Shown: positions 1 through 64,000 of the stretch, piece by piece
Layout: each line of letters opens with the position of its first letter
How positions within the stretch are numbered: the first letter of the stretch is position 1
Sequence record: MZ560701
Reading direction: 5' to 3' (one strand)
Length of the DNA: 64,000 nt
Source of the DNA: Escherichia phage vB_EcoM_TU01
Translations under genes and position numbers: made by a program
The notes under the pieces: generated by a model
What the model was told of the DNA's origin: nothing
The model's input: only the letters and a program-made list of their open reading frames with translations
Database searches by the model: none

Positions 1-432
1 GACACTGAAGGCTTTTGGACGATTGGCATAGGCCATTTAGTAACAAAGAACCCGTCTTTAGCCGTAGCTAAAGCTGAACTTGACAGAATGATCGGACGTA
101 AATGCAACGGTACAATTACCCTTGATGAGGCTGAAAAGCTATTTAATGAAGACGTTGATAAAGCTGTTCGCGGAATCTTGGGTAATGCTAAACTTAAACC
201 GGTATATGATTCTTTAGATGCGGTTCGTCGATGTGCATTGGTCAATATGGTCTTCCAAATGGGTGTAACAGGCGTCGCTGGTTTTACTAATTCTCTTCGT
301 ATGCTTCAACAGAAACGTTGGGATGAAGCGGCAGTAAATCTAGCCCAATCTAAATGGTATCGTCAGACACCTAATCGCGCGAAACGCGTAATCTCAACAT
401 TTAAAACAGGAACTTGGAAAGCGTATATATGA
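1..432 (+). CDS. e: T4-type lysozyme (endolysin), 5'-truncated at window edge
   Basis: Frame 1 from nt 1 gives ...[10 protein letters not shown]...[55 protein letters not shown]..., near-identical to T4 lysozyme as recalled; stop 430-432. Confidence 0.95.
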
Positions 433-710
433 AAACATATAGTGAATTTTTATCAGAATCTATTCTTAACGAAGCTACTGACACATTTGCAACTAAGCTA
501 GGTGCAGCTTTGGTTGAAGCTGAAAGTCTATTAGCACGTATTTCTGAACTTGCTAGTAAGATAGATACTCGCAAATTTGAACGTACCAGTGATATCGTTA
601 AGCTTGAAGCCTTGTTGCGTATGTGCGATAAACCGGAAGAAATCGCTAAGAACGGCTCGCTGATGAAACAACGTCTTGAAAAATATATTTCAGGCGCTTC
701 AGAAAAATAG
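429..710 (+). CDS. internal-protein-like, N-terminal capsid targeting sequence ([10 protein letters not shown])
   Basis: ATG overlaps e stop (ATGA); N-terminus matches T4 internal-protein CTS consensus MKTYQEFIAE. Confidence 0.6.
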
Positions 711-711
711 T

Positions 712-763
712 GTTTACTTCCTCCAAGGACTTTGATACTATACATTCATCAACTACTTGGAGG
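712..763 (+). promoter_or_regulatory. early promoter in stem-loop (PeSL-like): GTTTAC -35, TG-n-TACTAT -10, inverted repeat CCTCCAAG/CTTGGAGG
   Basis: GTTTAC 712-717, TACTAT 736-741 (18-nt spacer); 3' arm carries the denV Shine-Dalgarno. Confidence 0.55.
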
Positions 764-768
764 AAATT

Positions 769-1182
769 ATGACTCGTATCAATTTAACACTTGTTTCTGA
801 ACTGACCGACCAACATCTTATGGCTGAGTATCGTGAATTACCACGCGTATTTGGTGCAGTCCGTAAACATGTTCAAAACGGTAAACGTGTAAAGGATTTT
901 AAAATCTCTCCAACATTTATCTTAGGCACAGGTCACGTAACATTCTTTTACGACAAACTCGAATTTTTACGTTTACGACAAATCGAGCTAATCGCTGAAT
1001 GCTTGAAACGTGGTTTCAAAATCAAGGACACGACTGTCCAGGATATTTCCGACATCCCTGCCGAATTTCGTAATAATTATGTCCCGTCCGAAGCGTCCAT
1101 TGCGATAAGTCAAGCACGCTTAGATGAAAAAATTGCTCAGCGCCCGACTTGGTACAAATACTATGGTAAACCAATTTACTAA
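769..1182 (+). CDS. denV: endonuclease V, pyrimidine-dimer DNA glycosylase
   Basis: [35 protein letters not shown]...[15 protein letters not shown] matches T4 endoV; GGAGG RBS before ATG 769. Confidence 0.95.
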
Positions 1183-1188
1183 GGAAAA

Positions 1189-1305
1189 ATGAAAATGTAT
1201 CAAGAATTTATCACTGAAGCAGATGACAAAGGTCCTAAAGTAGATGTTGACGATATTGGATACGATTTTAACAACTTCGGAATTATTTCTGGCGGTAAAG
1301 CTTAA
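1189..1305 (+). CDS. small internal-protein-like ORF with CTS (MKMYQEFITEA)
   Basis: 38 codons; AAGGA RBS; CTS-like N-terminus; below ORF-track size cutoff. Confidence 0.4.
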   Translation: MKMYQEFITEADDKGPKVDVDDIGYDFNNFGIISGGKA

Positions 1306-1308
1306 ACG

Positions 1309-1338
1309 GTTTACGCTTAAGTGTTAATATGGTATAAT
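1309..1338 (+). promoter_or_regulatory. T4-type early promoter (GTTTAC-18 nt-TATAAT)
   Basis: GTTTAC 1309-1314, TATAAT 1333-1338. Confidence 0.5.
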
Positions 1339-1368
1339 TACTCTATCAAAACAAACAAGGAAACAAAA

Positions 1369-1683
1369 ATGAAAACGTATAAAGAATTTATTGCAGAATC
1401 CGCCAACCAACGCGTTGAAGGTGGTTATATTTGGATTGAACAAGTTGAGCCACCGAGCCGCACTTCTACAGGTAAATGGAAAATTACTGTTGATGGTCCT
1501 GGTGGTAAACGTAGGACTCTTAAAGAAATTAATGGGTACTATGAAGAAGCTCTTTCGGATGCAGGAACTTACATGATGCAAATCATGATTAAAAACCCTG
1601 AAAACCGTTTTGCAGCTAAAGTCTTCCGTCGCATCGGTAATAAACTTTATGACGCATACTCTAAAAACTTCCCTAAAGAATAA
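1369..1683 (+). CDS. internal-protein-like with CTS (MKTYKEFIAE)
   Basis: N-terminal 10 residues match the T4 IP capsid-targeting consensus; own promoter. Confidence 0.6.
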   Translation: MKTYKEFIAESANQRVEGGYIWIEQVEPPSRTSTGKWKITVDGPGGKRRTLKEINGYYEEALSDAGTYMMQIMIKNPENRFAAKVFRRIGNKLYDAYSKNFPKE

Positions 1684-1709
1684 CATAAATTAAAACAATA
1701 GGAACAAAA

Positions 1710-2012
1710 ATGAAAACNTATNAAGAATTTATNACTGAAGCGCGCGTAACTGCGGGTAAATTAGAAGCCGCTATAAATAAAAAGGCTCATTCATTTCATG
1801 ATTTGTCCGATAAAGACCGTAAGAAACTTGTAAGCCTTTATATTGACAAAGAGCGTATTCTCGCTCTTCCTGGCGCTAATGAAGGTAAACAGGCCAAGCC
1901 TTTGAATGCTGTCGAAAAGAAAATTGATAACTTTGCTTCTAAATTCGGTATGTCTATGGACGACCTTCAGCAAGCGGCTATCGAAGCAGCTAAAGTAATT
2001 AAAGGTAAATAA
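1710..2012 (+). CDS. internal-protein-like with CTS (MKxYxEFxTEA; N-containing)
   Basis: CTS-like N-terminus; AGGAAC RBS. Confidence 0.55.
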   Translation: MKXYXEFXTEARVTAGKLEAAINKKAHSFHDLSDKDRKKLVSLYIDKERILALPGANEGKQAKPLNAVEKKIDNFASKFGMSMDDLQQAAIEAAKVIKGK

Positions 2013-2014
2013 CA

Positions 2015-2066
2015 GTTTACTTTCTCCTAAAATTGTGATAGTATATTCATAATTACTTGGAGGGGT
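2015..2066 (+). promoter_or_regulatory. early promoter (GTTTAC / TAGTAT) upstream of denV-fragment
   Basis: GTTTAC 2015-2020, -10 near 2039-2044, GGAGG RBS. Confidence 0.45.
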
Positions 2067-2069
2067 AAA

Positions 2070-2198
2070 ATGACTTATATTAATTTGACTTTAGTATCTG
2101 AACTTGCTGATCAACATTTAATCGCAGAATACCGTGAANTGCCNCGTGTTTTTGGTATAGTTCGTAAACATGTGGCAAAAATATTTACATTCAAATAA
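2070..2198 (+). pseudogene. truncated duplicate of denV 5' end (first ~36 codons, then divergent and stop)
   Basis: [35 protein letters not shown] then AKIFTFK-stop; parallels denV residues 1-36. Confidence 0.6.
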
Positions 2199-2341
2199 CA
2201 TGGGAACAACCTGGACCTCATGATTCTATGAGGGATTCCCGCCAACCTGTAATAAGGTCGAGCCCAAGTGCGGTAATGGGTAAATACAGAAATGGACAAT
2301 TCATGTGCCACGGAATGGCCCCCAACCTTAAGAGAAATAAT

Positions 2342-2881
2342 ATGAGAACATTTTTAACTGGACCTTATCTATCCCTGATGAATGCTTTTACACACCATTC
2401 TGATGCTAGAGTAGAAGAAATTTGTAAGAACGGTTATGTCCCACCATTTGAAGACGTACTCAAGCAGTACTGTACACTTCGTTTAGACGGTGGCAGACAA
2501 TCCGGTAAATCAACTGCAGTAACTAATTTTGCCGCTAATTGGCTGCATGATGGTGGAACAGTTATTGTTCTTTCTAATACTTCAGCTTATTCTAAAATTT
2601 CTGCTGGCAATATTAAAAAAGAATTTTCTCGTTATTCTAGCGATGATATTCGATTCCGTTTATTTACTGATTCTGTCCGTAGTTTTATTGGCAATGAAGG
2701 TTCTAAATTCCGTGGATTAACGCTTTCTCGTATTCTGTATATAATTGACGAGCCTATTAAAGCTCCTGATATGGATAAGATTTACAACATACATATTAAA
2801 ACAGTCCAACACTGTTGCAAAAGCAAATATTGCATCGGCGGTATTGCTCGTCCTCAATTTTTTGTGATTGGAATGCAATGA
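2342..2881 (+). CDS. P-loop NTPase (Walker A GGRQSGKST, Walker B-like ILYIIDE), unknown function
   Basis: Start could be earlier (ORF open from 2228); 2199-2341 compositionally atypical (GC-richer). Confidence 0.5.
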   Translation: MRTFLTGPYLSLMNAFTHHSDARVEEICKNGYVPPFEDVLKQYCTLRLDGGRQSGKSTAVTNFAANWLHDGGTVIVLSNTSAYSKISAGNIKKEFSRYSSDDIRFRLFTDSVRSFIGNEGSKFRGLTLSRILYIIDEPIKAPDMDKIYNIHIKTVQHCCKSKYCIGGIARPQFFVIGMQ

Positions 2882-3186
2882 TGACCACTATTGAAGTTTT
2901 TGAATATTGTTATAATAGCCCAGTATGCAATAAAAGGGCCCTTGTAGAAAATTATGAGATTTACCATTTTAAACCTAAACGATATCGTTTGACTAAAGGT
3001 CCATTCGCAGGTCAGCAGGTTCTTTGTACTGCTCCTAATGCACGGTTGATGACTAGTATTCCGCATTTCAAAATGGAATTTATTGATGGGCCATTTAAGG
3101 GATTAATCACTCAAAGTTTAATGGCGTTTAATTCCGTCCCATTTTTGATTAAAGAAAAAACTTGGATAAATTTATTTTCTAATTGA
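2878..3186 (+). CDS. hypothetical protein
   Basis: ATG overlaps upstream stop (ATGATGA). Confidence 0.4.
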   Translation: MMTTIEVFEYCYNSPVCNKRALVENYEIYHFKPKRYRLTKGPFAGQQVLCTAPNARLMTSIPHFKMEFIDGPFKGLITQSLMAFNSVPFLIKEKTWINLFSN

Positions 3187-3192
3187 GGTTAT

Positions 3193-3555
3193 ATGAAAGC
3201 ATATCAAATTCTTGAAGGTGCACATAAAGGCACTATTTATTTTGAAGACGGTGCTCAAGCCCGGATTATTGTCTCTAAGACTTTTAAAGAAGACGCTATT
3301 GTAGACCCAGAAATTTTCTACGGTTTGAATGCCCGTGAAATTGAAATTGAACATCAACCTAAAGTTAAAATTGAAGGTGGACAACATCTGAACGTTAACG
3401 TTCTGCGTCGTGAAACTCTGGAAGATGCAGTTAAGCATCCGGAAAAATATCCGCAGCTGACCATCCGTGTATCCGGTTATGCAGTTCGCTTTAACTCTCT
3501 GACTCCAGAACAGCAGCGCGACGTTATCGCTCGTACCTTTACTGAGAGTCTATAA
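3193..3555 (+). CDS. autonomous glycyl-radical cofactor (GrcA/YfiD-like)
   Basis: C-terminus [31 protein letters not shown] is the PFL/GrcA glycyl-radical signature (RVSGYAV). Confidence 0.88.
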
Positions 3556-3779
3556 TGGCTAAATTGATTATAGAAGGGTCTGAAGATGTTTTAAAATGTT
3601 TTGCCGCCTGGTTTAGTTGCTCAGGCGAGCAATCATTCATTGAAGCATTTAGAACGGGTGATATTACTGGAAAATATCCGTCAACCGATATCACTGTACG
3701 CGGATATGGTATTAATGAGCCTATCCAATTGGTCGAATACGACCTTGCCACCGATGAGGAAATTCCTTATGTCGATTGA
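3555..3779 (+). CDS. hypothetical protein
   Basis: TAATG overlap with GrcA stop. Confidence 0.45.
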   Translation: MAKLIIEGSEDVLKCFAAWFSCSGEQSFIEAFRTGDITGKYPSTDITVRGYGINEPIQLVEYDLATDEEIPYVD

Positions 3780-4035
3780 AGACATCAAAGGCTACAAGCC
3801 GCATACCGATGATAAAATCGGTAAAGTGAACGCTATTAAAGATGCTGAAGTCCGTCTTGGATTGATGTTTGATGCTCTGATTGAAGAAGCATATATCTTG
3901 AAAGAAAATGAAACAGAGCAACAAACCAAAGAAGATATGGATGCAGTGCAGGCTCTTAAGTATGCTAAGCAACATCTAAAAGAAGCTAGTATGTGGGCGT
4001 GTCGTGCAGTATTTCGACCAGAGGAAAAATACTAA
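3769..4035 (+). CDS. hypothetical protein
   Basis: In-frame ATG overlapping upstream stop; 3601 start of the tracked ORF rejected. Confidence 0.45.
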   Translation: MSIEDIKGYKPHTDDKIGKVNAIKDAEVRLGLMFDALIEEAYILKENETEQQTKEDMDAVQALKYAKQHLKEASMWACRAVFRPEEKY

Positions 4036-4250
4036 TGGCTTCTACTATTACTGGGTTATTGGACTTTCAAGAAAAGGTCAACAAAATTTGTAGTGAATAC
4101 TTAAAGTATCTTGAAGAAGACNTTGAAGATTGTAAGGAAGAAGGCGAAGAAGACTATGCTGACCAGCGTCGTCGCCAAATCGAAGAGATGAGGCATTTCG
4201 CCGATATGGTATCTAAAGAATCTTGGGCTTTAACTCCATTTTATCAATAA
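4035..4250 (+). CDS. hypothetical acidic protein
   Basis: TAATG overlap start. Confidence 0.4.
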   Translation: MASTITGLLDFQEKVNKICSEYLKYLEEDXEDCKEEGEEDYADQRRRQIEEMRHFADMVSKESWALTPFYQ

Positions 4251-4254
4251 AGTA

Positions 4255-4306
4255 GTTTACTTCTCCTCTAGTTGTGTTACTATAGACCTTGTCAACTAGA
4301 GGAGAA
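4255..4306 (+). promoter_or_regulatory. early promoter within stem-loop (PeSL-like) for regB
   Basis: GTTTAC 4255-4260, TACTAT 4278-4283, inverted repeat CCTCTAGTTG (4265-4274) / CAACTAGAGG (4293-4302). Confidence 0.6.
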
Positions 4307-4311
4307 ATCAA

Positions 4312-4770
4312 ATGACTATCAATTCAGACGTTTTTATCCGCCGTAATAAACTCCGTCGAATCTTTGAAACGGAGTTCCGCAAAATAAATGCCGGTATAAA
4401 AGATGCTGCAAAGTCTCTTGGACTACCAGGCTTTCATATCAAGTATTCTCAACATCTCTTAGATCGTGCCATCCAGAGAGAAATAGATGAGAACTACGTT
4501 TTTGAATTATTTCGTAAAGTAAAAAATCATGTTAAAGAAGTTGCAGAATTTTTATCAATGCCGGCACGTCCAGATGTTGATGAAGATTTTGTCGAAGGCG
4601 TCGAATATCGCCCAGGCCGTTTAGAAATAACTGACGGAAATCTTTGGTTAGGACTTACAGTTTGTCGCGAAAATCCAGCATTCAAAATGAAGACTCTTCA
4701 ATGCAGAATGGCTATTATTAACAGTAAACGACTACCAGGAAAAGCTTCTAAAGCAGTGATTAAAATCTAG
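4312..4770 (+). CDS. regB: RegB site-specific endoribonuclease
   Basis: MTINSDVFIRRNKLRR...HIKYSQHLLDRAIQREIDE...RLPGKASKAVIKI closely matches T4 RegB. Confidence 0.93.
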   Translation: MTINSDVFIRRNKLRRIFETEFRKINAGIKDAAKSLGLPGFHIKYSQHLLDRAIQREIDENYVFELFRKVKNHVKEVAEFLSMPARPDVDEDFVEGVEYRPGRLEITDGNLWLGLTVCRENPAFKMKTLQCRMAIINSKRLPGKASKAVIKI

Positions 4771-4778
4771 AGGTAAAC

Positions 4779-5321
4779 ATGAGAAAAGCACTACTCGCTG
4801 GTCTATTTGCTCTTTCGTTATCAGCACATAGCTCCGAGCATACTTTTAGTAATGTCCAACTCGATAACTTGAATTATGCTTATCAGTTTGGGGAACAGTT
4901 TTCTAAGGACGGAAAATTTAAAACGCATGAAAATATGCATAAGAAAGGACTTGGATACATAATGGCCGCAATACTATGGCAGGAATCATCTGCCGGTATT
5001 AATCTTAAAGATAAGAAAGGTCACCATGCGTATGGAATGTTCCAAAATTATCTACCAACAATGAGGGCAAGAATTAACCAGCTTGGTTATAATATGACTG
5101 ATGCCCAAATTAAGAAAATGCTATCTAAGCGGTCTAATTCAGCCAGATGGGCTTATATCGAATTTTCTTATTGGTTAAATATACATAATGGGGATATAAG
5201 AAAAGCTATATCCTCATATAACGCGGGATGGAAGACAAGTGCTGGAAGTAAATATGCTTCTGAAGTCCTAGAAAAGGCCAATTACCTTAAATCAAATAAA
5301 CTACTGGAAATAAAAGAATGA
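4779..5321 (+). CDS. secreted protein, possible lytic transglycosylase-like fold (LWQESSAG...GMFQ)
   Basis: N-terminal signal peptide MRKALLAGLFALSLSAHS; E-S and G-hMFQ motifs resemble SLT domains. Confidence 0.55.
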   Translation: MRKALLAGLFALSLSAHSSEHTFSNVQLDNLNYAYQFGEQFSKDGKFKTHENMHKKGLGYIMAAILWQESSAGINLKDKKGHHAYGMFQNYLPTMRARINQLGYNMTDAQIKKMLSKRSNSARWAYIEFSYWLNIHNGDIRKAISSYNAGWKTSAGSKYASEVLEKANYLKSNKLLEIKE

Positions 5322-5665
5322 CCAAAATGTTGGCTTTAATAGTTGGCTTGGTTTCATTTAACGCTCTTGCTAATACTACATATACTGATATAACGGAGTA
5401 TACAAACAGAACGGCGTCTGATTATTGTGGTCAAAGTCAAGAGTGTAAAGTAGATTTTTCACAAAAATTGTTATATGCGTATAAAGACGGAGAAAAAGAT
5501 GGGGCGTCTAGTAGGTTCAAGGCGTCTACCTTAATTAAAAGATACTATAAAAAATGGCAAATATTAGAATGCTCGGTGGCGGAACCTAAAGATAAGGCAG
5601 CATGCAATTCTATGGTGGACCGTCTAGTTGACTCTTATAATAGAGGACTTGCAGCAAGTGATTAA
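5318..5665 (+). CDS. secreted hypothetical protein (signal peptide, Cys-containing)
   Basis: MTKMLALIVGLVSFNALA leader; ATGA overlap. Confidence 0.5.
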   Translation: MTKMLALIVGLVSFNALANTTYTDITEYTNRTASDYCGQSQECKVDFSQKLLYAYKDGEKDGASSRFKASTLIKRYYKKWQILECSVAEPKDKAACNSMVDRLVDSYNRGLAASD

Positions 5666-6125
5666 AAACTATATCAAGGGCGATATTGTCGCCCTGTTTT
5701 CTAAAGGTAATAATATCGCTCATGGGTGTAATTGTTTTCATACAATGGGCGCCGGTGTGGCAGGACAATTAGCAAAGGCTTATCCAAAAATTCTAGAAGC
5801 TGATAAACTTCAAACCGAATTCGGAGACGAGTCTAAACTCGGGACTTATTCGGTTTATGAAAAATATTTTAAGACCCATAAAGCTTATTGCTTTAATCTT
5901 TATACGCAGTTTGAGCCGGGACCTAATTTTGAGTACTCTGCTTTAATGAATTGTATAATAGAATTAAATGAATTCGGAAAGAATAAGATAACAAAGCCTG
6001 TAATTTATATGCCAAGAATTGGTGCAGGTATTGGTGGTGGAAACTGGGATGTCATCGAAGAGATTTTAGATACGTATTCCACTAAACTAGAAATTGTGAT
6101 TGTTGATTGGGAACCATTATTATGA
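5658..6125 (+). CDS. macro-domain protein (ADP-ribose binding/processing fold), probable GTG start
   Basis: IKNYIKGDIVALFSKGNNIAHGCNCFHTMGAGVAGQL ... IGAGIGGGNW; no in-frame ATG upstream of the domain; GAGGA 10 nt before GTG 5658. Confidence 0.65.
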   Translation: MIKNYIKGDIVALFSKGNNIAHGCNCFHTMGAGVAGQLAKAYPKILEADKLQTEFGDESKLGTYSVYEKYFKTHKAYCFNLYTQFEPGPNFEYSALMNCIIELNEFGKNKITKPVIYMPRIGAGIGGGNWDVIEEILDTYSTKLEIVIVDWEPLL

Positions 6126-6334
6126 ATATACATTATCCACATCCATATGACCCAAAGAATAAGGCAGTAATTATTCGTCAATGGGAACGAATTTGTCGTA
6201 CCAAATGCCCAATTAATAGTCCACATGATGTAGATAAAGACTACATCGGAACATTCGTTGAATATACCTTTATTGATAAGAAAGGCCGTAAACAACATGT
6301 AGAAGAATATTGCTTAAAGGTGACATGGCTATGA
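6122..6334 (+). CDS. hypothetical protein
   Basis: ATGA overlap with macro-domain stop. Confidence 0.4.
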   Translation: MNIHYPHPYDPKNKAVIIRQWERICRTKCPINSPHDVDKDYIGTFVEYTFIDKKGRKQHVEEYCLKVTWL

Positions 6335-6537
6335 GTCAAACAAAAATTCTTACAGGTGCTAAATGCGAAAAATGCGAATGGCCTGTAGTTTTTGCTTTAT
6401 GCAATGACGAAATGGCTTGTGATTTTGATTATTGGTGTTACTGTTCGAACAAAGGTTGTAGCAATCATAAAGGTGAAGGGTTTTACTCAGGATTTTACCC
6501 TTACCCAGATTTCGTTAAAGAAGGTGAACCTAAATGA
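6331..6537 (+). CDS. Cys-rich small protein (possible Zn-binding)
   Basis: CEKCEW...CNDEMACDFDYWCYCSNKGC. Confidence 0.4.
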   Translation: MSQTKILTGAKCEKCEWPVVFALCNDEMACDFDYWCYCSNKGCSNHKGEGFYSGFYPYPDFVKEGEPK

Positions 6538-6716
6538 AATTAACTAAAGAAGAGAAAGCTAAACTGTTTGAACTTATTCATGACCTATTGGATGAGCAAG
6601 CAGCCACCAATGCGTACGATGAATATGCTCCTTTAACAGATGAAGAATATCAAGCATTGATGGAATCATTTGACAGGAAAGAACAAGAACTCATTGACTA
6701 CGTGAATTCACTATAA
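6534..6716 (+). CDS. hypothetical acidic protein
   Basis: ATGA overlap. Confidence 0.4.
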   Translation: MKLTKEEKAKLFELIHDLLDEQAATNAYDEYAPLTDEEYQALMESFDRKEQELIDYVNSL

Positions 6717-6725
6717 GGGACTCTT

Positions 6726-7307
6726 ATGGCTAGTTTAATTTTTACATATGCCGCTATGAACGCTGGTAAGTCTGCTTCATTACTTACTGCCGCACATAAC
6801 TATAAAGAACGTGGCATGGGTGTATTAGTTCTTAAACCGGCTATTGATACTCGCGATTCAAAAGGTGAAATAGTCTCTCGTATTGGTATTCGTCAGGACG
6901 CCAATATAATTACAAAAGACATGGATATCTTTGAATTCTATAAATGGGCTGCAGCACAAAAGGATATTCATTGTGTATTTGTTGACGAAGCTCAGTTCTT
7001 AACTACTGAAAAGGTGTATCAACTTAGTCGTATTGTTGACGTATACAATGTGCCGGTAATGGCATATGGACTACGAACAGATTTTAAAGGTAATCTATTT
7101 GAAGGTTCTCAAGCATTAATGGCTATTGCCGATAAGCTTGTTGAACTTAAAGGTGTCTGTCATTGTGGTAAAAAGGCCACAATGGTAGCTAGAGTCACGG
7201 AAGACGGACTTCCAATTACAGATGGCAGTCAAATTGAAATTGGTGATACCGATAGATATGTGTCATTATGCCGGAAGCATTGGAATGATTTGACAGGGTT
7301 GTTATAA
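6726..7307 (+). CDS. tk: thymidine kinase
   Basis: P-loop AMNAGKSASLL, FVDEAQF, C-terminal CHCGKKATMVARV...LCRKHW zinc ribbon; matches T4 Tk. Confidence 0.93.
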   Translation: MASLIFTYAAMNAGKSASLLTAAHNYKERGMGVLVLKPAIDTRDSKGEIVSRIGIRQDANIITKDMDIFEFYKWAAAQKDIHCVFVDEAQFLTTEKVYQLSRIVDVYNVPVMAYGLRTDFKGNLFEGSQALMAIADKLVELKGVCHCGKKATMVARVTEDGLPITDGSQIEIGDTDRYVSLCRKHWNDLTGLL

Positions 7308-7334
7308 ATACTAATATCTAACCAAGAGGTATAT

Positions 7335-7547
7335 ATGCAGCAATTAAACGAAAGACAACTTCGTAATCTTACTGTAACCCAATTGGATGAAATCCGAAGA
7401 GAATTAGGACATTCTATTTCTCATTTAAACGAGGATATCCGTCAAACTGGTTCTAAAGCTGATTATACACGCAAGCGCAAGCTGGAAAAATACCTCACAG
7501 ATGTTAAGGCCGTCCAAAGGCGAAAAATAAATACTGGCCAAAATTAA
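7335..7547 (+). CDS. hypothetical protein
   Basis: AGAGG RBS; ORF track. Confidence 0.45.
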
Positions 7548-7559
7548 CAGGAGGCCTAT

Positions 7560-7862
7560 ATGGCCTTAAGAGCGATAGCTGTCATGGCGATGCTGGGGTT
7601 TTTTGCAGCAACAACTCCTAACGTTGGTACTGCGTACACCGACCCATATTTTGATAACTTTATGGAATCAGGGATTAAAAACGTATATACTTTGTTTGAA
7701 ATTCAAAATGTCGAGAATTCTGAAAAATTCTATAAGTATATGGCAAAGCATTACAAAAATAGCCCCTGTGACGATGCATTTGAATGTCATGAACAAGGCA
7801 TAAAAACTGCCAGACAATTTGCCGAGTTCATGAAAATAAAATTAGAGCCTACATCTATCTAA
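7560..7862 (+). CDS. hypothetical protein with N-terminal hydrophobic leader
   Basis: MALRAIAVMAMLGFFAATTP; GGAGG RBS. Confidence 0.45.
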   Translation: MALRAIAVMAMLGFFAATTPNVGTAYTDPYFDNFMESGIKNVYTLFEIQNVENSEKFYKYMAKHYKNSPCDDAFECHEQGIKTARQFAEFMKIKLEPTSI

Positions 7863-7868
7863 TTTACT

Positions 7869-7898
7869 AGCCCCTTCCTTACGGTTGGGGCTTTTTTG
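7869..7898 (+). terminator. rho-independent terminator-like hairpin plus T-run
   Basis: AGCCCC...GGGGCT followed by TTTTTT. Confidence 0.5.
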
Positions 7899-7907
7899 CA
7901 TTTAGCA

Positions 7908-7958
7908 GTTTACTTCTCCTCAGGTTGTGTTATAGTAGTCCTTACTTACTAGAGGAGA
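7908..7958 (+). promoter_or_regulatory. early promoter/stem-loop (PeSL-like)
   Basis: GTTTAC 7908-7913; CTCCTCAGG...ACTAGAGGAG inverted repeat around TG-n-TATAGT. Confidence 0.5.
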
Positions 7959-7963
7959 ACGTT

Positions 7964-8143
7964 ATGTCACGTAAAGAAAAAATTTCTAAGTTAATGTTTT
8001 TGATTGAAGAGTACGCTAATGCGGTATCTGATTGGGAAAATGCTCATGGTTGCGAAGATGGAGACATCGACATTAACAGAGCTATGAAAAAGATGGCCGA
8101 TGCCCACACCGAATTGCAAATGTATGTTAACGAGATTATGTGA
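7964..8143 (+). CDS. hypothetical protein
   Basis: GAGGAG RBS. Confidence 0.45.
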   Translation: MSRKEKISKLMFLIEEYANAVSDWENAHGCEDGDIDINRAMKKMADAHTELQMYVNEIM

Positions 8144-8150
8144 GGATATT

Positions 8151-8315
8151 ATGCTTTACGATTATACTGGAAAATCTGAAGACGGTGTACTTGAACTTTT
8201 ACCTGAAAGCGCTGAAGATGATATGGTAGTGATGTTTTGTGTTGGTTGTCAATCAATGCGTGATGAAATTTTTAAACGTGAACCAAGAAACTGTTGGCAC
8301 AGGAGCATGAGATGA
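8151..8315 (+). CDS. hypothetical protein (MLYDYTG... family)
   Basis: Paralogue of 8407-8622 (MLYD...EDGV..LE.LPE). Confidence 0.4.
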   Translation: MLYDYTGKSEDGVLELLPESAEDDMVVMFCVGCQSMRDEIFKREPRNCWHRSMR

Positions 8316-8407
8316 TTTATTATCTTGAACCTTGGGCTTGGTTAACAATGGCTGTAGGACCTGTTTTAATTGGTTTATTCTTTTCATGGTTAGCGAGGAA
8401 ACTGTAA
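8312..8407 (+). CDS. 31-aa hydrophobic micropeptide (candidate)
   Basis: MIYYLEPWAWLTMAVGPVLIGLFFSWLARKL; ATGA and TAATG overlaps with flanking genes. Confidence 0.3.
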   Translation: MIYYLEPWAWLTMAVGPVLIGLFFSWLARKL

Positions 8408-8622
8408 TGTTATATGACCCAAGCGGNNNTTNTGAAGATGGTGTGATTGTTCTGGAGCCTGAGCATCCAGTTGGTGATGTATATCGCNCNGTTGAAGTAT
8501 GCGAATGTAATTTCGTTGAAGGTAATACTGGCGGAATTTCCATTGAGCAAGATGATGATGTTATTTACCTGGATGCAAGCCAAGTAGAAGCTCTTTATAG
8601 CATTTTAAAACACAATCGGTAG
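8407..8622 (+). CDS. hypothetical protein (MLYDPS... family)
   Basis: Paralogue of 8151-8315. Confidence 0.4.
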   Translation: MLYDPSXXXEDGVIVLEPEHPVGDVYRXVEVCECNFVEGNTGGISIEQDDDVIYLDASQVEALYSILKHNR

Positions 8623-8660
8623 TTTACGTCTTGGTAGGACTATGATATAGTAATCCTACC
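8622..8660 (+). promoter_or_regulatory. early promoter/stem-loop (PeSL-like)
   Basis: GTTTAC 8622-8627; stem GGTAGGA/TCCTACC flanking TATGATATAGT. Confidence 0.5.
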
Positions 8661-8679
8661 AAAACAAATGGAGAACAAA

Positions 8680-8790
8680 ATGAAACTTTTGCTTATCGCT
8701 TATGTTGTAGTACAATACAATTATCCGATGTTTACTTATAACATGGTAAACGGCATAGTGAATCTTATTGAAACGAGTATGGTAAAATGA
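8680..8790 (+). CDS. small hypothetical ORF (36 aa)
   Basis: GGAGAA RBS. Confidence 0.3.
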   Translation: MKLLLIAYVVVQYNYPMFTYNMVNGIVNLIETSMVK

Positions 8791-8966
8791 CCCGTGAACA
8801 AGCTAATAAATTGATGGACCTTATCCATGACTTACGTGAAGCCGATTCAGATTTGAATGATGTAGCTTATCATGCGGTAAATGATAACGGAGACTTTTAT
8901 GAAAATCAGGTTGATGCTTGCCAGAATGCTTTGGTGAATTTTGTTGAAACTTTAATTGGTGAATAA
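8787..8966 (+). CDS. small hypothetical acidic protein (59 aa)
   Basis: ATGA overlap. Confidence 0.35.
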   Translation: MTREQANKLMDLIHDLREADSDLNDVAYHAVNDNGDFYENQVDACQNALVNFVETLIGE

Positions 8967-8967
8967 T

Positions 8968-9498
8968 ATGAAAACTGTAATTGAAACAACCGAGTTGTTT
9001 GGTGATTTATGTATCGAAAAACGTGGNNATGTGTATGTTCTGACACAAGAAGATGATGCTGCTACTATTCTTCCTATGGAACTGGACAAGATTTTGAAAC
9101 TCAATCCACCCGGCCATGCATCTGTAATTAACATTAATGAAGACCTTCAAGTTCGTTTTTATCACGGACTTTATAGTGGGGTTAATATCGAAACTGAAGA
9201 CGAATGTTTTTCTATTAATAATTGGAAAACATTCGTCGCTAAAGTGAAAGAATTCATGGAATCTGAAACAGCCAAAAAGGCCAAACTTCAATGGGCTAAA
9301 TGCCGTAATGCTTTTATTACAAATCAGGACCGCCCTGACTATACAACAGTCCTAGGCGTTAATCCTTCGTATGAAGATGGTGATGTCGTAGTTATTCGTC
9401 AAATTGATGACCTTCGTCAACATATCATTACATTAGACAAAGATGAAGCAGTTGCTCTTAAAGCTTATCTTGATTCTATTATCCCGACTTTGAAATAA
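8968..9498 (+). CDS. hypothetical protein
   Basis: ORF track, start refined to ATG 8968. Confidence 0.5.
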   Translation: MKTVIETTELFGDLCIEKRXXVYVLTQEDDAATILPMELDKILKLNPPGHASVININEDLQVRFYHGLYSGVNIETEDECFSINNWKTFVAKVKEFMESETAKKAKLQWAKCRNAFITNQDRPDYTTVLGVNPSYEDGDVVVIRQIDDLRQHIITLDKDEAVALKAYLDSIIPTLK

Positions 9499-9507
9499 GG
9501 AATTATT

Positions 9508-9981
9508 ATGATTATCAATGAAAACTCTTGGCACTTTAAAATTTATGCCGCGTTCAATAGTACATGGAATCGTCCGAAAACGTTGTGTGCTTATTTTTGG
9601 AAAACGTTAATCCCNGTATTGGCTGTTTCAATTATTGGATTTGCGATTTTAGCAGGTGCCGTAATCATTGGCCAGGAAATTTTAACTANATTCTTTGTTT
9701 TTAGCAGTCTATGGACATTAGTTCCGGCCTCAATTGGTGTAGGCATTTTAANNGTAGCAGTCATGGCTCTTATTGCTGTCGGGTTGGTAATTGGCCCGTC
9801 TTGGTTGTTAGACAAATATAACGACAGAAAATATTATAAAGAAATTGAGTTCATTGCACAAAACCAAGAACGAATTAAAAATGGACTTGAGCCTATTGAA
9901 CGTAAGAAATCATTAATAGGTGAATACCTTAAAGCTCGTAAAGAAAAAGTCTGTCCTACTCTTGAATATAAGGCTAAATGA
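9508..9981 (+). CDS. membrane protein (multiple TM segments)
   Basis: hydrophobic stretches LAVSIIGFAILAGAVIIG, VMALIAVGLVIGPSWLL. Confidence 0.5.
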   Translation: MIINENSWHFKIYAAFNSTWNRPKTLCAYFWKTLIXVLAVSIIGFAILAGAVIIGQEILTXFFVFSSLWTLVPASIGVGILXVAVMALIAVGLVIGPSWLLDKYNDRKYYKEIEFIAQNQERIKNGLEPIERKKSLIGEYLKARKEKVCPTLEYKAK

Positions 9982-10967
9982 TGAAAACAATTATGAAGGC
10001 TTACTTTGGTAGTCACCTTTATGGAACGTCTACTCCTGAATCTGACGTCGATTTTAAAGAAATTTATGTCCCTCATGCTCGTGATATTTTGACCGGTAAC
10101 GTTAAAGAACATATGAGCAAGAACACGAATAACACATCTTCTAAGAACACAAAAGACGACGTGGACCATGAGTTGTATAGTCTCAAATATTTCTTTAAAC
10201 TAGCTGCAGATGGTGAAACCGTCGCATTAGATATGCTTCACACTCCACAAAGTCTAGTAGTTAAATCTGATTTGCCTGANGTNTGGAAGTATATTCAAGA
10301 CAACAGGTCTCGTTTCTATACTACTAACATGAAATCTTATTTAGGGTATGTCCGTAAGCAAGCTTCTAAATACGGTGTCAAGGGTTCTCGACTGGCTGTT
10401 CTTCGACAAGCCCTTAAACGTTCTAATGAATGGGGACAATACTTTGATAATGGTGCAGTAATTCGTTTATCACATATGAAGAATGTTCTGCCTGTAGGTG
10501 AATTTGCTTCGTGGGTTGAAACCGAAAACGAGAAAACAGGTAAGCAAACATTCTATAATCTGTTAGACCGTAAATTCCAAGACACATTAACCAATAAAGA
10601 GTTCAATGCCATCCTTGTTAAACTAGAAGAGAACTATGGCGAACGTGCTCGTAAGGCAGAAGCTAACGAAGGTATTGACTGGAAAGCATTGAGTCATGCA
10701 TGTCGTGGTGGACTTCAATTATTGGAAATTTACAAAACAGGCGACCTGGTTTACCCACTTCAGGATGCTCCATTTATTCTCGATGTTAAGCTTGGTAAAC
10801 ATACGTTTAAAACTGTACAAGAATTCCTAGAAGATATCGTTGACCAAGTTGAACATGCGTCAGAACAAGCTGCCAAGAACGGTATGCAACAAAAAGTAGA
10901 TATGAGTTTCTGGGATGACTTCCTTGAACAAGTCTATCTCGAAAATCATAATTCTTACTATAAATAA
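9978..10967 (+). CDS. Pol-beta-superfamily nucleotidyltransferase-fold protein, unknown substrate
   Basis: N-terminal YFGSHLYGTSTPESDVDF fits the GS...D.D nucleotidyltransferase motif. Confidence 0.55.
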   Translation: MMKTIMKAYFGSHLYGTSTPESDVDFKEIYVPHARDILTGNVKEHMSKNTNNTSSKNTKDDVDHELYSLKYFFKLAADGETVALDMLHTPQSLVVKSDLPXXWKYIQDNRSRFYTTNMKSYLGYVRKQASKYGVKGSRLAVLRQALKRSNEWGQYFDNGAVIRLSHMKNVLPVGEFASWVETENEKTGKQTFYNLLDRKFQDTLTNKEFNAILVKLEENYGERARKAEANEGIDWKALSHACRGGLQLLEIYKTGDLVYPLQDAPFILDVKLGKHTFKTVQEFLEDIVDQVEHASEQAAKNGMQQKVDMSFWDDFLEQVYLENHNSYYK

Positions 10968-10998
10968 GTAGATAAATAACCCTTAACTTGAGGTAAAT

Positions 10999-11265
10999 AT
11001 GAAAAAATTAGTAATTGGTTTATTCGCAGTAATGATGGCATTCTCTGTTGGTGCTACCACGGGTGCAGGAGCTGGTGGTAACCAGTCTTCTGGGCCTTCT
11101 AATGGTTCTGTAAATGCATCACATTCTCAGGGTATTGAGAACATTAAATCAAGCTATATTAATAGCACGGCCGGACAAGCAACTGAAGCATGGTCAAAGG
11201 GCCGAGTAGTTACTCGCTCCGTATTCTGTGATATGCCTAATTATGTTGCTAAGTGCGATAAGTAA
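10999..11265 (+). CDS. secreted Gly/Ser-rich small protein
   Basis: Signal peptide MKKLVIGLFAVMMAFSVGA; GGNQSSGPSNGS. Confidence 0.5.
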   Translation: MKKLVIGLFAVMMAFSVGATTGAGAGGNQSSGPSNGSVNASHSQGIENIKSSYINSTAGQATEAWSKGRVVTRSVFCDMPNYVAKCDK

Positions 11266-11270
11266 ATGTG

Positions 11271-11289
11271 GGGACCTTCGGGTCCCTTT
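11271..11289 (+). terminator. terminator-like hairpin GGGACC-TTCG-GGTCCC
   Basis: GC stem with UUCG tetraloop; weak T tract. Confidence 0.45.
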
Positions 11290-11318
11290 AGGGGGTTAAA
11301 ATATTTTTAAAAAAGTAG

Positions 11319-11346
11319 TGTACATGCTTTTAGGATATGTTATTAT
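11319..11346 (+). promoter_or_regulatory. promoter (TGTACA -35-like, TGCTTTTA MotA-box-like, TATTAT -10)
   Basis: shares the ...GTTATTATAGACCTATC... core with other PeSL-like elements. Confidence 0.4.
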
Positions 11347-11384
11347 AGACCTATCGAAACGAAATGAGTAAATTGGAGAATAAA

Positions 11385-12365
11385 ATGTTCAACGTTCAAA
11401 TCAAAAAAGGTATCTATCGTAATAACGAAATCTCTGGTTCTTATGTTGCCACAAAGACCTGGTTCCCGGCAAAGCTTAATCCTGAATGTTCCCACTTAGG
11501 TGATGGTAAAATTTTCGTTATGATTGATGGTTCTGAACGTGGAGTATGGGTCTTCAAATCAGACATCGTAATGGAAGGAGTTGAGACATCTCCAGTTGCA
11601 GTTGTTGAAAGCACTGAAGATATGAAAACTCGTATCAACAAACGCTTTAAAGTAATGAACATGATGACGAATGGCATTATCGATGGCAAAATTCGTTCAC
11701 TCATTATTTCAGGTGCTGCTGGTATTGGTAAGACGTATTCTCTGGATAAAGCACTTAATAATGCTAATGATAACGGTTTCATCAAATACAAAAGCATTAA
11801 TGGTAAAATCTCTGGTATTGGCCTTTACGAACAACTTTGGCTCAACCGTGATGCAGATAGCGTTCTCTTAATCGACGACGTTGACGTATTCTCAGATATG
11901 GACATCTTGAACCTTCTTAAAGCAGCATTAGATACCGGAGATAAACGCAAAGTTTGTTGGAGCACTGCGTCATCTTATCTCGATGATAAGGGTATTGATA
12001 AAGAATTTGAGTTTGAAGGTACTATCGTTTTCATTACAAACGTTGATATCGATAAAGAGTTAGAACGCGGTTCGAAACTTGCTCCACACCTTCAAGCTTT
12101 AGTATCTCGTTCAGTGTATCTCGACCTTGGAGTACACTCTAATGAAGAGATTATGGTTCGAGTTGAAGATGTAATATTATCTACTGACATGATGCAGAAA
12201 CGTGGTCTGACGGATGCAGAAACGTATAAAGCATTGTCCTGGATGAAGGCTAACGTATCTCGTCTTCGCAATGTATCATTACGTACGGCTCTTTATGTAG
12301 CAGATTTTATTTCAACTGATAAAGACGGTTGGGAGGAAATCTCCGAAGTAACTTTACTGAAATAA
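11385..12365 (+). CDS. AAA-type ATPase-like protein (Walker A GAAGIGKT, Walker B LLIDDVD)
   Basis: Start chosen at ATG 11385 (GGAGA RBS); ORF open from 11364. Confidence 0.55.
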   Translation: MFNVQIKKGIYRNNEISGSYVATKTWFPAKLNPECSHLGDGKIFVMIDGSERGVWVFKSDIVMEGVETSPVAVVESTEDMKTRINKRFKVMNMMTNGIIDGKIRSLIISGAAGIGKTYSLDKALNNANDNGFIKYKSINGKISGIGLYEQLWLNRDADSVLLIDDVDVFSDMDILNLLKAALDTGDKRKVCWSTASSYLDDKGIDKEFEFEGTIVFITNVDIDKELERGSKLAPHLQALVSRSVYLDLGVHSNEEIMVRVEDVILSTDMMQKRGLTDAETYKALSWMKANVSRLRNVSLRTALYVADFISTDKDGWEEISEVTLLK

Positions 12366-12503
12366 GCTTATAGGAAGTTCTGAGGTAACAAAAGCCATAA
12401 AGATGAATAATCATATGGCTTACCTCAAAGAAGGACACCAGGAACCTACTGAGGGCATAGAAATATTTAAAAATAATGATGTACAAATCAAAGAGGATAT
12501 GTT

Positions 12504-12791
12504 ATGGATTTTATGCAAAAAATTAAAGCCGCAGTCGAACTGTATGCTCATCGTATGGTTAGTTCTACGATGCAATATAGCGAGGAGGTTCGCCAGGACT
12601 CTTCCTTGAAAGGAAAAACTAAAGCCTTAATTACCTTAGACCGTCTGCAAAAGAATGCCATAGAGTTGTTCCAGTACGACAAGGATGCATATAAGAAAGA
12701 ACAGGAAGAGAAACTTAAATCCGAAAAATTACAGAAAATNCCGAAGTCGGTTTGGTTCAGTGGAAAAAATACCGAAAAAAGTTTCTTTTAG
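12504..12791 (+). CDS. hypothetical protein
   Basis: AAGAGGA RBS 6 nt upstream. Confidence 0.45.
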   Translation: MDFMQKIKAAVELYAHRMVSSTMQYSEEVRQDSSLKGKTKALITLDRLQKNAIELFQYDKDAYKKEQEEKLKSEKLQKXPKSVWFSGKNTEKSFF

Positions 12792-12793
12792 TT

Positions 12794-12845
12794 GTTTACA
12801 AGGTCTATGGTTATGTTATTATAGACCTATCAACTACTGGAGGTA
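12794..12845 (+). promoter_or_regulatory. early promoter/stem-loop (PeSL-like)
   Basis: GTTTAC 12794-12799, TATTAT 12817-12822, stem AGGTCT/AGACCT, core TATAGACCTATCAACTACTGGAGG. Confidence 0.55.
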
Positions 12846-12849
12846 AAAC

Positions 12850-13377
12850 ATGAACGCTAAAGATATTTTCAACCTGGTAAATTATAACGACGGTAAATTT
12901 AAATCTGAAGCACAAAGCAAGTTCTTTAATGACGTTGCTTATGGTAATGAGATTACCGTGGACGGAGGTCAGATTTTCAAATCTCGCTGGAATTGGATTG
13001 CTATCATCGATTCAGTTGGAATTGTAGAAGTCTACAAAAACACTAACAAAAAACGTACATTATTCTGGTCTCGTGAAACTAACGAGCAGTACAAAAAGGA
13101 TAAAGCATCTCGTTTATCCAAAGTAACCCAGGAAGATATCGAGTTTATCAAGAAAGATATCGAGATGTACGAAAATTTAATCGCTGAAGACCAGGCAGTA
13201 CTCGATAAGTTTGATGAAATTAAAGCTTCTCGTGAAATCCCTGACTTCATGAAAGAAACAGTAAACGAACGATACGCTCTCACTTCAGAACGTATTGCAA
13301 ACTATACAAAACAGAAAGCAGAACGTATTAGTACTCTTCGGAAATTTGAAGAACGTTTAAAGACGGTTCACGCATAA
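12850..13377 (+). CDS. hypothetical protein
   Basis: ORF track; own promoter. Confidence 0.5.
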   Translation: MNAKDIFNLVNYNDGKFKSEAQSKFFNDVAYGNEITVDGGQIFKSRWNWIAIIDSVGIVEVYKNTNKKRTLFWSRETNEQYKKDKASRLSKVTQEDIEFIKKDIEMYENLIAEDQAVLDKFDEIKASREIPDFMKETVNERYALTSERIANYTKQKAERISTLRKFEERLKTVHA

Positions 13378-13378
13378 A

Positions 13379-13404
13379 CGCTTTACCCAAGGACGGGTTA
13401 TAAT
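13379..13404 (+). promoter_or_regulatory. middle-promoter-like (MotA-box-like CGCTTTA + TATAAT 13 nt downstream)
   Basis: TATAAT 13399-13404. Confidence 0.4.
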
Positions 13405-13439
13405 GGTTTTGAGTTCCAATTCAATCTGAGGAAATAGTT

Positions 13440-14435
13440 ATGAGCATTACATCTGATGCGGTAAAACATGAAATTAACGGTTTATGTGCTTCACAGATTA
13501 AAGTGTGGTTTAAAGACCATAATGATCGCAGAGCACTTAATTATGAACAAATTGCTATCCAAGTTCATCAATTACTGACTAGTAAATTTGATTTTCATAT
13601 GCCGTCTGAAATCTATACTAATCTGCCGCGAGCGCTTATTAAAGCGTGTAAAGGTTACGGAAAATCAATGGCTGATGGAATCTTCAGCGCGCTGAATAAA
13701 CTTAACGTTCTGTCGATGATTAACTCTAACAACATTCTGCGTAATCTAGGACGTACTGATTTGTTCGGTCGTGAACAGTGTAAAATGCCTTTGAAATGGA
13801 TTGTTGCTCATCTTAACGAGAACCAAACACGTTTTATGGCCGTATCAGCACGCTTACAAATGGGCCTAGATCGTCAGATGAACTTTAAAACTCATCCACG
13901 TTATTCAGGTTCAACAGACTTTTATAAATGTGAGCTTCAAAAGGTTGCAGGTAAAACTGTCTTAGTAGTTCGTGTAACGTTTGAAGGACGACGTCAAGGA
14001 TATTTTGACCTAATCGGCTCTGGTCTTAAACATTGTGGATTTATTGACGAAGTTGATATCAAGCGAGACGGCATTGGATACCGTATTGGATATGTTTGTA
14101 CTCTTAAAGAAGAGATTTCAGGACCAGCACCAGGACTAAAAGACGTTAGATATAAAGACGAGCTCGTTGAAGAAATAAAAGAAGTTGAATATGATATCAA
14201 CCAAGAAGATGCTCTTAAAGACCTTATTGATGAACTAAACCAAGACGTTATTCCGGTTCAGAAATTTGAATCAAAACATGCTGAGCAAATCAAATACTTT
14301 GAAGCTTTGATTAACGAACTTAATGTAACTATTCAACAGACTGACGATGAAATCTCACGATTAGCAGGCTTAAACGGTAAAAATAAAACAGAACGAGCTA
14401 ATCTTATTCAAGTAGTAAAACTTCTTAAGGAATGA
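13440..14435 (+). CDS. hypothetical protein with C-terminal coiled coil
   Basis: C-terminal heptad-rich EQIKYFEALINELNVTIQQTDDEISRLAG. Confidence 0.5.
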   Translation: MSITSDAVKHEINGLCASQIKVWFKDHNDRRALNYEQIAIQVHQLLTSKFDFHMPSEIYTNLPRALIKACKGYGKSMADGIFSALNKLNVLSMINSNNILRNLGRTDLFGREQCKMPLKWIVAHLNENQTRFMAVSARLQMGLDRQMNFKTHPRYSGSTDFYKCELQKVAGKTVLVVRVTFEGRRQGYFDLIGSGLKHCGFIDEVDIKRDGIGYRIGYVCTLKEEISGPAPGLKDVRYKDELVEEIKEVEYDINQEDALKDLIDELNQDVIPVQKFESKHAEQIKYFEALINELNVTIQQTDDEISRLAGLNGKNKTERANLIQVVKLLKE

Positions 14436-14464
14436 TGTACAACCAAGGATGGTTGGAGTATAAT
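14436..14464 (+). promoter_or_regulatory. repeated promoter cassette TGTACAACCAAGGATGGTTGGAGTATAAT (family A)
   Basis: TATAAT 14459-14464; stem CAACCA/TGGTTG; near-identical copies at 15431, 57295, 57854. Confidence 0.55.
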
Positions 14465-14490
14465 AAATTTTTCAACATGAGGAATATAAA

Positions 14491-15426
14491 ATGGCTTCTA
14501 TTACACGTAGAGAACTTATCAAAGAATTTACCTCGAACGCATATACCCCAGGTCCTAATCCTATCCGTATGCCTGTAAAGACTCCTGAAGAGATTGAGGA
14601 AATTTGTTCATATTATGGGATTACTTCTCGTAAGTTTACTCAATTTGAATGCGTTACTAACACACCCGTTAAAGAGTTCATTAAAAATGGTGAGTTCAGC
14701 CGTTTATTGGCCAAACAGAAACTTCGTAATTTTTGTATCGGCGGNNAAGGACAATATTTCGCTAAACAGTTCAGGAATAACCTTAACAATCTGATGGCCA
14801 TTGCTTCTCGTATTCGTCCTCAAGCAATTAACATGAAACATTTGAAATATACTTACGATAAGTTAGAAATCATGGTTATCAGTGAGAACGAGTTCACTCT
14901 TACGTATAAACCTAAGAATGATAACGTTGCTCGTGTATTCCACCAAGCGTTGGAAGTGTTAGGTGATAATATTCACGAGATTAAAGCAATTTATTCTCGT
15001 GAGCTTAATATTATCAACCCTATCAAGAATAAGGGCCATATCGCTATCCAGGCCCGTGTATCTATTGGTAAAAAGGTTCCTGCGCCATGGTGGCACAAAG
15101 ACTCTGAATACTATCAAAATCTTAAAAAGGAAAATGCAACGTTCGAAGCGTCAATTACTGCAACCCCAATTGGCAATGCTGAAGTTCTAGGTGCATATTC
15201 TACTGCTCCATCTATACACACTTCACCGTCGACTAAACTGGAAATCTCTAACGGTCTTCTTCCTGCCGAAGATTACTATTATAATCAAATCAAGGCCACT
15301 ATGGACCAACTGTCTGTTGAACTTGACAAAGCACAAGCTAAGCTTCGTGATGCTCAAAGTGTTGTAACCAAGCTCCAGTTGCAGTACTCTAAACTTTTTA
15401 ATGCAATGAATGCATTAAAATCATAA
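14491..15426 (+). CDS. hypothetical protein with C-terminal coiled coil
   Basis: QLSVELDKAQAKLRDAQSVVTKLQLQYSKLFNAMNALKS. Confidence 0.5.
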   Translation: MASITRRELIKEFTSNAYTPGPNPIRMPVKTPEEIEEICSYYGITSRKFTQFECVTNTPVKEFIKNGEFSRLLAKQKLRNFCIGXXGQYFAKQFRNNLNNLMAIASRIRPQAINMKHLKYTYDKLEIMVISENEFTLTYKPKNDNVARVFHQALEVLGDNIHEIKAIYSRELNIINPIKNKGHIAIQARVSIGKKVPAPWWHKDSEYYQNLKKENATFEASITATPIGNAEVLGAYSTAPSIHTSPSTKLEISNGLLPAEDYYYNQIKATMDQLSVELDKAQAKLRDAQSVVTKLQLQYSKLFNAMNALKS

Positions 15427-15430
15427 AANA

Positions 15431-15460
15431 GTTTACAACCAAGGACGGTTGGAGTATAAT
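15431..15460 (+). promoter_or_regulatory. repeated promoter cassette GTTTACAACCAAGGACGGTTGGAGTATAAT (family A)
   Basis: GTTTAC 15431-15436, TATAAT 15455-15460. Confidence 0.55.
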
Positions 15461-15488
15461 CTTTCTATCTTAACGAGAGGAAAATATT

Positions 15489-16439
15489 ATGACACGTTCA
15501 CATTACATTGATTATTTTGCAGGTCTTATCGCTAACGTTCATGCTCAGCGTGCTTCTGGTTCATTAGGATTTGATGTTCCACACCGAAATGTAGTAAGTG
15601 GTATTCTTCGAGATTTTGGTACATACACAGGTCAAGAAAATCATATCTGTAAAGATACTCAGAATGCGTATTCTCATTCATTAGGGACATTGCTTCAATG
15701 GTTCAAACGTTCTCGTTTATTATCTTCTACTGTGGCTCGTGATAACATTAAAAACTTTATGAAGCCGAGCTTTATTAAATCTGTGACATCTAAAACTGAT
15801 TTGGTTGAATTTACTATTATTAACGATGTTAAAAAGACTCATTTAGCTGATTGGTTATCTACCATTCCTGAAACTAAATTTGCTGATAAATTTGCTTGTG
15901 AATTCAATAACCAAGTGAATATGCTTTTTAAACATTCACGTAAATTATTCACAGGCGGCGATGACCGTACAAATACGGTTCATGTTAAGGATTGGGTTAC
16001 TGCAGTATTCAAACCAACTGGTAATGGTAACGCATCATTGTCAATTGATATCCAGGTTCCGTATTACTACTCACGTAATCTCGGTACAATGAAAGCCGAA
16101 GAAATTAATAAGCGCAACAAAACCGTTCGTTCGCTATCTTATAAACTTCGTATGATGTTACGGACTATGGACGTAGTAGAAATGTTCAGCGAAACCGAAG
16201 ATAACGGTTCAATGTTATTCAGTTCTCGTATTAAAATTAAGCTGAAGAACCCTAATACGTATAAACCTAAGCCTATTAAAGAGCCTAAAGCAGAAAAAGT
16301 TGATAATTTAAGAGAAGAACGTGAATACCTCAAATCTCGTCTGAAAGAAGTCGAAGCCCAGATTGCAGAACAAACTAAATCGTTAAAAGCTCTGAATGCG
16401 AAAGCGGACGGTTTACGAAATGCCATTGAGGTGTTATAA
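15489..16439 (+). CDS. hypothetical protein with C-terminal coiled coil
   Basis: NLREEREYLKSRLKEVEAQIAEQTKSLKALNAKADGLRNAIEVL. Confidence 0.5.
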   Translation: MTRSHYIDYFAGLIANVHAQRASGSLGFDVPHRNVVSGILRDFGTYTGQENHICKDTQNAYSHSLGTLLQWFKRSRLLSSTVARDNIKNFMKPSFIKSVTSKTDLVEFTIINDVKKTHLADWLSTIPETKFADKFACEFNNQVNMLFKHSRKLFTGGDDRTNTVHVKDWVTAVFKPTGNGNASLSIDIQVPYYYSRNLGTMKAEEINKRNKTVRSLSYKLRMMLRTMDVVEMFSETEDNGSMLFSSRIKIKLKNPNTYKPKPIKEPKAEKVDNLREEREYLKSRLKEVEAQIAEQTKSLKALNAKADGLRNAIEVL

Positions 16440-16744
16440 TGAAACTACGTCTTTTAGAGGATATTGATATGAGCACTAATCATGGCTTGGTTAAGTTTAT
16501 TGACGATAGTTCAAAGATTGAATTTGTTCAGCGAGATAAAATCCACGGTGAAGAAGAGTTCGTTCCTCCGGCATGGAACGAAATCATGAAAATGGTTGAA
16601 CGACGTGAAAATGCTGCCAAATCGGCAGCAAAACATCCATGCCCGGAATGTGGAACTATCCAAGTCCAACTGGTTAACTGGACCACTGATAACTTGAAAT
16701 TGAAATGCCGTAAATGCTTCCACAAATTTGAGAGAACATTATAA
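16439..16744 (+). CDS. hypothetical protein with C-terminal zinc-ribbon (CPECG...CRKC)
   Basis: TAATG overlap; paired Cys-x2-Cys motifs. Confidence 0.45.
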   Translation: MKLRLLEDIDMSTNHGLVKFIDDSSKIEFVQRDKIHGEEEFVPPAWNEIMKMVERRENAAKSAAKHPCPECGTIQVQLVNWTTDNLKLKCRKCFHKFERTL

Positions 16745-17157
16745 TGAGATATAGCCTTCGTTGTTTTATTGTAGCTTTAGTTTTTGCCATCATTCCATTC
16801 ATTTGGAACAGCCAGAATACTTACATGGAAACTAAAGTAATTCCTGTGGAGGTAGTGGAATTAATCTCAGGCCAATCTACAGGAAAATATTCTAAATTAG
16901 AATTTATTGCAGTCTATAAAGATGAGCAAGGACGAGTTTTTGACAGGCATGTATCTCCATCATTTTATACGCTTCTGAATAAAGGTGATACGATAGCTAT
17001 AGAAATTCGTGAGATGGATATCAAACAAACTACTAAAGATAACTTGATTTGGTTCTTTGGTACAGTGTTGTTGGTTTCTATCTGTATCACAGGTTTTATT
17101 ACATGTATTGTATTTGGCGTTGCATATTTAATTGATGAAAGGAAAAATAATGTTTAA
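16744..17157 (+). CDS. membrane protein (N- and C-terminal TM helices)
   Basis: FIVALVFAIIPFIW and LIWFFGTVLLVSICITGFITCIVFGVAYL. Confidence 0.5.
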   Translation: MRYSLRCFIVALVFAIIPFIWNSQNTYMETKVIPVEVVELISGQSTGKYSKLEFIAVYKDEQGRVFDRHVSPSFYTLLNKGDTIAIEIREMDIKQTTKDNLIWFFGTVLLVSICITGFITCIVFGVAYLIDERKNNV

Positions 17158-17413
17158 AGTGTATGGGTATGACTCTACTATTCATAAATGCATTTATTGT
17201 GATAATGCGAAACGATTGCTGACTGTTAAGAAACAGCCATTCGAATTCATTAATGTTATGCCAGAAAAAGGTGTGTTCGATGATGAGAAAATTGCTGAGC
17301 TTCTGGTTAAGCTTGGACGTGAATCACAAGTCGGATTGACTATGCCTCAAGTGTTTGCTCCTGATGGAANTTCGATTGGTGGATTTGACCAACTACGAGA
17401 ATATTTTAAATGA
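17150..17413 (+). CDS. nrdC: glutaredoxin-like thioredoxin
   Basis: MFKVYGYDSTIHKCIYCDNAKRLLTVKKQPFEFINVMPEKGVFDDEKIAEL... matches T4 NrdC. Confidence 0.9.
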   Translation: MFKVYGYDSTIHKCIYCDNAKRLLTVKKQPFEFINVMPEKGVFDDEKIAELLVKLGRESQVGLTMPQVFAPDGXSIGGFDQLREYFK

Positions 17414-17766
17414 CATATTCATTAAATCTTAAAGATTTCCAAGATGTATACGAAGTTTGTGCCAATGAACTTGGTCCTGATGCTCCAACTATTATTGAAG
17501 TTTTAAATGTGCTCCCTTCATCATTAGCTTACGAAGCCAAATCATGGGGTTGGAACGACACTGTCGTTCGTGATGACCTTTACGTCCTGATGAACGATAT
17601 GATGGTTAAAAAGGCAGAACCGGTTGCACCAATGGTTACCATTACCGTTGAAGAATATAATCGCCTGCAAGCCATTGAAGAGCTTCTGTGGAACATTGAA
17701 TGTGACCTGCCTTCAGGGCTAGAATCCTGGATTGATTATGAAGAGCTCAATAAACTCCGGGGTTAA
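17410..17766 (+). CDS. hypothetical protein
   Basis: ATGA overlap with nrdC. Confidence 0.5.
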   Translation: MTYSLNLKDFQDVYEVCANELGPDAPTIIEVLNVLPSSLAYEAKSWGWNDTVVRDDLYVLMNDMMVKKAEPVAPMVTITVEEYNRLQAIEELLWNIECDLPSGLESWIDYEELNKLRG

Positions 17767-17894
17767 ACCGTGGTATTCTGCTCGATGGGAGACTGTCGAG
17801 CCAGACGTCGAAACGGTTTACAACGACGAAGAANCATGTTATGATGAACCTTCAATAAATGAATTAATTGATATGGAAATGGGAAGAGATTATT

Positions 17895-18065
17895 ATGCAA
17901 GTTAAATTATTGTACCGTTTATTAAAAAATGGCAAACATGATTGGTATTTGCTTATTAAAACCGATCCGAATTTTTTCTCTGGACAACCATTTACAGTTC
18001 GTCCTACTAAACGTCAGCTTCGCAAAGCTAAACGTTCTCATCGTAACTTTTATAGAGGATATTGA
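17895..18065 (+). CDS. small protein with basic C-terminal RPTKRQLRKAKR tail (family member 1)
   Basis: ...FTVRPTKRQLRKAKRSHRNFYRGY. Confidence 0.4.
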   Translation: MQVKLLYRLLKNGKHDWYLLIKTDPNFFSGQPFTVRPTKRQLRKAKRSHRNFYRGY

Positions 18066-18066
18066 T

Positions 18067-18480
18067 ATGAATATTTCTGAAACTCGCGGTAAATGGTTCA
18101 AGATTGTTAAAGAAGACGAAGAACTACAAGNNAAGTTTCCTGAATTAAAGAAAGNTACAATCGTCAAGGTAATTGGTACTACTACCGAAGATGGTTATGG
18201 CGACCACGGCATTATCGAAGTGATGTTGAACACAGGTGAGAAACTTTGCATCTATGACCGTGATACTTCTCTTTGGTGCTTCTGGGAATCCCATTCAATA
18301 GATGAACTCGAAGAAATTGACCAAGTAGTTTGTGATNGTGGACTTGGCGAATTTGAAGGTGAACGTATTTCTTATGCTTTAGCTAAATTAGCAGCCCAAG
18401 AAAATAATGACGGTTATGAAGGTAATCTGATGCAAGCCGCAGCGGAATACATTGAATATTTAGAAAGACGTTTAAGTTAA
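18067..18480 (+). CDS. hypothetical acidic protein
   Basis: in-frame ATG right after upstream stop. Confidence 0.45.
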   Translation: MNISETRGKWFKIVKEDEELQXKFPELKKXTIVKVIGTTTEDGYGDHGIIEVMLNTGEKLCIYDRDTSLWCFWESHSIDELEEIDQVVCDXGLGEFEGERISYALAKLAAQENNDGYEGNLMQAAAEYIEYLERRLS

Positions 18481-18489
18481 GGGCTTATT

Positions 18490-18669
18490 ATGAAAACTGC
18501 ATTATTTTTTGGCGAAAGAACAAACGGTCAAAAATCTTGGAAATTTGTTATAATTGGTGCTCCAAACAATCCGAACATGAGGACTTCAATCATTTCGGTA
18601 ACACGTCCTACTAAAAGAATGATTCGTCAATATAAACGTTTTCATCGAGACTTTTATAACGTTTACTAA
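18490..18669 (+). CDS. small protein with basic C-terminal RPTKRMIRQYKR tail (family member 2)
   Basis: ...SVTRPTKRMIRQYKRFHRDFYNVY; below track size cutoff. Confidence 0.4.
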   Translation: MKTALFFGERTNGQKSWKFVIIGAPNNPNMRTSIISVTRPTKRMIRQYKRFHRDFYNVY

Positions 18670-18671
18670 AT

Positions 18672-18701
18672 TATAAATACCCTTATCTANTANGGTAAGG
18701 G
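18672..18701 (+). promoter_or_regulatory. late promoter TATAAATA plus RBS-sequestering hairpin upstream of gene 49
   Basis: TATAAATA 18672-18679; stem CCCTTA (18680-18685) / TAAGGG (18696-18701) includes the SD. Confidence 0.6.
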
Positions 18702-18707
18702 TTTATC

Positions 18708-19181
18708 ATGTTATTATCAGGCAAATTATANAAAGAAGAAAAACAAAAATTTTATGATGCACAGAACGGTAAGTGTCCTATTTGCCACCGTGAATTAGAC
18801 CCTGATGTTCAAGGTAACCATCTTGACCACGACCACGAATTAAACGGGCCAAAAGCAGGTAGAGTTCGTGGGTTACTCTGTAATCTGTGCAACGCAGCAG
18901 AAGGTCAAATGAAGCATAAGTTCAACCGTTCCGGTCTTAAAGGACGTGATGTCGACTACCTCGAATGGCTTGAAGCTCTTCTTGCTTATTTGAAACAAGA
19001 TTATTCTGATAATAATATCCATCCTAATTTTGTTCCAGACAAAACTAAAGAGTTCTCAAGACTAGGTAAAGAGGAAATGATGGCTGAGATGCTTCAAAGA
19101 GGATTTGAATATAATGAATCTGATACCAAAACACAATTAATAGCTTCATTCAAAAAGCAGCTTAGAAAGAGTTTAAAATGA
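18708..19181 (+). CDS. 49: endonuclease VII (Holliday-junction resolvase)
   Basis: MLLSGKLxKEEKQKFYDAQNGKCPICHREL...HLDHDHELNGPKAGRVRGLLCNLCNAAEG... matches T4 gp49. Confidence 0.93.
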   Translation: MLLSGKLXKEEKQKFYDAQNGKCPICHRELDPDVQGNHLDHDHELNGPKAGRVRGLLCNLCNAAEGQMKHKFNRSGLKGRDVDYLEWLEALLAYLKQDYSDNNIHPNFVPDKTKEFSRLGKEEMMAEMLQRGFEYNESDTKTQLIASFKKQLRKSLK

Positions 19182-20995
19182 AAATTGAAAAAGAAATTGA
19201 AGGATTAATTCATAAAACTAATAAAGATCTTTTGAACGAGAATGCTAATAAAGATTCTCGTGTTTTTCCAACTCAACGGGACCTTATGGCTGGTATTGTG
19301 TCTAAGCACATTGCCAAAAATATGGTCCCGTCTTTTATTATGAAAGCGCATGAAAGCGGAATTATCCATTTCCATGATATTGATTATTCCCCTGCTCTTC
19401 CGTTTACTAATTGCTGTTTAGTCGATTTAAAAGGNATGCTTGAGAACGGATTTAANNTAGGCAATGCTCAAATTGAAACGCCTAAATCGATTGGTGTTGC
19501 TACTGCAATTATGGCACAAATTACCGCACAGGTTGCTTCACATCAGTACGGCGGAACGACTTTTGCTAATGTAGATAAAGTACTTTCTCCTTATGTTAAA
19601 CGCACCTATGCAAAACATATTGAGGATGCAGAAAAATGGCAAATCGCTGATGCGTTGAATTATGCCCAATCTAAAACAGAAAAAGATGTATACGATGCAT
19701 TCCAAGCTTATGAATATGAAGTAAATACTCTCTTTAGTTCAAACGGACAAACGCCTTTTGTAACAATTACATTTGGTACTGGAACTGACTGGACTGAACG
19801 AATGATTCAGAAAGCAATTCTGAAAAATCGTATTAAAGGTCTTGGTCGTGATGGGATAACTCCTATTTTCCCTAAACTTGTTATGTTCGTTGAAGAAGGT
19901 GTCAATCTTTATAAAGACGACCCGAACTACGATATTAAGCAGCTTGCTCTAGAGTGTGCAAGCAAAAGAATGTATCCTGATATTATTTCAGTTAAGAACA
20001 ATAAAGCTATCACGGGTTCATCTATTCCTGTTTCTCCAATGGGTTGCCGTAGTTTCTTAAGTGTATGGAAAGATTCGACTGGTAATGAAATTCTTGATGG
20101 ACGTAATAATCTTGGTGTTGTAACACTGAATCTTCCTCGTATTGCATTAGATTCTTATATTGGAACACAGTTCAATGAACAGAAATTTNTCGANNTNTTN
20201 AATGAACGAATGGATCTGTGTTTTGAAGCTTTGATGTGTAGAATTAGTTCTTTAAAGGGAGTTAAAGCAACTGTTGCTCCTATTCTTTACCAAGAAGGTG
20301 CATTCGGGGTTCGTCTTAAACCTGATGACGACATAATTGAGTTATTTAAAAACGGTAGAAGTTCAGTGTCTTTAGGATACATTGGTATTCACGAATTGAA
20401 TATTCTTGTCGGACGTGATATTGGACAGGAAATTTTAACTAAAATGAATGCTCGTCTTAAGCAGTGGACTGAAAGAACTGGTTTTGCTTTTAGCTTGTAT
20501 TCTACACCTGCTGAAAACCTNTGNTATCGCTTCTGTAAACTTGATACTGAGAAATATGGAAGTGTAAANGATGTTACTGATAAAGGCTGGTACACTAACA
20601 GTTTCCACGTTTCAGTAGAAGAAAATATCACTCCGTTTGAAAAGATTTCTCGCGAAGCCCCATATCATTTCATTGCGACAGGCGGNCACATTTCTTATGT
20701 TGAACTTCCTGATATGAAAAATAACCTAAAAGGTCTTGAGGCTGTCTGGGATTATGCTGCGCAACATTTAGATTATTTTGGTGTTAATATGCCAGTAGAT
20801 AAATGTTTTACGTGTGGAAGTACCCATGAAATGACTCCTACTGAAAACGGATTTGTTTGTTCTATTTGTGGAGAAACTGATCCTAAAAAGATGAACACAA
20901 TAAGAAGAACTTGTGGTTATNTTGGAAATCCGAACGAACGCGGATTTAATCTCGGCAAAAATAAAGAAATCATGCATAGGGTTAAACACCAATGA
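19178..20995 (+). CDS. nrdD: anaerobic ribonucleoside-triphosphate reductase (class III), uninterrupted
   Basis: 605-aa ORF; C-terminal Cys cluster and glycyl-radical motif RRTCGYxG; no intron. Confidence 0.95.
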   Translation: MKIEKEIEGLIHKTNKDLLNENANKDSRVFPTQRDLMAGIVSKHIAKNMVPSFIMKAHESGIIHFHDIDYSPALPFTNCCLVDLKXMLENGFXXGNAQIETPKSIGVATAIMAQITAQVASHQYGGTTFANVDKVLSPYVKRTYAKHIEDAEKWQIADALNYAQSKTEKDVYDAFQAYEYEVNTLFSSNGQTPFVTITFGTGTDWTERMIQKAILKNRIKGLGRDGITPIFPKLVMFVEEGVNLYKDDPNYDIKQLALECASKRMYPDIISVKNNKAITGSSIPVSPMGCRSFLSVWKDSTGNEILDGRNNLGVVTLNLPRIALDSYIGTQFNEQKFXXXXNERMDLCFEALMCRISSLKGVKATVAPILYQEGAFGVRLKPDDDIIELFKNGRSSVSLGYIGIHELNILVGRDIGQEILTKMNARLKQWTERTGFAFSLYSTPAENXXYRFCKLDTEKYGSVXDVTDKGWYTNSFHVSVEENITPFEKISREAPYHFIATGXHISYVELPDMKNNLKGLEAVWDYAAQHLDYFGVNMPVDKCFTCGSTHEMTPTENGFVCSICGETDPKKMNTIRRTCGYXGNPNERGFNLGKNKEIMHRVKHQ

Positions 20996-21462
20996 ATTAT
21001 GATAGATTTTATCCTTGTGATTTTGTGAATGGCCCTGGATGCAGGGTCGTTCTTTTCGTTACAGGTTGTTTGCATAAATGCGAAGGGTGTTATAATAAAT
21101 CAACATGGAACGCTAGAAATGGTATTCCATTCACTGGTGAAACACTAGAGCAATTAATTGAATGTTTGAATAATGATTATATAGAAGGATTAACTATAAC
21201 TGGAGGAGACCCTCTCTATCCTGATAACCGAGATGTTGTTCATTGCATTGCTCAAACAGTAAAAAATCTTTATCCNAATAAAAGCATTTGGTTGTGGACA
21301 GGATATAAGTTTGAAGATATTAAACAACTAGAAATGCTTAAATATGTTGATGTTATTATTGATGGGAAGTATGAGAAAAATCTTCCGACCAAAAAGCTGT
21401 GGCGAGGATCAGATAATCAGCGACTTTGGTCAAATACCGATGGGGTGTGGAAACATGATTAA
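20992..21462 (+). CDS. nrdG: anaerobic RNR activating enzyme (radical SAM)
   Basis: CDFVNGPGCRVVLFVTGCLHKCEGCYN cysteine motif. Confidence 0.92.
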   Translation: MNYDRFYPCDFVNGPGCRVVLFVTGCLHKCEGCYNKSTWNARNGIPFTGETLEQLIECLNNDYIEGLTITGGDPLYPDNRDVVHCIAQTVKNLYXNKSIWLWTGYKFEDIKQLEMLKYVDVIIDGKYEKNLPTKKLWRGSDNQRLWSNTDGVWKHD

Positions 21463-21580
21463 ATTGAATTATATTATGGATACTATAAATGATATGATTT
21501 TTCATTTTGGTCCAGAGTTTTATTCGCAATATAGTTTAGTGTTTATCAATGCTTGGTTAATTAAGGGTAAATATGTGTAA
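21455..21580 (+). CDS. small hypothetical ORF (41 aa)
   Basis: ATG overlaps nrdG stop; weak support. Confidence 0.25.
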   Translation: MIKLNYIMDTINDMIFHFGPEFYSQYSLVFINAWLIKGKYV

Positions 21581-21788
21581 ATTTCGTAAAGGTTTAGCTG
21601 ATTTTCTTACAACTGTAACGTTCTTTTTGTTTATGGCAGTTGGAGCTATTTTTCTTATTCCTTTTACTGTTGTATTTTTCGTGATTAGTTTAATTTCTCC
21701 TGAAAAGGGTTTATCCTCCAGCGAATTCAATGAACGTTTGGACAAAATTACTAATAAACTGAATTCTGTTCTTGATAAAAAGGNTTAA
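21573..21788 (+). CDS. small membrane protein
   Basis: LTTVTFFLFMAVGAIFLIPFTVVFFVISLI. Confidence 0.4.
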   Translation: MCKFRKGLADFLTTVTFFLFMAVGAIFLIPFTVVFFVISLISPEKGLSSSEFNERLDKITNKLNSVLDKKX

Positions 21789-21790
21789 TT

Positions 21791-22108
21791 ATGATTAGTT
21801 TTGANCGNTATGTGGTAGAGAGTTGGAATGGTTTTGATATGTTCGGTAATGACTATTATTTCTATGAATGTAGTCTAAATCCTAGTTTTTGGGCNGGACG
21901 TGAACGNGAACTCGAAGAAATTAATAATCGTGCTGAATTGTTAGGTGAATTACCTACGGTTTATTTTACCTTTGATGCATCTGGATTTGTTATCCAGGTT
22001 TATTTTCCTGAAGAAAATTCTGGNGATGATTCTGTTAANCCGCCATATTGGGCTTATCAAGGAATTATTTCTCGTGGAACAAAACTCGAACTTAAAGAAC
22101 AAGATTGA
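21791..22108 (+). CDS. hypothetical protein (N-containing)
   Basis: ORF track. Confidence 0.4.
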   Translation: MISFXXYVVESWNGFDMFGNDYYFYECSLNPSFWXGREXELEEINNRAELLGELPTVYFTFDASGFVIQVYFPEENSXDDSVXPPYWAYQGIISRGTKLELKEQD

Positions 22109-22397
22109 AATTTATGGCATCCCTGAAGAAGTAGGACGTTGTCCAGGATGTTATACTGTTACAAAACTTTTAAAGGAGCTCAATGCTCCTTATACATTTT
22201 ATAAAGTCCTCACTAATAATGGTAAGATTGAATATGACCGTCCTTTAATCGTATCTCTTGCTAAACGTGCAGGATTCACTTCACTTAATATTCGTTATCC
22301 TGTCATATTTTTAAATGATAAGAAACAAAAGAATATTGCAGAGTTTAAAAAGTCCTTGATTTCATTAGGATATGACTCTGATATCATAGAAGATTGA
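22104..22397 (+). CDS. nrdH: glutaredoxin-like protein (CPGC active site); start codon unresolved
   Basis: KIEIYGIPEEVGRCPGCYTVTKLLKEL; no in-frame ATG/GTG/TTG adjacent, reading frame begins at ATT 22104 overlapping upstream stop. Confidence 0.5.
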   Translation: MEIYGIPEEVGRCPGCYTVTKLLKELNAPYTFYKVLTNNGKIEYDRPLIVSLAKRAGFTSLNIRYPVIFLNDKKQKNIAEFKKSLISLGYDSDIIED

Positions 22398-22422
22398 CCA
22401 GGTGCCGCCTGGTCTTCTTTAT
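22396..22422 (+). terminator. terminator-like hairpin GACCAGG-TGCCG-CCTGGTC then T-rich
   Basis: 7-bp GC-rich stem directly after nrdH stop. Confidence 0.5.
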
Positions 22423-22562
22423 CTCATTTCTAATATAATCCATTGGAATCTTCACTTCACTATCTCCTTGTGCCCCTCTCAAATCGAAAATATTTTCATA
22501 AAACAGTTTACATCCTCAATAGATGTGTTAAGATTAAACCATCTACTATAGAGGAAAATAAA

Positions 22563-22745
22563 ATGACAATTGAAGATAAAGAAATTAAGGTCGACCAGTA
22601 CTATTCTGTCAACGGTAATGCAGTACAGATAACCAGAGTTTCAAGCCTGGATGTTTGGTACCGTTCAATCAAATATCCAGAAATTGGTGAAATGCTTTGT
22701 GACCGTGGTATCTTCTGTTCAATTGCGAAGGAAATTAAGCCATGA
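22563..22745 (+). CDS. small hypothetical protein
   Basis: GAGGAAA RBS. Confidence 0.35.
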   Translation: MTIEDKEIKVDQYYSVNGNAVQITRVSSLDVWYRSIKYPEIGEMLCDRGIFCSIAKEIKP

Positions 22746-22990
22746 TTAGTTTAGATTCAAAGAAAGTTGTTCTAACCCTTAAAGTTGATGACGAGCGTCT
22801 AGTATTCGTTACCATTTCCGATTTGCATGTTGAAATTGCTAATGGCGTCCGTACTTATCAAACGTCTAAAACACAATGGGACTATATCCCAATGTTGACG
22901 CTTACTCAGCGTTTAGAATCAATCGGTCTTAAAGACCTTTCAGTAAGTGAAGTGAATTTTATCAAACGCATTGTATCAATCAACCTCTGA
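22742..22990 (+). CDS. hypothetical protein
   Basis: ATGA overlap. Confidence 0.4.
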   Translation: MISLDSKKVVLTLKVDDERLVFVTISDLHVEIANGVRTYQTSKTQWDYIPMLTLTQRLESIGLKDLSVSEVNFIKRIVSINL

Positions 22991-22997
22991 GGTACTT

Positions 22998-23291
22998 ATG
23001 GGTAAAACGTATCGTCGTAAAGATTTGAAAGTTCGTGATTACGACTATTTTGGTAAACGTAAAGCTCCTGACGGTGTTAGCCACAAAGACATGGTTGAAA
23101 ACATATTCCGCTCAGATAAATGGAAACGTATGAAAGGCGTTGATTCCGAAGTCAAGAACGAAATGAATCGACAACTCCGCAAAGAAGTTCGTAAGTTGAA
23201 AAAAGATGTTTACAGTAAAGAAGATTATGATTATAATACTTCTCATACTGAAGCCAAACGTAAAGCCAACGAATGTTATCGTTACAGTTGA
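22998..23291 (+). CDS. small basic protein (Lys/Arg-rich)
   Basis: GAGGT RBS. Confidence 0.4.
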   Translation: MGKTYRRKDLKVRDYDYFGKRKAPDGVSHKDMVENIFRSDKWKRMKGVDSEVKNEMNRQLRKEVRKLKKDVYSKEDYDYNTSHTEAKRKANECYRYS

Positions 23292-23298
23292 GGAAATT

Positions 23299-23433
23299 AT
23301 GAATATCAAACGAATGCTTTTTAAGCAGGGATTATATACTTTAAATGTTAATCCAAAGGGTGATACAACTAAATGGTCTGTAAATGACTGGATTAAGTTC
23401 ATCGACGAAAATGGGGCGTGGAACACAAAATGA
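23299..23433 (+). CDS. small hypothetical ORF (44 aa)
   Basis: GAGGAAA RBS. Confidence 0.3.
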   Translation: MNIKRMLFKQGLYTLNVNPKGDTTKWSVNDWIKFIDENGAWNTK

Positions 23434-23630
23434 ATCCTGAAAATATTGTGTCATGGCAACTTCGTGAAGAACGTGCCAAATTCTTTGCCAACATGAAACT
23501 CAACGGTGTTGAGGATGAAGACTTTTTACGTTGGTTCTGGATTTACAAATACAAAGAATGCCAACATGCTGTGCTATTGACTTGCGCAGCTATGTACGAA
23601 GGCTGGAAAGGCGCTAAAAAGTTCGGTTAA
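23430..23630 (+). CDS. hypothetical protein
   Basis: ATGA overlap. Confidence 0.4.
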   Translation: MNPENIVSWQLREERAKFFANMKLNGVEDEDFLRWFWIYKYKECQHAVLLTCAAMYEGWKGAKKFG

Positions 23631-23633
23631 TAA

Positions 23634-23672
23634 TGTACAACGATAGGAAGACATGTTATTATCTTCCTATCG
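23634..23672 (+). promoter_or_regulatory. early promoter in perfect 11-bp hairpin (PeSL-like)
   Basis: TGTACA 23634-23639; stem CGATAGGAAGA/TCTTCCTATCG enclosing TGTTATTAT. Confidence 0.55.
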
Positions 23673-23693
23673 TCTTAAAATGAGGAAAATATC

Positions 23694-23933
23694 ATGGCCC
23701 AAGAATTAGANNNNNNNNNNNNNNNNNNNNNNNNNNNNNNNNNNNNNNNNNNNNNNNNNNNNNNNNNNNNNTATGACATTTTAACAGATGCTATTACTGT
23801 TAGTTGTGGTGGAAANNNNNNNNNNNNNNNNNNNACTGAAAACAAATACCCAATCTATAAAGGCATCTTTGATATGGGTGTTGATATTAGNNNNNNNNNN
23901 NNNNNNNNNNNNNNNNNNNNNNNNNNNAAATAA
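23694..23933 (+). CDS. hypothetical protein, mostly N-masked
   Basis: ORF spans three N runs; only fragments readable. Confidence 0.25.
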   Translation: MAQELXXXXXXXXXXXXXXXXXXXXXYDILTDAITVSCGGXXXXXXXTENKYPIYKGIFDMGVDIXXXXXXXXXXXXXK

Positions 23934-23999
23934 TGCACAAACTCTTGAGAGCAGAGTATAATGCTCTCATTGGATAATAAAATAACCGAGGAAAATAAT

Positions 24000-24332
24000 A
24001 TGTCTACTAAAATCAAAAACGTAGTTAATTCTTTCGCTTTCGATAAAGTTGTTGCTCTTCTGGAATCCGGCAATATTGTTACTCCTCAAGTTCTTGACGC
24101 GTGGGAATTCCGTCTTTATGAAATCATGCAAAAACACGACCAGAAAATTGGACGTAATTCTATTCGTGAAATTCTAGTACAATATATTCTTTCTGAATTT
24201 GACGTTGCTGCATTTGGTGTTGAATCTAAAGCTTATCAGAAACATGAAATCTCTGAAAAGACTATCCGTCGTATGAAAAATCAACGTAAGAAAAAATTCG
24301 TTGACCTGAAAATTGTTAAGGCGGTAAAATGA
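24000..24332 (+). CDS. hypothetical protein
   Basis: GAGGAAAA RBS. Confidence 0.45.
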   Translation: MSTKIKNVVNSFAFDKVVALLESGNIVTPQVLDAWEFRLYEIMQKHDQKIGRNSIREILVQYILSEFDVAAFGVESKAYQKHEISEKTIRRMKNQRKKKFVDLKIVKAVK

Positions 24333-24556
24333 GCGTATTAACAGAAACTTTGATTAATGACCTGCGTCTAGCTGGTTACGAAGTTGGTACAAATAGTCTA
24401 GGTCTTTCTCAGATTGAAGGGCTTGGATTTATCCTAGAATATGAATTCAAACAATGGTGGCTATATGCTACGGCTGACGATGCGTTGAATATTGATTTCG
24501 TTGACCAATTTGATTCGTTGGATGCTGCTCTTGAAGCAGCAAAGGAACTAGAATGA
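24329..24556 (+). CDS. hypothetical acidic protein
   Basis: ATGA overlap. Confidence 0.45.
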   Translation: MSVLTETLINDLRLAGYEVGTNSLGLSQIEGLGFILEYEFKQWWLYATADDALNIDFVDQFDSLDAALEAAKELE

Positions 24557-24822
24557 AATTAACTCGAATCAGTATAACTGAAGAAAAGCTGGGCGAATTT
24601 TATGTTGACGAATACATGAAAGTCACGTATTTTCCATTCGTTAAAGGTGTTGGTTTTTGGGAAACTCATGTATCTCAATTAAACGAAGGCGACTATAACG
24701 AAACACATGAGAACTTTTTAGATTTTCTTTATAATGCCGGTCTTACTGAGCTTTATATCGATATCCATGAGTTCAAACGTTTAATGGAAAAAGTGTTTCA
24801 GGCTTATTGTTTGCTCCGATAG
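24553..24822 (+). CDS. hypothetical protein
   Basis: ATGA overlap. Confidence 0.45.
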   Translation: MKLTRISITEEKLGEFYVDEYMKVTYFPFVKGVGFWETHVSQLNEGDYNETHENFLDFLYNAGLTELYIDIHEFKRLMEKVFQAYCLLR

Positions 24823-24829
24823 TATCTCG

Positions 24830-24871
24830 TGCTTTAAGATAGGTCTCTAAATATTATGATATAATAGACCT
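24830..24871 (+). promoter_or_regulatory. MotA-box (TGCTTTA) middle-promoter-like element plus hairpin AGGTCT/AGACCT upstream of gene 55
   Basis: exact TGCTTTA at 24830-24836; TATAAT-like 24860-24865 in hairpin loop. Confidence 0.45.
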
Positions 24872-24894
24872 ATGAATTGAGCCAAGAGGTACTT

Positions 24895-25452
24895 ATGACT
24901 GAACAAAAACCTAAAAATAACTATGTGAATAATAAAGAGCTTCTCGCCGCTATAATCGAGTGGAAAAAGGAGCTCTTAAATAATAAAGACCCAAACAAAA
25001 TTATTCGTCAGAATGATACCATCGGTTTAGCAATTATGCTTATCGCCGAAGGCCTGTCCAAACGTTTCAACTTTTCAGGATATACCCAGTCTTGGAAGCA
25101 GGAGATGATTGCAGATGGGATTGAAGCCTCTATTAAGGGACTTCATAATTTCGACGAAACTAAGTACAATAACCCACATGCATACATAACTCGAGCTTGT
25201 TTTAATGCTTTTGTCCAACGTATCAAAAAAGAACGTAAGGAAGTTGCAAAGAAATATAGTTACTTCGTTCATAATGTCTACGACAGTCATGACGATGATA
25301 TGGTAGCGTTGGTAGATGAAACGTTTATTCAAGACATCTACGATAAAATGACGCATTATGAAGAATCCGCTTATAAAGCTCCTGGGGCTGAAAAGAAGGA
25401 AGTTGTTAGCGATTCGCCTAGTTTGGATTTTTTATATGAGGATGACAATTGA
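24895..25452 (+). CDS. 55: late-transcription sigma factor gp55
   Basis: [88 protein letters not shown]... matches T4 gp55. Confidence 0.93.
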
Positions 25453-25651
25453 CATCTCTAACTACTTAGAAGAACCTTTTGACGAAGCAATCCCTTATTT
25501 GGTAAAACTGTTGGGTCGTGAATTTAAAATTAATTTTGACATCGACCCTTTGAACCCACATGACGTGTCATTTTCGATAAATGGGACTCCGGTTGAGTAT
25601 GAGTTCTGTATTGAAGAGGACGGACGTTTTTATTTTAATTTAATGAGATAA
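25436..25651 (+). CDS. hypothetical protein
   Basis: overlaps 3' end of gene 55 in another frame; start ambiguous (25436 or 25442). Confidence 0.35.
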
Positions 25652-25652
25652 T

Positions 25653-25976
25653 ATGACTACCGAGATTATTGAAAATAAAGAAGCAGAAGATGCAGTAGCT
25701 AAAATGCTACAAGAAATCCAAANGAAAAATGAAGCTGAAGCACGTAAAAAATCCGAAAAGATTCTTAAAAAGAATCGTTTTGAACTAAACCGTCTTTATG
25801 CTCATGCTCAAGAAGCAGCAATTCAAAACAACTTCGAAGCTTACGAATATGCTATTAAGAAATCTCGGGATATTCTACGACAACCATATAATGACAAGTT
25901 AATTAAAATCCAGTGGATTACTACTCGTCAGGCTATTGAGGACATCATTAATGGCGCTAGTTCAAACAAAGTTTAA
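25653..25976 (+). CDS. hypothetical protein
   Basis: ORF track. Confidence 0.45.
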   Translation: MTTEIIENKEAEDAVAKMLQEIQXKNEAEARKKSEKILKKNRFELNRLYAHAQEAAIQNNFEAYEYAIKKSRDILRQPYNDKLIKIQWITTRQAIEDIINGASSNKV

Positions 25977-26157
25977 ACGTCTGAAGCTGAACGCAGGGTT
26001 CACCCTTAAATTGGGAGGTCCTCTTTGTGTTAAAATTTCTGAAAAGGAATATCACGACGGTTCTATTACAGAAATTTGTCCGCCTATTGTAAAGGCAGAC
26101 CCAAAACAACTCGTGTGGGTTGATTCATTTCAAGTTAAGAAATGGTGGAAACGATGA
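25951..26157 (+). CDS. hypothetical protein
   Basis: ORF track, start refined. Confidence 0.35.
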   Translation: MALVQTKFKRLKLNAGFTLKLGGPLCVKISEKEYHDGSITEICPPIVKADPKQLVWVDSFQVKKWWKR

Positions 26158-26196
26158 GAGAAATCGATTTAGGNNTTTTCTGAGAGGTGCTTATGC

Positions 26197-26370
26197 ATGA
26201 CGAACGACCCGACCTCTGAAAATTTCGATAAAATCCGTAAAGGCAAAGCAGAAAGAATGAGACGTTTTAAAGAGTCTTATGATAAAGCTAAAGCCGAAGG
26301 AACTATTACATACAAGCCCATTCGATTTAAAAGTTCAAATGAGCCTCTGTACGGTGTACTATGTGGATAG
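26197..26370 (+). CDS. small hypothetical basic protein (57 aa)
   Basis: GAGAGGTG RBS; followed by strong terminator. Confidence 0.3.
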   Translation: MTNDPTSENFDKIRKGKAERMRRFKESYDKAKAEGTITYKPIRFKSSNEPLYGVLCG

Positions 26371-26395
26371 GAACTCTTCGGAGTTCCTTTTTTGC
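26369..26395 (+). terminator. rho-independent terminator AGGAACTC-TTCG-GAGTTCCT + TTTTTT
   Basis: 8-bp stem, UUCG loop, T-run. Confidence 0.75.
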
Positions 26396-26439
26396 TTTAT
26401 AAACGGATGATAGAATGAATTAACTAATGAGGAAATAAT

Positions 26440-27459
26440 ATGAAAATTTTAAATTTAGGTGATTGGCATTTAGGTGTTAAAGCCGATGATGAGTGGGTTC
26501 AATCCATTCAGTTGGATGGAATTAAACAAGCAATAGAATATTCTAAGAAAAANGGAATTACTACATGGATTCAATACGGCGATATTTTTGATGTGCGAAA
26601 AGCAATCACNCATAAAACTATGGANTTCGCNCGTGAAATAGTTCAAATGCTTGATGATGCTGGTATTACCCTACATACTGTNGTAGGAAACCATGATATG
26701 CACTTTAAAAATACTTTAACTCCAAATGCTTCTACTGAGCTTTTGGCTAAATATCCTAATGTTAAAGTATATGATAAGCCNACTACNGTAGATTTTGATG
26801 GATGTTTGATTGATTTAATTCCATGGATGTGTGAAGAAAATACAGGTGAAATCTTAGAGCACATCAAGACTTCTTCAGCAGCGTATTGTGTTGGGCACTG
26901 GGAACTGAATGGCTTTTATTTCTATAAAGGAATGAAGTCTCATGGGCTTGAACCTGATTTCTTAAAGACCTATAAACAAGTCTGGTCTGGCCACTTCCAC
27001 ACAATCTCTGAAGCTGCTAACGTCAAATATATTGGGACACCATGGACCCTTACTGCAGGCGATGAGAACGACCCTCGAGGATTCTGGGTATTTGACACTG
27101 ATGTTGAACGTATGGAATTTATTCCTAATGAAACAACATGGCATCGACGAATCACTTATCCGTTTAAAGGCAAAATCAATTATTCTGATTATACTAATCT
27201 AGCCGTACGTGTTATAGTATCAGAAATTGATTCAGAGTTGACTAAGTTTGAATCTGAACTTGAAAAAGTAGTTCACTCTCTTCGTATGGTTTCTAAAGTT
27301 GATAACAGTGTTGAATCTGATGATGACCAGGAAATCGAGATTAAATCACTTCAAGATATCATTAAAGAATATATTGACGCGATTCCAGATATCTCAGACG
27401 AAGACAGAGAAGCGCTGGTCAAATATTCCAACGAACTTTATATTGAGGCAACACAATGA
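26440..27459 (+). CDS. 47: recombination nuclease subunit gp47 (Mre11-like)
   Basis: MKILNLGDWHLGVKADDEW...GNHDMHFKN...GHWELNG...GHFH matches T4 gp47 phosphoesterase motifs. Confidence 0.95.
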   Translation: MKILNLGDWHLGVKADDEWVQSIQLDGIKQAIEYSKKXGITTWIQYGDIFDVRKAIXHKTMXFXREIVQMLDDAGITLHTXVGNHDMHFKNTLTPNASTELLAKYPNVKVYDKXTXVDFDGCLIDLIPWMCEENTGEILEHIKTSSAAYCVGHWELNGFYFYKGMKSHGLEPDFLKTYKQVWSGHFHTISEAANVKYIGTPWTLTAGDENDPRGFWVFDTDVERMEFIPNETTWHRRITYPFKGKINYSDYTNLAVRVIVSEIDSELTKFESELEKVVHSLRMVSKVDNSVESDDDQEIEIKSLQDIIKEYIDAIPDISDEDREALVKYSNELYIEATQ

Positions 27460-27713
27460 CTTTAGATGAATTTAACAATGCTGGACTCAGGCTTGAAGTT
27501 GAAATGGACGTTAAAGATGATGATGGATTCGAGAACACTATCAAGTATTGGATTGAGCCATTACGCGTTGAAGGCAATGAAGTTAAAGCAGTTCATGTCT
27601 GCACCGACTGGGCTATTGAATTTAGCTTTAATATAATGGACAACGATACTCCTGGCTCTATTCTTAAAATGGCTGAAGCGTGTATTGAGGATGCGTATAA
27701 TGACGAAGACTGA
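27456..27713 (+). CDS. hypothetical acidic protein
   Basis: ATGA overlap with gene 47. Confidence 0.5.
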   Translation: MTLDEFNNAGLRLEVEMDVKDDDGFENTIKYWIEPLRVEGNEVKAVHVCTDWAIEFSFNIMDNDTPGSILKMAEACIEDAYNDED

Positions 27714-27939
27714 TTATGAAATCCATCGTCATGAATTTAGTATTGGTGACGGTTATATTGGTATCGTTGAATGGACTGAGAATTACGAGGAATCAACTCC
27801 TCGTTTCTTTGGAACAATGTATGTTACCTGTGAGTACGCACCAGGTGTTGTTATGTATGCAGAACTAGATGAATATTTTGCTGATAGAGATGACATGTTA
27901 AAATATGTAGAGGACTTCATTCGAAGAGAATACATATGA
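27700..27939 (+). CDS. hypothetical protein
   Basis: overlapping start; GAGGA RBS. Confidence 0.45.
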   Translation: MTKTDYEIHRHEFSIGDGYIGIVEWTENYEESTPRFFGTMYVTCEYAPGVVMYAELDEYFADRDDMLKYVEDFIRREYI

Positions 27940-29624
27940 AATCATTTAAATTAAATCGTGTTCGTTATCAAAATATCATGTCGGTAGGCGGGAATCCTAT
28001 TGATATCCAATTAGATAAAGTCCAAAAGACATTAATCACTGGTAAAAATGGCGGTGGTAAATCTACGATGTTAGAAGCCATTACTTTCGGACTTTTCGGT
28101 AAACCATTTCGTGATGTTAAGAAAGGGCAAATCATTAATAGCACGAACAAGAAAGAGCTCTTAGTTGAGCTTTGGATGGAATTCGATGGTAAAAAATACT
28201 TCATTAAACGTGGCCAAAAGCCCAATATTTTCGAAATCTCCGTTGACGGTGTTCGTCTTGATGAATCTGCCAGCAGTCGTGACTTCCAAGAAGAATTTGA
28301 ACGTAGCATCGGAATGTCATACGCGTCTTTTAAACAAATCGTTGTGCTTGGGACGGCAGGGTATACCCCTTTCATGGCTCTTAGCACCCCTGCTCGTAGA
28401 AAACTTGTCGAAGACCTTTTAGAAGTCGGCACACTCGCTGAAATGGATAAAATCAATAAGTCTCAAGTTCGAGAACTTAATTCCCAGGGACAAGTTCTCG
28501 ATGCCAAGAAAGATGGTGTTATCCAACAAATTAAGATTTATAACGAGAATATCGAACGTCAAAAGAAATTATCTGGTGATAATGTAGCGCGTCTACAGAA
28601 TATGTATGACGACCTAGCCAAAGAAGCTCGTTCATTAAAAGCAGAAATTGAAGAAGCTAACGAGCGTCTACTTAATATCGTTCTTGACGAAGACCCTACT
28701 GAGGCATTCAACAAGATCGGACAAGAAGCACTCTTGATTAAATCTAAAATTGACTCATATAACAAAGTTATTAAGATGTATCATGATGGTGGTACATGTC
28801 CTACTTGTGCATCACAGTTGCACCAGGGTGATCCTATTGTCTCTAAGATTACCAATAAGCTTCACGAATGTAATCACTCATTCGAGCAACTTACATGTCA
28901 CAGAGATAATCTGAGTGTCCTAGTGGACGAATATAGAGCTAATGTTAAGACTAAACAGGACCTTGCATCTGATATTCGTACCAAGAAACAAGCAATGATT
29001 GCCACTATTGATAAAGCTAAGAAAGTTAAAGCTGCAATAGAACAAGCCTCGGCGGAATTTATCGACCATGCCGATGAGATAGCTTTGCTTCAAAAAGAAC
29101 TTGATAAAATCATTAAAACAAAATCAGATATCGTTCTTGAAAAATACCATCGTGGTATTATCACAGATATGTTAAAAGATTCTGGTATTAAAGGTGCTAT
29201 CATTAAAAAATATGTGCCTCTGTTCAACAAGCAGATTAACCATTATCTTAAAATCATGGAAGCTGATTACGTGTTTTCTATTGACGAAGAATTCAATGAA
29301 TCTATAAAATCACGTGGTCGTGAAGATTTTAGTTATGCTTCATTTAGTCAAGGTGAAAAAGCACGTATCGATATCGCATTGTTGTTTACATGGCGAGATA
29401 TTGCTGAAAAGGTCTCTGGCGTTAAAATCAACACTCTGATTCTTGATGAGGTTTTTGACGGCGCTGTTGATTCTGAGGCTGTTAAGGCTATAGATACCAT
29501 TCTTGGAAGTTTACAAAACACTAATGTGTTCATTATCTCTCATCGAGACCATGACCCTCAACGGTATGGACAGCATCTTCAGATGAGCAAAGTTGGACGA
29601 TTTACGGTAATGACTGTTTCATAA
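27936..29624 (+). CDS. 46: recombination ATPase gp46 (Rad50/SbcC-like)
   Basis: Walker A GKNGGGKSTMLEAITFGLFG, central coiled coil with CPTC zinc hook, C-terminal LILDEVFDG. Confidence 0.95.
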   Translation: MKSFKLNRVRYQNIMSVGGNPIDIQLDKVQKTLITGKNGGGKSTMLEAITFGLFGKPFRDVKKGQIINSTNKKELLVELWMEFDGKKYFIKRGQKPNIFEISVDGVRLDESASSRDFQEEFERSIGMSYASFKQIVVLGTAGYTPFMALSTPARRKLVEDLLEVGTLAEMDKINKSQVRELNSQGQVLDAKKDGVIQQIKIYNENIERQKKLSGDNVARLQNMYDDLAKEARSLKAEIEEANERLLNIVLDEDPTEAFNKIGQEALLIKSKIDSYNKVIKMYHDGGTCPTCASQLHQGDPIVSKITNKLHECNHSFEQLTCHRDNLSVLVDEYRANVKTKQDLASDIRTKKQAMIATIDKAKKVKAAIEQASAEFIDHADEIALLQKELDKIIKTKSDIVLEKYHRGIITDMLKDSGIKGAIIKKYVPLFNKQINHYLKIMEADYVFSIDEEFNESIKSRGREDFSYASFSQGEKARIDIALLFTWRDIAEKVSGVKINTLILDEVFDGAVDSEAVKAIDTILGSLQNTNVFIISHRDHDPQRYGQHLQMSKVGRFTVMTVS

Positions 29625-29666
29625 ACGCTTTAACACGATGTGGTTATAATGACCACATCAAATTAA

Positions 29667-29867
29667 ATGGAGAACAACATGGAGTATTCAACCGGACAAC
29701 ATCTTCTCGTTGTCCCTGAAATTAAAAAATATGTTTTGACCAACACGTTTTCAGGTGAAGAACATATTGTTACTGAACAAATGCTCAAATCTGCTTTTAA
29801 AGATGAGTATAATAAAATAATGTCTAATCGCAATTCCGCATGGACAGTTACCGACTTCTACGAATAA
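29667..29867 (+). CDS. hypothetical protein
   Basis: GGAGAA RBS. Confidence 0.45.
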   Translation: MENNMEYSTGQHLLVVPEIKKYVLTNTFSGEEHIVTEQMLKSAFKDEYNKIMSNRNSAWTVTDFYE

Positions 29868-29879
29868 GAGAGAAATAAT

Positions 29880-30296
29880 ATGTTTACTACTGCTAAAGGT
29901 TTCACTGCTGCTGATCTGAAAGTTACTTCTATCCGTACTGACGCTAACCCACATAACCATAATCGTGTTCGTAAAGCATGGGTCCTGCATTGTGATGACG
30001 CAAGTGCTAAAAAACTCCAATCTTTGCCACAAGAAACTCGTTTTATGATTTATGGTTTTATTGATAACGATGTATCTGATATGTGGATTCATCTGATGCG
30101 TAAGCACTATAAAGATTCTATTGAAGCCGGCGGAAAAATCGTTCTTGATAAAGATGGTTCTGAGCGTCTGGAAGATCTCTACTGTGTTGATGCCGACGAA
30201 CAACTAATTGCAGCTGGCGAAATTGTTGCTTCTAAAATTCCAGAATATATTGAATCACTGCCTGAAGCTATTAAAAAGCAGATGGTTGCTGCATAA
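29880..30296 (+). CDS. rpbA: RNA-polymerase-binding protein A (by position and size)
   Basis: 138-aa ORF immediately upstream of gene 45 as in T4; assignment by synteny. Confidence 0.6.
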   Translation: MFTTAKGFTAADLKVTSIRTDANPHNHNRVRKAWVLHCDDASAKKLQSLPQETRFMIYGFIDNDVSDMWIHLMRKHYKDSIEAGGKIVLDKDGSERLEDLYCVDADEQLIAAGEIVASKIPEYIESLPEAIKKQMVAA

Positions 30297-30338
30297 TAAA
30301 TTTGTTATAAACTTTGAATTGTCTTGAAAGGAAATAAA

Positions 30339-31025
30339 ATGAAACTGTCTAAAGATACTATCGCTATTCTGAAAAACTTTGCCTCTATTAACTCCGGCAT
30401 TCTGCTGAGTCAAGGTAAATTTATTATGACTCGTGCAGTTAATGGCACCACTTATGCGGAAGCAAATATCTCTGATGAAATTGATTTTGACGTAGCACTT
30501 TATGATTTGAATAGCTTCTTAAGCATTTTGAGTTTAGTGTCTGATGATGCTGAAATTTCAATGCACACCGATGGCAATATTAAAATTGCAGATACACGTT
30601 CCACAGTTTATTGGCCTGCCGCTGACAAGAGCACCATTGTTTTTCCTAATAAGCCAATTCAATTCCCAGTGGCTTCTGTGATTACTGAAATTAAAGCCGA
30701 AGACCTTCAACAATTGCTTCGAGTTTCACGCGGTCTTCAGATTGATACAATTGCTATTACAAATAAAGATGGTAAAATTGTTATCAATGGCTATAATAAA
30801 GTTGAAGATTCTGGACTAACTCGTCCTAAGTATTCTTTGACTCTTACCGATTATGATGGTTCTAACAATTTTAACTTCGTAATCAATATGGCTAATATGA
30901 AAATCCAGCCAGGTAACTATAAAGTAATGTTGTGGGGAGCTGGTGATAAAGTTGCAGCCAAGTTTGAAAGCTCTCAAGTAAGTTATGTTATTGCGATGGA
31001 AGCCGATTCTACTCACGACTTCTAA
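30339..31025 (+). CDS. 45: sliding clamp gp45
   Basis: MKLSKDTIAILKNFASINSGILLSQGKFIMTRAVNGTTYAEANISDEIDFDVA... matches T4 gp45. Confidence 0.95.
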   Translation: MKLSKDTIAILKNFASINSGILLSQGKFIMTRAVNGTTYAEANISDEIDFDVALYDLNSFLSILSLVSDDAEISMHTDGNIKIADTRSTVYWPAADKSTIVFPNKPIQFPVASVITEIKAEDLQQLLRVSRGLQIDTIAITNKDGKIVINGYNKVEDSGLTRPKYSLTLTDYDGSNNFNFVINMANMKIQPGNYKVMLWGAGDKVAAKFESSQVSYVIAMEADSTHDF

Positions 31026-31100
31026 GTCAAAGCTTTACGTTTAATGTGATACTATTATGGAGGAGAAATCCTCCAGTTTAATGATAATGAGGAAAATTAC

Positions 31101-32063
31101 ATGATTACTATCAATTCCAAAGAACACATTCTAGAACAGAAATATCGTCCTTCTTCCATTGACGAATGTATTCTGCCTGCGTATGACCATGAAACATTCA
31201 AGTCTTTAGTATCTAAAGGAAAACTTCCTCATATTATTTTGCACTCTCCTTCTCCTGGCACAGGTAAAACAACCGTAGCAAAAGCATTATGTAATGATAT
31301 CAATGCCGAAATGATGTTCGTCAATGGTTCTGATTGTAAGATTGATTTTGTGCGGGGTCCGTTAACCGCATTCGCTCGTTCAGTCTCAATGGAAGGCAAG
31401 CCTAAAGTTATTGTTATTGATGAATTTGACCGTAGTGGCCTCGCCGAATCACAACGTCACCTTCGTACGTTTATGGAAGAATTCTCTAGTAACTGCTCTA
31501 TTGTTATTACGGCTAACAACATCGATGGAATTATTGAACCATTACGTAGTCGTTGTCGAGTTATCGAATTCGGACGTCCAACCGAAGAAGATAAAATCTC
31601 GATGATGAAGAAAATGATTCATCGTATGGTTGAAATCTGTAAGAACGAAAATATCGAAATCGCTGATATGAAAGTTGTTGCAGCTCTGGTTAAAAAGAAC
31701 TTCCCAGACTTTCGTCGTACAATTGGTCAATTAGACCAGTACTCGTCTAAAGGTGTTCTTGATGCGGGTATTTTGTCTATCGTAACTAATGACCGTGGCA
31801 CAGTCTCTGATGTTATCGAAGCAATGAAGAACAAAGATATCAAACAGCTTCGTGCATTAGCTCCAAAATATGCCGCAGATTATTCATGGTTCATCGATAA
31901 ATTAGTTTCAGAATGTTATGACCAAGTTGCACCTGGTAAAAGTATTATTTCGCTTTATGAAATTGCAGGCGAAAACAATAAGTTTCATGGATTAGCAAGT
32001 AATATTGAATTACATGTTATGTATATGCTTCTTCAACTGACCTGCGAACTGACTTGGAAATAA
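31101..32063 (+). CDS. 44: clamp-loader large subunit gp44 (AAA+)
   Basis: [26 protein letters not shown]...[16 protein letters not shown]...VIVIDEFDR matches T4 gp44. Confidence 0.95.
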
Positions 32064-32064
32064 T

Positions 32065-32628
32065 ATGAACTTATTCGATGATGACGTCCGGCTTAACGAG
32101 CACCAAATTGCATGGAAGTCTAATGACGCTGATGCGATTCAAAAATGTGCTGATATGTTTAAAGAAAAACCTGAGAATGAATTCTTTAAAATCATTAATG
32201 CTATTAATGAAAAGAAATCTATGTCAATTGCTCAGGTCGACTACTCAAAATTTATGGTTGAGAACTCATTATCCCAGTTCCCAGAATGTATGCCAGCTGT
32301 TTACATGATGAACTTAGTCGGTTCTGAATTAAGTGATGAAGCGCACTTCAACTATATGATGGCGGCAATTCCGCGTGGTCGTCGATTCTCTAAATGGGCT
32401 AAACTAGTCGAAGACACTTCAGAGTTACTAGTTATCAAACTGTTGATGAAACGTTACACAATCAACATGAATGATGCTACCGAGTATAAGCGGCTCCTTG
32501 AAAAAAATAACAAGTTGCCAATAGTCCTTAAAGAACTGAAGGCCATGGTCACTGATGAGTTTCTCAAAGAAGTTACAAAAAATGTGAAAGAACAAAAACA
32601 ATTTAAAAAATTAGCATTGGAATGGTAA
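32065..32628 (+). CDS. 62: clamp-loader small subunit gp62
   Basis: matches T4 gp62 (…[30 protein letters not shown]…LKKLALEW). Confidence 0.9.
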
Positions 32629-32630
32629 AA

Positions 32631-32999
32631 ATGATTGAAATTAAATTGAAGAACCCTGAAGATTTTCTGAAAGTCAAAGAGACTTTGACCCGTATGGGCA
32701 TCGCTAATAACAAGGATAAAGTCCTTTACCAGTCTTGTCATATCCTCCAAAAGCAAGGTAAATATTACATCGTCCACTTTAAAGAAATGCTGCGTATGGA
32801 CGGACGACAGGTTGATATTGATGGTGAAGACTATCAGCGACGTGATTCGATTGCTCAGTTGCTTGAAGACTGGGGATTGATTGTTATTGAAGACTCTGCT
32901 CGTGAAGATCTGTTTGGCCTGACTAATAACTTCCGTGTTATCTCTTTTAAACAGAAAGATGACTGGACTTTGAAAGCAAAATATACAATTGGTAATTAA
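32631..32999 (+). CDS. regA: translational repressor RegA
   Basis: MIEIKLKNPEDFLKVKETLTRMGIANNKDKVLYQSCHILQKQGKYYIVHFKEMLRMDGRQV... matches T4 RegA. Confidence 0.92.
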   Translation: MIEIKLKNPEDFLKVKETLTRMGIANNKDKVLYQSCHILQKQGKYYIVHFKEMLRMDGRQVDIDGEDYQRRDSIAQLLEDWGLIVIEDSAREDLFGLTNNFRVISFKQKDDWTLKAKYTIGN

Positions 33000-33002
33000 A
33001 GC

Positions 33003-33033
33003 AATGGGACTTCGGTCCCATTTGGAGTATAAT
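33003..33033 (+). promoter_or_regulatory. 8-bp hairpin with UUCG loop followed by TATAAT, between regA and gene 43
   Basis: AATGGGAC-TTCG-GTCCCATT (33003-33022), TATAAT 33028-33033; could be terminator/processing site or gene-43 control element. Confidence 0.45.
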
Positions 33034-33080
33034 AAGTTCATCAACAAACAAAAGACAATAACTCGTCTAAAGGAAATTAA

Positions 33081-35792
33081 ATGAAAGAATTTTACTTAAC
33101 GGTTGAACAGATTGGTGATTCAATTTTTGAACGTTACATCGATTCTAATGGCCGTGAACGTACTCGTGAAGTAGAATATAAACCATCACTGTTTGCTCAT
33201 TGTCCAGAAAGTCAGGCTACGAAATATTTCGATATCTACGGTAAGCCGTGTACTCGTAAGTTGTTCGCTAATATGCGTGATGCCTCCCAATGGATTAAAC
33301 GCATGGAAGATATCGGACTTGAAGCACTTGGCATGGACGATTTCAAATTGGCGTATTTGTCTGACACTTATAACTATGAAATCAAATACGACCATACAAA
33401 AATTCGTGTGGCTAACTTCGACATCGAAGTAACATCTCCGGACGGGTTCCCTGAGCCGTCACAAGCAAAACATCCGATTGATGCTATCACCCATTATGAC
33501 TCAATTGACGACAGGTTCTACGTATTTGATCTATTGAATTCTCCATATGGTAATGTAGAAGAATGGTCTATCGAAATCGCTGCTAAGCTTCAAGAACAAG
33601 GCGGTGATGAAGTTCCATCCGAAATTATCGATAAAATCATTTATATGCCGTTCGATAACGAAAAAGAATTGTTGATGGAATATCTCAACTTCTGGCAACA
33701 GAAAACTCCTGTCATTTTGACTGGATGGAACGTTGAGTCATTTGATATTCCATATGTGTATAACCGAATCAAGAATATTTTTGGCGAATCTACTGCGAAA
33801 CGTTTATCACCACATCGTAAAACTCGTGTTAAAGTTATCGAAAACATGTATGGTTCTCGTGAAATCATTACATTGTTCGGTATCTCTGTTCTTGATTACA
33901 TTGACCTTTACAAAAAATTCTCTTTTACCAATCAACCGTCGTATTCTCTGGATTACATTTCAGAATTTGAATTGAACGTTGGTAAACTGAAATATGACGG
34001 CCCTATTTCTAAGCTTCGTGAAAGCAATCACCAACGATACATTTCTTATAACATTATCGACGTGTATCGTGTATTGCAAATTGATGGTAAACGTCAGTTC
34101 ATTAACTTGAGCTTGGACATGGGTTATTATGCTAAGATACAGATTCAATCTGTGTTTAGCCCAATTAAAACATGGGATGCTATTATTTTTAATAGCCTTA
34201 AAGAGCAGAACAAGGTGATTCCACAAGGTCGTTCTCACCCGGTTCAACCTTATCCTGGCGCTTTTGTTAAGGAACCTATTCCAAATCGATACAAATATGT
34301 GATGAGCTTCGACCTCACATCTCTGTATCCAAGTATTATTCGCCAAGTGAATATTAGCCCAGAAACAATAGCAGGAACGTTTAAAGTAGCTCCATTGCAT
34401 GATTATATTAACGCTGTTGCTGAACGTCCTTCTGATGTGTACAGTTGTTCTCCTAACGGCATGATGTATTATAAAGACCGTGACGGTGTTGTTCCAACTG
34501 AAATCACTAAGGTCTTTAATCAACGTAAAGAACATAAAGGTTANATGCTTGCAGCTCAACGTAATGGTGAAATAATTAAAGAGGCATTGCATAATCCTAA
34601 TCTTTCTGTTGACGAACCATTAGATGTTGATTATCGTTTCGACTTCAGTGATGAGATTAAAGAAAAGATTAAAAAGTTGTCTGCTAAATCTCTTAATGAA
34701 ATGTTGTTTAGAGCTCAACGTACTGAAGTTGCAGGTATGACTGCACAGATTAACCGTAAATTGCTTATCAACTCNCTTTATGGTGCACTTGGAAACGTNT
34801 GGTTCCGTTATTANGATTTGCGTAATGCTACTGCAATCACAACATTCGGGCAAATGGCTTTACAGTGGATTGAACGTAAAGTTAATGAATATCTGAATGA
34901 AGTTTGTGGCACAGAAGGTGAAGCTTTCGTTCTTTATGGTGATACAGACTCTATTTACGTATCTGCNGATAAAATTATCGATAAGGTTGGTGAATCTAAA
35001 TTCCGTGATACCAACCATTGGGTAGACTTCTTAGATAAGTTTGCACGTGAACGTATGGAACCAGCTATTGATAGAGGTTTCCGTGAAATGTGTGAATATA
35101 TGAACAATAAACAACACTTAATGTTCATGGACCGAGAAGCTATCGCTGGTCCTCCGCTCGGTTCTAAAGGTATTGGTGGATTCTGGACTGGTAAGAAACG
35201 TTATGCATTAAACGTGTGGGATATGGAAGGTACTCGTTACGCTGAACCTAAGCTTAAAATCATGGGTCTCGAGACGCAGAAATCTTCGACTCCTAAAGCA
35301 GTACAGAAAGCTCTTAAAGAATGTATTCGTCGTATGCTTCAAGAAGGTGAAGAATCATTACAAGAATATTTTAAAGAGTTTGAAAAAGAATTCCGTCAAT
35401 TGAATTATATTAGCATCGCGTCGGTATCTTCTGCGAATAACATTGCTAAATATGATGTAGGTGGATTCCCTGGTCCCAAATGTCCGTTCCATATTCGTGG
35501 AATTCTGACGTATAACCGGGCTATCAAAGGTAATATCGATGCACCGCAAGTTGTAGAAGGTGAAAAAGTATATGTTCTGCCTTTACGTGAAGGAAACCCA
35601 TTCGGTGATAAATGTATCGCATGGCCTTCTGGTACTGAAATCACAGATTTAATTAAAGACGACGTACTTCATTGGATGGACTACACTGTTCTCCTTGAGA
35701 AGACATTTATTAAACCACTTGAAGGATTCACATCAGCAGCGAAACTCGATTACGAGAAGAAAGCATCTCTGTTCGATATGTTCGATTTTTGA
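33081..35792 (+). CDS. 43: DNA polymerase gp43 (family B), RB69-type
   Basis: 903-aa ORF; exo motifs FDIEV, YNIIDV; pol motifs DLTSLYPSI, KLLINSLYGALGN, YGDTDS; N-terminus MKEFYLTVEQIGDSIFERYID matches RB69 gp43 as recalled. Confidence 0.98.
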   Translation: MKEFYLTVEQIGDSIFERYIDSNGRERTREVEYKPSLFAHCPESQATKYFDIYGKPCTRKLFANMRDASQWIKRMEDIGLEALGMDDFKLAYLSDTYNYEIKYDHTKIRVANFDIEVTSPDGFPEPSQAKHPIDAITHYDSIDDRFYVFDLLNSPYGNVEEWSIEIAAKLQEQGGDEVPSEIIDKIIYMPFDNEKELLMEYLNFWQQKTPVILTGWNVESFDIPYVYNRIKNIFGESTAKRLSPHRKTRVKVIENMYGSREIITLFGISVLDYIDLYKKFSFTNQPSYSLDYISEFELNVGKLKYDGPISKLRESNHQRYISYNIIDVYRVLQIDGKRQFINLSLDMGYYAKIQIQSVFSPIKTWDAIIFNSLKEQNKVIPQGRSHPVQPYPGAFVKEPIPNRYKYVMSFDLTSLYPSIIRQVNISPETIAGTFKVAPLHDYINAVAERPSDVYSCSPNGMMYYKDRDGVVPTEITKVFNQRKEHKGXMLAAQRNGEIIKEALHNPNLSVDEPLDVDYRFDFSDEIKEKIKKLSAKSLNEMLFRAQRTEVAGMTAQINRKLLINXLYGALGNXWFRYXDLRNATAITTFGQMALQWIERKVNEYLNEVCGTEGEAFVLYGDTDSIYVSXDKIIDKVGESKFRDTNHWVDFLDKFARERMEPAIDRGFREMCEYMNNKQHLMFMDREAIAGPPLGSKGIGGFWTGKKRYALNVWDMEGTRYAEPKLKIMGLETQKSSTPKAVQKALKECIRRMLQEGEESLQEYFKEFEKEFRQLNYISIASVSSANNIAKYDVGGFPGPKCPFHIRGILTYNRAIKGNIDAPQVVEGEKVYVLPLREGNPFGDKCIAWPSGTEITDLIKDDVLHWMDYTVLLEKTFIKPLEGFTSAAKLDYEKKASLFDMFDF

Positions 35793-35832
35793 TATAATGA
35801 CATGGACGGTAAACTAATTAAATGAGAGAAAT

Positions 35833-36468
35833 ATGAAAACTACTCCTATTACTATCGCTATTGACGCAATCATAAAACAAGCTTCTTCTTTGGCCGCTAT
35901 GGCCAAAGTAATTAGTCAAAACCCTGCTCGTTATAATGCTATTCTAGAAACTCTTCGACGCCCAGGACTTAGNAATTANGAAAGCCGAGTAATTATTACA
36001 GGTGTTGGTAAGAATGCTAATATTGCAACTAAAGCTTCTGAGACATTTGCTTCACTCGGTATCCCGAGTATGTACTTGAACACCGGGCATTATTCTCACG
36101 GTGATGCAGGATTCATTGCGCCTAATGATGTGTTGATTCATATTAGTCGTTCTGGTAAAACTGAAGAAATGATAGGCGTTGCTAAGCATCTTAAAATGAT
36201 TCGTCCGAACGTCAAACAGATTCTGTTGCATTGTAACCCAGACATTCCACAAGAAAATGAAGCCCTTTTTGATTACTCTTTCTGTACAGGCATCGCAGTA
36301 GAGGTTGATGAGAATTCTCTGGCTCCGACTATGTCCACTACATTGTTGTTAGCGCTTATCGATACTTTTGCTATCAACCTTTCGTCTGAGCGTGGATTTA
36401 CCTCTAATGACTTCCTTAAGTTCCACCCTGGTGGTGCACTAGGTGCCATGTTACGAGGCGAACAATGA
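35833..36468 (+). CDS. SIS-domain sugar-phosphate isomerase (KpsF/GutQ/KdsD-like, no CBS domains)
   Basis: VIITGVGKNANIATKASETFASLGIPSMYLNTGHYSHGDAGFIAPNDVLIHISRSGKTEEM is a canonical SIS domain. Confidence 0.8.
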   Translation: MKTTPITIAIDAIIKQASSLAAMAKVISQNPARYNAILETLRRPGLXNXESRVIITGVGKNANIATKASETFASLGIPSMYLNTGHYSHGDAGFIAPNDVLIHISRSGKTEEMIGVAKHLKMIRPNVKQILLHCNPDIPQENEALFDYSFCTGIAVEVDENSLAPTMSTTLLLALIDTFAINLSSERGFTSNDFLKFHPGGALGAMLRGEQ

Positions 36469-36608
36469 AAGCAATAACAATAGGACTTTTACTATTGATG
36501 CTTGTCATGACTATCTACTGGAGCTTAACGGCTCCAGTAATGATTCCAACACTTGTAATTGGATGGATTATGATTGGACTACAAGCAAAGTATGAATGCT
36601 TTAACTAG
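36465..36608 (+). CDS. 47-aa hydrophobic micropeptide (candidate)
   Basis: MKAITIGLLLLMLVMTIYWSLTAPVMIPTLVIGWIMIGLQ; ATGA overlap with SIS gene. Confidence 0.3.
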   Translation: MKAITIGLLLLMLVMTIYWSLTAPVMIPTLVIGWIMIGLQAKYECFN

Positions 36609-36649
36609 AATAGTGTACAATACTCCTACTTACCAATGAGGACNNCAAC

Positions 36650-38335
36650 ATGAAAAAAGCTGTTATTCTTGGTGCTGGACTGGCAACTCGTTTGTATCCA
36701 ATAACGCATCATATTCCTAAGGTGCTTGTTAACTATAAACAAGACACTATTCTGAGCAATTTGTATACAATTTATTCTGACCTTGGCGCAGATGAAATTA
36801 TTGTAGTAGTTCATTCAAAATTTGCTGAAACTGTTCGAGCTTATTGTGAGCAAGAAGGGTTCAATGTGACTATTCGTACAGTTGATGAAGCGTATGGTTC
36901 TGCTTATGCTCTTGCTAAATTACACAAAGATTTAGACGGCCATAATGTAATTGTTAACTGGTGTGATATTATTCCTGATTTTGGTTCATGGTCTTGGAAT
37001 GTTAACGCAATCTATGTTAAGGGTGATGAATGTCGATATAATTTCGACGGTGAAAATATCACTAACGTAGGTTCAACAGGTGGTAATGTTGTAGGAATTT
37101 ATCAGTTCAAAGACTGGGAATTCTATATGGGTTCTACTGATGAGGAAATTCATGAATACTGCAAAGGACGTGATTTCGTAGAATTCCTTTACGGCAGCGC
37201 ATTCAATAAATCAGAGCTTATGAATCTAATTGATTTAGGTGATATGCCTAAACTTGAAAAAGCTCATGAAGTTCGTGAACTTAATCGTAGTTTTAATGCA
37301 GTTGAAATTGGTGAAGAAACTGTAACTAAATTCGCATTAACCGAACAGGGTCGAGCTCTTCAGAAAGATGAGATTTCATGGTATCTTAAAGTGAAATCAG
37401 ATTCAGTTCCTCAGTTAGTTTCTGTTAATGAAAATAACTTTGAAATGGAACGCATTAAAGGTAAGCCGGCATTTGAATATATTAAATCCAAATCGAGTCT
37501 TGCTCGTCCACAAATTGTTGATGCAATTTTAGATGCACTGAAATTCAGCACAGACACTTATTTTGTAAGTCCTGAAACTGTTCGTCGTGATTTCACTAAA
37601 GAATTCTATACGAAAGTTATTGATCGTTGTGAAAGTATTCAACCATTGATTGATTCATTTGGTAAAATCACACATGTGAACTACACTAAGATTGGACGTC
37701 TGAAGCCAATGCTGAAACAAGCTTTAGAACACCTTATTCGTTATCATAACCGTTCTCAGGGACAGTACTCTGTTATTCATGGCGACCCGAACTTCAGTAA
37801 TACTATGATTACTGATAACGGCGAAGTCAAGTTTATCGACCCTCGTGGATATTTTGGTGAAACCAAGATTTACGGGCCAAAATTGTACGATGAAGCTAAA
37901 GTGCTTTATGCTGTTTCAGGTTATGATGAATTCAACGCTAATCCGACCTGGGGACAGTTTACTATTGACGAAACAACTTGTAATGTGACTATTAACATCA
38001 ATCCATTAATTTACAAATATGGAAAGCTGAGTTCGTTTAACGAGTATCATCATTTGGCCGTAGCAATTATCTGGATTGCATTAGGTGGTTATTTCAAGAA
38101 TAATCCACTTAAAGCGGTAGCCGCATATTATAAAGGTATGGAACTTCTGACTAAGCAATTACGTAACATGGGCCGTGTACTTCAAGACGGCTCTATTAGT
38201 TATGACGTAGCAGAACCTGTAACGGCTACTCTGATTACAAAAAATCCTGGTAAATGGGTACTAACTGATAAAGAAACTGGTGTTTCCTATCGTCCAATCG
38301 GTGGCGATATCACTCATCAATGGGAACGAATCTAA
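36650..38335 (+). CDS. bifunctional sugar-1-phosphate nucleotidyltransferase (N-term, LicC/RmlA-like) + APH/choline-kinase-fold kinase (C-term)
   Basis: N-term MKKAVILGAGLATRLYPIT...KVLV (G-x-G-T-R-L-x-P); C-term SVIHGDPNFSNTMITDNGEVKFIDPRGYFG (H-G-D-x4-N and I-D-x-R). Confidence 0.8.
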   Translation: MKKAVILGAGLATRLYPITHHIPKVLVNYKQDTILSNLYTIYSDLGADEIIVVVHSKFAETVRAYCEQEGFNVTIRTVDEAYGSAYALAKLHKDLDGHNVIVNWCDIIPDFGSWSWNVNAIYVKGDECRYNFDGENITNVGSTGGNVVGIYQFKDWEFYMGSTDEEIHEYCKGRDFVEFLYGSAFNKSELMNLIDLGDMPKLEKAHEVRELNRSFNAVEIGEETVTKFALTEQGRALQKDEISWYLKVKSDSVPQLVSVNENNFEMERIKGKPAFEYIKSKSSLARPQIVDAILDALKFSTDTYFVSPETVRRDFTKEFYTKVIDRCESIQPLIDSFGKITHVNYTKIGRLKPMLKQALEHLIRYHNRSQGQYSVIHGDPNFSNTMITDNGEVKFIDPRGYFGETKIYGPKLYDEAKVLYAVSGYDEFNANPTWGQFTIDETTCNVTININPLIYKYGKLSSFNEYHHLAVAIIWIALGGYFKNNPLKAVAAYYKGMELLTKQLRNMGRVLQDGSISYDVAEPVTATLITKNPGKWVLTDKETGVSYRPIGGDITHQWERI

Positions 38336-38721
38336 TGCACCGTGTAGAAAACATGCTTAATCTTTGTTTTGATGTCGATGATTGTATAACAGAGTGGAAT
38401 AACAATCGTGATTACGTGAACTTCAAGCCGGACGTCGAAATGGTGAATGCCATTAATGCCCTGTATGATGCAGGGCACACAATAACGCTTTACACTGCTC
38501 GCGGTATGAAGTCAGTAGGTCCTGGTCGTATAGCAATTGACATTCTCCCAAGTCTTATTCAGAACTTGGCAAACATTGGCTTGAAGTACCATAATTTGCT
38601 AACACATAAACCAGTATATGATTGGATTATCGACGACAAAGCTATGCGTCCTGACGAATTCAAAGCTCTTATGAATAAAGGCGAATTCGAAACATTTAAA
38701 TCATATAAACCGAATCTATAA
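38335..38721 (+). CDS. small HAD-superfamily phosphatase (KdsC-like size)
   Basis: LCFDVDDCIT (motif I DxDx[TV]), ITLYTARG (motif II), YDWIIDDK (motif IV); start 38335 or 38353. Confidence 0.7.
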   Translation: MHRVENMLNLCFDVDDCITEWNNNRDYVNFKPDVEMVNAINALYDAGHTITLYTARGMKSVGPGRIAIDILPSLIQNLANIGLKYHNLLTHKPVYDWIIDDKAMRPDEFKALMNKGEFETFKSYKPNL

Positions 38722-38775
38722 TAATTTAAGTAAGACCTGCAAAAACCATCGCATCAATTAACGCGAGATGCAAAA

Positions 38776-39936
38776 ATGAATACTTTTAAAATCGGAACGA
38801 ATTTTGATTTAGCTCTTCTTGATAAAATCGTAGAGCTCAATAAAACTTATCCTAATAGCTTGATAAACGAAGTATATGGCTCTACAAGAGAAATGGCTTT
38901 TGTAGCAGCCAGACCTGATTTTAGGCTTCCTGACGTTGACAAAAAGATGTTAGAAGATTACGTTAAACGTTGTAACGAATTAGGTATTTGCTTTAACTAT
39001 ACACTCAACACGATAAATCCTGGTTCAAAAAGAGAACTAGTTGAGTGGAAGAAGAAAGCTATTCAGGACTATGTTCAGTATCTTTGGTCAATAGGCGTAT
39101 GGCGTATTACTATCGCTAACCCTGTTGTTATGGAAATTGTTCGTGAAGTCAATAAAGACATTGAGATTGAAGTTTCAACAATTTTACATGTCGATGCTGT
39201 AACTCAAATCAAATACTTACATGACCAGTATAATATCAAAAAGGTCTGCTGTGGAATTCATAAGAACCGTTCAGTTTCTTTCCTGAAGCGTGCAGCAGAG
39301 TTTTGCAATAAGAACAATATAATATTTGAAGTTCTTGTAAATGAGTTCTGTTCTAATGCTGGTAAAGGGTATACAACACATTGTAGCTATCGTGACTCTT
39401 GCTATATTTTCCATAGTACTGATGTTACAGCTGATGATGCTAAATCCTTAAATGGATATCCTATGCAGCACTGTATTAAAGCTCGTGATACAGACCCATT
39501 TAACTGGTTGAGAACTCGTTTTGTTCGTCCACAAGATTTGAAACTTTATAATGATATTGGTATCACTCAATTTAAAGTTTCGGGACGTACAGGTAGCACC
39601 GACTACATTTTGAAAGTTCTTGAAGCTTATGCTTCTGAAAAGTTTGAAGGTAATTTGTTGGAATTGTGGAAGCCTTTAGAGACCATTTTCACTCTTGAAA
39701 ATGAGACCGAGTTTTCACATACGGTAAATATTGAAACCTCTTTGTTAGACGGCTTTTTAGAAAAAAGGTGGTTCAGACATCCGGATTTCGATTGTGCTAA
39801 TGAAATCTGCGGGACGACGTGTACATATTGTGAAAGATATTATAAACGTCAGTTATCTAAAAATGGGTTATCAGAAAATTCTATATCTATTATTGATATA
39901 ACTAACTCTGACGACGCTTTGAGGTACCCAGAATGA
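38776..39936 (+). CDS. Cys-rich enzyme of unknown function (possible U32-like TIM barrel; C-terminal CGTTCTYC Cx3Cx2C cluster)
   Basis: 386 aa; FEVLVNEFCSNAGKGYTTHCSYRDSC and CANEICGTTCTYC; family assignment tentative. Confidence 0.5.
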   Translation: MNTFKIGTNFDLALLDKIVELNKTYPNSLINEVYGSTREMAFVAARPDFRLPDVDKKMLEDYVKRCNELGICFNYTLNTINPGSKRELVEWKKKAIQDYVQYLWSIGVWRITIANPVVMEIVREVNKDIEIEVSTILHVDAVTQIKYLHDQYNIKKVCCGIHKNRSVSFLKRAAEFCNKNNIIFEVLVNEFCSNAGKGYTTHCSYRDSCYIFHSTDVTADDAKSLNGYPMQHCIKARDTDPFNWLRTRFVRPQDLKLYNDIGITQFKVSGRTGSTDYILKVLEAYASEKFEGNLLELWKPLETIFTLENETEFSHTVNIETSLLDGFLEKRWFRHPDFDCANEICGTTCTYCERYYKRQLSKNGLSENSISIIDITNSDDALRYPE

Positions 39937-40109
39937 TTTCTAGAAAAACTTTTAACCACCAACTTAATGAAGAGATTTTGACTATAAAAATTAACAGCAA
40001 CGAACAAATTCTTAAAAAGGCCCTTATGGGCCTGTTTGAAACTAAAGCGGCTAAAGCGATTAAAGAAACCTGTTCAACTAGAATACTATGCCGACGCATT
40101 CCTTCATAG
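39933..40109 (+). CDS. small hypothetical protein (58 aa)
   Basis: ATGA overlap. Confidence 0.3.
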   Translation: MISRKTFNHQLNEEILTIKINSNEQILKKALMGLFETKAAKAIKETCSTRILCRRIPS

Positions 40110-40172
40110 TGTCCTTGGAAGTATTGATGCCGAAGCTCTACGTTATATCAACATCGCTAAGAAATTCAAATA

Positions 40173-40196
40173 AGCTTTATGAATTGAGTATATAAT
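40173..40196 (+). promoter_or_regulatory. middle-promoter-like element (MotA-box-like AGCTTTA, TATAAT 11 nt downstream) for gene 42
   Basis: AGCTTTA 40173-40179, TATAAT 40191-40196. Confidence 0.45.
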
Positions 40197-40215
40197 AAAC
40201 TGTATTGAGGTAAAC

Positions 40216-40932
40216 ATGGGAAAACATAACACAATGAAATATATTAAAGCCGCAGATTTTCAATCCGCATTTAAAGCTGTCAATCGTGAAATTTTAGAAA
40301 ACCCAGAATTCGTAACTGATTCTCGTATTGGACGTTGTAATGAAATTGGGTCTATGACAGTAGTTGTTGACACTCCATCATCATTCAAAATGACCGACCC
40401 ACGTATTAACCGCATCTCTTATGAATATGCCGAAGATTTCTGGAAATTTATGATTTCTGGCGGNACTGANGCAGAAGAAGCATTTAAGGCATATCCTAAT
40501 GTCGCTAAATTTATTTCTAAACCAAAATCAGACGCTTTGCCTGCGAACTTCAACACTTTCTATGGTCCTCGCATTGCGGCCCAATTACCAGCTCTTCTAA
40601 AAGAACTTAAAGAGAAGCCTAACTCTCGAAGAGTTGTGTTCCAAATTCTTGAAAGTTCTGATCAGGCTTTGCTTGATTCGGACGAAACGCTTGAATATCC
40701 ATGTACTGACTCAGTGACTTATTATATTCGTGATGGTAAGCTTTATACCCACTGTCATATGCGTTCCCAGAACTGTGCTGTTGTTATGCAGTTGGATTTT
40801 TATCTCCAAGGAAAATTACTTCATTATATCGCTAAAGAATGCGGTGTAGAAGTTGGTGATTATACTCATACCATGGTAAGTGCCCATGTGTTTGAACGTG
40901 ATTTTGATTATGTTAAAGGATTCCTTGACTAA
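40216..40932 (+). CDS. 42: dCMP hydroxymethylase (thymidylate-synthase fold)
   Basis: 238 aa; CTDSVTYYIRDGKLYTHCHMRSQNCAVVMQLDF parallels T4 gp42 catalytic-Cys region; between 43 and uvsX. Confidence 0.85.
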   Translation: MGKHNTMKYIKAADFQSAFKAVNREILENPEFVTDSRIGRCNEIGSMTVVVDTPSSFKMTDPRINRISYEYAEDFWKFMISGXTXAEEAFKAYPNVAKFISKPKSDALPANFNTFYGPRIAAQLPALLKELKEKPNSRRVVFQILESSDQALLDSDETLEYPCTDSVTYYIRDGKLYTHCHMRSQNCAVVMQLDFYLQGKLLHYIAKECGVEVGDYTHTMVSAHVFERDFDYVKGFLD

Positions 40933-41831
40933 TGGCTATTTTCCGCGTACCTATCTTGAGTATGCGGTCTTATGAAACCGGACAGTATGCTATCCTTAAG
41001 GATGGCAACTTCCAACTTCATTTGCACCGTGCTAATCCGGGTGATGTGATTACATATCCACGTAATGCATCTGATATTAAAGAATGTGAACGTCTTTTCC
41101 CAGAATTTAAGTTTGTTCCATTATGGTATAAAGATAACGCGTATAACACTCGTAAATATTTCTGGTCTGAAAATGAATTTGTGGTTGATTCATTAATTGC
41201 TTATTATGATTGTGATTTTCTAATCACAGATATCACTGGATATGACGGAGCTTTTGATGTAGAATTCAATTTCAATATCACTGCAGACCCTAATAAACCA
41301 CGTTTTTATATTGACGAATTCTTAAAAACCGACATGTTGTCGGTTAATCGTTCACTTCAAACTACTGTGTTGAATGAACGTCAAAAAGAAGTGCTGGTTA
41401 ACGCTGGTGCAGATGGTAATAAGATTATCGTAACCCAGAAAGTTATACGTCCTTCCATCATGCAGCGTCTTGTAGGTGATTTGGCTCCTATTCATCTAGA
41501 TGGTATTTTTCATCCATTTCGAATTAGTGACCCGTGCTATCGTTTTGAACAAGTGGTTGAATGTGCAATTCAATTAGGTCAACCGCTTTATGTAACCGAT
41601 CCAAATAATAGTTTCGATAGAAATAAGTATCCTGAAGAAGCGCTGATTCGAATTTTTAAACCAACTAAAACTGAGTACTATCAAATTCTTAAAGGACGGC
41701 CGAAGATTCAATATTTCGAAAATCCTGAAGAAGTATTCCATCCAGGTCTTGGCGAGTTCATCTACTTTAATGCTTTAATTTCTTCACCGTATAATATACC
41801 TAAATACGAAGATGTCGTAATCGAGGAATAA
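40932..41831 (+). CDS. hypothetical protein at the T4 beta-glucosyltransferase locus (no resemblance to T4 beta-gt)
   Basis: 299 aa; TAATG overlap with gene 42; no motif I could assign. Confidence 0.5.
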   Translation: MAIFRVPILSMRSYETGQYAILKDGNFQLHLHRANPGDVITYPRNASDIKECERLFPEFKFVPLWYKDNAYNTRKYFWSENEFVVDSLIAYYDCDFLITDITGYDGAFDVEFNFNITADPNKPRFYIDEFLKTDMLSVNRSLQTTVLNERQKEVLVNAGADGNKIIVTQKVIRPSIMQRLVGDLAPIHLDGIFHPFRISDPCYRFEQVVECAIQLGQPLYVTDPNNSFDRNKYPEEALIRIFKPTKTEYYQILKGRPKIQYFENPEEVFHPGLGEFIYFNALISSPYNIPKYEDVVIEE

Positions 41832-41832
41832 A

Positions 41833-42381
41833 ATGGCTAAAATTATTTTAGTAGATGGCCCGGATAATGCTGGTAAAACAACTTTCATTAATGATATAAT
41901 GGAAATTAGTGAAAGATATGTAAAGATTGATTTCCCTAAACGAACAGTTGATGGACGTTTCGATGTTAAGTCTCGAAATGAAGTTGGCTGTTTCGAAACG
42001 ATGTTGAATTATTTAGACCCTACTAAGATTTATCTGTTAGACCGTGGATATATTAGTAACTGGGTTTATGGACGTATTCGACAAGATGCGGACTCGGTTC
42101 TTGACGTTTATGAACAGGATTATGTTCGTCTTTGCCAAAACCATGATGTGTTCACAATTATTTTAACACGTAACGAAATGACTGAAAGTTTTGAAGACGA
42201 CCTTATTACTTTGTCTTCATTCGGTTTTAATACAGTCATTTCACATTTTGAAGAGTTTGCAATTCATAACAAAATCCAAACGTATCAATTACTTAATCAT
42301 GATGGTGCTAACAAAGTTATAGGATTTAATGCAAGCGAACGTAATTATTTGATTACAGAAATTATCAAATGGGCTCGTTAA
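41833..42381 (+). CDS. P-loop nucleoside/nucleotide-kinase-like protein
   Basis: MAKIILVDGPDNAGKTTFI (Walker A), LLDRGYISNWVYG (DR motif typical of dNK/dNMP kinases). Confidence 0.55.
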   Translation: MAKIILVDGPDNAGKTTFINDIMEISERYVKIDFPKRTVDGRFDVKSRNEVGCFETMLNYLDPTKIYLLDRGYISNWVYGRIRQDADSVLDVYEQDYVRLCQNHDVFTIILTRNEMTESFEDDLITLSSFGFNTVISHFEEFAIHNKIQTYQLLNHDGANKVIGFNASERNYLITEIIKWAR

Positions 42382-42402
42382 GAGCCTGTTTAAAGTTTTT
42401 AA

Positions 42403-42428
42403 ATGCTGTATAACCCTTAGTATATAAT
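42403..42428 (+). promoter_or_regulatory. middle-promoter-like element (MotA-box-like ATGCTGTA, TATAAT) for uvsX
   Basis: TATAAT 42423-42428, 12 nt after box. Confidence 0.45.
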
Positions 42429-42481
42429 CGTCTTATCTTTTAAACATGAGTAAAATATAATGATGCCTATGGAAAAATACA

Positions 42482-43654
42482 ATGTCTGATTTAAAATCTC
42501 GTCTGATTAAAGCTTCTACTTCTAAAATGACTGCAGACTTGACTAAGTCTAAGCTGTTTAATAATCGTGATGAAGTCCCTACTCGTATTCCGATGTTGAA
42601 TATTGCATTAGGTGGTGCACTGAATGCCGGGTTGCAATCAGGCTTAACTATTTTTGCTGCTCCTTCTAAACACTTTAAAACGTTGTTTGGACTGACCATG
42701 GTTGCAGCATATATGAAGAAATATAAAGATGCAATTTGTTTGTTCTATGATTCAGAATTTGGTGCTTCAGAATCTTATTTTCGTTCAATGGGTGTTGATT
42801 TAGACCGTGTAGTTCATACTCCGATTCAATCTGTCGAACAACTTAAAGTTGATATGACTAATCAGCTTGACGCGATTGAACGTGGTGATAAAGTTATTAT
42901 CTTTATCGATTCAATCGGTAATACTGCATCTAAGAAAGAAACTGAAGATGCGTTGAACGAGAAAGTTGTAGGTGATATGTCTCGTGCTAAGGCACTTAAA
43001 TCTCTGTTCCGCATTGTGACTCCTTATCTGACTATTAAAGATATTCCATGTGTTGCAATCAACCATACAGCAATGGAAATCGGCGGACTATATCCTAAAG
43101 AGATTATGGGCGGTGGTACAGGTATTCTTTACTCTGCTAACACTGTATTCTTTATCTCTAAACGTCAGGTTAAAGAAGGTACAGAATTGACCGGNTANGA
43201 NTTCACGTTGAAAGCAGAAAAATCTCGTACAGTTAAAGAGAAATCTACTTTCCCGATCACGGTTAATTTTGATGGCGGTATTGACCCATTCAGTGGCTTG
43301 TTAGAAATGGCAACTGAAATTGGTTTTGTAGTTAAGCCTAAAGCCGGTTGGTACGCTCGCGAATTCCTTGACGAAGAAACAGGCGAAATGATTCGTGAAG
43401 AAAAATCATGGCGTGCTAAAGCTACTGATTGTGTAGAATTCTGGGGACCATTGTTTAAACACAAACCTTTCCGAGATGCAATTGAAACTAAATATAAACT
43501 AGGTGCTATCTCTTCTATTAAAGAAGTTGATGACGCTGTTAATGACCTTATTAATTGCAAAGCAACAACTAAAGTTCCGGTTAAAACTTCTGATGCTCCG
43601 TCTGCAGCAGATATAGAAAACGACCTTGACGAAATGGAAGATTTCGATGAATAA
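42482..43654 (+). CDS. uvsX: RecA-like recombinase UvsX
   Basis: MSDLKSRLIKASTSKMTADLTKSKLFNNRDEVPTRIPMLNIALGGALNAGLQSGLTIFAAPSKHFKT matches T4 UvsX. Confidence 0.95.
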   Translation: MSDLKSRLIKASTSKMTADLTKSKLFNNRDEVPTRIPMLNIALGGALNAGLQSGLTIFAAPSKHFKTLFGLTMVAAYMKKYKDAICLFYDSEFGASESYFRSMGVDLDRVVHTPIQSVEQLKVDMTNQLDAIERGDKVIIFIDSIGNTASKKETEDALNEKVVGDMSRAKALKSLFRIVTPYLTIKDIPCVAINHTAMEIGGLYPKEIMGGGTGILYSANTVFFISKRQVKEGTELTXXXFTLKAEKSRTVKEKSTFPITVNFDGGIDPFSGLLEMATEIGFVVKPKAGWYAREFLDEETGEMIREEKSWRAKATDCVEFWGPLFKHKPFRDAIETKYKLGAISSIKEVDDAVNDLINCKATTKVPVKTSDAPSAADIENDLDEMEDFDE

Positions 43655-43988
43655 TCTCGATGATTTAAATCTAGAAATCGTTGATGAATCCCCTTCTTCG
43701 GAAGGGGAAGACATTCGCAAAGAACGAGTGTTTAATGAATCTCTTAAAATTGTCCGTTCAGCAATGGAAAATGTCATTCAAGAGATTCTGATTACGCTTG
43801 AAGATGGTTCTCATCATATAGTCTATATTACAAAACTAGACTGGGTTGATGGTAAAATCGTAATGGACTTTGCAGTTCTTGACCAGGACAGAAAAGCAGA
43901 ACTTGCACCACATGTTGAAAAATGTGTTACAATGCAAGTACAACAAGCTTTTAATGAACGGACCAAGAAAAAATTTAAATTCTTTTAA
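43647..43988 (+). CDS. 40: gp40-like protein (by position between uvsX and 41)
   Basis: 113 aa; synteny with T4 gene 40. Confidence 0.55.
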   Translation: MNNLDDLNLEIVDESPSSEGEDIRKERVFNESLKIVRSAMENVIQEILITLEDGSHHIVYITKLDWVDGKIVMDFAVLDQDRKAELAPHVEKCVTMQVQQAFNERTKKKFKFF

Positions 43989-43997
43989 GGAGTTATC

Positions 43998-45440
43998 GTG
44001 GTAGAAATTATTTTGTCTCATCTAGTATATGACCAGGCTTATTTTTCTAAGGTCTGGCCTTATATGGATTCTGAGTATTTTGAGCGTGGACCGGCAAAAA
44101 ACGTCTTTAAAATTATAAAGAGCCACGTTAACGAATATAATGCAATGCCATCTATCAACGCGTTAAAGGTGGCTTTAGATAACAGTTCTTTAACTGAAGC
44201 CGAATATAAAGGAACTTCAGACCTAATTGAAAAATTGGCTGATACTCCTGAAGACCACGAATGGTTGGTTAAAGAAACTGAGAAATATGTCCAGCAAAAA
44301 GCGATGTATAATGCTACATCCAAAATCATTGAGATTCAGTCTAATGCTGAACTACCTCCAGAACAACGTAACAAGAAAATGCCTGACGTAGGAGCTATTC
44401 CTGATATTATGCGTCAAGCACTTTCAATTTCGTTTGATAGTTATGTTGGACATGACTGGATGGAAGACTACGAAGCACGCTGGCTTTCTTATCTGAACAA
44501 AGCACGTAAGGTCCCGTTCAAATTAAACATTCTGAATAAAATCACTAAAGGCGGTGCAGAAACAGGTACACTGAACGTTTTAATGGCCGGTGTTAACGTC
44601 GGTAAATCTTTAGGCCTTTGTTCACTTGCTGCAGATTATCTTCAAACAGGTCATAATGTTCTTTATATTTCCATGGAAATGGCCGAAGAAGTTTGCGCTA
44701 AGCGTATAGATGCAAACATGCTTGACGTATCACTTGACGATATTGATGATGGTAACGTATCTTATGCTGAATATAAAGCCAAGATGGAAAAATGGCGTTC
44801 AAAAACAACATTAGGACGTTTAGTAGTTAAACAGTATCCTACTGGTGGAGCTAATGCTAATACATTCCGTGCATTGCTTAATGAATTGAAACTCAAGAAG
44901 AACTTTGTGCCATCTGTAATCATGGTTGATTACTTAGGTATTTGTGGGTCTTGTCGTATCAGAGTTTACACTGAAAATAGTTACACATTAGTTAAAGCTA
45001 TCGCAGAAGAACTTCGTGCATTAGCAGTAGAATCTGAAACAGTTCTATGGACTGCAGCTCAAGTAGGACGTGCAGCATGGGATGCTTCGGATATGAACAT
45101 GAGCGATATTGCAGAATCAGCAGGTTTACCAGCAACGGCGGATTTCATGTTGGCCGTAATTGAAACAGAAGAACTTGCACAAGCTGAACAACAACTTATC
45201 AAACAAATCAAATCACGATACGGTGATAAGAATAAGTGGAATAAATTCCTGATGGGTGTACGTAAAGGCAACCAGAAATGGATTGAGATTGAGCAAGAAG
45301 GCATGAACACACCTAACACAGTAAATGAAAACGCAGGTGCTCAGATGCGTCAGGCAGAGGTGAATCGTACGGAACGCGTAGGTAAAGCCAAAACAACACG
45401 TGCTGACCTAGATAGCTTAGCCAATGAGTTAAAATTTTAA
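43998..45440 (+). CDS. 41: replicative DNA helicase gp41 (DnaB-like), GTG start
   Basis: MVEIILSHLVYDQAYFSKVWPYMDSEYFE...GVNVGKSLGLCSLAADY matches T4 gp41; AAGGAG RBS before GTG. Confidence 0.95.
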   Translation: MVEIILSHLVYDQAYFSKVWPYMDSEYFERGPAKNVFKIIKSHVNEYNAMPSINALKVALDNSSLTEAEYKGTSDLIEKLADTPEDHEWLVKETEKYVQQKAMYNATSKIIEIQSNAELPPEQRNKKMPDVGAIPDIMRQALSISFDSYVGHDWMEDYEARWLSYLNKARKVPFKLNILNKITKGGAETGTLNVLMAGVNVGKSLGLCSLAADYLQTGHNVLYISMEMAEEVCAKRIDANMLDVSLDDIDDGNVSYAEYKAKMEKWRSKTTLGRLVVKQYPTGGANANTFRALLNELKLKKNFVPSVIMVDYLGICGSCRIRVYTENSYTLVKAIAEELRALAVESETVLWTAAQVGRAAWDASDMNMSDIAESAGLPATADFMLAVIETEELAQAEQQLIKQIKSRYGDKNKWNKFLMGVRKGNQKWIEIEQEGMNTPNTVNENAGAQMRQAEVNRTERVGKAKTTRADLDSLANELKF

Positions 45441-45445
45441 TAAAA

Positions 45446-45499
45446 AGGAGACTTCGGTCTCCTTTCGGGGTTTACATCTTCCTCTAGGCATGATATGAT
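45446..45499 (+). promoter_or_regulatory. terminator-like hairpin (AGGAGAC-TTCG-GTCTCCT) followed by early promoter (GTTTAC 45470-45475, TATGAT -10)
   Basis: hairpin 45446-45463 directly after gene 41 stop. Confidence 0.5.
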
Positions 45500-45528
45500 G
45501 TACTTACACCAACCAAGAGGAAAACATT

Positions 45529-45903
45529 ATGAATATGTCTCAAGCAATTTTTACTGCAATCACCGAAAACACAACTGTTGAAGTAGTTTCTCCGCTGGCA
45601 ACCTACGTTATTCTTGCTCCTAAAACTATTGTATCTCGTATGGAAAACATGGGCAAACGTATCGTACAAATTGTTGGAGCCGGAAATCAAAAACTTGATT
45701 ATCTGCGAACCATCAAAGCTTATGAACATTTCCAACTCGAAAAAGGTTCTCCTATCCAGGTAGAACTCGTAAATGGTGATATCGTTCGAGCAATGTTCCA
45801 TCATTTCTATGCATTGAATGACCCATCTAAAGCGGTTCGTTTAATTGCATATGACGCAAACCAAAACGAAATCAACGCAGATATATCTAAATTACGTTTT
45901 TAA
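45529..45903 (+). CDS. hypothetical protein
   Basis: AGAGGAAAA RBS. Confidence 0.5.
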   Translation: MNMSQAIFTAITENTTVEVVSPLATYVILAPKTIVSRMENMGKRIVQIVGAGNQKLDYLRTIKAYEHFQLEKGSPIQVELVNGDIVRAMFHHFYALNDPSKAVRLIAYDANQNEINADISKLRF

Positions 45904-45950
45904 GTTTACTTCTCCAGTAGTTGTGTTATTATAGACCTATCAACTACTGG
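45904..45950 (+). promoter_or_regulatory. early promoter/stem-loop (PeSL-like)
   Basis: GTTTAC 45904-45909, TATTAT 45927-45932, CCAGTAGTTG/CAACTACTGG inverted repeat. Confidence 0.55.
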
Positions 45951-45958
45951 AGAACAAA

Positions 45959-46276
45959 ATGAAAACCATCGATTGTAAAGCAGAATTTAAGATTTTTTAT
46001 CACGGTTCAAGTAGTTCAGCTAACATCGAAAACATGCTTTGTCCTCCTGAAGAAACAGGAGTTCTGTCTGAAACTGGACGTAAGAAAAACTTGGATCGTG
46101 TGTTCTTTACTGAAGATATCGGTTTAGCAAAGATTTATGCAGGACGAGCAGCACGCTCTTATGGAGGTGAACCACGACTCTATCGAGTAATTTCTCCGGT
46201 AGACGTAGTTCAAATGAATAATACTAAAGGTGCTACAGTTTATCACGCTGAATGGGCATTTTGCGAGGAAATATGA
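45959..46276 (+). CDS. hypothetical protein (contains YHGSSS motif)
   Basis: 105 aa; directly precedes dmd. Confidence 0.45.
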   Translation: MKTIDCKAEFKIFYHGSSSSANIENMLCPPEETGVLSETGRKKNLDRVFFTEDIGLAKIYAGRAARSYGGEPRLYRVISPVDVVQMNNTKGATVYHAEWAFCEEI

Positions 46277-46464
46277 GCAAATTAACTAAAGTTACTTTTA
46301 TCGGTTGGTTTAAAAGCGGTGAGATGTTCACTAAAGATATCATGTTATCAGGTGATCGCGAAGAAATCGAGTGGGTTACGGTACAACTTGCTGAAGTGAA
46401 CAAAGCATTAGTTAAAGCATTTGTTAATGACGAGAAAGTTTTTGAAGCTGATTTCAGAGGATAA
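46273..46464 (+). CDS. dmd: Dmd antitoxin (discriminator of mRNA degradation)
   Basis: MSKLTKVTFIGWFKSGEMFTKDIMLSGD...QLAEVNKALVKAFVNDEKVFEADFRG resembles T4 Dmd as recalled. Confidence 0.75.
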   Translation: MSKLTKVTFIGWFKSGEMFTKDIMLSGDREEIEWVTVQLAEVNKALVKAFVNDEKVFEADFRG

Positions 46465-46465
46465 T

Positions 46466-46678
46466 ATGTATTCAACTGTGTTTAAACCATCAACATACGA
46501 ATTTGCATCAACTACACAATGGAAAGCTCTTATTCTGGAAGGATGGGAACTAATGATGGATTGTGAAGCATCTGAAAAGTTTCCACACGGCAAAGTGGAC
46601 TTCGTTAAATTTGCTGTACGTCCGACTAAACGACAGATTCGTCAAGAAAAACGCAAATTTCGCAAAAGTTTAAAATAA
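46466..46678 (+). CDS. small protein with basic C-terminal RPTKRQIRQEKRKFR tail (family member 3)
   Basis: ...FAVRPTKRQIRQEKRKFRKSLK. Confidence 0.45.
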   Translation: MYSTVFKPSTYEFASTTQWKALILEGWELMMDCEASEKFPHGKVDFVKFAVRPTKRQIRQEKRKFRKSLK

Positions 46679-46680
46679 CT

Positions 46681-46709
46681 GTTTACAAGCACCACATACT
46701 GTGTTACTA
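46681..46709 (+). promoter_or_regulatory. T4-type early promoter (GTTTAC-17 nt-TACTAT)
   Basis: GTTTAC 46681-46686, TACTAT 46704-46709. Confidence 0.5.
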
Positions 46710-46738
46710 TCTTTCTATCAACTACAGAGGAAATTGAA

Positions 46739-47107
46739 ATGAAAAAATTAATCGCTTTAGCAATGGTATTTGGATTAACCGGATGTGGTGCCCATGGCTT
46801 TATCCCTAATAACGTTGGCCAACTGATTTACAATCCGAATGTTAAACAGTATGACCAACCTAAAGTTGAAGTGGAAGACCCGGTTACTGTAGGTAATCGA
46901 ATGATTCAAGCTGATGCACATGCTCAACGTTATCGTGATTCTGATACTGTAGCATTGTCAAAAGAACAACGCGTTAAAGAACATTGTCTACAGGCTACTG
47001 AAATCGCATTCATTCGCTATGTTGAAACAACTGGTAAAGAGCCTACCCAGAAACAAATCGCGAATAACTACGTCCAGTGTATTGAACGTTTAAACAAATT
47101 TAATTAA
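46739..47107 (+). CDS. putative lipoprotein (lipobox LTGC)
   Basis: MKKLIALAMVFGLTGCGAHGF. Confidence 0.55.
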   Translation: MKKLIALAMVFGLTGCGAHGFIPNNVGQLIYNPNVKQYDQPKVEVEDPVTVGNRMIQADAHAQRYRDSDTVALSKEQRVKEHCLQATEIAFIRYVETTGKEPTQKQIANNYVQCIERLNKFN

Positions 47108-47110
47108 TTG

Positions 47111-47140
47111 GTTTACGCCAAAGTTAAAACAAGATATTAT
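47111..47140 (+). promoter_or_regulatory. T4-type early promoter (GTTTAC-18 nt-TATTAT)
   Basis: GTTTAC 47111-47116, TATTAT 47135-47140. Confidence 0.5.
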
Positions 47141-47168
47141 AAACATAACAAATCAAGAGGAAATTAAC

Positions 47169-47417
47169 ATGGAATTATTCGTAGCTAGTTCAGTAGCGGT
47201 TTTAATTGCAGGTATTGGTTCAATCATCATTTACATGTTGCCTTGGGTAATCGCACTTATTCGTGGCACAAAAAGCACAACAGCAATCTTCTTTGTATCT
47301 TTACTCTTTAACTGGACGATGGTTGGTTGGATTGGAACTTTAATTTGGTCTATCGTTGCCGAAAAGAAATCTGCTCAGCAGCCTCAACAAGTAATTATTA
47401 TTCGCGAAAAAGAATAA
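47169..47417 (+). CDS. small two-TM membrane protein (superinfection-immunity-like candidate)
   Basis: VAVLIAGIGSIIIYMLPWVIALI and AIFFVSLLFNWTMVGWIGTLIWSIV. Confidence 0.45.
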   Translation: MELFVASSVAVLIAGIGSIIIYMLPWVIALIRGTKSTTAIFFVSLLFNWTMVGWIGTLIWSIVAEKKSAQQPQQVIIIREKE

Positions 47418-47421
47418 ACTT

Positions 47422-47456
47422 GTTTACATTATAGATGGACTATAGTATAGTAGTCC
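47422..47456 (+). promoter_or_regulatory. early promoter/stem-loop (PeSL-like)
   Basis: GTTTAC 47422-47427; stem GGACTA/TAGTCC around TATAGT. Confidence 0.5.
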
Positions 47457-47480
47457 TATCAAATCAACTAAGGAGTTAAA

Positions 47481-47774
47481 ATGAAAAAGTTATCATTGGC
47501 AGCAATCTTACTTGCAGTATCATGTGCACCAGCTCCAGTTACGGCAGGTTATGATAAAGACCTCTGTGAGTGGTCAATGACTGCAAATCAAGAAGATGTT
47601 GAACAACAAATCTTCTCTGATATCATGAACATCACTAAACGAGACCGTCCTAATATGGTTAATAAAGTTGTTGAACAACTTAAGTCTGGCGGTATCATGC
47701 AGTACAATTATGTTTTGTATTGTGACCCTAATTTCGATAACAAAGATATCGTAACCGAAATCACAGGTGAATAA
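47481..47774 (+). CDS. sp: periplasmic protein, spackle-like by position and size (97 aa with signal peptide)
   Basis: MKKLSLAAILLAVSCAPAPVTA leader; located in the 41-61 interval like T4 sp; weak assignment. Confidence 0.45.
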   Translation: MKKLSLAAILLAVSCAPAPVTAGYDKDLCEWSMTANQEDVEQQIFSDIMNITKRDRPNMVNKVVEQLKSGGIMQYNYVLYCDPNFDNKDIVTEITGE

Positions 47775-47775
47775 T

Positions 47776-48426
47776 ATGATTTATTATATGCACAAAAATG
47801 CGCCATTTAAATATGGTAAATTTCCTAATGCACAATGTTATAATATAACGCCGAATGAAAATAATAACGGATACCATATTGGTGTAATTTTTGTAATTGT
47901 TAAAGATAACGAAATCGTTGCCTGGGCAGATTTTAAAGGTACAACATATGATGTTAATCCAGTGCCTTTCACATATTACAACATAATGGATTTGGCATAT
48001 GATTATAACTGGTTTAATCATGACGCGTTGGCTCATATTGAAGGTGTAGGATTTGACATCTCTTATTCTAGCTATTCATTATGTCCTATGAGCCGAGCTC
48101 ACGGTAAAGATGCATCATATCTTTCAATTCGGAAACGTGTAAACTTCAAACGTAGCACAGAGTATGTTGGTGGACTCTTTGTTAAAGATAATAAAATAAC
48201 CCGTATTAGTTATCCTTTAAGTGTAGGTCAAAAAGATGTTGATGTTGATTTAGACTTAACCGAAAATAACATTAATCATATTGCTTCTGTATATTTTGAT
48301 ATCGATGAAAAAATTGTAGTGTGTGGATACGAATTACCACCTGAAGAAAAGGCTGAAGCAATTGAAGTCGAATTAGAAATTTCTGTTGATGACCAAATAT
48401 TTAATGCATTTATGAATCGAGGTTAA
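47776..48426 (+). CDS. hypothetical protein
   Basis: start refined to ATG 47776. Confidence 0.5.
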   Translation: MIYYMHKNAPFKYGKFPNAQCYNITPNENNNGYHIGVIFVIVKDNEIVAWADFKGTTYDVNPVPFTYYNIMDLAYDYNWFNHDALAHIEGVGFDISYSSYSLCPMSRAHGKDASYLSIRKRVNFKRSTEYVGGLFVKDNKITRISYPLSVGQKDVDVDLDLTENNINHIASVYFDIDEKIVVCGYELPPEEKAEAIEVELEISVDDQIFNAFMNRG

Positions 48427-48427
48427 A

Positions 48428-48625
48428 ATGACTACTGCAATTTGCACTGGTTCTAAAATTAGTGTTTTTACAAGTTTTGAAGATTATGAAGTTGTTTCAA
48501 AACACCAATACCATATTAGCGTAAAAGCTAATGACGGTGTAATTTGGAATATTCCGCAGTATGAAGGCACTACATATGAAGTCACAGATATAAATGGTGA
48601 CAAAGCAATCTTTGTAATTGATTAA
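48428..48625 (+). CDS. hypothetical protein
   Basis: ORF track. Confidence 0.4.
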   Translation: MTTAICTGSKISVFTSFEDYEVVSKHQYHISVKANDGVIWNIPQYEGTTYEVTDINGDKAIFVID

Positions 48626-48644
48626 ATATACTCAGGAGGTACCT

Positions 48645-49112
48645 ATGGGTATTATTAACACTGCAATAGATTCTGTTTATGCATATAAGTTTATTAGACT
48701 AATGCAAAAACCTTTTACCGAATGGAAAGCGTACGAAGCCAAAATCATAGATGAACGTGGAAGTGTTCTTAAACGTCCTTCTACTCCCGAAGAGAAAGCG
48801 GCGTATACACCTTTTCATGCTTCAGTTCGTTCAATGAAGCGAATGATGAGCACTGTTCCAGGTCTTAATGGAATGGCCTCAATGATGTCTGCCTGGAGTG
48901 CTGTAGCTTCACGCTATAACATTACGGAAGAACAACAGAAAGAAATATTTAAAGAACTCCCTTTATTTGAGGATATGGTTGCTGGTGATTCAGGCGGTAN
49001 TCCTCAAGCTATTGCATCAGGAACAACTACAGGTGCAGTCGTAAATAAAGGTCCAGAACAAATTCCTTCCAAGAAAAGAAAGCGAATTAAAGTAAATATT
49101 AATAAGTTGTGA
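48645..49112 (+). CDS. hypothetical protein with basic C-terminus
   Basis: GGAGG RBS; KKRKRIKVNINKL tail. Confidence 0.5.
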   Translation: MGIINTAIDSVYAYKFIRLMQKPFTEWKAYEAKIIDERGSVLKRPSTPEEKAAYTPFHASVRSMKRMMSTVPGLNGMASMMSAWSAVASRYNITEEQQKEIFKELPLFEDMVAGDSGGXPQAIASGTTTGAVVNKGPEQIPSKKRKRIKVNINKL

Positions 49113-49151
49113 TATGATGGCCTTATTAATTTAAGGCCTCTGGAGAATACT

Positions 49152-50174
49152 ATGGCTGAATGGATAGATAATGAATTTGCTTATCGTGCGTTTTCTCACC
49201 TACCTCGTTTTAGACAAATCAATAATTCAAGCACATTTAAATTAACATTTCGATGTCCAGTTTGTGGCGACTCCCAGACAGATGCAATGAAAGCTCGCGG
49301 ATGGTATTATGGCGGTACTCCTGGTAATGTACATTGCTATAATTGCCAATACCACAATACAATTTCCGGATACTTAAAAGAGTATGATGAAGAGCTTTAT
49401 CGCGAATATCTAATGGAAGTTCGTAAAGAAAAAGCTAGAATGGAACCAAAGATTGAAAAGGTTCCTGAACATAAACCAGAACCGGAGAAAAAGACTATAA
49501 ATTCTTTGCCGTCTTGTTCTCGTCTGGACAAGCTGCCTGAAGAGCATCCTATTGTGAAATATGTTAAGACTCGATGCATTCCTAAAGAATCATGGAACAG
49601 ATTATGGTTCACATTAGAATGGCCCAAATTGGTCAACAAGATTCAACCTGGTACGTATAAGAAAGAGATTCCCGAACCACGTTTAGTGATTCCTATTTTT
49701 AATAAAGATGGGAAGGCTGAGTCATTCCAAGGACGTGCACTTCGTAAAGATGCTCCTCAGAAATATATCACTATTAAAGCGTTTGAGTCTGCAACAAAAA
49801 TTTATGGTGTTGAACGTGTTAAGGAAGGAGACGTCTGGGTAATGGAAGGCCCTATTGATAGTTTATTCATACCCAATGCAATCGCTATTACAGGCGGCTC
49901 AATAGATTTAGATGTGGTACCATTTAAAGAACGTCGTGTATGGGTAATGGATAATGAACCTAGGCATCCGGATACTATAGCTCGCATGAAGCGATTAGTT
50001 GATGCAGGCGAACGTGTCATGTTCTGGGACCGAGCTCCATGGAGATCAAAGGATGTGAATGATATGGTAATGAAAGAAAATGCAACACCACAAGAAATTT
50101 TAGAATATATGAAACAGAATATTTCAAGTGGGTTGCATGCTAAAATGAGATTATCTCGTTATTCGAAGATTTAA
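49152..50174 (+). CDS. 61: DNA primase gp61
   Basis: zinc ribbon CPVCGDSQTD...HCYNC, Toprim-like core; matches T4 gp61. Confidence 0.93.
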   Translation: MAEWIDNEFAYRAFSHLPRFRQINNSSTFKLTFRCPVCGDSQTDAMKARGWYYGGTPGNVHCYNCQYHNTISGYLKEYDEELYREYLMEVRKEKARMEPKIEKVPEHKPEPEKKTINSLPSCSRLDKLPEEHPIVKYVKTRCIPKESWNRLWFTLEWPKLVNKIQPGTYKKEIPEPRLVIPIFNKDGKAESFQGRALRKDAPQKYITIKAFESATKIYGVERVKEGDVWVMEGPIDSLFIPNAIAITGGSIDLDVVPFKERRVWVMDNEPRHPDTIARMKRLVDAGERVMFWDRAPWRSKDVNDMVMKENATPQEILEYMKQNISSGLHAKMRLSRYSKI

Positions 50175-50368
50175 ACAAGCCCTATAATAGCAAAGGCCAA
50201 ATCAACTACAGTATCCAATGGAACAGAAGGAACCATAACACCATTAGCAACTAACAATGGTGCAATCCCGAAGTTCCATGAAATAATGCCACCTACAACT
50301 ATTGCAGCGATAGCAGTTTTCTTTTTATTGCCTTTAATAGCGTTGATTAACGATGGAAGTTTAAACAT
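50171..50368 (-). CDS. reverse-strand small membrane protein (65 aa), candidate
   Basis: Only ORF in the 61-56 gap; AAGGAG 5 nt upstream of ATG on minus strand; MFKLPSLINAIKGNKKKTAIAAIVVGGIISWNFGIAPLLVANGVMVPSVPLDTVVDLAFAIIGLV. Confidence 0.45.
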   Translation of the reverse strand: MFKLPSLINAIKGNKKKTAIAAIVVGGIISWNFGIAPLLVANGVMVPSVPLDTVVDLAFAIIGLV

Positions 50369-50456
50369 AATATCTCCTTAGTTACCTATTATTTATTACG
50401 CTTTATAAAATTAATGTTAGAATTAACTCTCTTATACTGAATTGAAAGGAAAAATA

Positions 50457-50978
50457 ATGGCACACTTTAACGAATGTTCACAACTTATTTCTGGTGTTGA
50501 TAAAGCAGAAGAAGCTTATTTTAATGCTCTGATTCACGAAGATAAAGACCCACTGCAGGTAATGCTTGATATGCAGAAATCTTTACAGGTTCGTCTGGCA
50601 AATGACAAGCCTGAACATAACAAACATCCTGATGAATTGGCCACTGCTGGTGATGTTGTTGATTGGCTGCGTAATCAGAAAGATTATATTGATGATGAAT
50701 TCCGTGAACTGCTGACTTCACTTGGTGGTATGAGCAATGGCGAAAAAGCCGCTAGCTCTGTATGGAAGCCGTGGAAAGCACAACATGCTGAATATCGAAA
50801 TCGTCGTATCGATGAACTGTCTCCTGAAGACCAGCTTGAAATTAAATTCGAGATGATTGATATNCTGCACTTTGTTCTGAATATGTTCCAAGGTCTGGGT
50901 CTTTCGGCTGAAGAAATCTTTAAACTTTACTACTTGAAAAACCAACACAACTTTGAACGCCAGGATAATGGTTACTGA
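50457..50978 (+). CDS. 56: dCTPase/dUTPase gp56
   Basis: MAHFNECSQLISGVDKAEEAYFNALIHEDKDPLQVMLDMQKSLQVRLAN... matches T4 gp56. Confidence 0.93.
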   Translation: MAHFNECSQLISGVDKAEEAYFNALIHEDKDPLQVMLDMQKSLQVRLANDKPEHNKHPDELATAGDVVDWLRNQKDYIDDEFRELLTSLGGMSNGEKAASSVWKPWKAQHAEYRNRRIDELSPEDQLEIKFEMIDXLHFVLNMFQGLGLSAEEIFKLYYLKNQHNFERQDNGY

Positions 50979-50984
50979 TTAAGT

Positions 50985-50992
50985 TATAAATA
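50985..50992 (+). promoter_or_regulatory. late promoter TATAAATA for soc
   Basis: exact TATAAATA upstream of AAGGAG RBS. Confidence 0.6.
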
Positions 50993-51023
50993 CACCTGTA
51001 ATTAAACAACAAAGGAGTTAATT

Positions 51024-51260
51024 ATGGGTGGTTATGTTAACATCAAAACCTTTACGCATCCTGCTGGTGAAGGCAAAGAAGTTAAAGGTATGGAAGTTTC
51101 TGTACCGTTTGAGATTTATTCAAACGAACATCGGATTGCAGATTCTCATTACCAAATCTTTCCGTCAGAAAANGCAGCTTATTCTNNTGTAGTTTCTGAT
51201 GCAGCNACTTGGAAAACTAAGAACGCTGCAATGTTTACGCCTACANNANTAGGTGGTTAA
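51024..51260 (+). CDS. soc: small outer capsid protein Soc
   Basis: GYVNIKTF...SVPFEIYS...HYQIFPSExAAYS resembles T4 Soc. Confidence 0.85.
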   Translation: MGGYVNIKTFTHPAGEGKEVKGMEVSVPFEIYSNEHRIADSHYQIFPSEXAAYSXVVSDAXTWKTKNAAMFTPTXXGG

Positions 51261-51267
51261 ATAATTC

Positions 51268-51298
51268 AAGGAATCCTTCGGGATTCCTTTTTTTTTTG
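51268..51298 (+). terminator. rho-independent terminator AAGGAATCC-TTCG-GGATTCCTT + T10
   Basis: 9-bp stem, UUCG loop, 10-nt T-run. Confidence 0.85.
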
Positions 51299-51306
51299 TT
51301 TCTACA

Positions 51307-51336
51307 GTTTACAACCACTAAAAACTGTGTTAAGAT
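51307..51336 (+). promoter_or_regulatory. T4-type early promoter (GTTTAC-18 nt-TAAGAT)
   Basis: GTTTAC 51307-51312. Confidence 0.45.
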
Positions 51337-51364
51337 ATTCTTACTTACTCAAGAGGAGAACAAT

Positions 51365-51592
51365 ATGTTAAATCGTTGGATTAAACCTAATAACACATTA
51401 GGTGCTTTGATTGCTCAAGAAGTTTCGTTGAAATACGGTCTTGGATATTACGATGATGTAGTCGTACACTCATTCATGATGGATGGTGAAGACGTCAAAT
51501 TTAATGCCGAAATCCGTTGGGATGACGGTGGTGTTCGTTTTGTTCGAGGAACAATTAATGCTTACGATGCTGAAGAAGTTGTTTGCTGTTAA
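51365..51592 (+). CDS. hypothetical protein
   Basis: GAGGAG RBS. Confidence 0.45.
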   Translation: MLNRWIKPNNTLGALIAQEVSLKYGLGYYDDVVVHSFMMDGEDVKFNAEIRWDDGGVRFVRGTINAYDAEEVVCC

Positions 51593-51790
51593 ACCAGGCG
51601 AAGGTATGATGCCTATTCCTGATACACNCGAAAAGNCTTGGGAATATATCGGCGACGGAATGATGGAAGAAGTTGTTCGTCCAAAGTCTGCTTCAAGCTC
51701 TTCAAGTTATAATCATTCATACGTATCGTCTTGGCCTGGTGATTCTGGGTCAAGTTATTCTGATTGTGGTTCAAGCTCAGGGAGCTGCGA

Positions 51791-51970
51791 ATGAACANGA
51801 TAGTAAAATGGTTTAAAAGCTGGGACGATGGTGTCGGTCCGGAAGATTGGCTGGATGTTCTTGAAGAGAATATGGCTAAAGAATTCCAGAAACACGAAGA
51901 GAAGCTCGTCGAAGATGAAGGCGAACGTATTGTAAAACTTTATATGGGTGAACCATCGAGGAAATTATAA
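51791..51970 (+). CDS. small hypothetical acidic protein
   Basis: ATGA overlap. Confidence 0.35.
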   Translation: MNXIVKWFKSWDDGVGPEDWLDVLEENMAKEFQKHEEKLVEDEGERIVKLYMGEPSRKL

Positions 51971-52434
51971 TGGATGCTATGTTATTTAAAATGTATTTGC
52001 TTGAAGCCAAGTCGTTTAAACATATACCAGTAGAAGATAAGACTCCACTAGAAATAGCTATTCTCATTAACAAAAGTCTAAATAATCCGCAATATATCGT
52101 AGAAGAATTCTGCAAATTGCAGATTCCTAAAGGTTATAAAATTCGTGTAGAGCGAGTTGGAGCTATTACTCATTCTAAAAATTCTCCGTTTAGTCTTGAA
52201 GAAGGCATAAAGGACTTAGGTTATGAATCTACGGAAAATGCAGTTTATGTGAATCCAGAAAAGCGTTTAGACCTGTTTGAAAAGCGAGACCATAAGTATT
52301 TTGCCAAAAAATACTTTATTACATCATTAGCAGATTTAANCCATTTGCAACGAGCTATTTGGAAATTTTTTAAGACAAAAGGTGTAGCACTAGAAACATT
52401 CTCTGAACCTGCTAGTTTTTATCTTGGTGAATAA
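51970..52434 (+). CDS. hypothetical protein
   Basis: ORF track. Confidence 0.5.
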   Translation: MDAMLFKMYLLEAKSFKHIPVEDKTPLEIAILINKSLNNPQYIVEEFCKLQIPKGYKIRVERVGAITHSKNSPFSLEEGIKDLGYESTENAVYVNPEKRLDLFEKRDHKYFAKKYFITSLADLXHLQRAIWKFFKTKGVALETFSEPASFYLGE

Positions 52435-52435
52435 T

Positions 52436-52615
52436 ATGGACNTNATGAGTATGTTTGATGAGCCTGAAGTTGAGGCTCCTAAAGTGCATCGTAGTGAACT
52501 TGTTGATGAACTAGATAGTATTATACAACGTCACGGCTTTAGTTTACCTGTTGAAGCCCTGAAAGACCTTGCCTCTTATTATGACGACCCTCCACCATGG
52601 AGTCCTTGGAAATGA
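52436..52615 (+). CDS. small hypothetical acidic protein
   Basis: ORF track, start refined. Confidence 0.4.
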   Translation: MDXMSMFDEPEVEAPKVHRSELVDELDSIIQRHGFSLPVEALKDLASYYDDPPPWSPWK

Positions 52616-52776
52616 AAGAGAAATTTAAAGAGAAATTCTTACTAGAAATCAAGGAAAAAGACTTTGAGACATGGTATCGAATGGTGAAAGGGTTGACATT
52701 GCTTTTTAAAGCATCCTTATTCATGTTAGAACAACCTGGACCTGATGGACCTTTAGTAGGAAAGCTTAAAAAGTAG
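52612..52776 (+). CDS. small hypothetical protein (54 aa)
   Basis: ATGA overlap; below track cutoff. Confidence 0.3.
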   Translation: MKEKFKEKFLLEIKEKDFETWYRMVKGLTLLFKASLFMLEQPGPDGPLVGKLKK

Positions 52777-52804
52777 TTTACATTCCCTCCTCTCGTGTTA
52801 TGAT
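52776..52804 (+). promoter_or_regulatory. T4-type early promoter (GTTTAC-17 nt-TATGAT)
   Basis: GTTTAC 52776-52781. Confidence 0.45.
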
Positions 52805-52831
52805 AGGCTTATCTTTAAATGGAGGTCTATC

Positions 52832-53413
52832 ATGACATGTCAATCTGAACTTCAAGAACGTGAATACCTAACAAATCTGATTGATAGCAAATTCACCCGC
52901 CAAGAACAAAACATTCTCTGGGCTTGCACCGATTCTAAGGAAGACCCGGATTTCCACTATGAATTAGACCATCTTGTTCGTAAGCATATGACTTCTACAG
53001 TACCAGTAGAACTCTACCGTGGTGTAACTCCAGAAGAAGTAGAACGTCTTTCACTTCTTTCTGTTGGATGCCATTGGTCTCCTGGACGAGTAACATCGTT
53101 CACAACTGATTTCAGTACAGCTCGTCAATTCTCCGGGAGATGGGAATATCAGACGTACACTATTCTTAGTCTCAGGAATGCTCCATTCATTTTTGATTAC
53201 TACCAAAACATGGTTAACATTGTACTTGCCGGAAAGAACCCTAAGCATGTTATGGAAGAAACTCGTNTNGATGTCCTAGATATGATTGAATCTGAACAAG
53301 AGTACATGGTCTCAGGTATCTCTAGATTTGAGATTGTGGAAATTGAAGACTTAGAATATGACCCTTTATCTCGATTATACAAAATCATTCATTTAAAAAT
53401 GTTGAATTTTTAG
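52832..53413 (+). CDS. modB: ADP-ribosyltransferase, ModB-like by position
   Basis: R-S-E class motifs: ELYRG, SFTTDFSTAR, EQEYMV; paralogue of next gene. Confidence 0.7.
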   Translation: MTCQSELQEREYLTNLIDSKFTRQEQNILWACTDSKEDPDFHYELDHLVRKHMTSTVPVELYRGVTPEEVERLSLLSVGCHWSPGRVTSFTTDFSTARQFSGRWEYQTYTILSLRNAPFIFDYYQNMVNIVLAGKNPKHVMEETRXDVLDMIESEQEYMVSGISRFEIVEIEDLEYDPLSRLYKIIHLKMLNF

Positions 53414-53442
53414 TGTACAAACTCTACNGACGATGATACTAT
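53414..53442 (+). promoter_or_regulatory. early promoter (TGTACA-17 nt-TACTAT)
   Basis: TGTACA 53414-53419. Confidence 0.4.
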
Positions 53443-53470
53443 ACTTTTATCAACCACAGGAGAAACCTAA

Positions 53471-54079
53471 ATGTTTATGCCGTATAATGAATGTGAAATT
53501 GAGGAAATGGTTCGACGTGCNCAAAACCCCGAATATCAAGATGTATTGCAGTACGAAATNGATAGTCAATTCAGCGACATTGAACAAAGTGTACTGTGGC
53601 AATGTATGGAAAACAAGCCAGACAGCATCCAACAAGATTTAAGTGCAATTGTTCGTAGAAATTGGTCNTCTTCNGTTCCTGAGACAATGTATCGTGGAAT
53701 CTCTAAGAAAACTATGGCCACACTCGACGATAAAGGCNTTGGTAGTATTATTAAATTTGACAGAGTAATGAGCTTTAGTCCGGTGTTCGGTGTAGCACGT
53801 AACTTCGCTTCATATAATTTTTATGGAACATTTAATATGTTCTGCATCAAAGATGCACCATTTGCTTTCAACTTCCGTGAACATATGCTTAATATGATTC
53901 TGGCTGCACCATCTTGTGAGTTCAATGGAGCTTTCCCTGAAGCGACAAGACGGTCTAATGCTAGACTTATATCTGACGAATGTGAATTTATGCTCCCTAT
54001 AGGGACTACACTGCGTGTAGATTCTATTATTCAAGATGGACGTTATACAATCTGGAATCTGTCTATTGTCAGTTACTGA
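53471..54079 (+). CDS. modA: ADP-ribosyltransferase, ModA-like by position
   Basis: TMYRG, SFSPVFGVAR, ECEFML motifs; paralogue of modB-like. Confidence 0.7.
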   Translation: MFMPYNECEIEEMVRRXQNPEYQDVLQYEXDSQFSDIEQSVLWQCMENKPDSIQQDLSAIVRRNWXSXVPETMYRGISKKTMATLDDKGXGSIIKFDRVMSFSPVFGVARNFASYNFYGTFNMFCIKDAPFAFNFREHMLNMILAAPSCEFNGAFPEATRRSNARLISDECEFMLPIGTTLRVDSIIQDGRYTIWNLSIVSY

Positions 54080-54231
54080 CTGGATTGGAATAACCGGATG
54101 GAACTCAGAACCATTATAACACATAAAAAATTAAAGCATTTTACGAAAAAAGAGTGTACACTACCTGAGGGCATGATATTATANACCNATCAGCTAAATG
54201 ACCTAACGTCCGTAAGACAGAGGAAAATATT

Positions 54232-54978
54232 ATGTTATCAAATAATAAAATTAACAAAATCAATCGTCGTCTTGACCACACCAGAGCTTCTGCGAAGAGA
54301 CGCTCTAAGGATTTTAACTTAGACTTTAATTACCTTAAAAACATTCTTGATCAAAAGGTCTGCGCTTACTCAGGTGAATCTTTCAATAACTCTGTTGAAG
54401 GTGAGAAATTATCCTTAGAACGTTTTAATAATGATATAGGCTACATTAAAGGTAATGTCATCCCAGTTAAGAAAAAATATAACACGGCTCGTTCTGATTT
54501 AACATTAGAAGAACTTATTGAGAAACGTGACGCNATTGCAAGACGTATCGCTAATCCTTCTGCCCGTAAAGTAGAGAAACTTAATCTCGACGAGAAGAAA
54601 TGGGCCCAAATTAAAAAGGTTTATGGTACTATTTTAAAAATCCGAGCAAAACGTGAAAATCGTGTTAAGCATATGGCGAACATGATGAAAAATCAACCTT
54701 TATCTAACGAATCTAAACTTAGAATTGTTGCTTTGAAAGCACGCATTAATGGATCACATCAAGCAGAAGGCCATGAACTTACTAAACTCAANGTTCTTCT
54801 TAAAGGCTCTGACTGGAAAACTAAAACTAAATTAACTGACGCTGAATCGCTTTTCGATACATATGATAAAGTTATCCAAGGTCTGCAACGTTTTGAAAAG
54901 ATCGGTTTCATNGGTAAATTAAAATTGAAACGTGGCTTACCACTTAGCGCATCNTTATTCCAACTGATTAAAGGTTAA
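54232..54978 (+). CDS. srd: Srd-like protein (similarity to T4 Srd by size and synteny)
   Basis: 248 aa between modA-like and dda; basic N-terminus. Confidence 0.65.
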   Translation: MLSNNKINKINRRLDHTRASAKRRSKDFNLDFNYLKNILDQKVCAYSGESFNNSVEGEKLSLERFNNDIGYIKGNVIPVKKKYNTARSDLTLEELIEKRDXIARRIANPSARKVEKLNLDEKKWAQIKKVYGTILKIRAKRENRVKHMANMMKNQPLSNESKLRIVALKARINGSHQAEGHELTKLXVLLKGSDWKTKTKLTDAESLFDTYDKVIQGLQRFEKIGFXGKLKLKRGLPLSAXLFQLIKG

Positions 54979-54980
54979 TT

Positions 54981-55292
54981 ATGGTTTATGTATATGCAAT
55001 AGTTTATCGAGATATGGAAGGATTTACTGTCCCGGTTCCACTTGATGAGCATCGTCCTGCAGTATTTTTTAGAAAGGATATTGCAGATAAAGTTTTCGAT
55101 ACTTTGAAAACACAGTATAAAACAGATTTAAAAATGGGAGTTCTAAGAATGGTCGAAACTCCGCGTAAGTTCTGGTTTAATAAGCTTGAAATGAAACACA
55201 TTAAACTAGATGCGGAGACGCAAAAATTNTATCAACGAATCCTGGACACAGGCCGTATTGTTAGTATTCCAATTGCAGGGACTTTACGATGA
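54981..55292 (+). CDS. hypothetical protein (dda.1 position)
   Basis: ATGA overlap with dda. Confidence 0.5.
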   Translation: MVYVYAIVYRDMEGFTVPVPLDEHRPAVFFRKDIADKVFDTLKTQYKTDLKMGVLRMVETPRKFWFNKLEMKHIKLDAETQKXYQRILDTGRIVSIPIAGTLR

Positions 55293-56602
55293 CATTTGAT
55301 GATTTGACTGAAGGCCAGAAAAACGCCTTCAACGTTGTTATGNANGCTATTAAAGAAAAGAAACATCACGTAACTATTAATGGGCCTGCTGGTACAGGTA
55401 AAACAACCCTTACTAGATTCATCGTTGAAGCCCTTATTTCTTCTGGAGAATCAGGTATTATTTTAGCAGCCCCTACACATGCCGCTAAAAAGGTTCTAAG
55501 CAAACTTGCGGGTCAAGAAGCATCGACTATTCATAGCATTCTTAAAATCAACCCAACTACATACGAAGAAAACGTATTGTTTGAACAGAAAAAGGTTCCC
55601 GACTTAGCCTTGTGCCGTGTACTGTTATTTGATGAAGCGTCAATGTGCGACCGTTCTCTGTTTAAAATAATGTTAGCTAGTATCCCTAAATGGTGTACAG
55701 TAATTGGAATCGGCGACCGATGTCAGATTCGTCCGGTAGACCCAGGCGAATCAACTGCGTATCTAAGTCCTTTCTTCACACACAAAGACTTCGTGCAATG
55801 CAACCTTACAGAAGTTAAACGTAGCAATGCACCAATTATTGATGTTGCGACTGATATTCGTAACGGCAAATGGATTTACGATAAAGTAGTTGATGGGCAC
55901 GGTGTTCATGGATATACAGACCTTAAATCGTATATGATGAACTATTTTAACGTCGTTAAAACTCCTGAAGACCTTTTCGAAAATCGAATGATGGCATTCA
56001 CAAATAAGTCGGTGGACAAGTTAAATTCAATTATTCGCCGAAAACTTCTTGAAACAGAAAAACCATTTATTAAAGACGAAGTCATTGTTCTACAAGAGCC
56101 ATTTACTAAGACATATAAGCTAGATGGTAAAAATATGACCGAAATGCTTTTCAATAACGGTCAATTCGTTCGTATTCGAGATGCTGTAGAAACGTCTACA
56201 TTCGTTAAAGCACGNGGTGTTTCAGGCGAATATATGATACGATACTGGAATCTTACAGTAGAAACATACGGGGATGATGAAGAATACATCCGCGAAGATA
56301 TAAAGGTTATTTCTTCTGAAGAAGAGCTTTATAAATTCAATTTGTTTTTGGCTAAGACCGCAGAAACATACAAATTTTGGAATAAAGGTGGTAAAGCTCC
56401 ATGGAGCGAATTCTGGGATGCTAAACGTATGTTCACTAAGGTGAAGGCNCTACCAGTATCAACCTTCCATAAGGCCCAGGGTATGTCTGTTGACACGGCC
56501 TTTGTTTATACACCGTGTATCCATTANGCCGATTCAGAATTAGCTAAACAGTTATTGTATGTTGGCACAACTCGTGGTCGGTTTGACGTCCATTTTATTT
56601 GA
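55289..56602 (+). CDS. dda: Dda DNA helicase (SF1B)
   Basis: MTFDDLTEGQKNAFNVVM...NGPAGTGKTTL...LLFDEASM matches T4 Dda. Confidence 0.95.
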   Translation: MTFDDLTEGQKNAFNVVMXAIKEKKHHVTINGPAGTGKTTLTRFIVEALISSGESGIILAAPTHAAKKVLSKLAGQEASTIHSILKINPTTYEENVLFEQKKVPDLALCRVLLFDEASMCDRSLFKIMLASIPKWCTVIGIGDRCQIRPVDPGESTAYLSPFFTHKDFVQCNLTEVKRSNAPIIDVATDIRNGKWIYDKVVDGHGVHGYTDLKSYMMNYFNVVKTPEDLFENRMMAFTNKSVDKLNSIIRRKLLETEKPFIKDEVIVLQEPFTKTYKLDGKNMTEMLFNNGQFVRIRDAVETSTFVKAXGVSGEYMIRYWNLTVETYGDDEEYIREDIKVISSEEELYKFNLFLAKTAETYKFWNKGGKAPWSEFWDAKRMFTKVKXLPVSTFHKAQGMSVDTAFVYTPCIHXADSELAKQLLYVGTTRGRFDVHFI

Positions 56603-56611
56603 GAGAAAATT

Positions 56612-57289
56612 ATGAGCACTGATGTTATTATAGATTTTGAAACATTCGGCAATACATCAAAAGCGGCTGTTATTGACCTTGCGGTTATTGCATATAATTC
56701 CGACCCTGAAGTTGTTGAATCATTTGAAGAACTTGTNCAACGAGGTAAGCGAATTAAATTTAATTTAGCTTCTCAGAAAGGGAAGCGAGTTTTCGCTAAA
56801 TCCACTATGAAATGGTGGAAAGAACAATCNGCTGAAGCNCGTAAAAACTTGGCTCCGTCTGAAGACGATGTCACTACGCTTGAAGGCATTAAAATCTTTT
56901 TAGATTATTGCCGAGCTAATAAAGTTGACCAATGGAAATCACAGATGTGGTGNCGTGGTATGAGCTTTGACTTCCCGATATTGGTCGATTTGATTCGTGA
57001 CCTCTATCGTGATGAAGGTGTTCTTGAACCAGAGATTGATACTGATAAATTAGAACCGGTTAAATTCTGGGCTCAACGCGATATTCGTACGGCAATCGAA
57101 GCTTACTCGTTGACACGAGGATTAAGTATGTGTCCATTACCGATGGGTACGCTAAAAGGATTCGTTGCCCATGATAGTATTCATGATTGTGCTAAAGATA
57201 TTTTGATGTTAAAATATGCTCAGCGTTATGCGCTTGGCCTTGAAGATGTCCCTGAGAATCCTGACCCGTTAAGTGTAAAACAGCGATAA
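56612..57289 (+). CDS. dexA: exonuclease A (DEDD 3'-5' exonuclease)
   Basis: VIIDFETFGNTSKAAVIDLAVIAY...HDSIHDCAKD matches T4 DexA. Confidence 0.88.
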   Translation: MSTDVIIDFETFGNTSKAAVIDLAVIAYNSDPEVVESFEELXQRGKRIKFNLASQKGKRVFAKSTMKWWKEQXAEXRKNLAPSEDDVTTLEGIKIFLDYCRANKVDQWKSQMWXRGMSFDFPILVDLIRDLYRDEGVLEPEIDTDKLEPVKFWAQRDIRTAIEAYSLTRGLSMCPLPMGTLKGFVAHDSIHDCAKDILMLKYAQRYALGLEDVPENPDPLSVKQR

Positions 57290-57294
57290 AACCA

Positions 57295-57324
57295 GTTTAC
57301 AACCAAGGATGGTTGGAGTATAAT
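57295..57324 (+). promoter_or_regulatory. repeated promoter cassette GTTTACAACCAAGGATGGTTGGAGTATAAT (family A)
   Basis: GTTTAC 57295-57300, TATAAT 57319-57324. Confidence 0.55.
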
Positions 57325-57355
57325 CTTTCTATCTTAACNAAACNGGAAAAACATT

Positions 57356-57850
57356 ATGAATATCAATACTACGGCTACTTACATCCTGAAAGACGAAAAA
57401 CAAATCAACTGGTACGGTGCTTCAGTGCGAGCTTATGAAAAGTTTTGTGAAATTTTAGGTGCCACTCAAGGTAATAGTTTCACTATTGTTAACTTCATTA
57501 AACAAGCTGAAGGCCCTTGGTTATTCTTAGAAATTAAAAATTCATACGGTACAATTTCTACTACCGCCATTCCAAGCACCGACTTTGAACTGTTGATTGA
57601 AGAAGCACCTGTTAAAGATGGTCTCCACTTTGATATGGATATCGCTTGTATGTACGGTACTCTGATTAAGCCTATTGAGCCTACTGATTTATTGTGTAAA
57701 TATGTTTCAATTCGNCGCCCATTCGCTGGNCCNGTAAATGGNTGGGTAACTGACCAGTGGATTGAAGATGGGGTTGAACTTCTGAACGTTGTTCATGCCG
57801 GTGATTTTAGTGTTGTTCCACGTAGTGCAGTAGTTAATATTCTAAATTAA
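57356..57850 (+). CDS. hypothetical protein, paralogue family WVxDxWxEDG (member 1)
   Basis: C-terminal WVTDQWIEDGVELLNVVHAGDFSVVP. Confidence 0.5.
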   Translation: MNINTTATYILKDEKQINWYGASVRAYEKFCEILGATQGNSFTIVNFIKQAEGPWLFLEIKNSYGTISTTAIPSTDFELLIEEAPVKDGLHFDMDIACMYGTLIKPIEPTDLLCKYVSIXRPFAXXVNXWVTDQWIEDGVELLNVVHAGDFSVVPRSAVVNILN

Positions 57851-57853
57851 TGT

Positions 57854-57882
57854 TGTACATCCAAGGATGGATGGAGTATAAT
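57854..57882 (+). promoter_or_regulatory. repeated promoter cassette TGTACATCCAAGGATGGATGGAGTATAAT (family A)
   Basis: TATAAT 57877-57882. Confidence 0.55.
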
Positions 57883-57912
57883 GAATTCAACTTAAACAAA
57901 GAGAGAAAAATT

Positions 57913-58368
57913 ATGATTACTATTGGTGAAATTAAGCGTGTATCAACTGCNTCNCGNTCTAAAGCNGCAGGTCGTCTGGTTGAAGTTGTCGGACTTCGNA
58001 CNAANGGCATGGGACGTNTTAAAGAAGTTAAAGTTCGAATCATTCCTAGTTTTGGACGTCAGGATNCTCAGTANGCTTACGTAAGTCCTAAATTCCTGGA
58101 AACTCCTGTGAGNGCTCCATTTGNTTCTACTGAACCTAATGCACAGTTNAAATGGGCCCTNTGCAAAGGCGTTGAATTCCAGACCGATAAAGAATTTGAT
58201 TACATCGACGAATACGGNTATCCAAGCAAAACTGATATTATGTGTGGCTTCATTAGTGACCAATGGGTTGAAGATGGTGAAAAGTTATACAATATCGTAT
58301 TCTTAGGTGACTTCCGAGTTGTTAAAGAATCTGAAATCACTCGCTATGTGTCTCCTCGTAAAGCTTAA
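57913..58368 (+). CDS. hypothetical protein, paralogue family (member 2; N-rich)
   Basis: C-terminal GFISDQWVEDGEKLYNIVFLGDFRVV. Confidence 0.5.
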   Translation: MITIGEIKRVSTXXXSKXAGRLVEVVGLXXXGMGRXKEVKVRIIPSFGRQDXQXAYVSPKFLETPVXAPFXSTEPNAQXKWAXCKGVEFQTDKEFDYIDEYXYPSKTDIMCGFISDQWVEDGEKLYNIVFLGDFRVVKESEITRYVSPRKA

Positions 58369-58377
58369 GGAATTATT

Positions 58378-58797
58378 ATGAATATTGTAAATCTCTCTAC
58401 AGGTGATTACGTATATGTATCTGTTGCTTCTCGCTCTAAAGTTGCCGGGAAGTTGGTTGAAGTTCTTTCTGTGAGTGATCCGGTTTTTGGTCGTAACCAA
58501 GTTAAAGTTCGTGACGCCGATGGTAACATTGGTTANGTCNCAAGCCAATTCATTGAACCNGAAGAACATGCGTTCAAATGGGGACTATGCAGATCAGTTT
58601 CAGTTGAAAAAGACCATGAATTCACTATTGCTGCGGCAACTGATGGGTCTCCATGGACAACTAAGCAAGTTGCCGGTTTTATTTCGGACCGTTGGGTAGA
58701 AGATGGTGTTAAGCTTTATAACATCGTTTTCGCTGGACAGTTCATGGTAGTTCCTGAATTCCAAATTAAAAAATATAGCCCAGCGGCTTTTGCATAA
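58378..58797 (+). CDS. hypothetical protein, paralogue family (member 3)
   Basis: C-terminal GFISDRWVEDGVKLYNIVFAGQFMVV. Confidence 0.5.
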   Translation: MNIVNLSTGDYVYVSVASRSKVAGKLVEVLSVSDPVFGRNQVKVRDADGNIGXVXSQFIEXEEHAFKWGLCRSVSVEKDHEFTIAAATDGSPWTTKQVAGFISDRWVEDGVKLYNIVFAGQFMVVPEFQIKKYSPAAFA

Positions 58798-58801
58798 AGT
58801 T

Positions 58802-58848
58802 GTTTACTTCTCCTCTGGTTTTGATATTATAACCATATCAACCAGAGG
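58802..58848 (+). promoter_or_regulatory. early promoter/stem-loop (PeSL-like)
   Basis: GTTTAC 58802-58807, TATTAT 58826-58831, CCTCTGGTT/AACCAGAGG inverted repeat. Confidence 0.55.
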
Positions 58849-58856
58849 AGAATAAT

Positions 58857-59381
58857 ATGTTAGTTTACCGCGTAGAACGTAGTTTTTGTACTCAACGTGA
58901 ATCATTACCTGGAATTGCTATCGAAGACGGTAAAGCCGTCAGAATTTGGGAAACCTCTTGGAATAAAGAACCTCGTTCGCCATACGGTTGGTCGGGCACC
59001 GACAACTCTGAAGAAACATGGGAGTTCCTTGATAAGCATGGAATACTCTCAGGTAACTTCTACCATCACGGCGACAACTATAANGTCCCTAATCGTCCTA
59101 CAGTAAATGAAGACAAACTCCTTGAACAAAATATCTTAAGATACTATAGAATTGAGCACACATTTGAATTGAGTGAAGATTGGGCTCAAGGGTTCTATTT
59201 TGGATTTGAAAGTGTTGACGCGGTTTATGCATGGTTTGATGACCAGGTGGATGTTGAACTCTTGAAAGCTAAAGGATACTACATCGCGGTCTATGAAGCA
59301 CCTGATTTCATCCTCGGAAGTTGTCAATTAATGTTCAGACGTTCATTGGCAGAACAAGTTGATTTTATTTTGCTAAAATGA
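58857..59381 (+). CDS. hypothetical protein
   Basis: GAGGAG RBS. Confidence 0.5.
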   Translation: MLVYRVERSFCTQRESLPGIAIEDGKAVRIWETSWNKEPRSPYGWSGTDNSEETWEFLDKHGILSGNFYHHGDNYXVPNRPTVNEDKLLEQNILRYYRIEHTFELSEDWAQGFYFGFESVDAVYAWFDDQVDVELLKAKGYYIAVYEAPDFILGSCQLMFRRSLAEQVDFILLK

Positions 59382-59416
59382 TGTACAACAACTATGGTCT
59401 ATGATACTATAGACCT
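59382..59416 (+). promoter_or_regulatory. early promoter/stem-loop (PeSL-like)
   Basis: TGTACA 59382-59387, TACTAT 59406-59411, GGTCTA/TAGACC stem. Confidence 0.5.
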
Positions 59417-59438
59417 ATCAAAACAAGAGGAGAATATT

Positions 59439-59666
59439 ATGAAACGTCAAATCATTAAAAACGTAACTACTGATTCAAACATCGATGAGTTTGAAGATGT
59501 TCTGTTTAATCCTGATTTAGTTGTTGTACAGAAAAACTGGACTGAATTTTTATGCTACACTGAAGTGGTTTACGTTTACGAAAAACTCGGTGACGAAATG
59601 CCTATCTATGGCATCTTCCGTGAAATCACTGAAAATGGTACAACTTATTGGAAGGAAACTTACTAA
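59439..59666 (+). CDS. hypothetical protein
   Basis: GAGGAG RBS; ORF open from 59394 but that start lies inside the promoter hairpin. Confidence 0.4.
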
Positions 59667-60076
59667 TGGCTAATAAATTCCGCGTTAACTCATGGTACCA
59701 ATTTATAGATAAACGTGCCCAAGAAGAGTTTATTAAAGACCACACTGATAANGGGATTTATGCACGACGTCTTGGCATGGAACCTTTTAAAATTTTAGAT
59801 GTTGACCATCTTNGNCGTCCTACTAAAATTTTAACATCTACTGGCACGGTTGGATACGCAACAGGTGGTGATATCCTTGATGAAAACTTTATCTGGCTCT
59901 CCACGAATGAAGCAGAGTTTTTTGATGAAGTTGAAAATCCATATCAAGCGTCCGAAGAGCAAGATTCTGATGAACTTGACGAATTGTCTGAATTTCCGGT
60001 GATGACGATTACTATCGAAAATAACGACCAGGCATGGTCTTTGTATCAAATGTTGAAAGCACATTTTAAGGAATAA
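59666..60076 (+). CDS. hypothetical acidic protein
   Basis: TAATG overlap. Confidence 0.45.
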
Positions 60077-60078
60077 TA

Positions 60079-60258
60079 ATGCCGTTATACGACTATAAAT
60101 GTCAATCTGAAGATTGTGGTCATGAATATGAAAAAATTAAAAGGATTTCTGAACGAGAAAACGATGTTTGCCCTGAATGTCATCGTCTGTCTACTCGTCG
60201 GGTTTCTGCTCCTAAACATGTGAATGGTGGTTTTTACGACTTACTTAAGAAGGGTTAA
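60079..60258 (+). CDS. small zinc-ribbon protein (FmdB-like MPLYDYKC...CPEC)
   Basis: MPLYDYKCQSEDCGHEYEKIKRISERENDVCPECH. Confidence 0.5.
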   Translation: MPLYDYKCQSEDCGHEYEKIKRISERENDVCPECHRLSTRRVSAPKHVNGGFYDLLKKG

Positions 60259-60260
60259 TT

Positions 60261-60683
60261 ATGGCTTTTAAAGGTTTTGAAGTTGGTAAGAAATATCGTA
60301 TTATCAAAGGACAGGAAGATAATTTCTTGAGACTTCTTAATACGACTGGTAAACGTCTTAATACTAATCTGCATACTNCTTTATTGTCNAAAGATTTTAT
60401 TGTAGAAGAGATGATTGGTTACGGCGTTTCGATTATTGCCGNNNNNNNNNNNNNNNNNNNNNNNNNNNTCATTAGTATGCAAGGTGATATTCTGCTTTAT
60501 GGTGCAGAATTTAAATTCTTTGAAGAAGTTCCGGAACCAGATACAGCTGTCGATTTCAAAAAAGGCTCTGTAGAATTTGTTGATGGTTCGGTGATCGTAT
60601 CAGGCGATGTGGTCATTACAGTTAAAAGTGAACAAGGGCGTTTGGCTGCAATTGATGCACTTCAGAAAATTAAATTTAAATAA
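60261..60683 (+). CDS. hypothetical protein (contains N-masked block)
   Basis: ORF track. Confidence 0.45.
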   Translation: MAFKGFEVGKKYRIIKGQEDNFLRLLNTTGKRLNTNLHTXLLXKDFIVEEMIGYGVSIIAXXXXXXXXXXISMQGDILLYGAEFKFFEEVPEPDTAVDFKKGSVEFVDGSVIVSGDVVITVKSEQGRLAAIDALQKIKFK

Positions 60684-60702
60684 GGGCTTCGGCCCTTTTT
60701 GC
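60684..60702 (+). terminator. rho-independent terminator GGGC-TTCG-GCCC + TTTTT
   Basis: GC stem, UUCG loop, T-run after stop. Confidence 0.65.
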
Positions 60703-60746
60703 TTTAGATTTCGGATGATAGAATACCTTCATAACGAGGAGACAAC

Positions 60747-62564
60747 ATGATTAAAAATGAAATTAAGGTATTGTCAGATGTAGAACATATTAAGAAACGT
60801 AGTGGTATGTATATTGGTTCTTCGGCTAAAGAAGCNCANGAGCGTTTTTTGTTTGGTAAATATCAACAAGTTGAATATGTTCCTGGTCTGGTTAAATTAA
60901 TCGATGAGATTATTGACAACTCGGTTGATGAAGCTATTCGTACATCATTTAAGTTTGCAAATAAAATTGATGTGCAAATTAAAAATAATCAAGTTTCGGT
61001 GGAAGATAACGGACGTGGTATTCCTCAAGGTTTAGTTACCGACCAAACAGGTGAACAAATTCCTGGTCCTGTAGCAGCCTGGACTATTCCAAAGGCTGGT
61101 GGTAACTTTGGTGATGACTCTGAACGCAAGACTGGTGGTATGAANGGCGTCGGGAGTAGTTTAACTAATATCTTCTCTACGTTGTTTACAGGCATCACGT
61201 CNGATGGCGAAAATGAAATCACTGTTAACTGTTCAAACGGAATGGAAAACAAATCNTGGTCTTCTAAGAAATCTAAAGGTAAAGGCACTAAAGTAATCTT
61301 CACTCCTGATTTCTCTTCNTTTGAAGAGCATAATTTATCTCAAATTTATTTAGATATTACTTTAGACCGACTTCAAACATTGGCAGTCGTTTATCCTGAT
61401 ATCAAGTTCACATTTAATGGTAAAAAGGTTGATGGTAATTTTAAACGATTTGCTAAACAATTTGGTGAAGATAACATCATTCAAGAAAATGATAAAGTCT
61501 CTATAGCNTTCACAACATCACCAGANGGCTTCCGTCATTTAACTTATGTGAATAACATCCATACTAAAAATGGNGGTCATCATGTTGAATGTGTAATGGA
61601 TGATATCTGCGAACATCTTTTGCCTGGNATTAAAAAGAAATATAAGGGTATTGAAGTCACTAAAGCTCGTGTTAAAGAATGTCTCACAATGTTGATGTTT
61701 ATTAGAGACATGAGCAACATGCGTTTTGATTCTCAGACTAAAGAACGTTTAACGTCAACGTATGGTGATATTCGTAATCATATCCAATTAGATGCTAAGA
61801 AAATTGCTCAGGCACTTCTTAAAAANGAAGCCTTGATTATGCCTATTGTTGAAGCAGCATTAGCTCGTAAATTGGCNGCAGAAAAGGCTGCAGAAACTAA
61901 AGCAGCTAAAAAGGCAACTAAAGCTAAGGTTCATAAGCATATTAAAGCTAACCAATGNGGTAAAGANGCAGATACGACATTGTTCTTAACAGAAGGTGAT
62001 TCGGCAATTGGTTATCTCATTGATGTTCGTGACCGTGAACTACACGGTGGATTCCCANTACGTGGTAAGGTAATGAATAGCTGGGGTATGTCATATGCTG
62101 ATATGATGAAGAACAAAGAGCTCTTTGATATCTGTGCTATCACAGGTCTTATTCTTGGTGAAAAGGCAGAGAATACGAACTATCGTAATATTGCAATTAT
62201 GACCGATGCCGATCATGACGGTCTTGGAAGTATTTATCCGGCTTTGCTTGCTTTCTTTAGTAATTGGCCTGAATTGTTTGAACAAGGACGTATTCGCTTT
62301 GTTAAAACGCCTGTAATTATTGCACAAATTGGCAAAACTCAAAAATGGTTTTATACTGTAGCTGAGTATGAAGAAGCTAAAGATACACTGCCTAAGCATA
62401 GTATTCGATACATCAAGGGATTGGGCTCCCTTGAAAAGTCAGAATATCGTGAAATGATTCAGAACCCTGTGTACGACGTAGTTAAACTTCCTGAAAATTG
62501 GAAAGAACTCTTTGAAATGTTGTTGGGTGANGATTCAGAACTTCGTAAAGAATGGATGTCCTAA
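60747..62564 (+). CDS. 39: DNA topoisomerase II large subunit, single uninterrupted 39+60 ORF
   Basis: 605 aa; GHKL ATPase N-terminus plus C-terminal region that T4 encodes separately as gene 60. Confidence 0.92.
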   Translation: MIKNEIKVLSDVEHIKKRSGMYIGSSAKEXXERFLFGKYQQVEYVPGLVKLIDEIIDNSVDEAIRTSFKFANKIDVQIKNNQVSVEDNGRGIPQGLVTDQTGEQIPGPVAAWTIPKAGGNFGDDSERKTGGMXGVGSSLTNIFSTLFTGITXDGENEITVNCSNGMENKXWSSKKSKGKGTKVIFTPDFSXFEEHNLSQIYLDITLDRLQTLAVVYPDIKFTFNGKKVDGNFKRFAKQFGEDNIIQENDKVSIXFTTSPXGFRHLTYVNNIHTKNXGHHVECVMDDICEHLLPXIKKKYKGIEVTKARVKECLTMLMFIRDMSNMRFDSQTKERLTSTYGDIRNHIQLDAKKIAQALLKXEALIMPIVEAALARKLXAEKAAETKAAKKATKAKVHKHIKANQXGKXADTTLFLTEGDSAIGYLIDVRDRELHGGFPXRGKVMNSWGMSYADMMKNKELFDICAITGLILGEKAENTNYRNIAIMTDADHDGLGSIYPALLAFFSNWPELFEQGRIRFVKTPVIIAQIGKTQKWFYTVAEYEEAKDTLPKHSIRYIKGLGSLEKSEYREMIQNPVYDVVKLPENWKELFEMLLGXDSELRKEWMS

Positions 62565-62606
62565 GCTCCTTCGGGAGCTTCATTTTAATTTTAATAAGGC
62601 TTAATT

Positions 62607-63707
62607 ATGAAAGTTATGTTTATCCCATCTCGNGCAGTCCCATTTAATCCTGACCGTGTACAAGGTGGNCTTGAAGCAGTACATTTAAATGTGTTGAAAT
62701 ATCTTGTGTCCATCGGTGCTGATATTGATTATATCGGCTTTGATAATGACACGTTTGGTGACTGGAAAGTTAAACACCATCCTGTTGGTCATCTGACTAA
62801 ATTCAGTCTAGGTATGAGTTATACTATGGCTCGTAAGATTGTTGAACTAGCNGGCATCCATGAATACGATTTTGTTGTTACTATGGAACCGACTAAACTA
62901 ACCGTTCAGGCAATTAAAGACGCAGGTCTCTCTAAAGTTCATAAGAATTTTATGGCAACACCATTTGAACCGGTATCTCGTGGCATTGTTCAAATTTGGG
63001 ACCANACTATTCAAATTCATAAGAATGGTGGTAAGAGTTATGCTCCTACTAAAGCCTTCCGTGAATTTGAACGCAAATATTGTTATATGACTTCAGGTCT
63101 GACTGACAAAATTGATTATGATTATTGGCGAGCAAATCCGTTGTTTGAAGCCGAAGATTATCCGGTTATTTGTTTGANTGAGAAACCNGAAGTTCTTCCG
63201 GCNACTGATNTGATTATTAGTGCACAACGTTATGACACTAAAATGCGTCGTACTGATGTTGCTCTTGAAGCGATTAAAGCACTAGGCGAAAATGGTGTAG
63301 GATACTGTCCTAGTAAATGGGCACCACCAGCTAAATATCCTGTTATTATTGATGCTCCACACAGTGAAATCATGGAACGTCTTAAAACAGCTAAAGCACT
63401 TATTAATACGTGTCCTGACACAGGTACNGTAGAGAATAGTTCTATTGAAGCCATCTCTAAAGGTGTCCCTGTAATCCAGTTAGTTTTTAAGGATTATCCT
63501 CATGCGACATTCGAATACGACCCAGATACTGTGCGTGTAGAAATTGATTCCTCTACTCCTAAGAAAGAAGTAGTTGCGCTTTACACAAAAGCTGTATTAG
63601 AATTCACTGACACATACGAAGCTCGAGTTAAACGNGCTGAAGCAGTATGGAAGAAGTATAATCGAGATGCAGTTGTTGCGATGTGGGATAAAATCTTCAC
63701 AGCGTAA
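62607..63707 (+). CDS. GT-B-fold glycosyltransferase (GT4-like), candidate DNA sugar transferase
   Basis: N-terminal MKVMFIPS..PFNPDRVQGGLEAVHLNVLKYL and C-terminal ENSSIEAISKGVPVI resemble GT4 motifs; N-containing. Confidence 0.6.
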   Translation: MKVMFIPSXAVPFNPDRVQGXLEAVHLNVLKYLVSIGADIDYIGFDNDTFGDWKVKHHPVGHLTKFSLGMSYTMARKIVELXGIHEYDFVVTMEPTKLTVQAIKDAGLSKVHKNFMATPFEPVSRGIVQIWDXTIQIHKNGGKSYAPTKAFREFERKYCYMTSGLTDKIDYDYWRANPLFEAEDYPVICLXEKXEVLPXTDXIISAQRYDTKMRRTDVALEAIKALGENGVGYCPSKWAPPAKYPVIIDAPHSEIMERLKTAKALINTCPDTGXVENSSIEAISKGVPVIQLVFKDYPHATFEYDPDTVRVEIDSSTPKKEVVALYTKAVLEFTDTYEARVKXAEAVWKKYNRDAVVAMWDKIFTA

Positions 63708-63799
63708 ATCCTGAATNGCCTGAGGCACTATTACACANAAGATGATAGATTATATGGTCTTTANTAATAGTGCCCTAGGAATCTACTGAAGAGAATATT

Positions 63800-64000
63800 A
63801 TGAGAACATATAACGTGGACTTGGANCTTTTTGATAAAGCGGTGCTCCGGGAATTCCGGCTTATCCAAAGATTTTTTGANATCGAGTCAGCAGAGTCCTT
63901 TAAAGAACGCTTTAAAGAAATTCGATATAAAATACAAACCGATACAGCTACTAAAGAAGAACTTCTTGAAGTAGCAGAAATTTTTAAACGTAACTTGTGA
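63800..64000 (+). CDS. small hypothetical protein; stop coincides with window end
   Basis: ORF track; AGAGAATATT upstream. Confidence 0.4.
   Translation: MRTYNVDLXLFDKAVLREFRLIQRFFXIESAESFKERFKEIRYKIQTDTATKEELLEVAEIFKRNL

Follow-up and report, generated by a model that had tools for sequence, protein, structure and literature searches.

A phage gene that joins a nucleotidyltransferase to a kinase in one chain raises the question of which compound its product activates and to what end. Such a gene lies in the 64,000-nucleotide stretch of Escherichia phage vB_EcoM_TU01 (record MZ560701) analysed here, to which we refer as the window. The initial annotation had likened it to the salvage pairs LicC/LicA and AmgK/MurU, and had proposed that the phage activates a free sugar, possibly a pentose, or a small alcohol rather than drawing on a host NDP-sugar pool. 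We conclude, at a probability of roughly 85%, that the gene encodes an AfhE-type bifunctional enzyme of the phage arabinosyl-5-hydroxycytosine DNA-modification pathway, acting by the steps set out below. The ORF, both folds, the conservation of catalytic residues, the near-identity to RB69 ORF53_52c and the gene context were computed here; substrates and step order come from the literature, in which the biochemistry of phage HY126 is available second-hand, as relayed by Lee et al. 2026 from He et al. 2026.

One intact reading frame

Direct reading of positions 36650-38335 (+) revealed an ATG-to-TAA ORF of 561 codons with no ambiguous base inside; from base composition, the chance of a stop-free run of this length is roughly 1e-17 at 37% GC. 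The spacer between the GAGGA ribosome-binding site and the start codon (Table 1) contains NN at 36644-36645. The protein is identical in sequence to QYC95655.1 of phage vB_EcoM_TU01, and tblastn found matches in 373 phage records, full length in 363 of them. The two ORFs displayed for this region in RB69 could be taken to mean that the fusion is an assembly artefact; given the 363 full-length records and the resequencing of RB69 by Thomas et al., we rejected this explanation.

In the window as a whole there are 322 N bases, including runs at 23711-23771, 23816-23834 and 23891-23927 and many scattered singles. Isolated Ns lead to X residues in the DNA polymerase, UvsX, the ThyA homologue and the ORF003c homologue. 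This pattern suggests a consensus or masked assembly rather than a finished genome.

Table 1. Positions of the fusion gene, its parts and its neighbours in the window
Feature	Position	Strand	Basis
SIS-domain arabinose-5-phosphate isomerase, RB69 gp55 homologue	35833..36468	+	Pfam SIS 7.8e-11, RB69 annotation
Ribosome-binding site GAGGA	36638..36642	+	7 nt 5' of the fusion-gene ATG, direct reading
Fusion gene: 561-aa bifunctional nucleotidyltransferase-kinase, AfhE-type (probable), RB69 ORF53_52c orthologue	36650..38335	+	ORF, alignment
N-terminal domain, aa 1-205: sugar-1-phosphate nucleotidyltransferase (putative UDP-arabinose pyrophosphorylase)	36650..37264	+	
C-terminal domain, aa 206-507: protein-kinase-like (APH/ChoK fold), putative sugar-phosphate kinase	37265..38170	+	
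C-terminal tail, aa 508-561	38171..38332	+	pLDDT 80-89, short strands
Small HAD-type phosphatase, 128 aa, RB69 gp51/AfhF-like	38335..38721	+	NCBIfam TIGR01689 2.5e-13, RB69 annotation
Peptidase-U32-family protein, RB69 gp50	38776..39936	+	Pfam Peptidase_U32 7.3e-11
Thymidylate-synthase homologue = 5-hydroxy-dCMP synthase, RB69 gp48 homologue	40216..40932	+	Pfam Thymidylat_synt 1.8e-15
Putative DNA arabinosyltransferase 1, RB69 gp46:47	40932..41831	+	One intact 299-aa ORF
Thymidylate-kinase-like nucleotide kinase, RB69 gp45	41833..42381	+	RB69 annotation, weak dTMP kinase match
Terminator-like hairpin, 10 pairs	42367..42391	+	Terminator scan; overlaps the gp45-like stop, just before uvsX
Second putative DNA arabinosyltransferase, RB69 ORF003c homologue	62607..63707	+	96% identity to RB69p003, 366 aa

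Folds and catalytic residues of the two domains

The Pfam search placed an NTP_transferase match at aa 3-99 of the fusion protein (E 8.5e-10), while the kinase half gave sub-threshold matches alone (Fructosamin_kin, EcKL and RIO1, around aa 344-409). In a set of 47 diverse homologues, NTP_transferase was detected in 37 and APH in 10, the best APH match at 6.1e-10. A profile of the kinase domain by itself had RIO2 as its best PDB match, at E 0.02 and over the catalytic loop only. Judged by its sequence alone, the kinase domain is very divergent. An AlphaFold2 model from the alignment of the 47 homologues (mean pLDDT 94.3, pTM 0.91) consisted of an alpha/beta domain (aa 1-205), a bilobal kinase-like domain (aa 206-507) and a 54-residue tail; in structure, the kinase domain came closest to glucosamine kinase, LicA and APH. 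The initial annotation had tied its reading to an APH/ChoK fold in the C-terminal region, and domain mapping by HMM and structure prediction found this fold there, confirming that a LicC/MurU-like transferase and an APH/ChoK-fold kinase share one polypeptide. The tail is retained in T4-like (Straboviridae-type) homologues, and the most distant homologues end right after the kinase domain.

The two motifs that had drawn attention to the gene fared differently. The C-terminal H-G-D-x4-N motif is exact (HGDPNFSN, H377-N384, at 37778-37801, with Asp379 and Asn384), and IDPR (I396-R399, at 37835-37846) provides Asp397. The N-terminal signature GAGLATRLYP (G8-P17, at 36671-36700) aligns with AAGLGTRLRP of LicC and is homologous to the G-x-G-T-R-L-x-P motif but does not match it literally. 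Across the 47 sequences, down to about 30% identity, residues G10, R14, K24, D106, D195, G197 and D198 of the transferase and K227, E241, D379, N384 and D397 of the kinase were invariant. The best profile match of the N-terminal domain was HddC (4.4e-14), the domain being about equally like cytidylyl-, guanylyl-, thymidylyl- and uridylyltransferases.

The fusion protein does combine a LicC-like transferase fold with a ChoK/APH kinase fold, and it could be read as a LicA/LicC-like kinase and cytidylyltransferase for choline or another small alcohol, serving surface decoration rather than DNA modification. However, neither the fusion protein nor any of the 47 homologues matched Pfam Choline_kinase, and the catalytic loop is followed by FIDPRGYFG, where choline kinases have an IDFEY-type motif. 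The neighbouring genes encode a sugar-phosphate isomerase, a ThyA-like 5hodCMP synthase and glycosyltransferases, a context of DNA modification and not of choline utilisation, and CDP-choline would be without obvious use to a phage. On the gene context and the missing choline-kinase signature we rejected a choline or small-alcohol substrate, to which we give virtually no chance. The likeness to LicC/LicA and AmgK/MurU thus held for the fold but not for family membership, the choline-kinase signature being absent and the MurU equivalog score reaching 24.8 bits against a cut-off of 250.

The same gene in phage RB69

Over 6.6 kb around the fusion gene, the window shares 97.8% identity with Escherichia phage RB69 and as much as 98.4% with other Mosigvirus genomes, and the gene is surrounded by T4-type replication genes (clamp, clamp loader, RegA, DNA polymerase, UvsX and gp41). 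The RB69 reference record shows two ORFs here that overlap by 20 nt, 053c (221 aa) and 052c (346 aa). DNA alignment to the window revealed a single extra C in that record, inside the overlap. When the frameshift was corrected, 557 of 561 residues were identical (99%), the four substitutions between the RB69 and window proteins being H92Y, Q233H, I454V and L460M. This identity, together with synteny, makes the gene an orthologue of RB69 ORF53_52c (gp52:53), which shares its length (561 aa), its neighbours and its place between gp43 and uvsX; the GenBank/RefSeq record of RB69 differs from the window in its two ORFs owing to a sequencing error. Resequencing of the RB69 region had led Thomas et al. 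2018 to the same correction, one ORF of 561 residues (PMC6024577). By our alignment the extra base is position 29126 of NC_004928.1 and Thomas et al. give C-29116 (PMC6024577), a discrepancy that is probably due to a typo in the paper or to different counting.

ORF53_52c was expressed as a single band, was put forward as a candidate for UDP-arabinose synthesis and was linked to a Butyrivibrio multidomain protein with a SIS domain (Thomas et al. 2018, PMC6024577). [quoted passage not shown] 2026, PMC13326640). Like AfhE-type proteins, the window protein carries both domains in one chain of ~550-565 aa. The finding is thus correct but was anticipated in print in 2018 and 2026, for both the protein and its role, and adds no new biology.

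With respect to the sugar, the same architecture might serve xylose, ribose or a deoxypentose phosphate, or accept CTP, GTP or dTTP in place of UTP. Specificity is not fixed by sequence or fold, and some of the phages with a homologue, Thanatos among them, are reported to contain other pentoses. Against this, RB69 DNA contains mono- and di-arabinosylated 5-hydroxycytosine (Lee et al. 2026, PMC13326640); arabinose on cytosine was established by MS in RB69 and in the related Mosigvirus NP, and in RB69 by NMR too, and the window protein is nearly identical to that of RB69. In addition, an arabinose-5-phosphate isomerase gene adjoins the fusion gene, and the HY126 enzyme is reported, in the account of PMC13326640, as a UDP-D-arabinose pyrophosphorylase. 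We therefore consider another sugar or nucleotide highly improbable, and the initial guess of a pentose proved right in that the role given in the literature involves arabinose.

Full-length homologues are also found in cytosine-pentosylation clusters of Acinetobacter phage DLP3 (gp82) and Shewanella phage Thanatos (TH1_060), the identity to the window protein being ~57% for Acinetobacter DLP-type phages and 54% for Thanatos-1. DLP3 DNA differs in carrying up to three arabinoses. TH1_060 had no identifiable activity in vitro and UDP-xylose in Thanatos is made by a different protein, TH1_063. The TH1_060 result is discordant with the proposed role; the pentose substrate assayed was xylose-1-P, and the result does not bear directly on arabinose substrates.

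Gene neighbourhood

The context that accompanies AfhE-type enzymes, namely an AfhF-like phosphatase, a 5hodCMP synthase, a DNA glycosyltransferase and often an Ara-5-P isomerase, is present around the fusion gene (Table 1). The SIS protein matched NCBIfam KpsF/GutQ (2e-32) and KdsD (5.9e-31), in both cases under the equivalog cut-off; its RB69 counterpart gp55 is assigned the conversion of ribulose-5-P to Ara-5-P (Lee et al. 2026, PMC13326640). On the other side, the ATG of the phosphatase gene shares one base with the fusion-gene TAA (TAATG), an overlap which suggests translational coupling of the two genes. The RefSeq name of this small HAD phosphatase in RB69, JS98 and Enterococcus phage 9183 is 'phosphoheptose isomerase', apparently a misnomer passed from record to record, the best family match being the TIGR01689 capsule-biosynthesis phosphatase. 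Further downstream, the ThyA homologue corresponds to RB69 gp48, which makes 5-hydroxy-dCMP, and arabinosyltransferase 1, intact in the window, is split into ORF047c and ORF046c in the RB69 record, again attributed to a sequencing error (Lee et al. 2026, PMC13326640). The ORF003c homologue adjoins the topoisomerase gene, ~24 kb from the main cluster; it would consume the UDP-arabinose as an arabinosyltransferase, a role suggested both by Thomas et al. 2018 (PMC6024577) and by Lee et al. 2026 (PMC13326640). A promoter scan of the cluster gave 22 sites compared with 23.7 expected from shuffled sequence, that is, no excess.

The cluster also contains the U32 gene, whose RB69 counterpart gp50 is named by Lee et al. 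2026 no more specifically than 'sugar or heterocycle reductase' (PMC13326640). Among the 221 phage records that carry a gp50-type protein its identity never falls below 80%, and the fusion gene in the same U32-bearing phages is only 42-54% identical. Dhakavirus JS98 is without it, and no Acinetobacter phage was among the matches listed. Prephenate-dependent hydroxylation of RNA pyrimidines at C5 needs the U32 proteins RlhA and TrhP (PMC6599085), and the oxygen atom that the phage 5hodCMP synthase introduces comes from O2. The U32 gene could therefore, by analogy, provide an O2-independent route to 5-hydroxycytosine, which we mention as a lead only.

Proposed route and order of steps

The proposed pathway would start from ribulose-5-P of the host pentose-phosphate pathway, which the upstream SIS isomerase, or host KdsD/GutQ, would convert to D-arabinose-5-P. 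The C-terminal kinase domain would then use ATP to phosphorylate Ara-5-P at C1, yielding arabinofuranose-1,5-bisphosphate, from which the translationally coupled HAD phosphatase would remove the 5-phosphate. The N-terminal domain would join the resulting Araf-1-P with UTP to form UDP-D-arabinofuranose, and phage glycosyltransferases would transfer the arabinose to 5-hydroxycytosine in replicated DNA. We infer that the pentose would be locked in its furanose ring by retaining the 5-phosphate up to the phosphorylation of C1. For HY126, the AfhE kinase is described as converting D-arabinose 5-phosphate to Ara-1,5-bisphosphate and AfhF as producing Ara-1-P, which is then uridylylated (PMC13326640 citing He et al. 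2026). AfhF, the equivalent of RB69 gp51, is described as a Mg-dependent phosphatase (Lee et al. 2026, PMC13326640).

The same set of genes would fit equally well a different order, in which the HAD phosphatase first turns Ara-5-P into D-arabinose, the kinase forms Ara-1-P and the transferase NDP-arabinose. The kinase would then act at C1 like AmgK or fucokinase, and its structural neighbours, glucosamine kinase, LicA and APH, take non-phosphorylated substrates. Free D-arabinose, however, is mainly pyranose in solution, as general sugar chemistry has it, whereas the product is described as a furanose. The published record speaks on both sides: the free-sugar order is the earlier published proposal, and Table 1 of Lee et al. 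2026 states that gp51 'dephosphorylates Araf5p to Ara' and that the C-terminal domain 'phosphorylates Ara to Araf1p', but the text of that paper gives Ara-5-P to Ara-1,5-P2 to Ara-1-P, citing HY126 AfhE/AfhF in vitro (PMC13326640). Moreover, the phosphatase matches in structure a bisphosphate phosphatase, the heptose-1,7-bisphosphate 7-phosphatase GmhB (Lee et al. 2026, PMC13326640). We thus regard activation of the free sugar as improbable and favour the order through the bisphosphate. The initial view that a free sugar or a small alcohol is salvaged is accordingly not upheld, as the gene sits between an Ara-5-P isomerase gene and a coupled HAD phosphatase gene and the substrate given for HY126 AfhE, as relayed by Lee et al., is Ara-5-P. 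The accompanying claim that the NDP-sugar is phage-made and not taken from a host pool is borne out, NDP-arabinose not being known in Enterobacteriaceae (Lee et al. 2026, PMC13326640).

Comparison with other kinase and nucleotidyltransferase systems

By analogy, the closest counterpart of the fusion pathway in logic is the nucleotide-heptose route (ADP or GDP), which employs the isomerase GmhA, the anomeric kinase HldE or HddA with a sugar phosphate as substrate, the phosphatase GmhB and the transferase HldE/HldC or HddC. In HldE a PfkB/ribokinase-like kinase is paired with a domain of cytidylyltransferase fold, and HddA belongs to the GHMP kinases. The fusion protein has neither a PfkB kinase nor a cytidylyltransferase-fold domain of the HldE type; its kinase is protein-kinase-like, and its sugar would be a pentose and not a heptose. 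Because the heptose kinases have PfkB or GHMP folds, the kinase step would be analogous and not homologous to theirs.

A sugar-1-kinase and an NDP-sugar pyrophosphorylase also share one chain in the bifunctional L-fucokinase/GDP-fucose pyrophosphorylase (FKP) and in the Leishmania arabino/fucokinase-pyrophosphorylase, the latter of which activates D-arabinose. These enzymes, eukaryotic or from Bacteroides, use a GHMP-fold kinase for the salvage of free sugars and form GDP-sugars in pyranose form. They resemble the window fusion in their one-chain design and differ from it in the kinase fold and in free-sugar salvage. AmgK/MurU and LicA/LicC, in contrast to the fusion protein, are separate proteins with non-phosphorylated salvage substrates, whereas the homologue of the window protein is reported to act on a sugar 5-phosphate. 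Given that the reported kinase substrate is Ara-5-P, the route would be de novo, branching off the pentose-phosphate pathway, rather than salvage of the AmgK/MurU or LicA/LicC type.

Cluster variants in distant relatives

The fusion gene and a phosphatase gene recur beside a ThyA homologue in the distant phages JS98, PTm5 and Enterococcus phage 9183. In Dhakavirus JS98 (locus 4062-9175) the cluster comprises the fusion, the HAD phosphatase, a kinase, the ThyA homologue and a glycosyltransferase, and lacks both the SIS isomerase and the U32 gene; a 166-aa ORF without clear family lies 5' of the fusion gene. We infer that Ara-5-P could there be supplied by host KdsD/GutQ. In Enterococcus phage 9183 the small HAD gene is directly 5' of the fusion. 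In Tenacibaculum phage PTm5 (locus 6571-7275) the fusion is followed by a histidine phosphatase (His_Phos_1, 9.3e-23) and then by the ThyA homologue, and this histidine phosphatase looks like a non-orthologous replacement of the HAD phosphatase step.

Proteins of 890-955 aa were found in which HAD, SIS, nucleotidyltransferase and kinase domains form one chain. One of them, the 926-aa P0084 (locus 8001-10781), is encoded on a contig with genes for MutS7-HNH, RNA polymerase Rpb2 and RNA_pol_N, which looks giant-virus-like, and the 955-aa P0091 comes from a eukaryotic transcriptome. The four-domain chains tie the four activities together and cannot settle the order of the steps. They fit an association of the fusion protein with the phosphatase, and we entertain as a doubtful idea that the fusion protein and its translationally coupled HAD phosphatase form a physical channel, in which the bisphosphate would pass out to the phosphatase and Araf-1-P back to the transferase of the same chain; the tail (aa 508-561) could dock the phosphatase. 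The four-domain chains might also hint that this 'furanose-locking' activation module serves well outside the arabinosyl-cytosine phages.

Significance

The practical value of the finding lies in annotation. Public records label the fusion protein 'hypothetical', 'GlmU' or 'mannose-1-phosphate guanyltransferase' and its partner phosphatase 'phosphoheptose isomerase', and in the reference record of RB69 the fusion gene is still divided in two. For the phages themselves, the arabinose modification protects the DNA against many restriction enzymes (Lee et al. 2026, PMC13326640). Because NDP-arabinose is not a known product of E. coli, arabinosylating phages must bring their own supply of it, and the fusion enzyme would provide two of the four steps of that supply line.

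Follow-up and report, generated by a model that had tools for sequence, protein, structure and literature searches.

The modification genes of phage TU01

The window, a stretch of 64,000 nucleotides from Escherichia phage vB_EcoM_TU01 (MZ560701), encompasses a cluster of modification genes with orthologs in phage RB69 (Table 1). The open reading frame in the middle of this cluster, which runs from an ATG at 38776 to a stop codon ending at 39936, is confirmed as a genuine gene, and the opposite strand of the same interval contains many stops. Its product (386 aa) is the ortholog of RB69 gp50 (RB69p050, NP_861740.1), and the gene has the sugar-nucleotide genes on one side and the genes for base modification on the other. 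The orthologs of gp52:53 and gp46:47 each form one intact reading frame in TU01. In the gp49 gene, DNA alignment to RB69 reveals one extra A, which splits the gene into two reading frames (39933–40109 and 40036–40173). The gp48 gene of TU01 holds two Ns (at 40464 and 40470). A hairpin after gp45 is weak evidence that transcription of the modification genes may end there; a promoter scan of the cluster yielded 22 sites, which is no excess over shuffled sequence (25.7 ± 5.1).

Table 1. Features of the TU01 modification cluster, with positions in the window
Feature	Position	Strand	Basis or remark
gp55 ortholog, SIS-domain arabinose-5-phosphate isomerase	35833..36468	+	Pfam SIS, phrog_5670, PMC13326640
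gp52:53 ortholog, bifunctional NTP-transferase/kinase (AfhE-like)	36650..38335	+	Pfam NTP_transferase, weak kinase matches, PMC13326640
gp51 ortholog, HAD-type phosphatase (AfhF-like)	38320..38721	+	phrog_1238, PMC13326640
gp50 ortholog, U32 family, 386 aa, proposed O2-independent, prephenate-dependent pyrimidine C5 hydroxylase	38776..39936	+	
U32 motif codons, E185 to C233 (E185, C192, C203, C209, C233)	39328..39474	+	presumed [4Fe-4S]/active-site segment
Cx4Cx3Cx2C codons (C340, C345, C349, C352)	39793..39831	+	presumed to bind a second metal centre (Fe-S or Zn)
gp49 equivalent, small gene	39933..40173	+	phrog_8601; start overlaps gp50 stop
gp48 ortholog, ThyA-family flavin-/O2-dependent 5-hydroxy-dCMP synthase	40216..40932	+	Pfam Thymidylat_synt; 98% identity to RB69 gp48
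gp46:47 ortholog, DNA arabinosyltransferase 1	40932..41831	+	phrog_3891; role predicted in PMC13326640
gp45 ortholog, thymidylate-kinase-like nucleotide kinase	41833..42381	+	phrog_761; PMC13326640 Table 1
Terminator-like hairpin after gp45	42367..42391	+	consensus scan only: 10-bp stem, then T-run

The DNA of RB69 carries arabinosyl-5-hydroxycytosine; its cytosine is wholly replaced, and the phage encodes a dCTPase (PMC13326640). Derivatives of 5-hydroxycytosine (5hoC) are the only ones reported for this DNA. The 5-hydroxy-dCMP synthase has been identified by experiment as gp48, which obtains its oxygen from O2 via a loosely bound flavin that must be reduced; gp48 alone yields 5hodC in E. coli (PMC13326640), which implies that gp50 is not needed aerobically. 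The glycosyltransferases of RB69 are gp46:47 and gp3 (PMC13326640), which disposes of the suggestion in the first-pass annotation that gp50 might itself be the transferase.

Databases label gp50 “peptidase” or “collagenase-like protease”, a 2021 paper on Tevenvirinae refers to it solely as “homologs among peptidases”, and Table 1 of PMC13326640 lists it, based on its fold, as a “sugar or heterocycle reductase”. The gene is unmentioned in the 2018 RB69 paper, the Thanatos paper, and the Durham collection paper, and a literature search retrieved no accessible paper linking gp50 or U32 proteins to phage 5hoC.

Family membership and cysteine clusters of gp50

The loose resemblance to U32 proteins noted at first pass is borne out by a match of residues 94–286 to Pfam family PF01136 (Peptidase U32), which scores 42.2 bits (gathering cut-off 22.4; E 7.3e-11); the same family is precomputed for nearly all of the 120 homologs listed for gp50. 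At E values up to 0.01, gp50 matches no Pfam family besides Peptidase_U32. A Radical_SAM match is likewise absent in this range, and the proposed profile check for radical SAM membership thus came out negative. The Cx3Cx2C motif of radical SAM proteins is expected early in the (β/α)6 core, where its three cysteines bind a cluster that leaves one iron free for SAM; that of gp50 (residues 345–352) lies C-terminal of the barrel and is preceded by an invariant cysteine (C340), suggesting a fully ligated site. Fold comparison indicates that gp50 adopts a TIM barrel like that of a solved U32 structure (PDB 5d88), to which it was matched by this approach only; a PDB sequence search retrieved no match at E values up to 1.

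Within the U32 family, gp50 stands apart. Its sole match in NCBIfam is UbiU, at 18.5 bits compared to a cut-off of 440, and an exhaustive profile search with E values up to 1e-3 retrieved no more than 1,701 cluster representatives, which marks the gp50 group as a separate clade. Orthology to RlhA, TrhP, UbiU, or UbiV was rejected, because there is no full-length equivalog match and the hhalign alignments span only the barrel. Judged by sequence, gp50 represents a distinct U32 subfamily that is orthologous to no named enzyme.

The family name and the database annotations are what speaks for a collagenase-like peptidase. Such a function is scarcely credible for gp50, because the characterized U32 proteins are all tied to O2-independent, prephenate-dependent hydroxylation (PMC10990095, PMC6599085) and not to proteolysis, and because the invariant cysteine clusters, the linkage to chorismate mutase, and the context of nucleotide metabolism (see below) have no proteolytic rationale. 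RlhA and TrhP act at C5 of cytosine and uracil, respectively (PMC6599085), and prephenate is the oxygen donor of UbiU-UbiV (PMC10990095). According to the latter study, hydroxylation in vitro had until then been demonstrated for none of the U32 proteins, so that even the chemistry of the family rests on genetics and isotope labeling.

The first-pass annotation was also correct in describing gp50 as rich in cysteine, with a C-terminal CGTTCTYC motif and further conserved cysteines. With 13 residues (3.4%), gp50 has the highest cysteine fraction among the window's 27 open reading frames with 200 aa or more (median 1.1%). The motif occupies residues 345–352 and is extended by C340 to Cx4Cx3Cx2C. 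Nine cysteines, five of them central (C158, C192, C203, C209, and C233) and four C-terminal (C340, C345, C349, and C352), are invariant in 121 homologous sequences with 49–100% identity, and C177 is kept in 118 of them; C66, C72, and C159 are not conserved. Relatives with only 25–30% identity still retain C192, C203, C233, and the C-terminal four. The outcome that would have refuted the first-pass reading, cysteines that vary among homologs, is thus not what the alignment shows. These features suggest that gp50 is probably an Fe-S protein of the U32 family.

Alignment with the E. coli proteins UbiU, UbiV, TrhP, and RlhA using MAFFT equates E185 of gp50 with TrhP E162 and RlhA E161, C192 with TrhP C170 and RlhA C169, C209 with TrhP C177 and RlhA C176, and C233 with the third canonical cysteine (TrhP C193, RlhA C192); C203 falls in a family-specific insertion. 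E185 is kept in 73 of 86 family sequences; in those with more than 38% identity, C192 and C209 never vary. The residues needed for activity are E162, C170, and C177 in TrhP and E161, C169, and C176 in RlhA (PMC6599085), which indicates that gp50 retains the essential Glu/Cys/Cys motif of these enzymes. The assignment of the first cysteine is ambiguous, because hhalign pairs C203 and not C192 with RlhA C169. The canonical fourth cysteine of U32 proteins (CxxxC) is absent from gp50, in which C192, C203, C209, and C233 are four invariant central cysteines. The four-cysteine [4Fe-4S] site of UbiU comprises C169, C176, C193, and C232, and UbiV has such a site as well. In gp50, C203 is proposed to substitute for the canonical fourth ligand, and these four central cysteines would then coordinate the [4Fe-4S] cluster typical of U32 proteins. 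For the C-terminal Cx4Cx3Cx2C, which has no aligned counterpart in UbiU, UbiV, and TrhP, a role as a second metal centre is proposed, to which the two electrons taken from the base could be relayed for onward transfer.

Phage distribution and gene neighborhoods

Homologs of gp48 are present in 373 phage records, including those of 57 Acinetobacter and 20 Rhizobium phages. U32 proteins of the gp50 family occur in 221 phage records, and every host belongs to Enterobacterales or Shewanella; they are absent from the Acinetobacter and Rhizobium phages with the same modification cluster, and none is encoded in the Maestro genome. The cellular homologs of the gp50 family stem from anaerobic lineages or gut MAGs at all 27 loci (27/27), and the family is confined to systems of anaerobes or facultative anaerobes. 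The pattern of aerobic and anaerobic hosts is confounded by phylogeny. E. coli phages of the JS98 type possess the ThyA cluster without a U32 gene, so that phages of facultatively anaerobic hosts do not all depend on U32.

Maestro, DLP3 (according to the literature), and JS98 have the isomerase-phosphatase-kinase-transferase route and a ThyA homolog without U32, in agreement with the original view that gp50 is dispensable for this route. The assignment of the gene to the sugar module holds by position only; by association, gp50 belongs with the base-hydroxylation step. Of the extra step on sugar or base that had been considered for gp50, action on the base is probable, but a link to the sugar is not supported, and the step would probably be a second, O2-independent way to the same product and not an additional one. 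A modification of the sugar or its nucleotide carrier by gp50, such as a redox step on arabinose or UDP-arabinose, is suggested by the location of the gene between the phosphatase and the base-modification genes and by the TIM barrel, a fold common to many sugar-phosphate enzymes; it is nevertheless very improbable, because arabinosyl-5hoC of one and the same kind is present in the DNA of RB69 and in that of DLP3, which lacks the gene.

The same distribution bears on a role of gp50 as a redox helper of gp48, for instance as an Fe-S flavin reductase that provides reduced FMN or as the “sugar or heterocycle reductase” of PMC13326640. Although the need of gp48 for the reduction of its loosely bound flavin, the two probable metal centres of gp50, and the reductase label derived from its fold would all be compatible with such a role, gp48 is active in E. 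coli without gp50, and the Acinetobacter, Rhizobium, and JS98-type phages carry gp48 homologs without U32. Conversely, 29 of 30 U32 lineages outside the T4-like phages lack a ThyA homolog nearby. A redox helper would also leave the linkage to chorismate mutase (CM) and DAHP synthase unexplained, and the restriction of Pfam matches (E up to 0.01) to Peptidase_U32 does not favor it either, which makes this role quite unlikely.

The strongest functional clue is the CM gene that adjoins U32 in related phages. A CM of this type is encoded in 51 of 50,697 phage records, each of which belongs to a T4-like phage that also has U32; the gene is situated between U32 and ThyA. The CM proteins of Entb_45 and LC53 match Pfam CM_2 with 40.9 and 44.6 bits (cut-off 27). 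U32 genes of unrelated, non-T4 phages are also flanked by CM, in three different gene architectures, either as a 151-aa protein (53.7 bits) or as a fusion of DAHP synthase with CM_2 (71.8 bits); an HMM search located CM or DAHP-synthase-CM near U32 at 28 loci. The product of chorismate mutase is prephenate. The phage CMs keep the active-site residues R11, R28, K39, S84, and Q88 of EcCM; in the T4-like forms, some 10 residues are missing around D48–E52, a segment with the active-site residues D48, R51, and E52, and these forms may therefore not be catalytic.

The TU01 window and all Mosigviruses lack a CM gene, and its slot is filled by gp49, which occurs in 162 phage records. A degenerate CM was considered for RB69 gp49 and rejected: the protein has no match in Pfam or NCBIfam, and BLASTP against the CM of Entb_45 gives an E value of 6.9. 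Phages of Yersinia and Pectobacterium and phage 92A1 possess both gp49 and CM. By sequence comparison, gp49 is a separate small gene and not a chorismate mutase.

Among the 30 non-T4 U32 lineages, 18 encode a glycosyltransferase of the gp46:47/phrog_3891 type nearby, nine an NTP-transferase/kinase, seven a SIS protein, and seven a CM; direct BLAST matches of gp52:53 are present at 20 non-T4 loci. With both strands of about 10 kb of flanking sequence covered, a single lineage of the 30 has a ThyA-family gene, although in the non-T4 phages such a gene could lie more than 10 kb away. A 200-aa protein (“c4”) and several other unknown neighbors of U32 have no Pfam or PHROG match, and it is possible that they include an unrecognized alternative hydroxylase. 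Further neighbors are dCMP deaminase, Tmk-like kinases, dNK, NT5C, and MazG/dUTPase.

Some of these neighbors bear on the substrate. At two loci (L004 and L013), the dCMP deaminase gene overlaps the U32 start, which could indicate dUMP as substrate; at another (L014), the gene directly after U32 encodes a TET-associated glycosyltransferase, a family that partners with hydroxylases acting at the DNA level, and RlhA and TrhP themselves act on RNA polymers. A prephenate-dependent U32 hydroxylase with another substrate or timing, acting on cytosine in DNA, on dUMP, on dCTP, or at a second position, is nonetheless unlikely. The Tmk-like kinases, dNK, NT5C, and deaminase suggest work at the monomer level; the complete replacement of cytosine in RB69 and the dCTPase call for a supply before replication; and reports on RB69 DNA mention derivatives of 5hoC only.

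A related possibility is an RNA hydroxylase that modifies rRNA or tRNA of host or phage and tunes translation. RlhA is the closest E. coli paralog of gp50, and the genomes of T4-like phages contain genes for tRNAs and for further factors with effects on translation. But the U32 genes are embedded in modules for DNA modification or deoxynucleotide metabolism in more than 30 lineages, the host already possesses RlhA and TrhP, and gp50 has nothing to match the extra C-terminal regions of RlhA (653 aa) and TrhP (453 aa) except a Cys4 tail that looks unrelated to them, all of which renders an RNA substrate highly improbable.

Proposed role of gp50 and comparison with known hydroxylases

U32 proteins are associated with O2-independent hydroxylation, which in two cases concerns C5 of a pyrimidine, RB69 contains 5hoC, and gp48 requires O2; taken together, this suggests that gp50 provides an O2-independent route to 5-hydroxy-dCMP. 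It is moderately probable that gp50, as an Fe-S enzyme belonging to the U32 family, hydroxylates C5 of a deoxycytidine nucleotide, likely dCMP, without O2. Prephenate would donate the oxygen atom and in turn yield phenylpyruvate and CO2, and the 5-hydroxycytosine formed under anoxia would then be arabinosylated by the phage glycosyltransferases, in parallel to the O2- and flavin-dependent route via the ThyA-type synthase gp48. The demand for prephenate would be large, by rough estimate one molecule for each of the ~6e4 cytosines per genome, multiplied by the burst size. In many relatives, the CM or DAHP-synthase-CM fusion next to U32 would raise the supply; Mosigviruses such as TU01, which have no CM gene, would rely on PheA and TyrA of the host.

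A broader reading, for and against which the chances seem about even, is that gp50 is the founder of a phage U32 subfamily for the O2-independent hydroxylation of DNA precursors at the expense of one prephenate per modified base, that CM and DAHP-synthase-CM are auxiliary metabolic genes that redirect the shikimate pathway of the host to meet the cost of DNA hypermodification, and that U32, and not a ThyA homolog, is the sole entry to glycosylated hydroxypyrimidine DNA in jumbo phages of the gut and phages of anaerobes. If gp50 acts as proposed, gut coliphages whose known cytosine hydroxylase requires O2 could still replicate fully modified DNA in the absence of oxygen, and oxygen-dependent phenotypes would be predicted to differ between Mosigviruses, which possess U32, and Dhakaviruses, which lack it, with a bearing on phage therapy and on the evasion or triggering of modification-dependent defenses. 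The chemistry of U32 and prephenate would extend from RNA and quinones to DNA precursors, and chorismate-pathway genes in phage genomes would gain a rationale. With a small, soluble nucleotide as substrate, gp50 could allow the first in vitro assay of a U32 hydroxylase; one polypeptide chain with dCMP as its substrate would be much simpler to work with than ribosomes, tRNA, or quinone intermediates bound to membranes. The gp50 family would also mark many uncultured phages of anaerobic habitats, probably with glycosylated hydroxypyrimidine DNA, that ThyA-based screens would miss.

Among the named systems, RlhA (YdcP), which forms 5-hydroxycytidine at C2501 of E. coli 23S rRNA, is the best E. 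coli paralog match of gp50 (hhalign E 3e-6) and shares with it the proposed chemistry, a prephenate- and Fe-S-dependent hydroxylation of cytosine at C5, and the essential Glu/Cys/Cys motif. The alignment is limited to the barrel (residues 53–285). RlhA has 653 aa, binds the 50S subunit, and modifies a single RNA residue, whereas gp50 has 386 aa and is encoded in a DNA-modification cluster; gp50 also differs by the insertion with C203, its own C-terminal Cx4Cx3Cx2C, and the absence of the canonical CxxxC fourth ligand. Mk0906 of Methanopyrus kandleri, the U32 protein of PDB 5d88, has 247 residues and shares 14% identity with gp50; it has no assigned function and lacks a counterpart of the roughly 100 C-terminal residues of gp50 that include the Cys4 cluster.

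[quoted passage not shown] By contrast to the single chain of gp50, they form a heterodimer, act on the aromatic ring of a lipid, and involve the accessory protein UbiT; the similarity of gp50 to UbiU is weak and confined to the N-terminal barrel (hhalign E 6e-3). TrhP and TrhO, which both form ho5U34 in tRNA (PMC6599085), are a non-homologous pair with the same C5-hydroxypyrimidine as product, in which a prephenate-dependent U32 protein works without O2 and its partner requires it. The proposal for gp50 and gp48 follows this scheme; the tRNA system differs in that the substrate is a tRNA uridine, that the O2-dependent partner belongs to the rhodanese family and is not a flavin-dependent ThyA homolog, and that redundancy is a proposal in the case of the phage.

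The ThyA-family synthases (RB69 gp48, DLP3 gp80, and the HY126 homolog; PMC13326640) have a fold unrelated to that of gp50, use a flavin cofactor, and take their oxygen from O2, and their activity is experimentally established, whereas that of gp50 is predicted. Nevertheless, they share with gp50 the proposed product 5hodCMP, the same downstream kinase, polymerase, and arabinosyltransferases, and the same position within the gene order, adjoining a glycosyltransferase gene.

Cluster organization and assembly quality

The window derives from an RB69-type T4-like phage (Mosigvirus), and its region 35800-42400 shares 97.8-98.4% identity with RB69, NHEP36, JS09, and about 150 further genomes. It contains 322 Ns, mostly at scattered single positions plus a few runs (23711-23769, 23816-23834, 23891-23925, and 60442-60468), and single Ns are present within gp48 (40464 and 40470). 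The assembly is of low quality, and the pattern of Ns points to a consensus sequence or low coverage; single-base differences, including frameshifts, call for caution. The genes encoding gp52:53 and gp46:47 are each a single unbroken ORF in the window and are in two pieces in the RB69 reference (ORF052/053 and ORF046/047), in line with a published account that attributes the RB69 splits to errors in sequencing.

The start codon of gp49 (phrog_8601) lies inside the stop codon of gp50 (ATGA overlap). Compared with RB69, its equivalent in the window has one extra A near 40066-40069, in the run AAAGAAACC, which yields two ORFs of 58 and 45 aa. An identical two-piece pattern was found by tblastn in JS09, SSE1, and pEK20; the frameshift may thus be polymorphic in the lineage or stem from an error that recurs when this homopolymer is sequenced.

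Genes of the gp50 region, in order along the window
Gene	Product	Position	Strand	Remarks
gp43	DNA polymerase		+	first in gene order
gp55	SIS arabinose-5-phosphate isomerase	35833-36468	+	
gp52:53	NTP-transferase/kinase	36650-38335	+	561 aa
gp51	HAD phosphatase	38320-38721	+	
gp50	U32-family protein	38776-39936	+	intact ORF, ATG to stop, 386 aa
gp49		39933-40173	+	
gp48	ThyA homolog	40216-40932	+	
gp46:47	glycosyltransferase	40932-41831	+	299 aa; phrog_3891
gp45	kinase	41833-42381	+	
uvsX			+	after gp45

Placement of gp50 in the U32 family

The first-pass annotation had described gp50, the orthologue of RB69 gp50 (RB69p050, annotated as "peptidase"), as a Cys-rich, U32-like enzyme that might add an extra step to the sugar or base or be the transferase itself. 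Its ORF, Cys motif, and Cys conservation are borne out, whereas this interpretation is only partly supported. At 3.4% Cys, gp50 ranks highest among the 27 window ORFs of at least 200 aa (median 1.1%). The motif CGTTCTYC is located at residues 345-352 and, together with C340, forms a Cx4Cx3Cx2C cluster. Nine residues (C158, C192, C203, C209, C233, C340, C345, C349, and C352) are invariant among 121 sequences with 49-100% identity; cellular relatives with 25-30% identity retain the four C-terminal Cys, C192, C203, and C233, and have His in place of C209. The Cys residues are thus conserved among homologs, and the family is not an unrelated one.

In hhalign comparisons, the gp50 family profile matches U32 enzymes, with RlhA as the best match (E 3e-6, gp50 residues 53-285), followed by TrhP (E 1e-3) and UbiU (E 6e-3), both over the N-terminal part of the barrel. 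In the MAFFT alignment, E185 corresponds to the essential Glu, and C192 and C209 to the two essential Cys, of RlhA (E161, C169, C176) and TrhP (E162, C170, C177) (PMC6599085). C233 aligns with the third canonical U32 ligand, C203 falls within an insertion of ~10 residues restricted to the gp50 subfamily, and the canonical fourth Cys has no counterpart. Because hhalign pairs C203, not C192, with the first Cys, the assignment of this residue is uncertain. Against the NCBIfam model of UbiU, gp50 scores 18.5 bits (cut-off 440), and judged by sequence no named enzyme is its orthologue. A profile run exhaustively against 1.84 billion cluster representatives yielded only 1,701 matches at E ≤1e-3, which indicates that the gp50 group is a compact, separate clade. 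A protease function has no support beyond the historical name of the family, and neither Pfam search nor fold comparison supports a radical SAM or ThiC-like identity.

Characterized U32 proteins are linked to hydroxylation. RlhA is required for 5-hydroxycytidine at C2501 of 23S rRNA and TrhP for the 5-hydroxyuridine of tRNA (position 34). The two enzymes require prephenate and function without O2, and the O2-dependent TrhO is a backup for TrhP (PMC6599085). UbiU and UbiV are [4Fe-4S] proteins that stand in for the flavin monooxygenases UbiI/H/F under anoxia, with prephenate identified as oxygen donor by isotope labeling (PMC10990095). In RB69 and Acinetobacter phage DLP3, cytosine is replaced by mono- and poly-arabinosylated 5-hydroxycytosine (5hoC); 5-hydroxy-dCMP is made by the ThyA homolog (RB69 gp48), which binds flavin loosely and takes the oxygen atom from O2 (2026 NAR, PMC13326640). 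The same study assigned the isomerase, kinase/pyrophosphorylase, phosphatase, and glycosyltransferases, and gave gp50 the label "Sugar or heterocycle reductase" on a 5d88 fold match alone. It nowhere mentions U32, prephenate, or chorismate mutase, and its discussion cites RlhA and TrhP/TrhO as unrelated routes of pyrimidine hydroxylation, leaving the family shared by gp50, RlhA, and TrhP unremarked. Older papers give the gene only as having "homologs among peptidases" or leave it out, and targeted searching of the literature covered here found no link of U32 or prephenate to phage 5hoC. The gene is already known and annotated, with its role unexplained in these papers.

Genomic neighborhoods and host distribution

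The T4-like phages Entb_45 (Kanagawavirus) and LC53 (Winklervirus) encode a CM_2 chorismate mutase (CM; 40.9 and 44.6 bits, cut-off 27) between U32 and ThyA. By tblastn, this CM is present in 51 of 50,697 phage records, all of them T4-like with U32 and always with CM in this slot. Viral contigs, genome contigs, and metagenomes supplied 78 loci, and the CM profile detected the domain beside U32 in 28 of these. Of the 15 T4-like loci, 13 have it; the remaining 15 positives have either a 151-aa CM directly 3' of U32 or a DAHP-synthase–CM_2 fusion (Pfam, 88.7 and 71.8 bits). The phage CMs retain 5-6 of the 8 active-site residues of EcCM; catalysis is no more than plausible because the T4-like forms lack ~10 residues around D48-E52. 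In Mosigviruses, including the window, the slot is occupied by gp49, for which profile and sequence comparison found no relationship to CM; prephenate would therefore have to come from host PheA and TyrA. Phage DAHP synthase also adjoins U32, alone in one locus (L012, 9145-9891, 248 aa) and fused to CM_2 in another (L068, 8411-9433). It is unusual for a phage to encode the first enzyme of the shikimate pathway; the stand-alone form is ambiguous because PF00793 also comprises KDO8P synthase, which uses arabinose 5-phosphate.

Same-strand ORFs within 7 kb of U32 were clustered and U32 sequences then collapsed at 70% identity; 30 lineages outside the T4-like phages match gp50 at 38% identity or more. 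Of these 30, a glycosyltransferase of the gp46:47 type (phrog_3891, as in the window) is near U32 in 18, often immediately adjacent, an NTP-transferase/kinase in 9, and SIS isomerase, Tmk-like kinase, and CM in 7 each. A ThyA-family gene, canonical by appearance, occurs within ~10 kb on either strand in only one (L059). BLAST searches with the window proteins bore these links out, locating the glycosyltransferase at 19 loci, NTP-transferase/kinase at 20, SIS isomerase at 12, and ThyA at 1. Further neighbors include dCMP deaminase, MazG/dUTPase, thymidylate kinase, dNK, NT5C, and nucleoside deoxyribosyltransferase; in L014, a TET-associated glycosyltransferase directly follows U32 (33.9 vs 27.5 bits), near a dUTPase/dCTP-deaminase-family gene (Pfam dUTPase and DCD) and UDP-galactopyranose mutase. 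Beside the DNA glycosyltransferase, and among genes of deoxynucleotide metabolism, U32 thus occupies the position of the ThyA-type hydroxylase. If gp50 were instead a redox helper of gp48, U32 would not be expected to be widespread without ThyA, and gp48 functions alone. A sugar-modifying enzyme is hard to reconcile with the same kind of modification in DLP3, which lacks the gp50 gene, and with eight loci where the glycosyltransferase is the sole module gene found near U32. An RNA hydroxylase, as in RlhA and TrhP, is at odds with the consistent DNA-modification context of the U32 loci.

Several other arrangements recur. A protein of ~200 aa (cluster c4; e.g., L079, 16570-17172) without Pfam or PHROG match is encoded at 19 non-T4 loci, sometimes in two copies and often directly upstream of U32, as in L066, L075, L081, and L088 (657-715 nt before its start); it might act together with U32 or replace the missing HAD phosphatase. 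In MAGs of anaerobes (L005, 7135-17428; likewise L006, L017, L023-L027, and L083), U32 is found with GP88 (PF17338), a kinase/methyltransferase fusion, NT5C, a PnuC-like transporter, deoxynucleoside kinase, radical SAM-SPASM, a second, faint U32-like protein, and nucleoside 2-deoxyribosyltransferase, a set that resembles a module for modifying or salvaging nucleosides. In megaphage-like contigs (L004, 9447-11086, on a 466-kb contig; L013, 7504-9083), dCMP deaminase is directly upstream of U32, overlapping its start in L004, in the vicinity of PolIII alpha subunit, UDG, thymidylate kinase, MazG/dUTPase, and radical SAM-SPASM; the arrangement may reflect a 5-hydroxyuracil-type modification or a deaminated product.

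Homologs of gp48 occur in 373 phage records, including 57 Acinetobacter and 20 Rhizobium phages as well as Agrobacterium and Pseudomonas phages; in Maestro, ThyA directly follows the phosphatase gene. U32 occurs in 221 phage records, whose named host genera all belong to Enterobacterales or are Shewanella and are therefore all facultative anaerobes. Scanning a single genome from each species for the sequence pattern located cellular U32 at 27 loci, all from anaerobic lineages or gut/sediment MAGs (Clostridia, Lachnospiraceae, Oscillospiraceae, Romboutsia, Bacteroidales, Phocaeicola, Ruminiclostridium, Cellulosilyticum, Desulfobacteraceae, and others). The host pattern is suggestive, although confounded by phylogeny. 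An exception are JS98-type phages of E. coli, whose cluster lacks U32, CM, and isomerase. The minimal cluster of JS98 (Dhakavirus; locus L010, 3476-8589) consists of NTP-transferase/kinase, phosphatase, kinase, ThyA homolog, and glycosyltransferase, with imm at the position of the RB69 isomerase, making JS98 a natural comparison phage for oxygen dependence.

A putative anaerobic route to 5-hydroxycytosine

The evidence at hand (family membership, conserved motif and Cys, neighborhoods, and distribution) supports a distinct phage/anaerobe subfamily of U32 putatively directed at DNA precursors. We infer, with somewhat better than even confidence, that gp50 is an Fe-S hydroxylase converting a deoxycytidine nucleotide to its 5-hydroxy form independently of O2, with prephenate as the presumed oxygen donor. 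The exact substrate is probably dCMP, held less firmly, which would yield 5-hydroxy-dCMP without O2; under the main alternative, the same chemistry would act on cytosine at the DNA level, on dUMP, or on dCTP. For U32 enzymes, it has been proposed that the ring first loses two electrons and then receives hydroxide as prephenate is decarboxylated to phenylpyruvate (PMC10990095). In gp50, the central Cys would be the ligands of the canonical cluster, and the extra C-terminal Cys4 may form a second center drawing electrons off. One prephenate would be consumed per cytosine, an estimated 6e4 or so per 168-kb genome (37% GC) times the burst size; this need would account for the presence of CM and DAHP-synthase genes in phages. 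The main caveats to the hydroxylase reading are the absence of CM from this phage and the JS98 exception. Its predictions are clear and cheap to test, and gp50 might open the way to a first in vitro assay of a U32 hydroxylase, none having been reported for any U32 enzyme by the time of PMC10990095.

UbiU and UbiV are a pair of proteins, whereas gp50 could do their job in a single chain. T4-like phages have a precedent for pairs of aerobic and anaerobic enzymes in NrdAB and NrdDG.

Follow-up and report, generated by a model that had tools for sequence, protein, structure and literature searches.

Two genes at the beta-glucosyltransferase position of an RB69-like phage as probable parts of the base-side branch of arabinosyl-5-hydroxycytosine hypermodification

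A stretch of 64,000 nucleotides from Escherichia phage vB_EcoM_TU01 (record MZ560701; the window in what follows) carries two open reading frames between a thymidylate-synthase homologue and uvsX, one of 299 aa (40932-41831) and one of 182 aa (41833-42381). In our judgement these are probably the last two genes of a dCMP 5-hydroxylase/glycosyltransferase/nucleotide kinase unit, which constitutes the base-side branch of arabinosyl-5-hydroxycytosine hypermodification in RB69-like phages. That RB69-type phages arabinosylate cytosine, how the hydroxylase acts and which roles are assigned to both genes is already known from publications of 2025-2026, and the same pathway is reportedly treated by He et al. 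in Nat Chem Biol 2026 and by Mahler et al. in Cell Host Microbe 2025. The pathway of RB69-like phages was described by Lee et al. (NAR 2026, PMC13326640), where the roles of transferase-1 and of the nucleotide kinase are computational assignments. The odd gene content of the pol-uvsX interval has likewise been on record since 2018, when it was described as highly plastic (Thomas et al. 2018).

The window belongs to a Mosigvirus (RB69-like), showing 97.5-98.4% identity to Mosigvirus genomes including HY126; phages JN02 and HY126 are about 98% identical to it. At the position of the two reading frames T4 has beta-gt and segA instead, and the 299-aa protein bears no similarity to T4 beta-gt (the best BLASTP match covers 23 residues at E 3.6), in agreement with the sequence-only reading, which had proposed that two non-homologous genes occupy the beta-gt locus. 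The unit and its putative signals are as follows.

40173-40196, + strand: T4-type middle-promoter-like site (MotA-box-like AGCTTTA, 11-nt spacer, TATAAT), as read from the sequence
40216-40932, + strand: dCMP 5-hydroxylase (5hodCMP synthase), thymidylate-synthase homologue at the T4 gene 42 position
40932-41831, + strand: 299-aa glycosyltransferase of predicted GT-B fold, family of RB69 gp46:47, DLP3 gp79 and Thanatos TH1_063
41833-42381, + strand: 182-aa P-loop nucleotide kinase of thymidylate-kinase fold, family of RB69 gp45 and DLP3 gp78
42367-42391, + strand: terminator-like hairpin and T-run overlapping the kinase stop codon (10-pair stem, 4 G-C pairs, T-rich tail)

The gene junctions of the trio are tightly packed. 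The site at 40173-40196, which we take to resemble the MotA-dependent promoters of T4, is the putative promoter of the three-gene unit; it was not called by a simple sigma-70 scan, and a GAGG is found at 40207-40210, 3' of it and 5' of the unit. The transcription unit probably ends at the hairpin at 42367-42391, which is a consensus match only.

The product of the first gene of the unit matches the Pfam family Thymidylat_synt (E 1.8e-15) and, over 238 aa, shares about 99% of its residues with the HY126 enzyme of known structure (PDB 9iqc/9ir2/9iqu), so the gene, which the sequence-only reading had treated as gene 42, does not encode a hydroxymethylase. In the alignment Cys146 is kept, Asp stands at N177 and Asn at ThyA D169; together with the ThyA fold these are the features of a 5hodCMP synthase. 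An alignment of seven ThyA homologues from phages and jumbo contigs, that of the window included, shows the diagnostic Asn in each, whereas T4 gp42 keeps Asp169. Asn-169 is the signature of flavin/O2-dependent dCMP 5-hydroxylases, this activity was demonstrated for the RB69 (gp48) and DLP3 orthologues, and RB69-type DNA carries arabinosyl-5-hydroxycytosine (PMC13326640). Since the upstream gene encodes a hydroxylase of the Asn-169 type, the acceptor base is 5-hydroxycytosine and not hydroxymethylcytosine. The earlier proposal of an alternative hmC-sugar transferase would therefore hold with regard to a sugar transferase, of predicted GT-B fold, but not with regard to the acceptor.

The 299-aa protein had been described as lacking a recognisable motif, and indeed no Pfam family was found at E<=0.1 (Glycos_transf_1 and Glyco_trans_4 being absent), nor any NCBIfam family; phmmer against PDB gave no family, and glycosyltransferases were absent among the PDB matches of a 67-sequence profile of its family. 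With these sequence-based routes empty, the putative fold was reached by structure prediction only. The predicted structure (pLDDT 95.1) consists of two alpha/beta domains of Rossmann-like type, separated by a cleft, and can be superposed on solved GT-B enzymes, as had been expected of a glycosyltransferase; its best structural neighbours are sucrose-phosphate synthase, MshA and tetrahydrobiopterin glucosyltransferase. Compared with GT4-type GT-B enzymes (sucrose-phosphate synthase 6kih, BshA 6n1x, PimA 2gej, MshA 3c4q) the protein shows 8-12% identity and is about 60-100 residues shorter. In its C-terminal half R197, K246 and H270-P271-G272 with E275 are invariant, and the EX7E spacing of the GT4 acidic motif is absent from the conserved H270-P-G-x-x-E275 segment. 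The model independently confirms, at the level of a predicted structure, the published computational assignment of the protein as a GT-B transferase. On the basis of fold, synteny and family distribution it would be the enzyme that attaches the first, base-proximal arabinose to 5-hydroxycytosine.

No substantive difference was found between this protein and RB69 gp46:47, DLP3 gp79, HY126 XAN60474 or Thanatos TH1_063, except that the RB69 reference record splits the transferase into ORF046c and ORF047c, whereas the window has one intact reading frame. The family HMM gave 157 and 256 bits for the two RB69 halves, 394 bits for DLP3 gp79 and 85 bits for RL38J1_215 of Rhizobium phage RL38J1, which has the SMRSYETG, DGN, FPxRxxD and DPN motifs in common with the family. 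RB69 gp46:47 and DLP3 gp79 are labelled 'arabinosyltransferase 1', and RL38J1 puts galactose, not arabinose, on 5-hydroxycytosine (PMC13326640). RL38J1_215 belongs to the same family although its phage attaches galactose; membership in the family therefore goes with the base that is glycosylated, whichever sugar is used. This extension of the family to a galactose-attaching phage is what the present analysis adds.

The 182-aa protein had been read as a thymidylate-kinase-like P-loop kinase. Its fold is Tmk-like, its closest folds being dTMP kinases, and it has the GxDxxGKT and FPxR motifs common to class-I TMPKs. The DR motif is also present, with Gly in place of the aromatic residue of DR[YHF]. 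Identity to thymidylate kinases (vaccinia A48R 2v54, S. tokodaii 2plr, T. thermophilus 5x7j) is 8-19%, the TIGR00041 score of 16 bits lies below the curated dTMP-kinase threshold of 83.25, and PF02223 (Pfam Thymidylate_kin) was not matched at E<=0.1; a jumbo-contig homologue gave only a 'faint' PF02223 match. Homologues are annotated as 'thymidylate kinase' in many records, and RB69 gp45 and DLP3 gp78 are labelled 'nucleotide kinase' (PMC13326640). The HY126 homologue is XAN60473. The genomic linkage suggests that modified dCMP, rather than dTMP, is the substrate. T4 gp1 (RB69 gp159) is likewise a P-loop NMP kinase feeding modified dCMP into the dNTP pool, and because RB69 gp159 already phosphorylates 5hodCMP (PMC13326640), a second 5hodCMP kinase looks redundant. 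A role as DNA-base kinase like 5-HMUDK was considered and rejected: the fold is Tmk-like, and phosphate activation is unneeded since the 5-OH attacks the UDP-sugar directly to give an ether-linked glycoside.

The hydroxylase-transferase-kinase trio occurs in about 345 phage records, in two jumbo-phage contigs and in Rhizobium phage RL38J1, the counts for the single genes (transferase 348, kinase 343, hydroxylase about 375) referring to nearly the same set. The synteny comparison that had been suggested for this locus supports the unit: the three genes are adjacent in 21 of the 22 fetched loci, which include the two jumbo-phage contigs and Dhakavirus with its permuted gene order, and in most cases the stop codon of one gene overlaps the start codon of the next. 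Wherever the transferase gene is carried and the fetched locus reaches far enough upstream, it adjoins the ThyA homologue. Morganella phage MP1 has an intact kinase, the hydroxylase, transferase and sugar genes being missing at this locus, and in RL38J1 a gp1-like and a Tmk-like kinase both stand near the module. A scan of viral contigs with the kinase profile gave just 17 loci, so that it is chiefly phages in GenBank that underlie the co-occurrence figures.

Genes for the sugar donor and for a second transferase are present in the window as well.

35833-36468, + strand: arabinose-5-phosphate isomerase, RB69 gp55 homologue (NCBIfam KpsF/GutQ E 2e-32, KdsD E 6e-31)
36650-38335, + strand: bifunctional sugar kinase/UDP-arabinose pyrophosphorylase, AfhE-like, RB69 gp52:53 (PHROG 4098 E 9e-295)
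38320-38721, + strand: HAD-type sugar-bisphosphate phosphatase, AfhF-like, RB69 gp51 (PHROG 1238 E 8e-43; function per PMC13326640)
62607-63707, + strand: second arabinosyltransferase, RB69 gp3/HY126 glycosyltransferase (E 5e-243 to PDB 9iqz/9ir0)

The isomerase is assigned to the first step of the sugar-donor branch (PMC13326640). The counterpart of RB69 gp52:53 is intact and its product matches Pfam NTP_transferase (E 8.5e-10), with weak kinase-domain matches at residues 308-409. The title of PDB 9iqz/9ir0 is 'phage HY126 glycosyltransferase (with UDP)'.

Taken in sequence, the pathway would begin with hydroxylation of dCMP at C5 by the ThyA homologue with flavin and O2, as shown for its orthologues. 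The 182-aa enzyme would then phosphorylate the modified deoxycytidylate, in the simplest case 5-hydroxy-dCMP to the diphosphate, feeding the dNTP pool; this step is proposed because modified-pyrimidine phages usually carry a dedicated NMP kinase alongside their ThyA homologue. The third step is suggested by the predicted fold, the synteny and the distribution of the family: the 299-aa enzyme would move D-arabinofuranose from UDP-Araf to the 5-hydroxyl, yielding the base-proximal alpha-arabinoside. The UDP-Araf would be supplied by the products of the neighbouring upstream genes for the isomerase and the AfhE-like and AfhF-like proteins. The transferase encoded at 62607-63707 would extend the sugar to a diarabinoside, which would make the phage DNA resistant to restriction and to CRISPR systems that target DNA. 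The locus would therefore replace T4 beta-gt functionally, though with another acceptor and another sugar: T4 beta-gt uses UDP-glucose and the 5-hydroxymethylcytosine provided by a gp42-type hydroxymethylase, the window transferase 5-hydroxycytosine and, as proposed, UDP-arabinofuranose. Both enzymes are of the GT-B fold (predicted for the window), that of T4 having 351 aa and a pI of 9.05 and that of the window 299 aa and a pI of 5.1. Which restriction, CRISPR and glycosylase defences can be evaded by a phage used in therapy depends on such cytosine modifications.

The order of glycosylation and replication could also be reversed, although we consider this unlikely. The 299-aa transferase would then arabinosylate free 5-hydroxy-dCMP, and the Tmk-fold enzyme would serve specifically to phosphorylate arabinosyl-5-hydroxy-dCMP, a nucleotide too bulky for the general dNMP kinase of the phage; the polymerase would incorporate the glycosylated dCTP analogue, only the second sugar would be added on DNA, and free 5-hydroxycytosine would never be exposed there. 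When free in DNA, 5-hydroxycytosine causes mutations and is attacked by base-excision glycosylases of the host, and masking it before incorporation would benefit the phage. To our knowledge, however, all characterised phage DNA glycosylation is post-replicative, and this would be the first case at the nucleotide level of which we know. The linkage and translational packing of the trio across distant lineages, permuted order included, would fit such a scheme, as would the coexistence in RB69 of a gp1-type kinase accepting 5hodCMP with a kinase of the 182-aa type, and likewise the two kinases of RL38J1; against it, MP1 keeps the kinase without any transferase. The nearest structures listed above use small phosphorylated or heterocyclic acceptors, and the members of the transferase family are acidic proteins (median pI 5.3, net charge -11) compared with the basic pI of T4 beta-gt, but pI is a weak proxy for a DNA or small-molecule acceptor, since DLP3 gp77, which acts on DNA with gp76, is also acidic (pI 5.7). 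The DLP3 transferases singly did not arabinosylate 5hoC-containing DNA, and the authors could not distinguish addition of the first sugar on the mononucleotide from addition on DNA (PMC13326640); this negative in vitro result, however, was mentioned there as unpublished ('data not shown') and may have a technical cause. Furthermore, co-expression of the hydroxylase and a gp1-type kinase in E. coli led to 5hodC in DNA (PMC13326640), therefore 5hodCTP is made and can be polymerised.

It is very improbable that the 299-aa protein is instead a UDP-pentose pyrophosphorylase forming the sugar nucleotide, with the true base glycosyltransferase encoded elsewhere. This possibility is raised by Thanatos TH1_063, 47% identical to the 299-aa protein (tblastn), which made UDP-xylose from UTP and xylose-1-phosphate in vitro and for which xylose transfer to plasmid DNA, dCMP or dCTP was not seen (PMC12838424). 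These acceptors, however, are without a 5-hydroxyl, so the missing transfer is uninformative, and TH1_063 is the sole candidate transferase of Thanatos, which is mono-arabinosylated (PMC13326640). The AfhE-like protein, moreover, already holds a nucleotidyltransferase domain, and HY126 AfhE is active as UDP-arabinose pyrophosphorylase according to He et al., as cited in PMC13326640. The predicted fold of the 299-aa protein is GT-B and not that of a nucleotidyltransferase, and a GT-B enzyme may form a UDP-sugar in a side reaction, by reversal or phosphorolysis, which would still imply a UDP-pentose site.

That the 182-aa protein is an ordinary kinase for dTMP or for dNMPs in general, or a relic with no part in cytosine modification, would agree with its closest folds, the common annotation, its intact state in MP1 without the rest of the cluster and the plasticity of the interval, but is very improbable, given that apart from MP1 it stands beside a 5-hydroxylase-type ThyA and a transferase in every fetched locus (even in jumbo contigs that are not Straboviridae-like), that its phage records essentially match those of the transferase (343 vs 348), that its score falls far short of the curated threshold for dTMP kinases, and that a kinase of the gp1 type, which takes care of dTMP in T4, is already present in these phages.

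The most interesting by-product of the analysis lies just outside the main finding, in the neighbouring gene.

38776-39936, + strand: U32-family protein, RB69 gp50 (Pfam Peptidase_U32 42.2 bits vs gathering score 22.4)

This protein may be an O2-independent cytosine hydroxylase and hence a candidate for another route to 5-hydroxycytosine. Pairwise similarity to E. coli RlhA, TrhP, UbiU and UbiV was not significant, the link to these proteins being made by the Pfam family model and local motifs only. The small reading frame between the U32 gene and the hydroxylase (the RB69 ORF049c slot) was considered as a degenerate chorismate mutase; this was unsupported, as it had no Pfam match and was not recruited in 5 jackhmmer rounds. 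In related phages a chorismate mutase is paired with the U32 protein, which is itself 79-86% identical across phage genera.

In vB_EcoM_TU01 the interval between the gene 42 position and uvsX, which in T4 carries the beta-glucosyltransferase gene, probably serves arabinosylation of 5-hydroxycytosine, with a 299-aa protein as the first transferase and a Tmk-fold kinase acting on modified dCMP. The relevant genes are the following:

40216-40932, + strand: ThyA homologue, 238 aa, upstream (Pfam Thymidylat_synt, E 1.8e-15)
40932-41831, + strand: 299-aa ORF
41833-42381, + strand: 182-aa ORF
42482-43654: UvsX, downstream (T4_UVSX_C, E 1e-38)
62607-63707, + strand: 366-aa ORF, RB69 gp3-type second arabinosyltransferase (E 5e-243 to PDB 9iqz; 9ir0 with UDP)

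The two central ORFs were recovered in the ORF list exactly where the sequence-only reading had placed them, and they are real genes; homologues of the 299-aa protein occur in 348 phage records and those of the 182-aa protein in 343. Genes in the T4 reference record run 43 - imm.1 - imm - 42 - b-gt - segA - uvsX - 40 - 41, therefore the earlier statement on synteny was correct: b-gt and segA of T4 are replaced here by the 299-aa and 182-aa ORFs. The ThyA stop and the 299-aa start overlap as TAATG, the next junction is TAA-A-ATG, and GAGG ribosome-binding sites are present. At the stop codon of the kinase gene, and overlapping it, lies a terminator-like hairpin, and a T4 middle-promoter-like site may be inferred upstream of the ThyA homologue. 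N bases are scattered over the whole window (well over a hundred isolated ones and several runs, at 23711-23771, 23816-23834, 23891-23927 and 60442-60468), which suggests a consensus or masked assembly; they turn residues of the hydroxylase (40464, 40470) and of UvsX (43195-43201) into X, and none lies inside the 299-aa and 182-aa ORFs.

Many Mosigvirus (RB69-like) genomes, JN02, GADS24 and HY126 among them, match the 3 kb around the locus at 97.5-98.4% identity. RB69 gp45 is 98.9% identical to the 182-aa kinase, and annotation of RB69 divides the counterpart of the 299-aa gene into ORFs 046c and 047c, each half being matched by the family HMM; this split is a sequencing error according to Lee et al. 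(PMC13326640). The RB69 polymerase-uvsX interval had already been described as containing a module of genes that lack T4 homologues, at the position of T4 b-gt and segA (Thomas et al. 2018). Since the 366-aa ORF, essentially identical to the solved 'phage HY126 glycosyltransferase', is the second arabinosyltransferase, the window holds both transferases of the pathway.

The ThyA homologue shares about 99% identity with PDB 9iqc/9ir2/9iqu, presumably the HY126 enzyme for whose crystal structure He et al. are cited. The alignment places Cys146, Asp at 177 and Asn at 169 in it, whereas T4 gp42 keeps Asp at position 169. Asn169 has been published as diagnostic for 5-hydroxylases (PMC13326640).

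When all fetched loci were scanned with HMMs, the hydroxylase, transferase and kinase genes stood next to each other in 21 of 22, in most cases with stop and start codons that overlap. The trio, with Asn169, is present in two jumbo-phage-like contigs, L004 (JGI, 355 kb; 1-9682) and L005 (GCA_040384225.1, 383 kb; 6426-9576), where the transferases are longer (346-381 aa). In both contigs a Flavodoxin_2 (flavin reductase-like) gene stands just upstream, and its product could provide reduced flavin for the hydroxylase; L004 additionally carries SIS-isomerase and APH-kinase genes. Thanatos also has the trio, and Dhakavirus IME341 (L008, 4773-6894) carries it in permuted order, kinase - hydroxylase - transferase, in a cluster having neither arabinose-5-phosphate isomerase nor U32 gene. 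The sole exception is Morganella phage MP1 (NC_031020; L020 / L027 20500-21030), where an intact kinase homologue is sited in the interval from the DNA polymerase gene to uvsX. Direct scanning of the first 100 kb of MP1 gave no isomerase, AfhE/F, U32, hydroxylase or transferase, all of which its genus-mate Rgz1 has at this site, and in a DNA search just a small part of the Rgz1 cluster had a match in MP1; the MP1 kinase is an orphan or else serves a role of its own.

Pfam and NCBIfam give no match to the 299-aa protein, in line with the earlier remark that it has no recognisable motif. Its structure model is confident (pLDDT 95.1, pTM 0.89) and has the GT-B glycosyltransferase fold, with which Foldseek concurs. 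No similarity to T4 beta-gt is seen at the sequence level, and proteins of the family are acidic, with a median pI of 5.3 against 9.05 for T4 b-gt. For the family 110 homologues were collected and 67 aligned. RL38J1_215 scores 85 bits with the family HMM and shares the conserved motifs; it comes from Rhizobium phage RL38J1, where galactose is attached to 5-hydroxycytosine (PMC13326640). What the family follows is therefore the accepting base, 5-hydroxycytosine, rather than the sugar, as expected of a base-proximal transferase.

The 182-aa protein bears out its description as a thymidylate-kinase-like P-loop kinase: the P-loop is present and PHROG 761 'thymidylate kinase' matches with E 2e-45 (model pLDDT 89). 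Its family profile gives weak matches to the thymidylate kinases of vaccinia, yeast, human and M. tuberculosis; in the alignment with vaccinia TMPK the P-loop of Tmk type (GxDxxGKT) lines up, as does the FPxR motif, and D70-R71 is invariant in the family. These motifs, together with a score of 16 bits where the curated dTMP-kinase threshold is 83, mark it as a predicted divergent Tmk-fold nucleotide kinase.

In the favoured pathway dCMP would be hydroxylated to 5hodCMP, upstream genes would supply UDP-Araf and subsequent sugars would be put on at the DNA level, as shown for orthologues; the 299-aa GT-B enzyme would join the first arabinose to the 5-hydroxyl and the Tmk-fold kinase would phosphorylate the modified dCMP. 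The main rival, rather improbable in our estimate, is that glycosylation takes place at the nucleotide level and the kinase works on the arabinosyl nucleotide. The tight packing of the trio, the negative DNA assay of the DLP3 transferases and the small-molecule acceptors of the transferase's structural neighbours agree with it, and the kinase would otherwise be redundant, as the gp1-type kinase already takes 5hodCMP; against it stand precedent and the demonstration that 5hodC enters DNA in E. coli. A minor alternative is that the 299-aa protein forms UDP-pentose, as reported for its 47%-identical Thanatos homologue TH1_063 (L007, 5995-6897), which in vitro converted UTP and xylose-1-phosphate to UDP-xylose, while the acceptors used in that study had no 5-hydroxyl group (PMC12838424); this published activity is at odds with the GT-B fold and with the transferase assignment. 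An ordinary dTMP kinase is likewise a minor alternative for the 182-aa protein, with its closest folds, those of dTMP kinases, on its side and the sub-threshold score against it.

Same-locus substitution by a new sugar transferase and a modified-nucleotide kinase, as the sequence-only reading supposed, is thus essentially the conclusion of the field and already published, not new; the base is 5-hydroxycytosine and not hmC.

Upstream of the hydroxylase lie two further ORFs:

38776-39936, + strand: 386-aa U32-family protein, RB69 gp50 (42 bits; gathering score 22)
39933-40173, + strand: small ORF separating the U32 gene from the hydroxylase, counterpart of RB69 ORF049c (79 aa)

The U32 protein, which Lee et al. 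give only as 'sugar or heterocycle reductase', without discussion (PMC13326640), is the most conserved of the arabinosylation cluster: 221 phage records are each at least 80% identical, and identity across genera is 79-86%, compared with 62-74% for gp41, 46-72% for the transferase, 37-72% for the kinase and 64-67% for the polymerase (full length in Rgz1, about 44% of its length in Thanatos). None of the Acinetobacter and Rhizobium phages having the hydroxylase carries the U32 protein. A type-II chorismate mutase gene (Pfam CM_2, 46 bits) adjoins the U32 gene in 57 phage records outside Mosigvirus and in 11 fetched loci (e.g. L026, 16667-18400); in Thanatos both stand downstream of the kinase, still side by side (L007, 7462-8852). 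The E. coli U32 proteins RlhA (23S rRNA 5-hydroxycytidine synthase), TrhP (tRNA 5-hydroxyuridine) and UbiU/UbiV are associated with O2-independent hydroxylations, the oxygen donor being prephenate, shown for UbiU/V and proposed for the others (PMC10990095). Prephenate is the product of chorismate mutase, and the ThyA-type hydroxylase requires O2. The conservation, this pairing, the family chemistry and the O2 requirement together lead us to propose, at roughly even odds and by analogy, that the phage U32 protein may provide an anaerobic, prephenate-dependent route to 5-hydroxycytosine complementing the O2-dependent hydroxylase, a duality parallel to UbiI/H/F and UbiU/V and to TrhO and TrhP. 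The searchable literature did not yield this link, which He et al. or Mahler et al. could already have proposed.

The small ORF occupies the slot of the chorismate mutase gene, yet it is not detectable as one. Its frame differs between the window (58 aa plus a second frame), RB69 (79 aa) and HY126 (40 aa) through 1-nt length changes in short A or T runs, with gene decay, a site prone to slippage and sequencing error as possible explanations.
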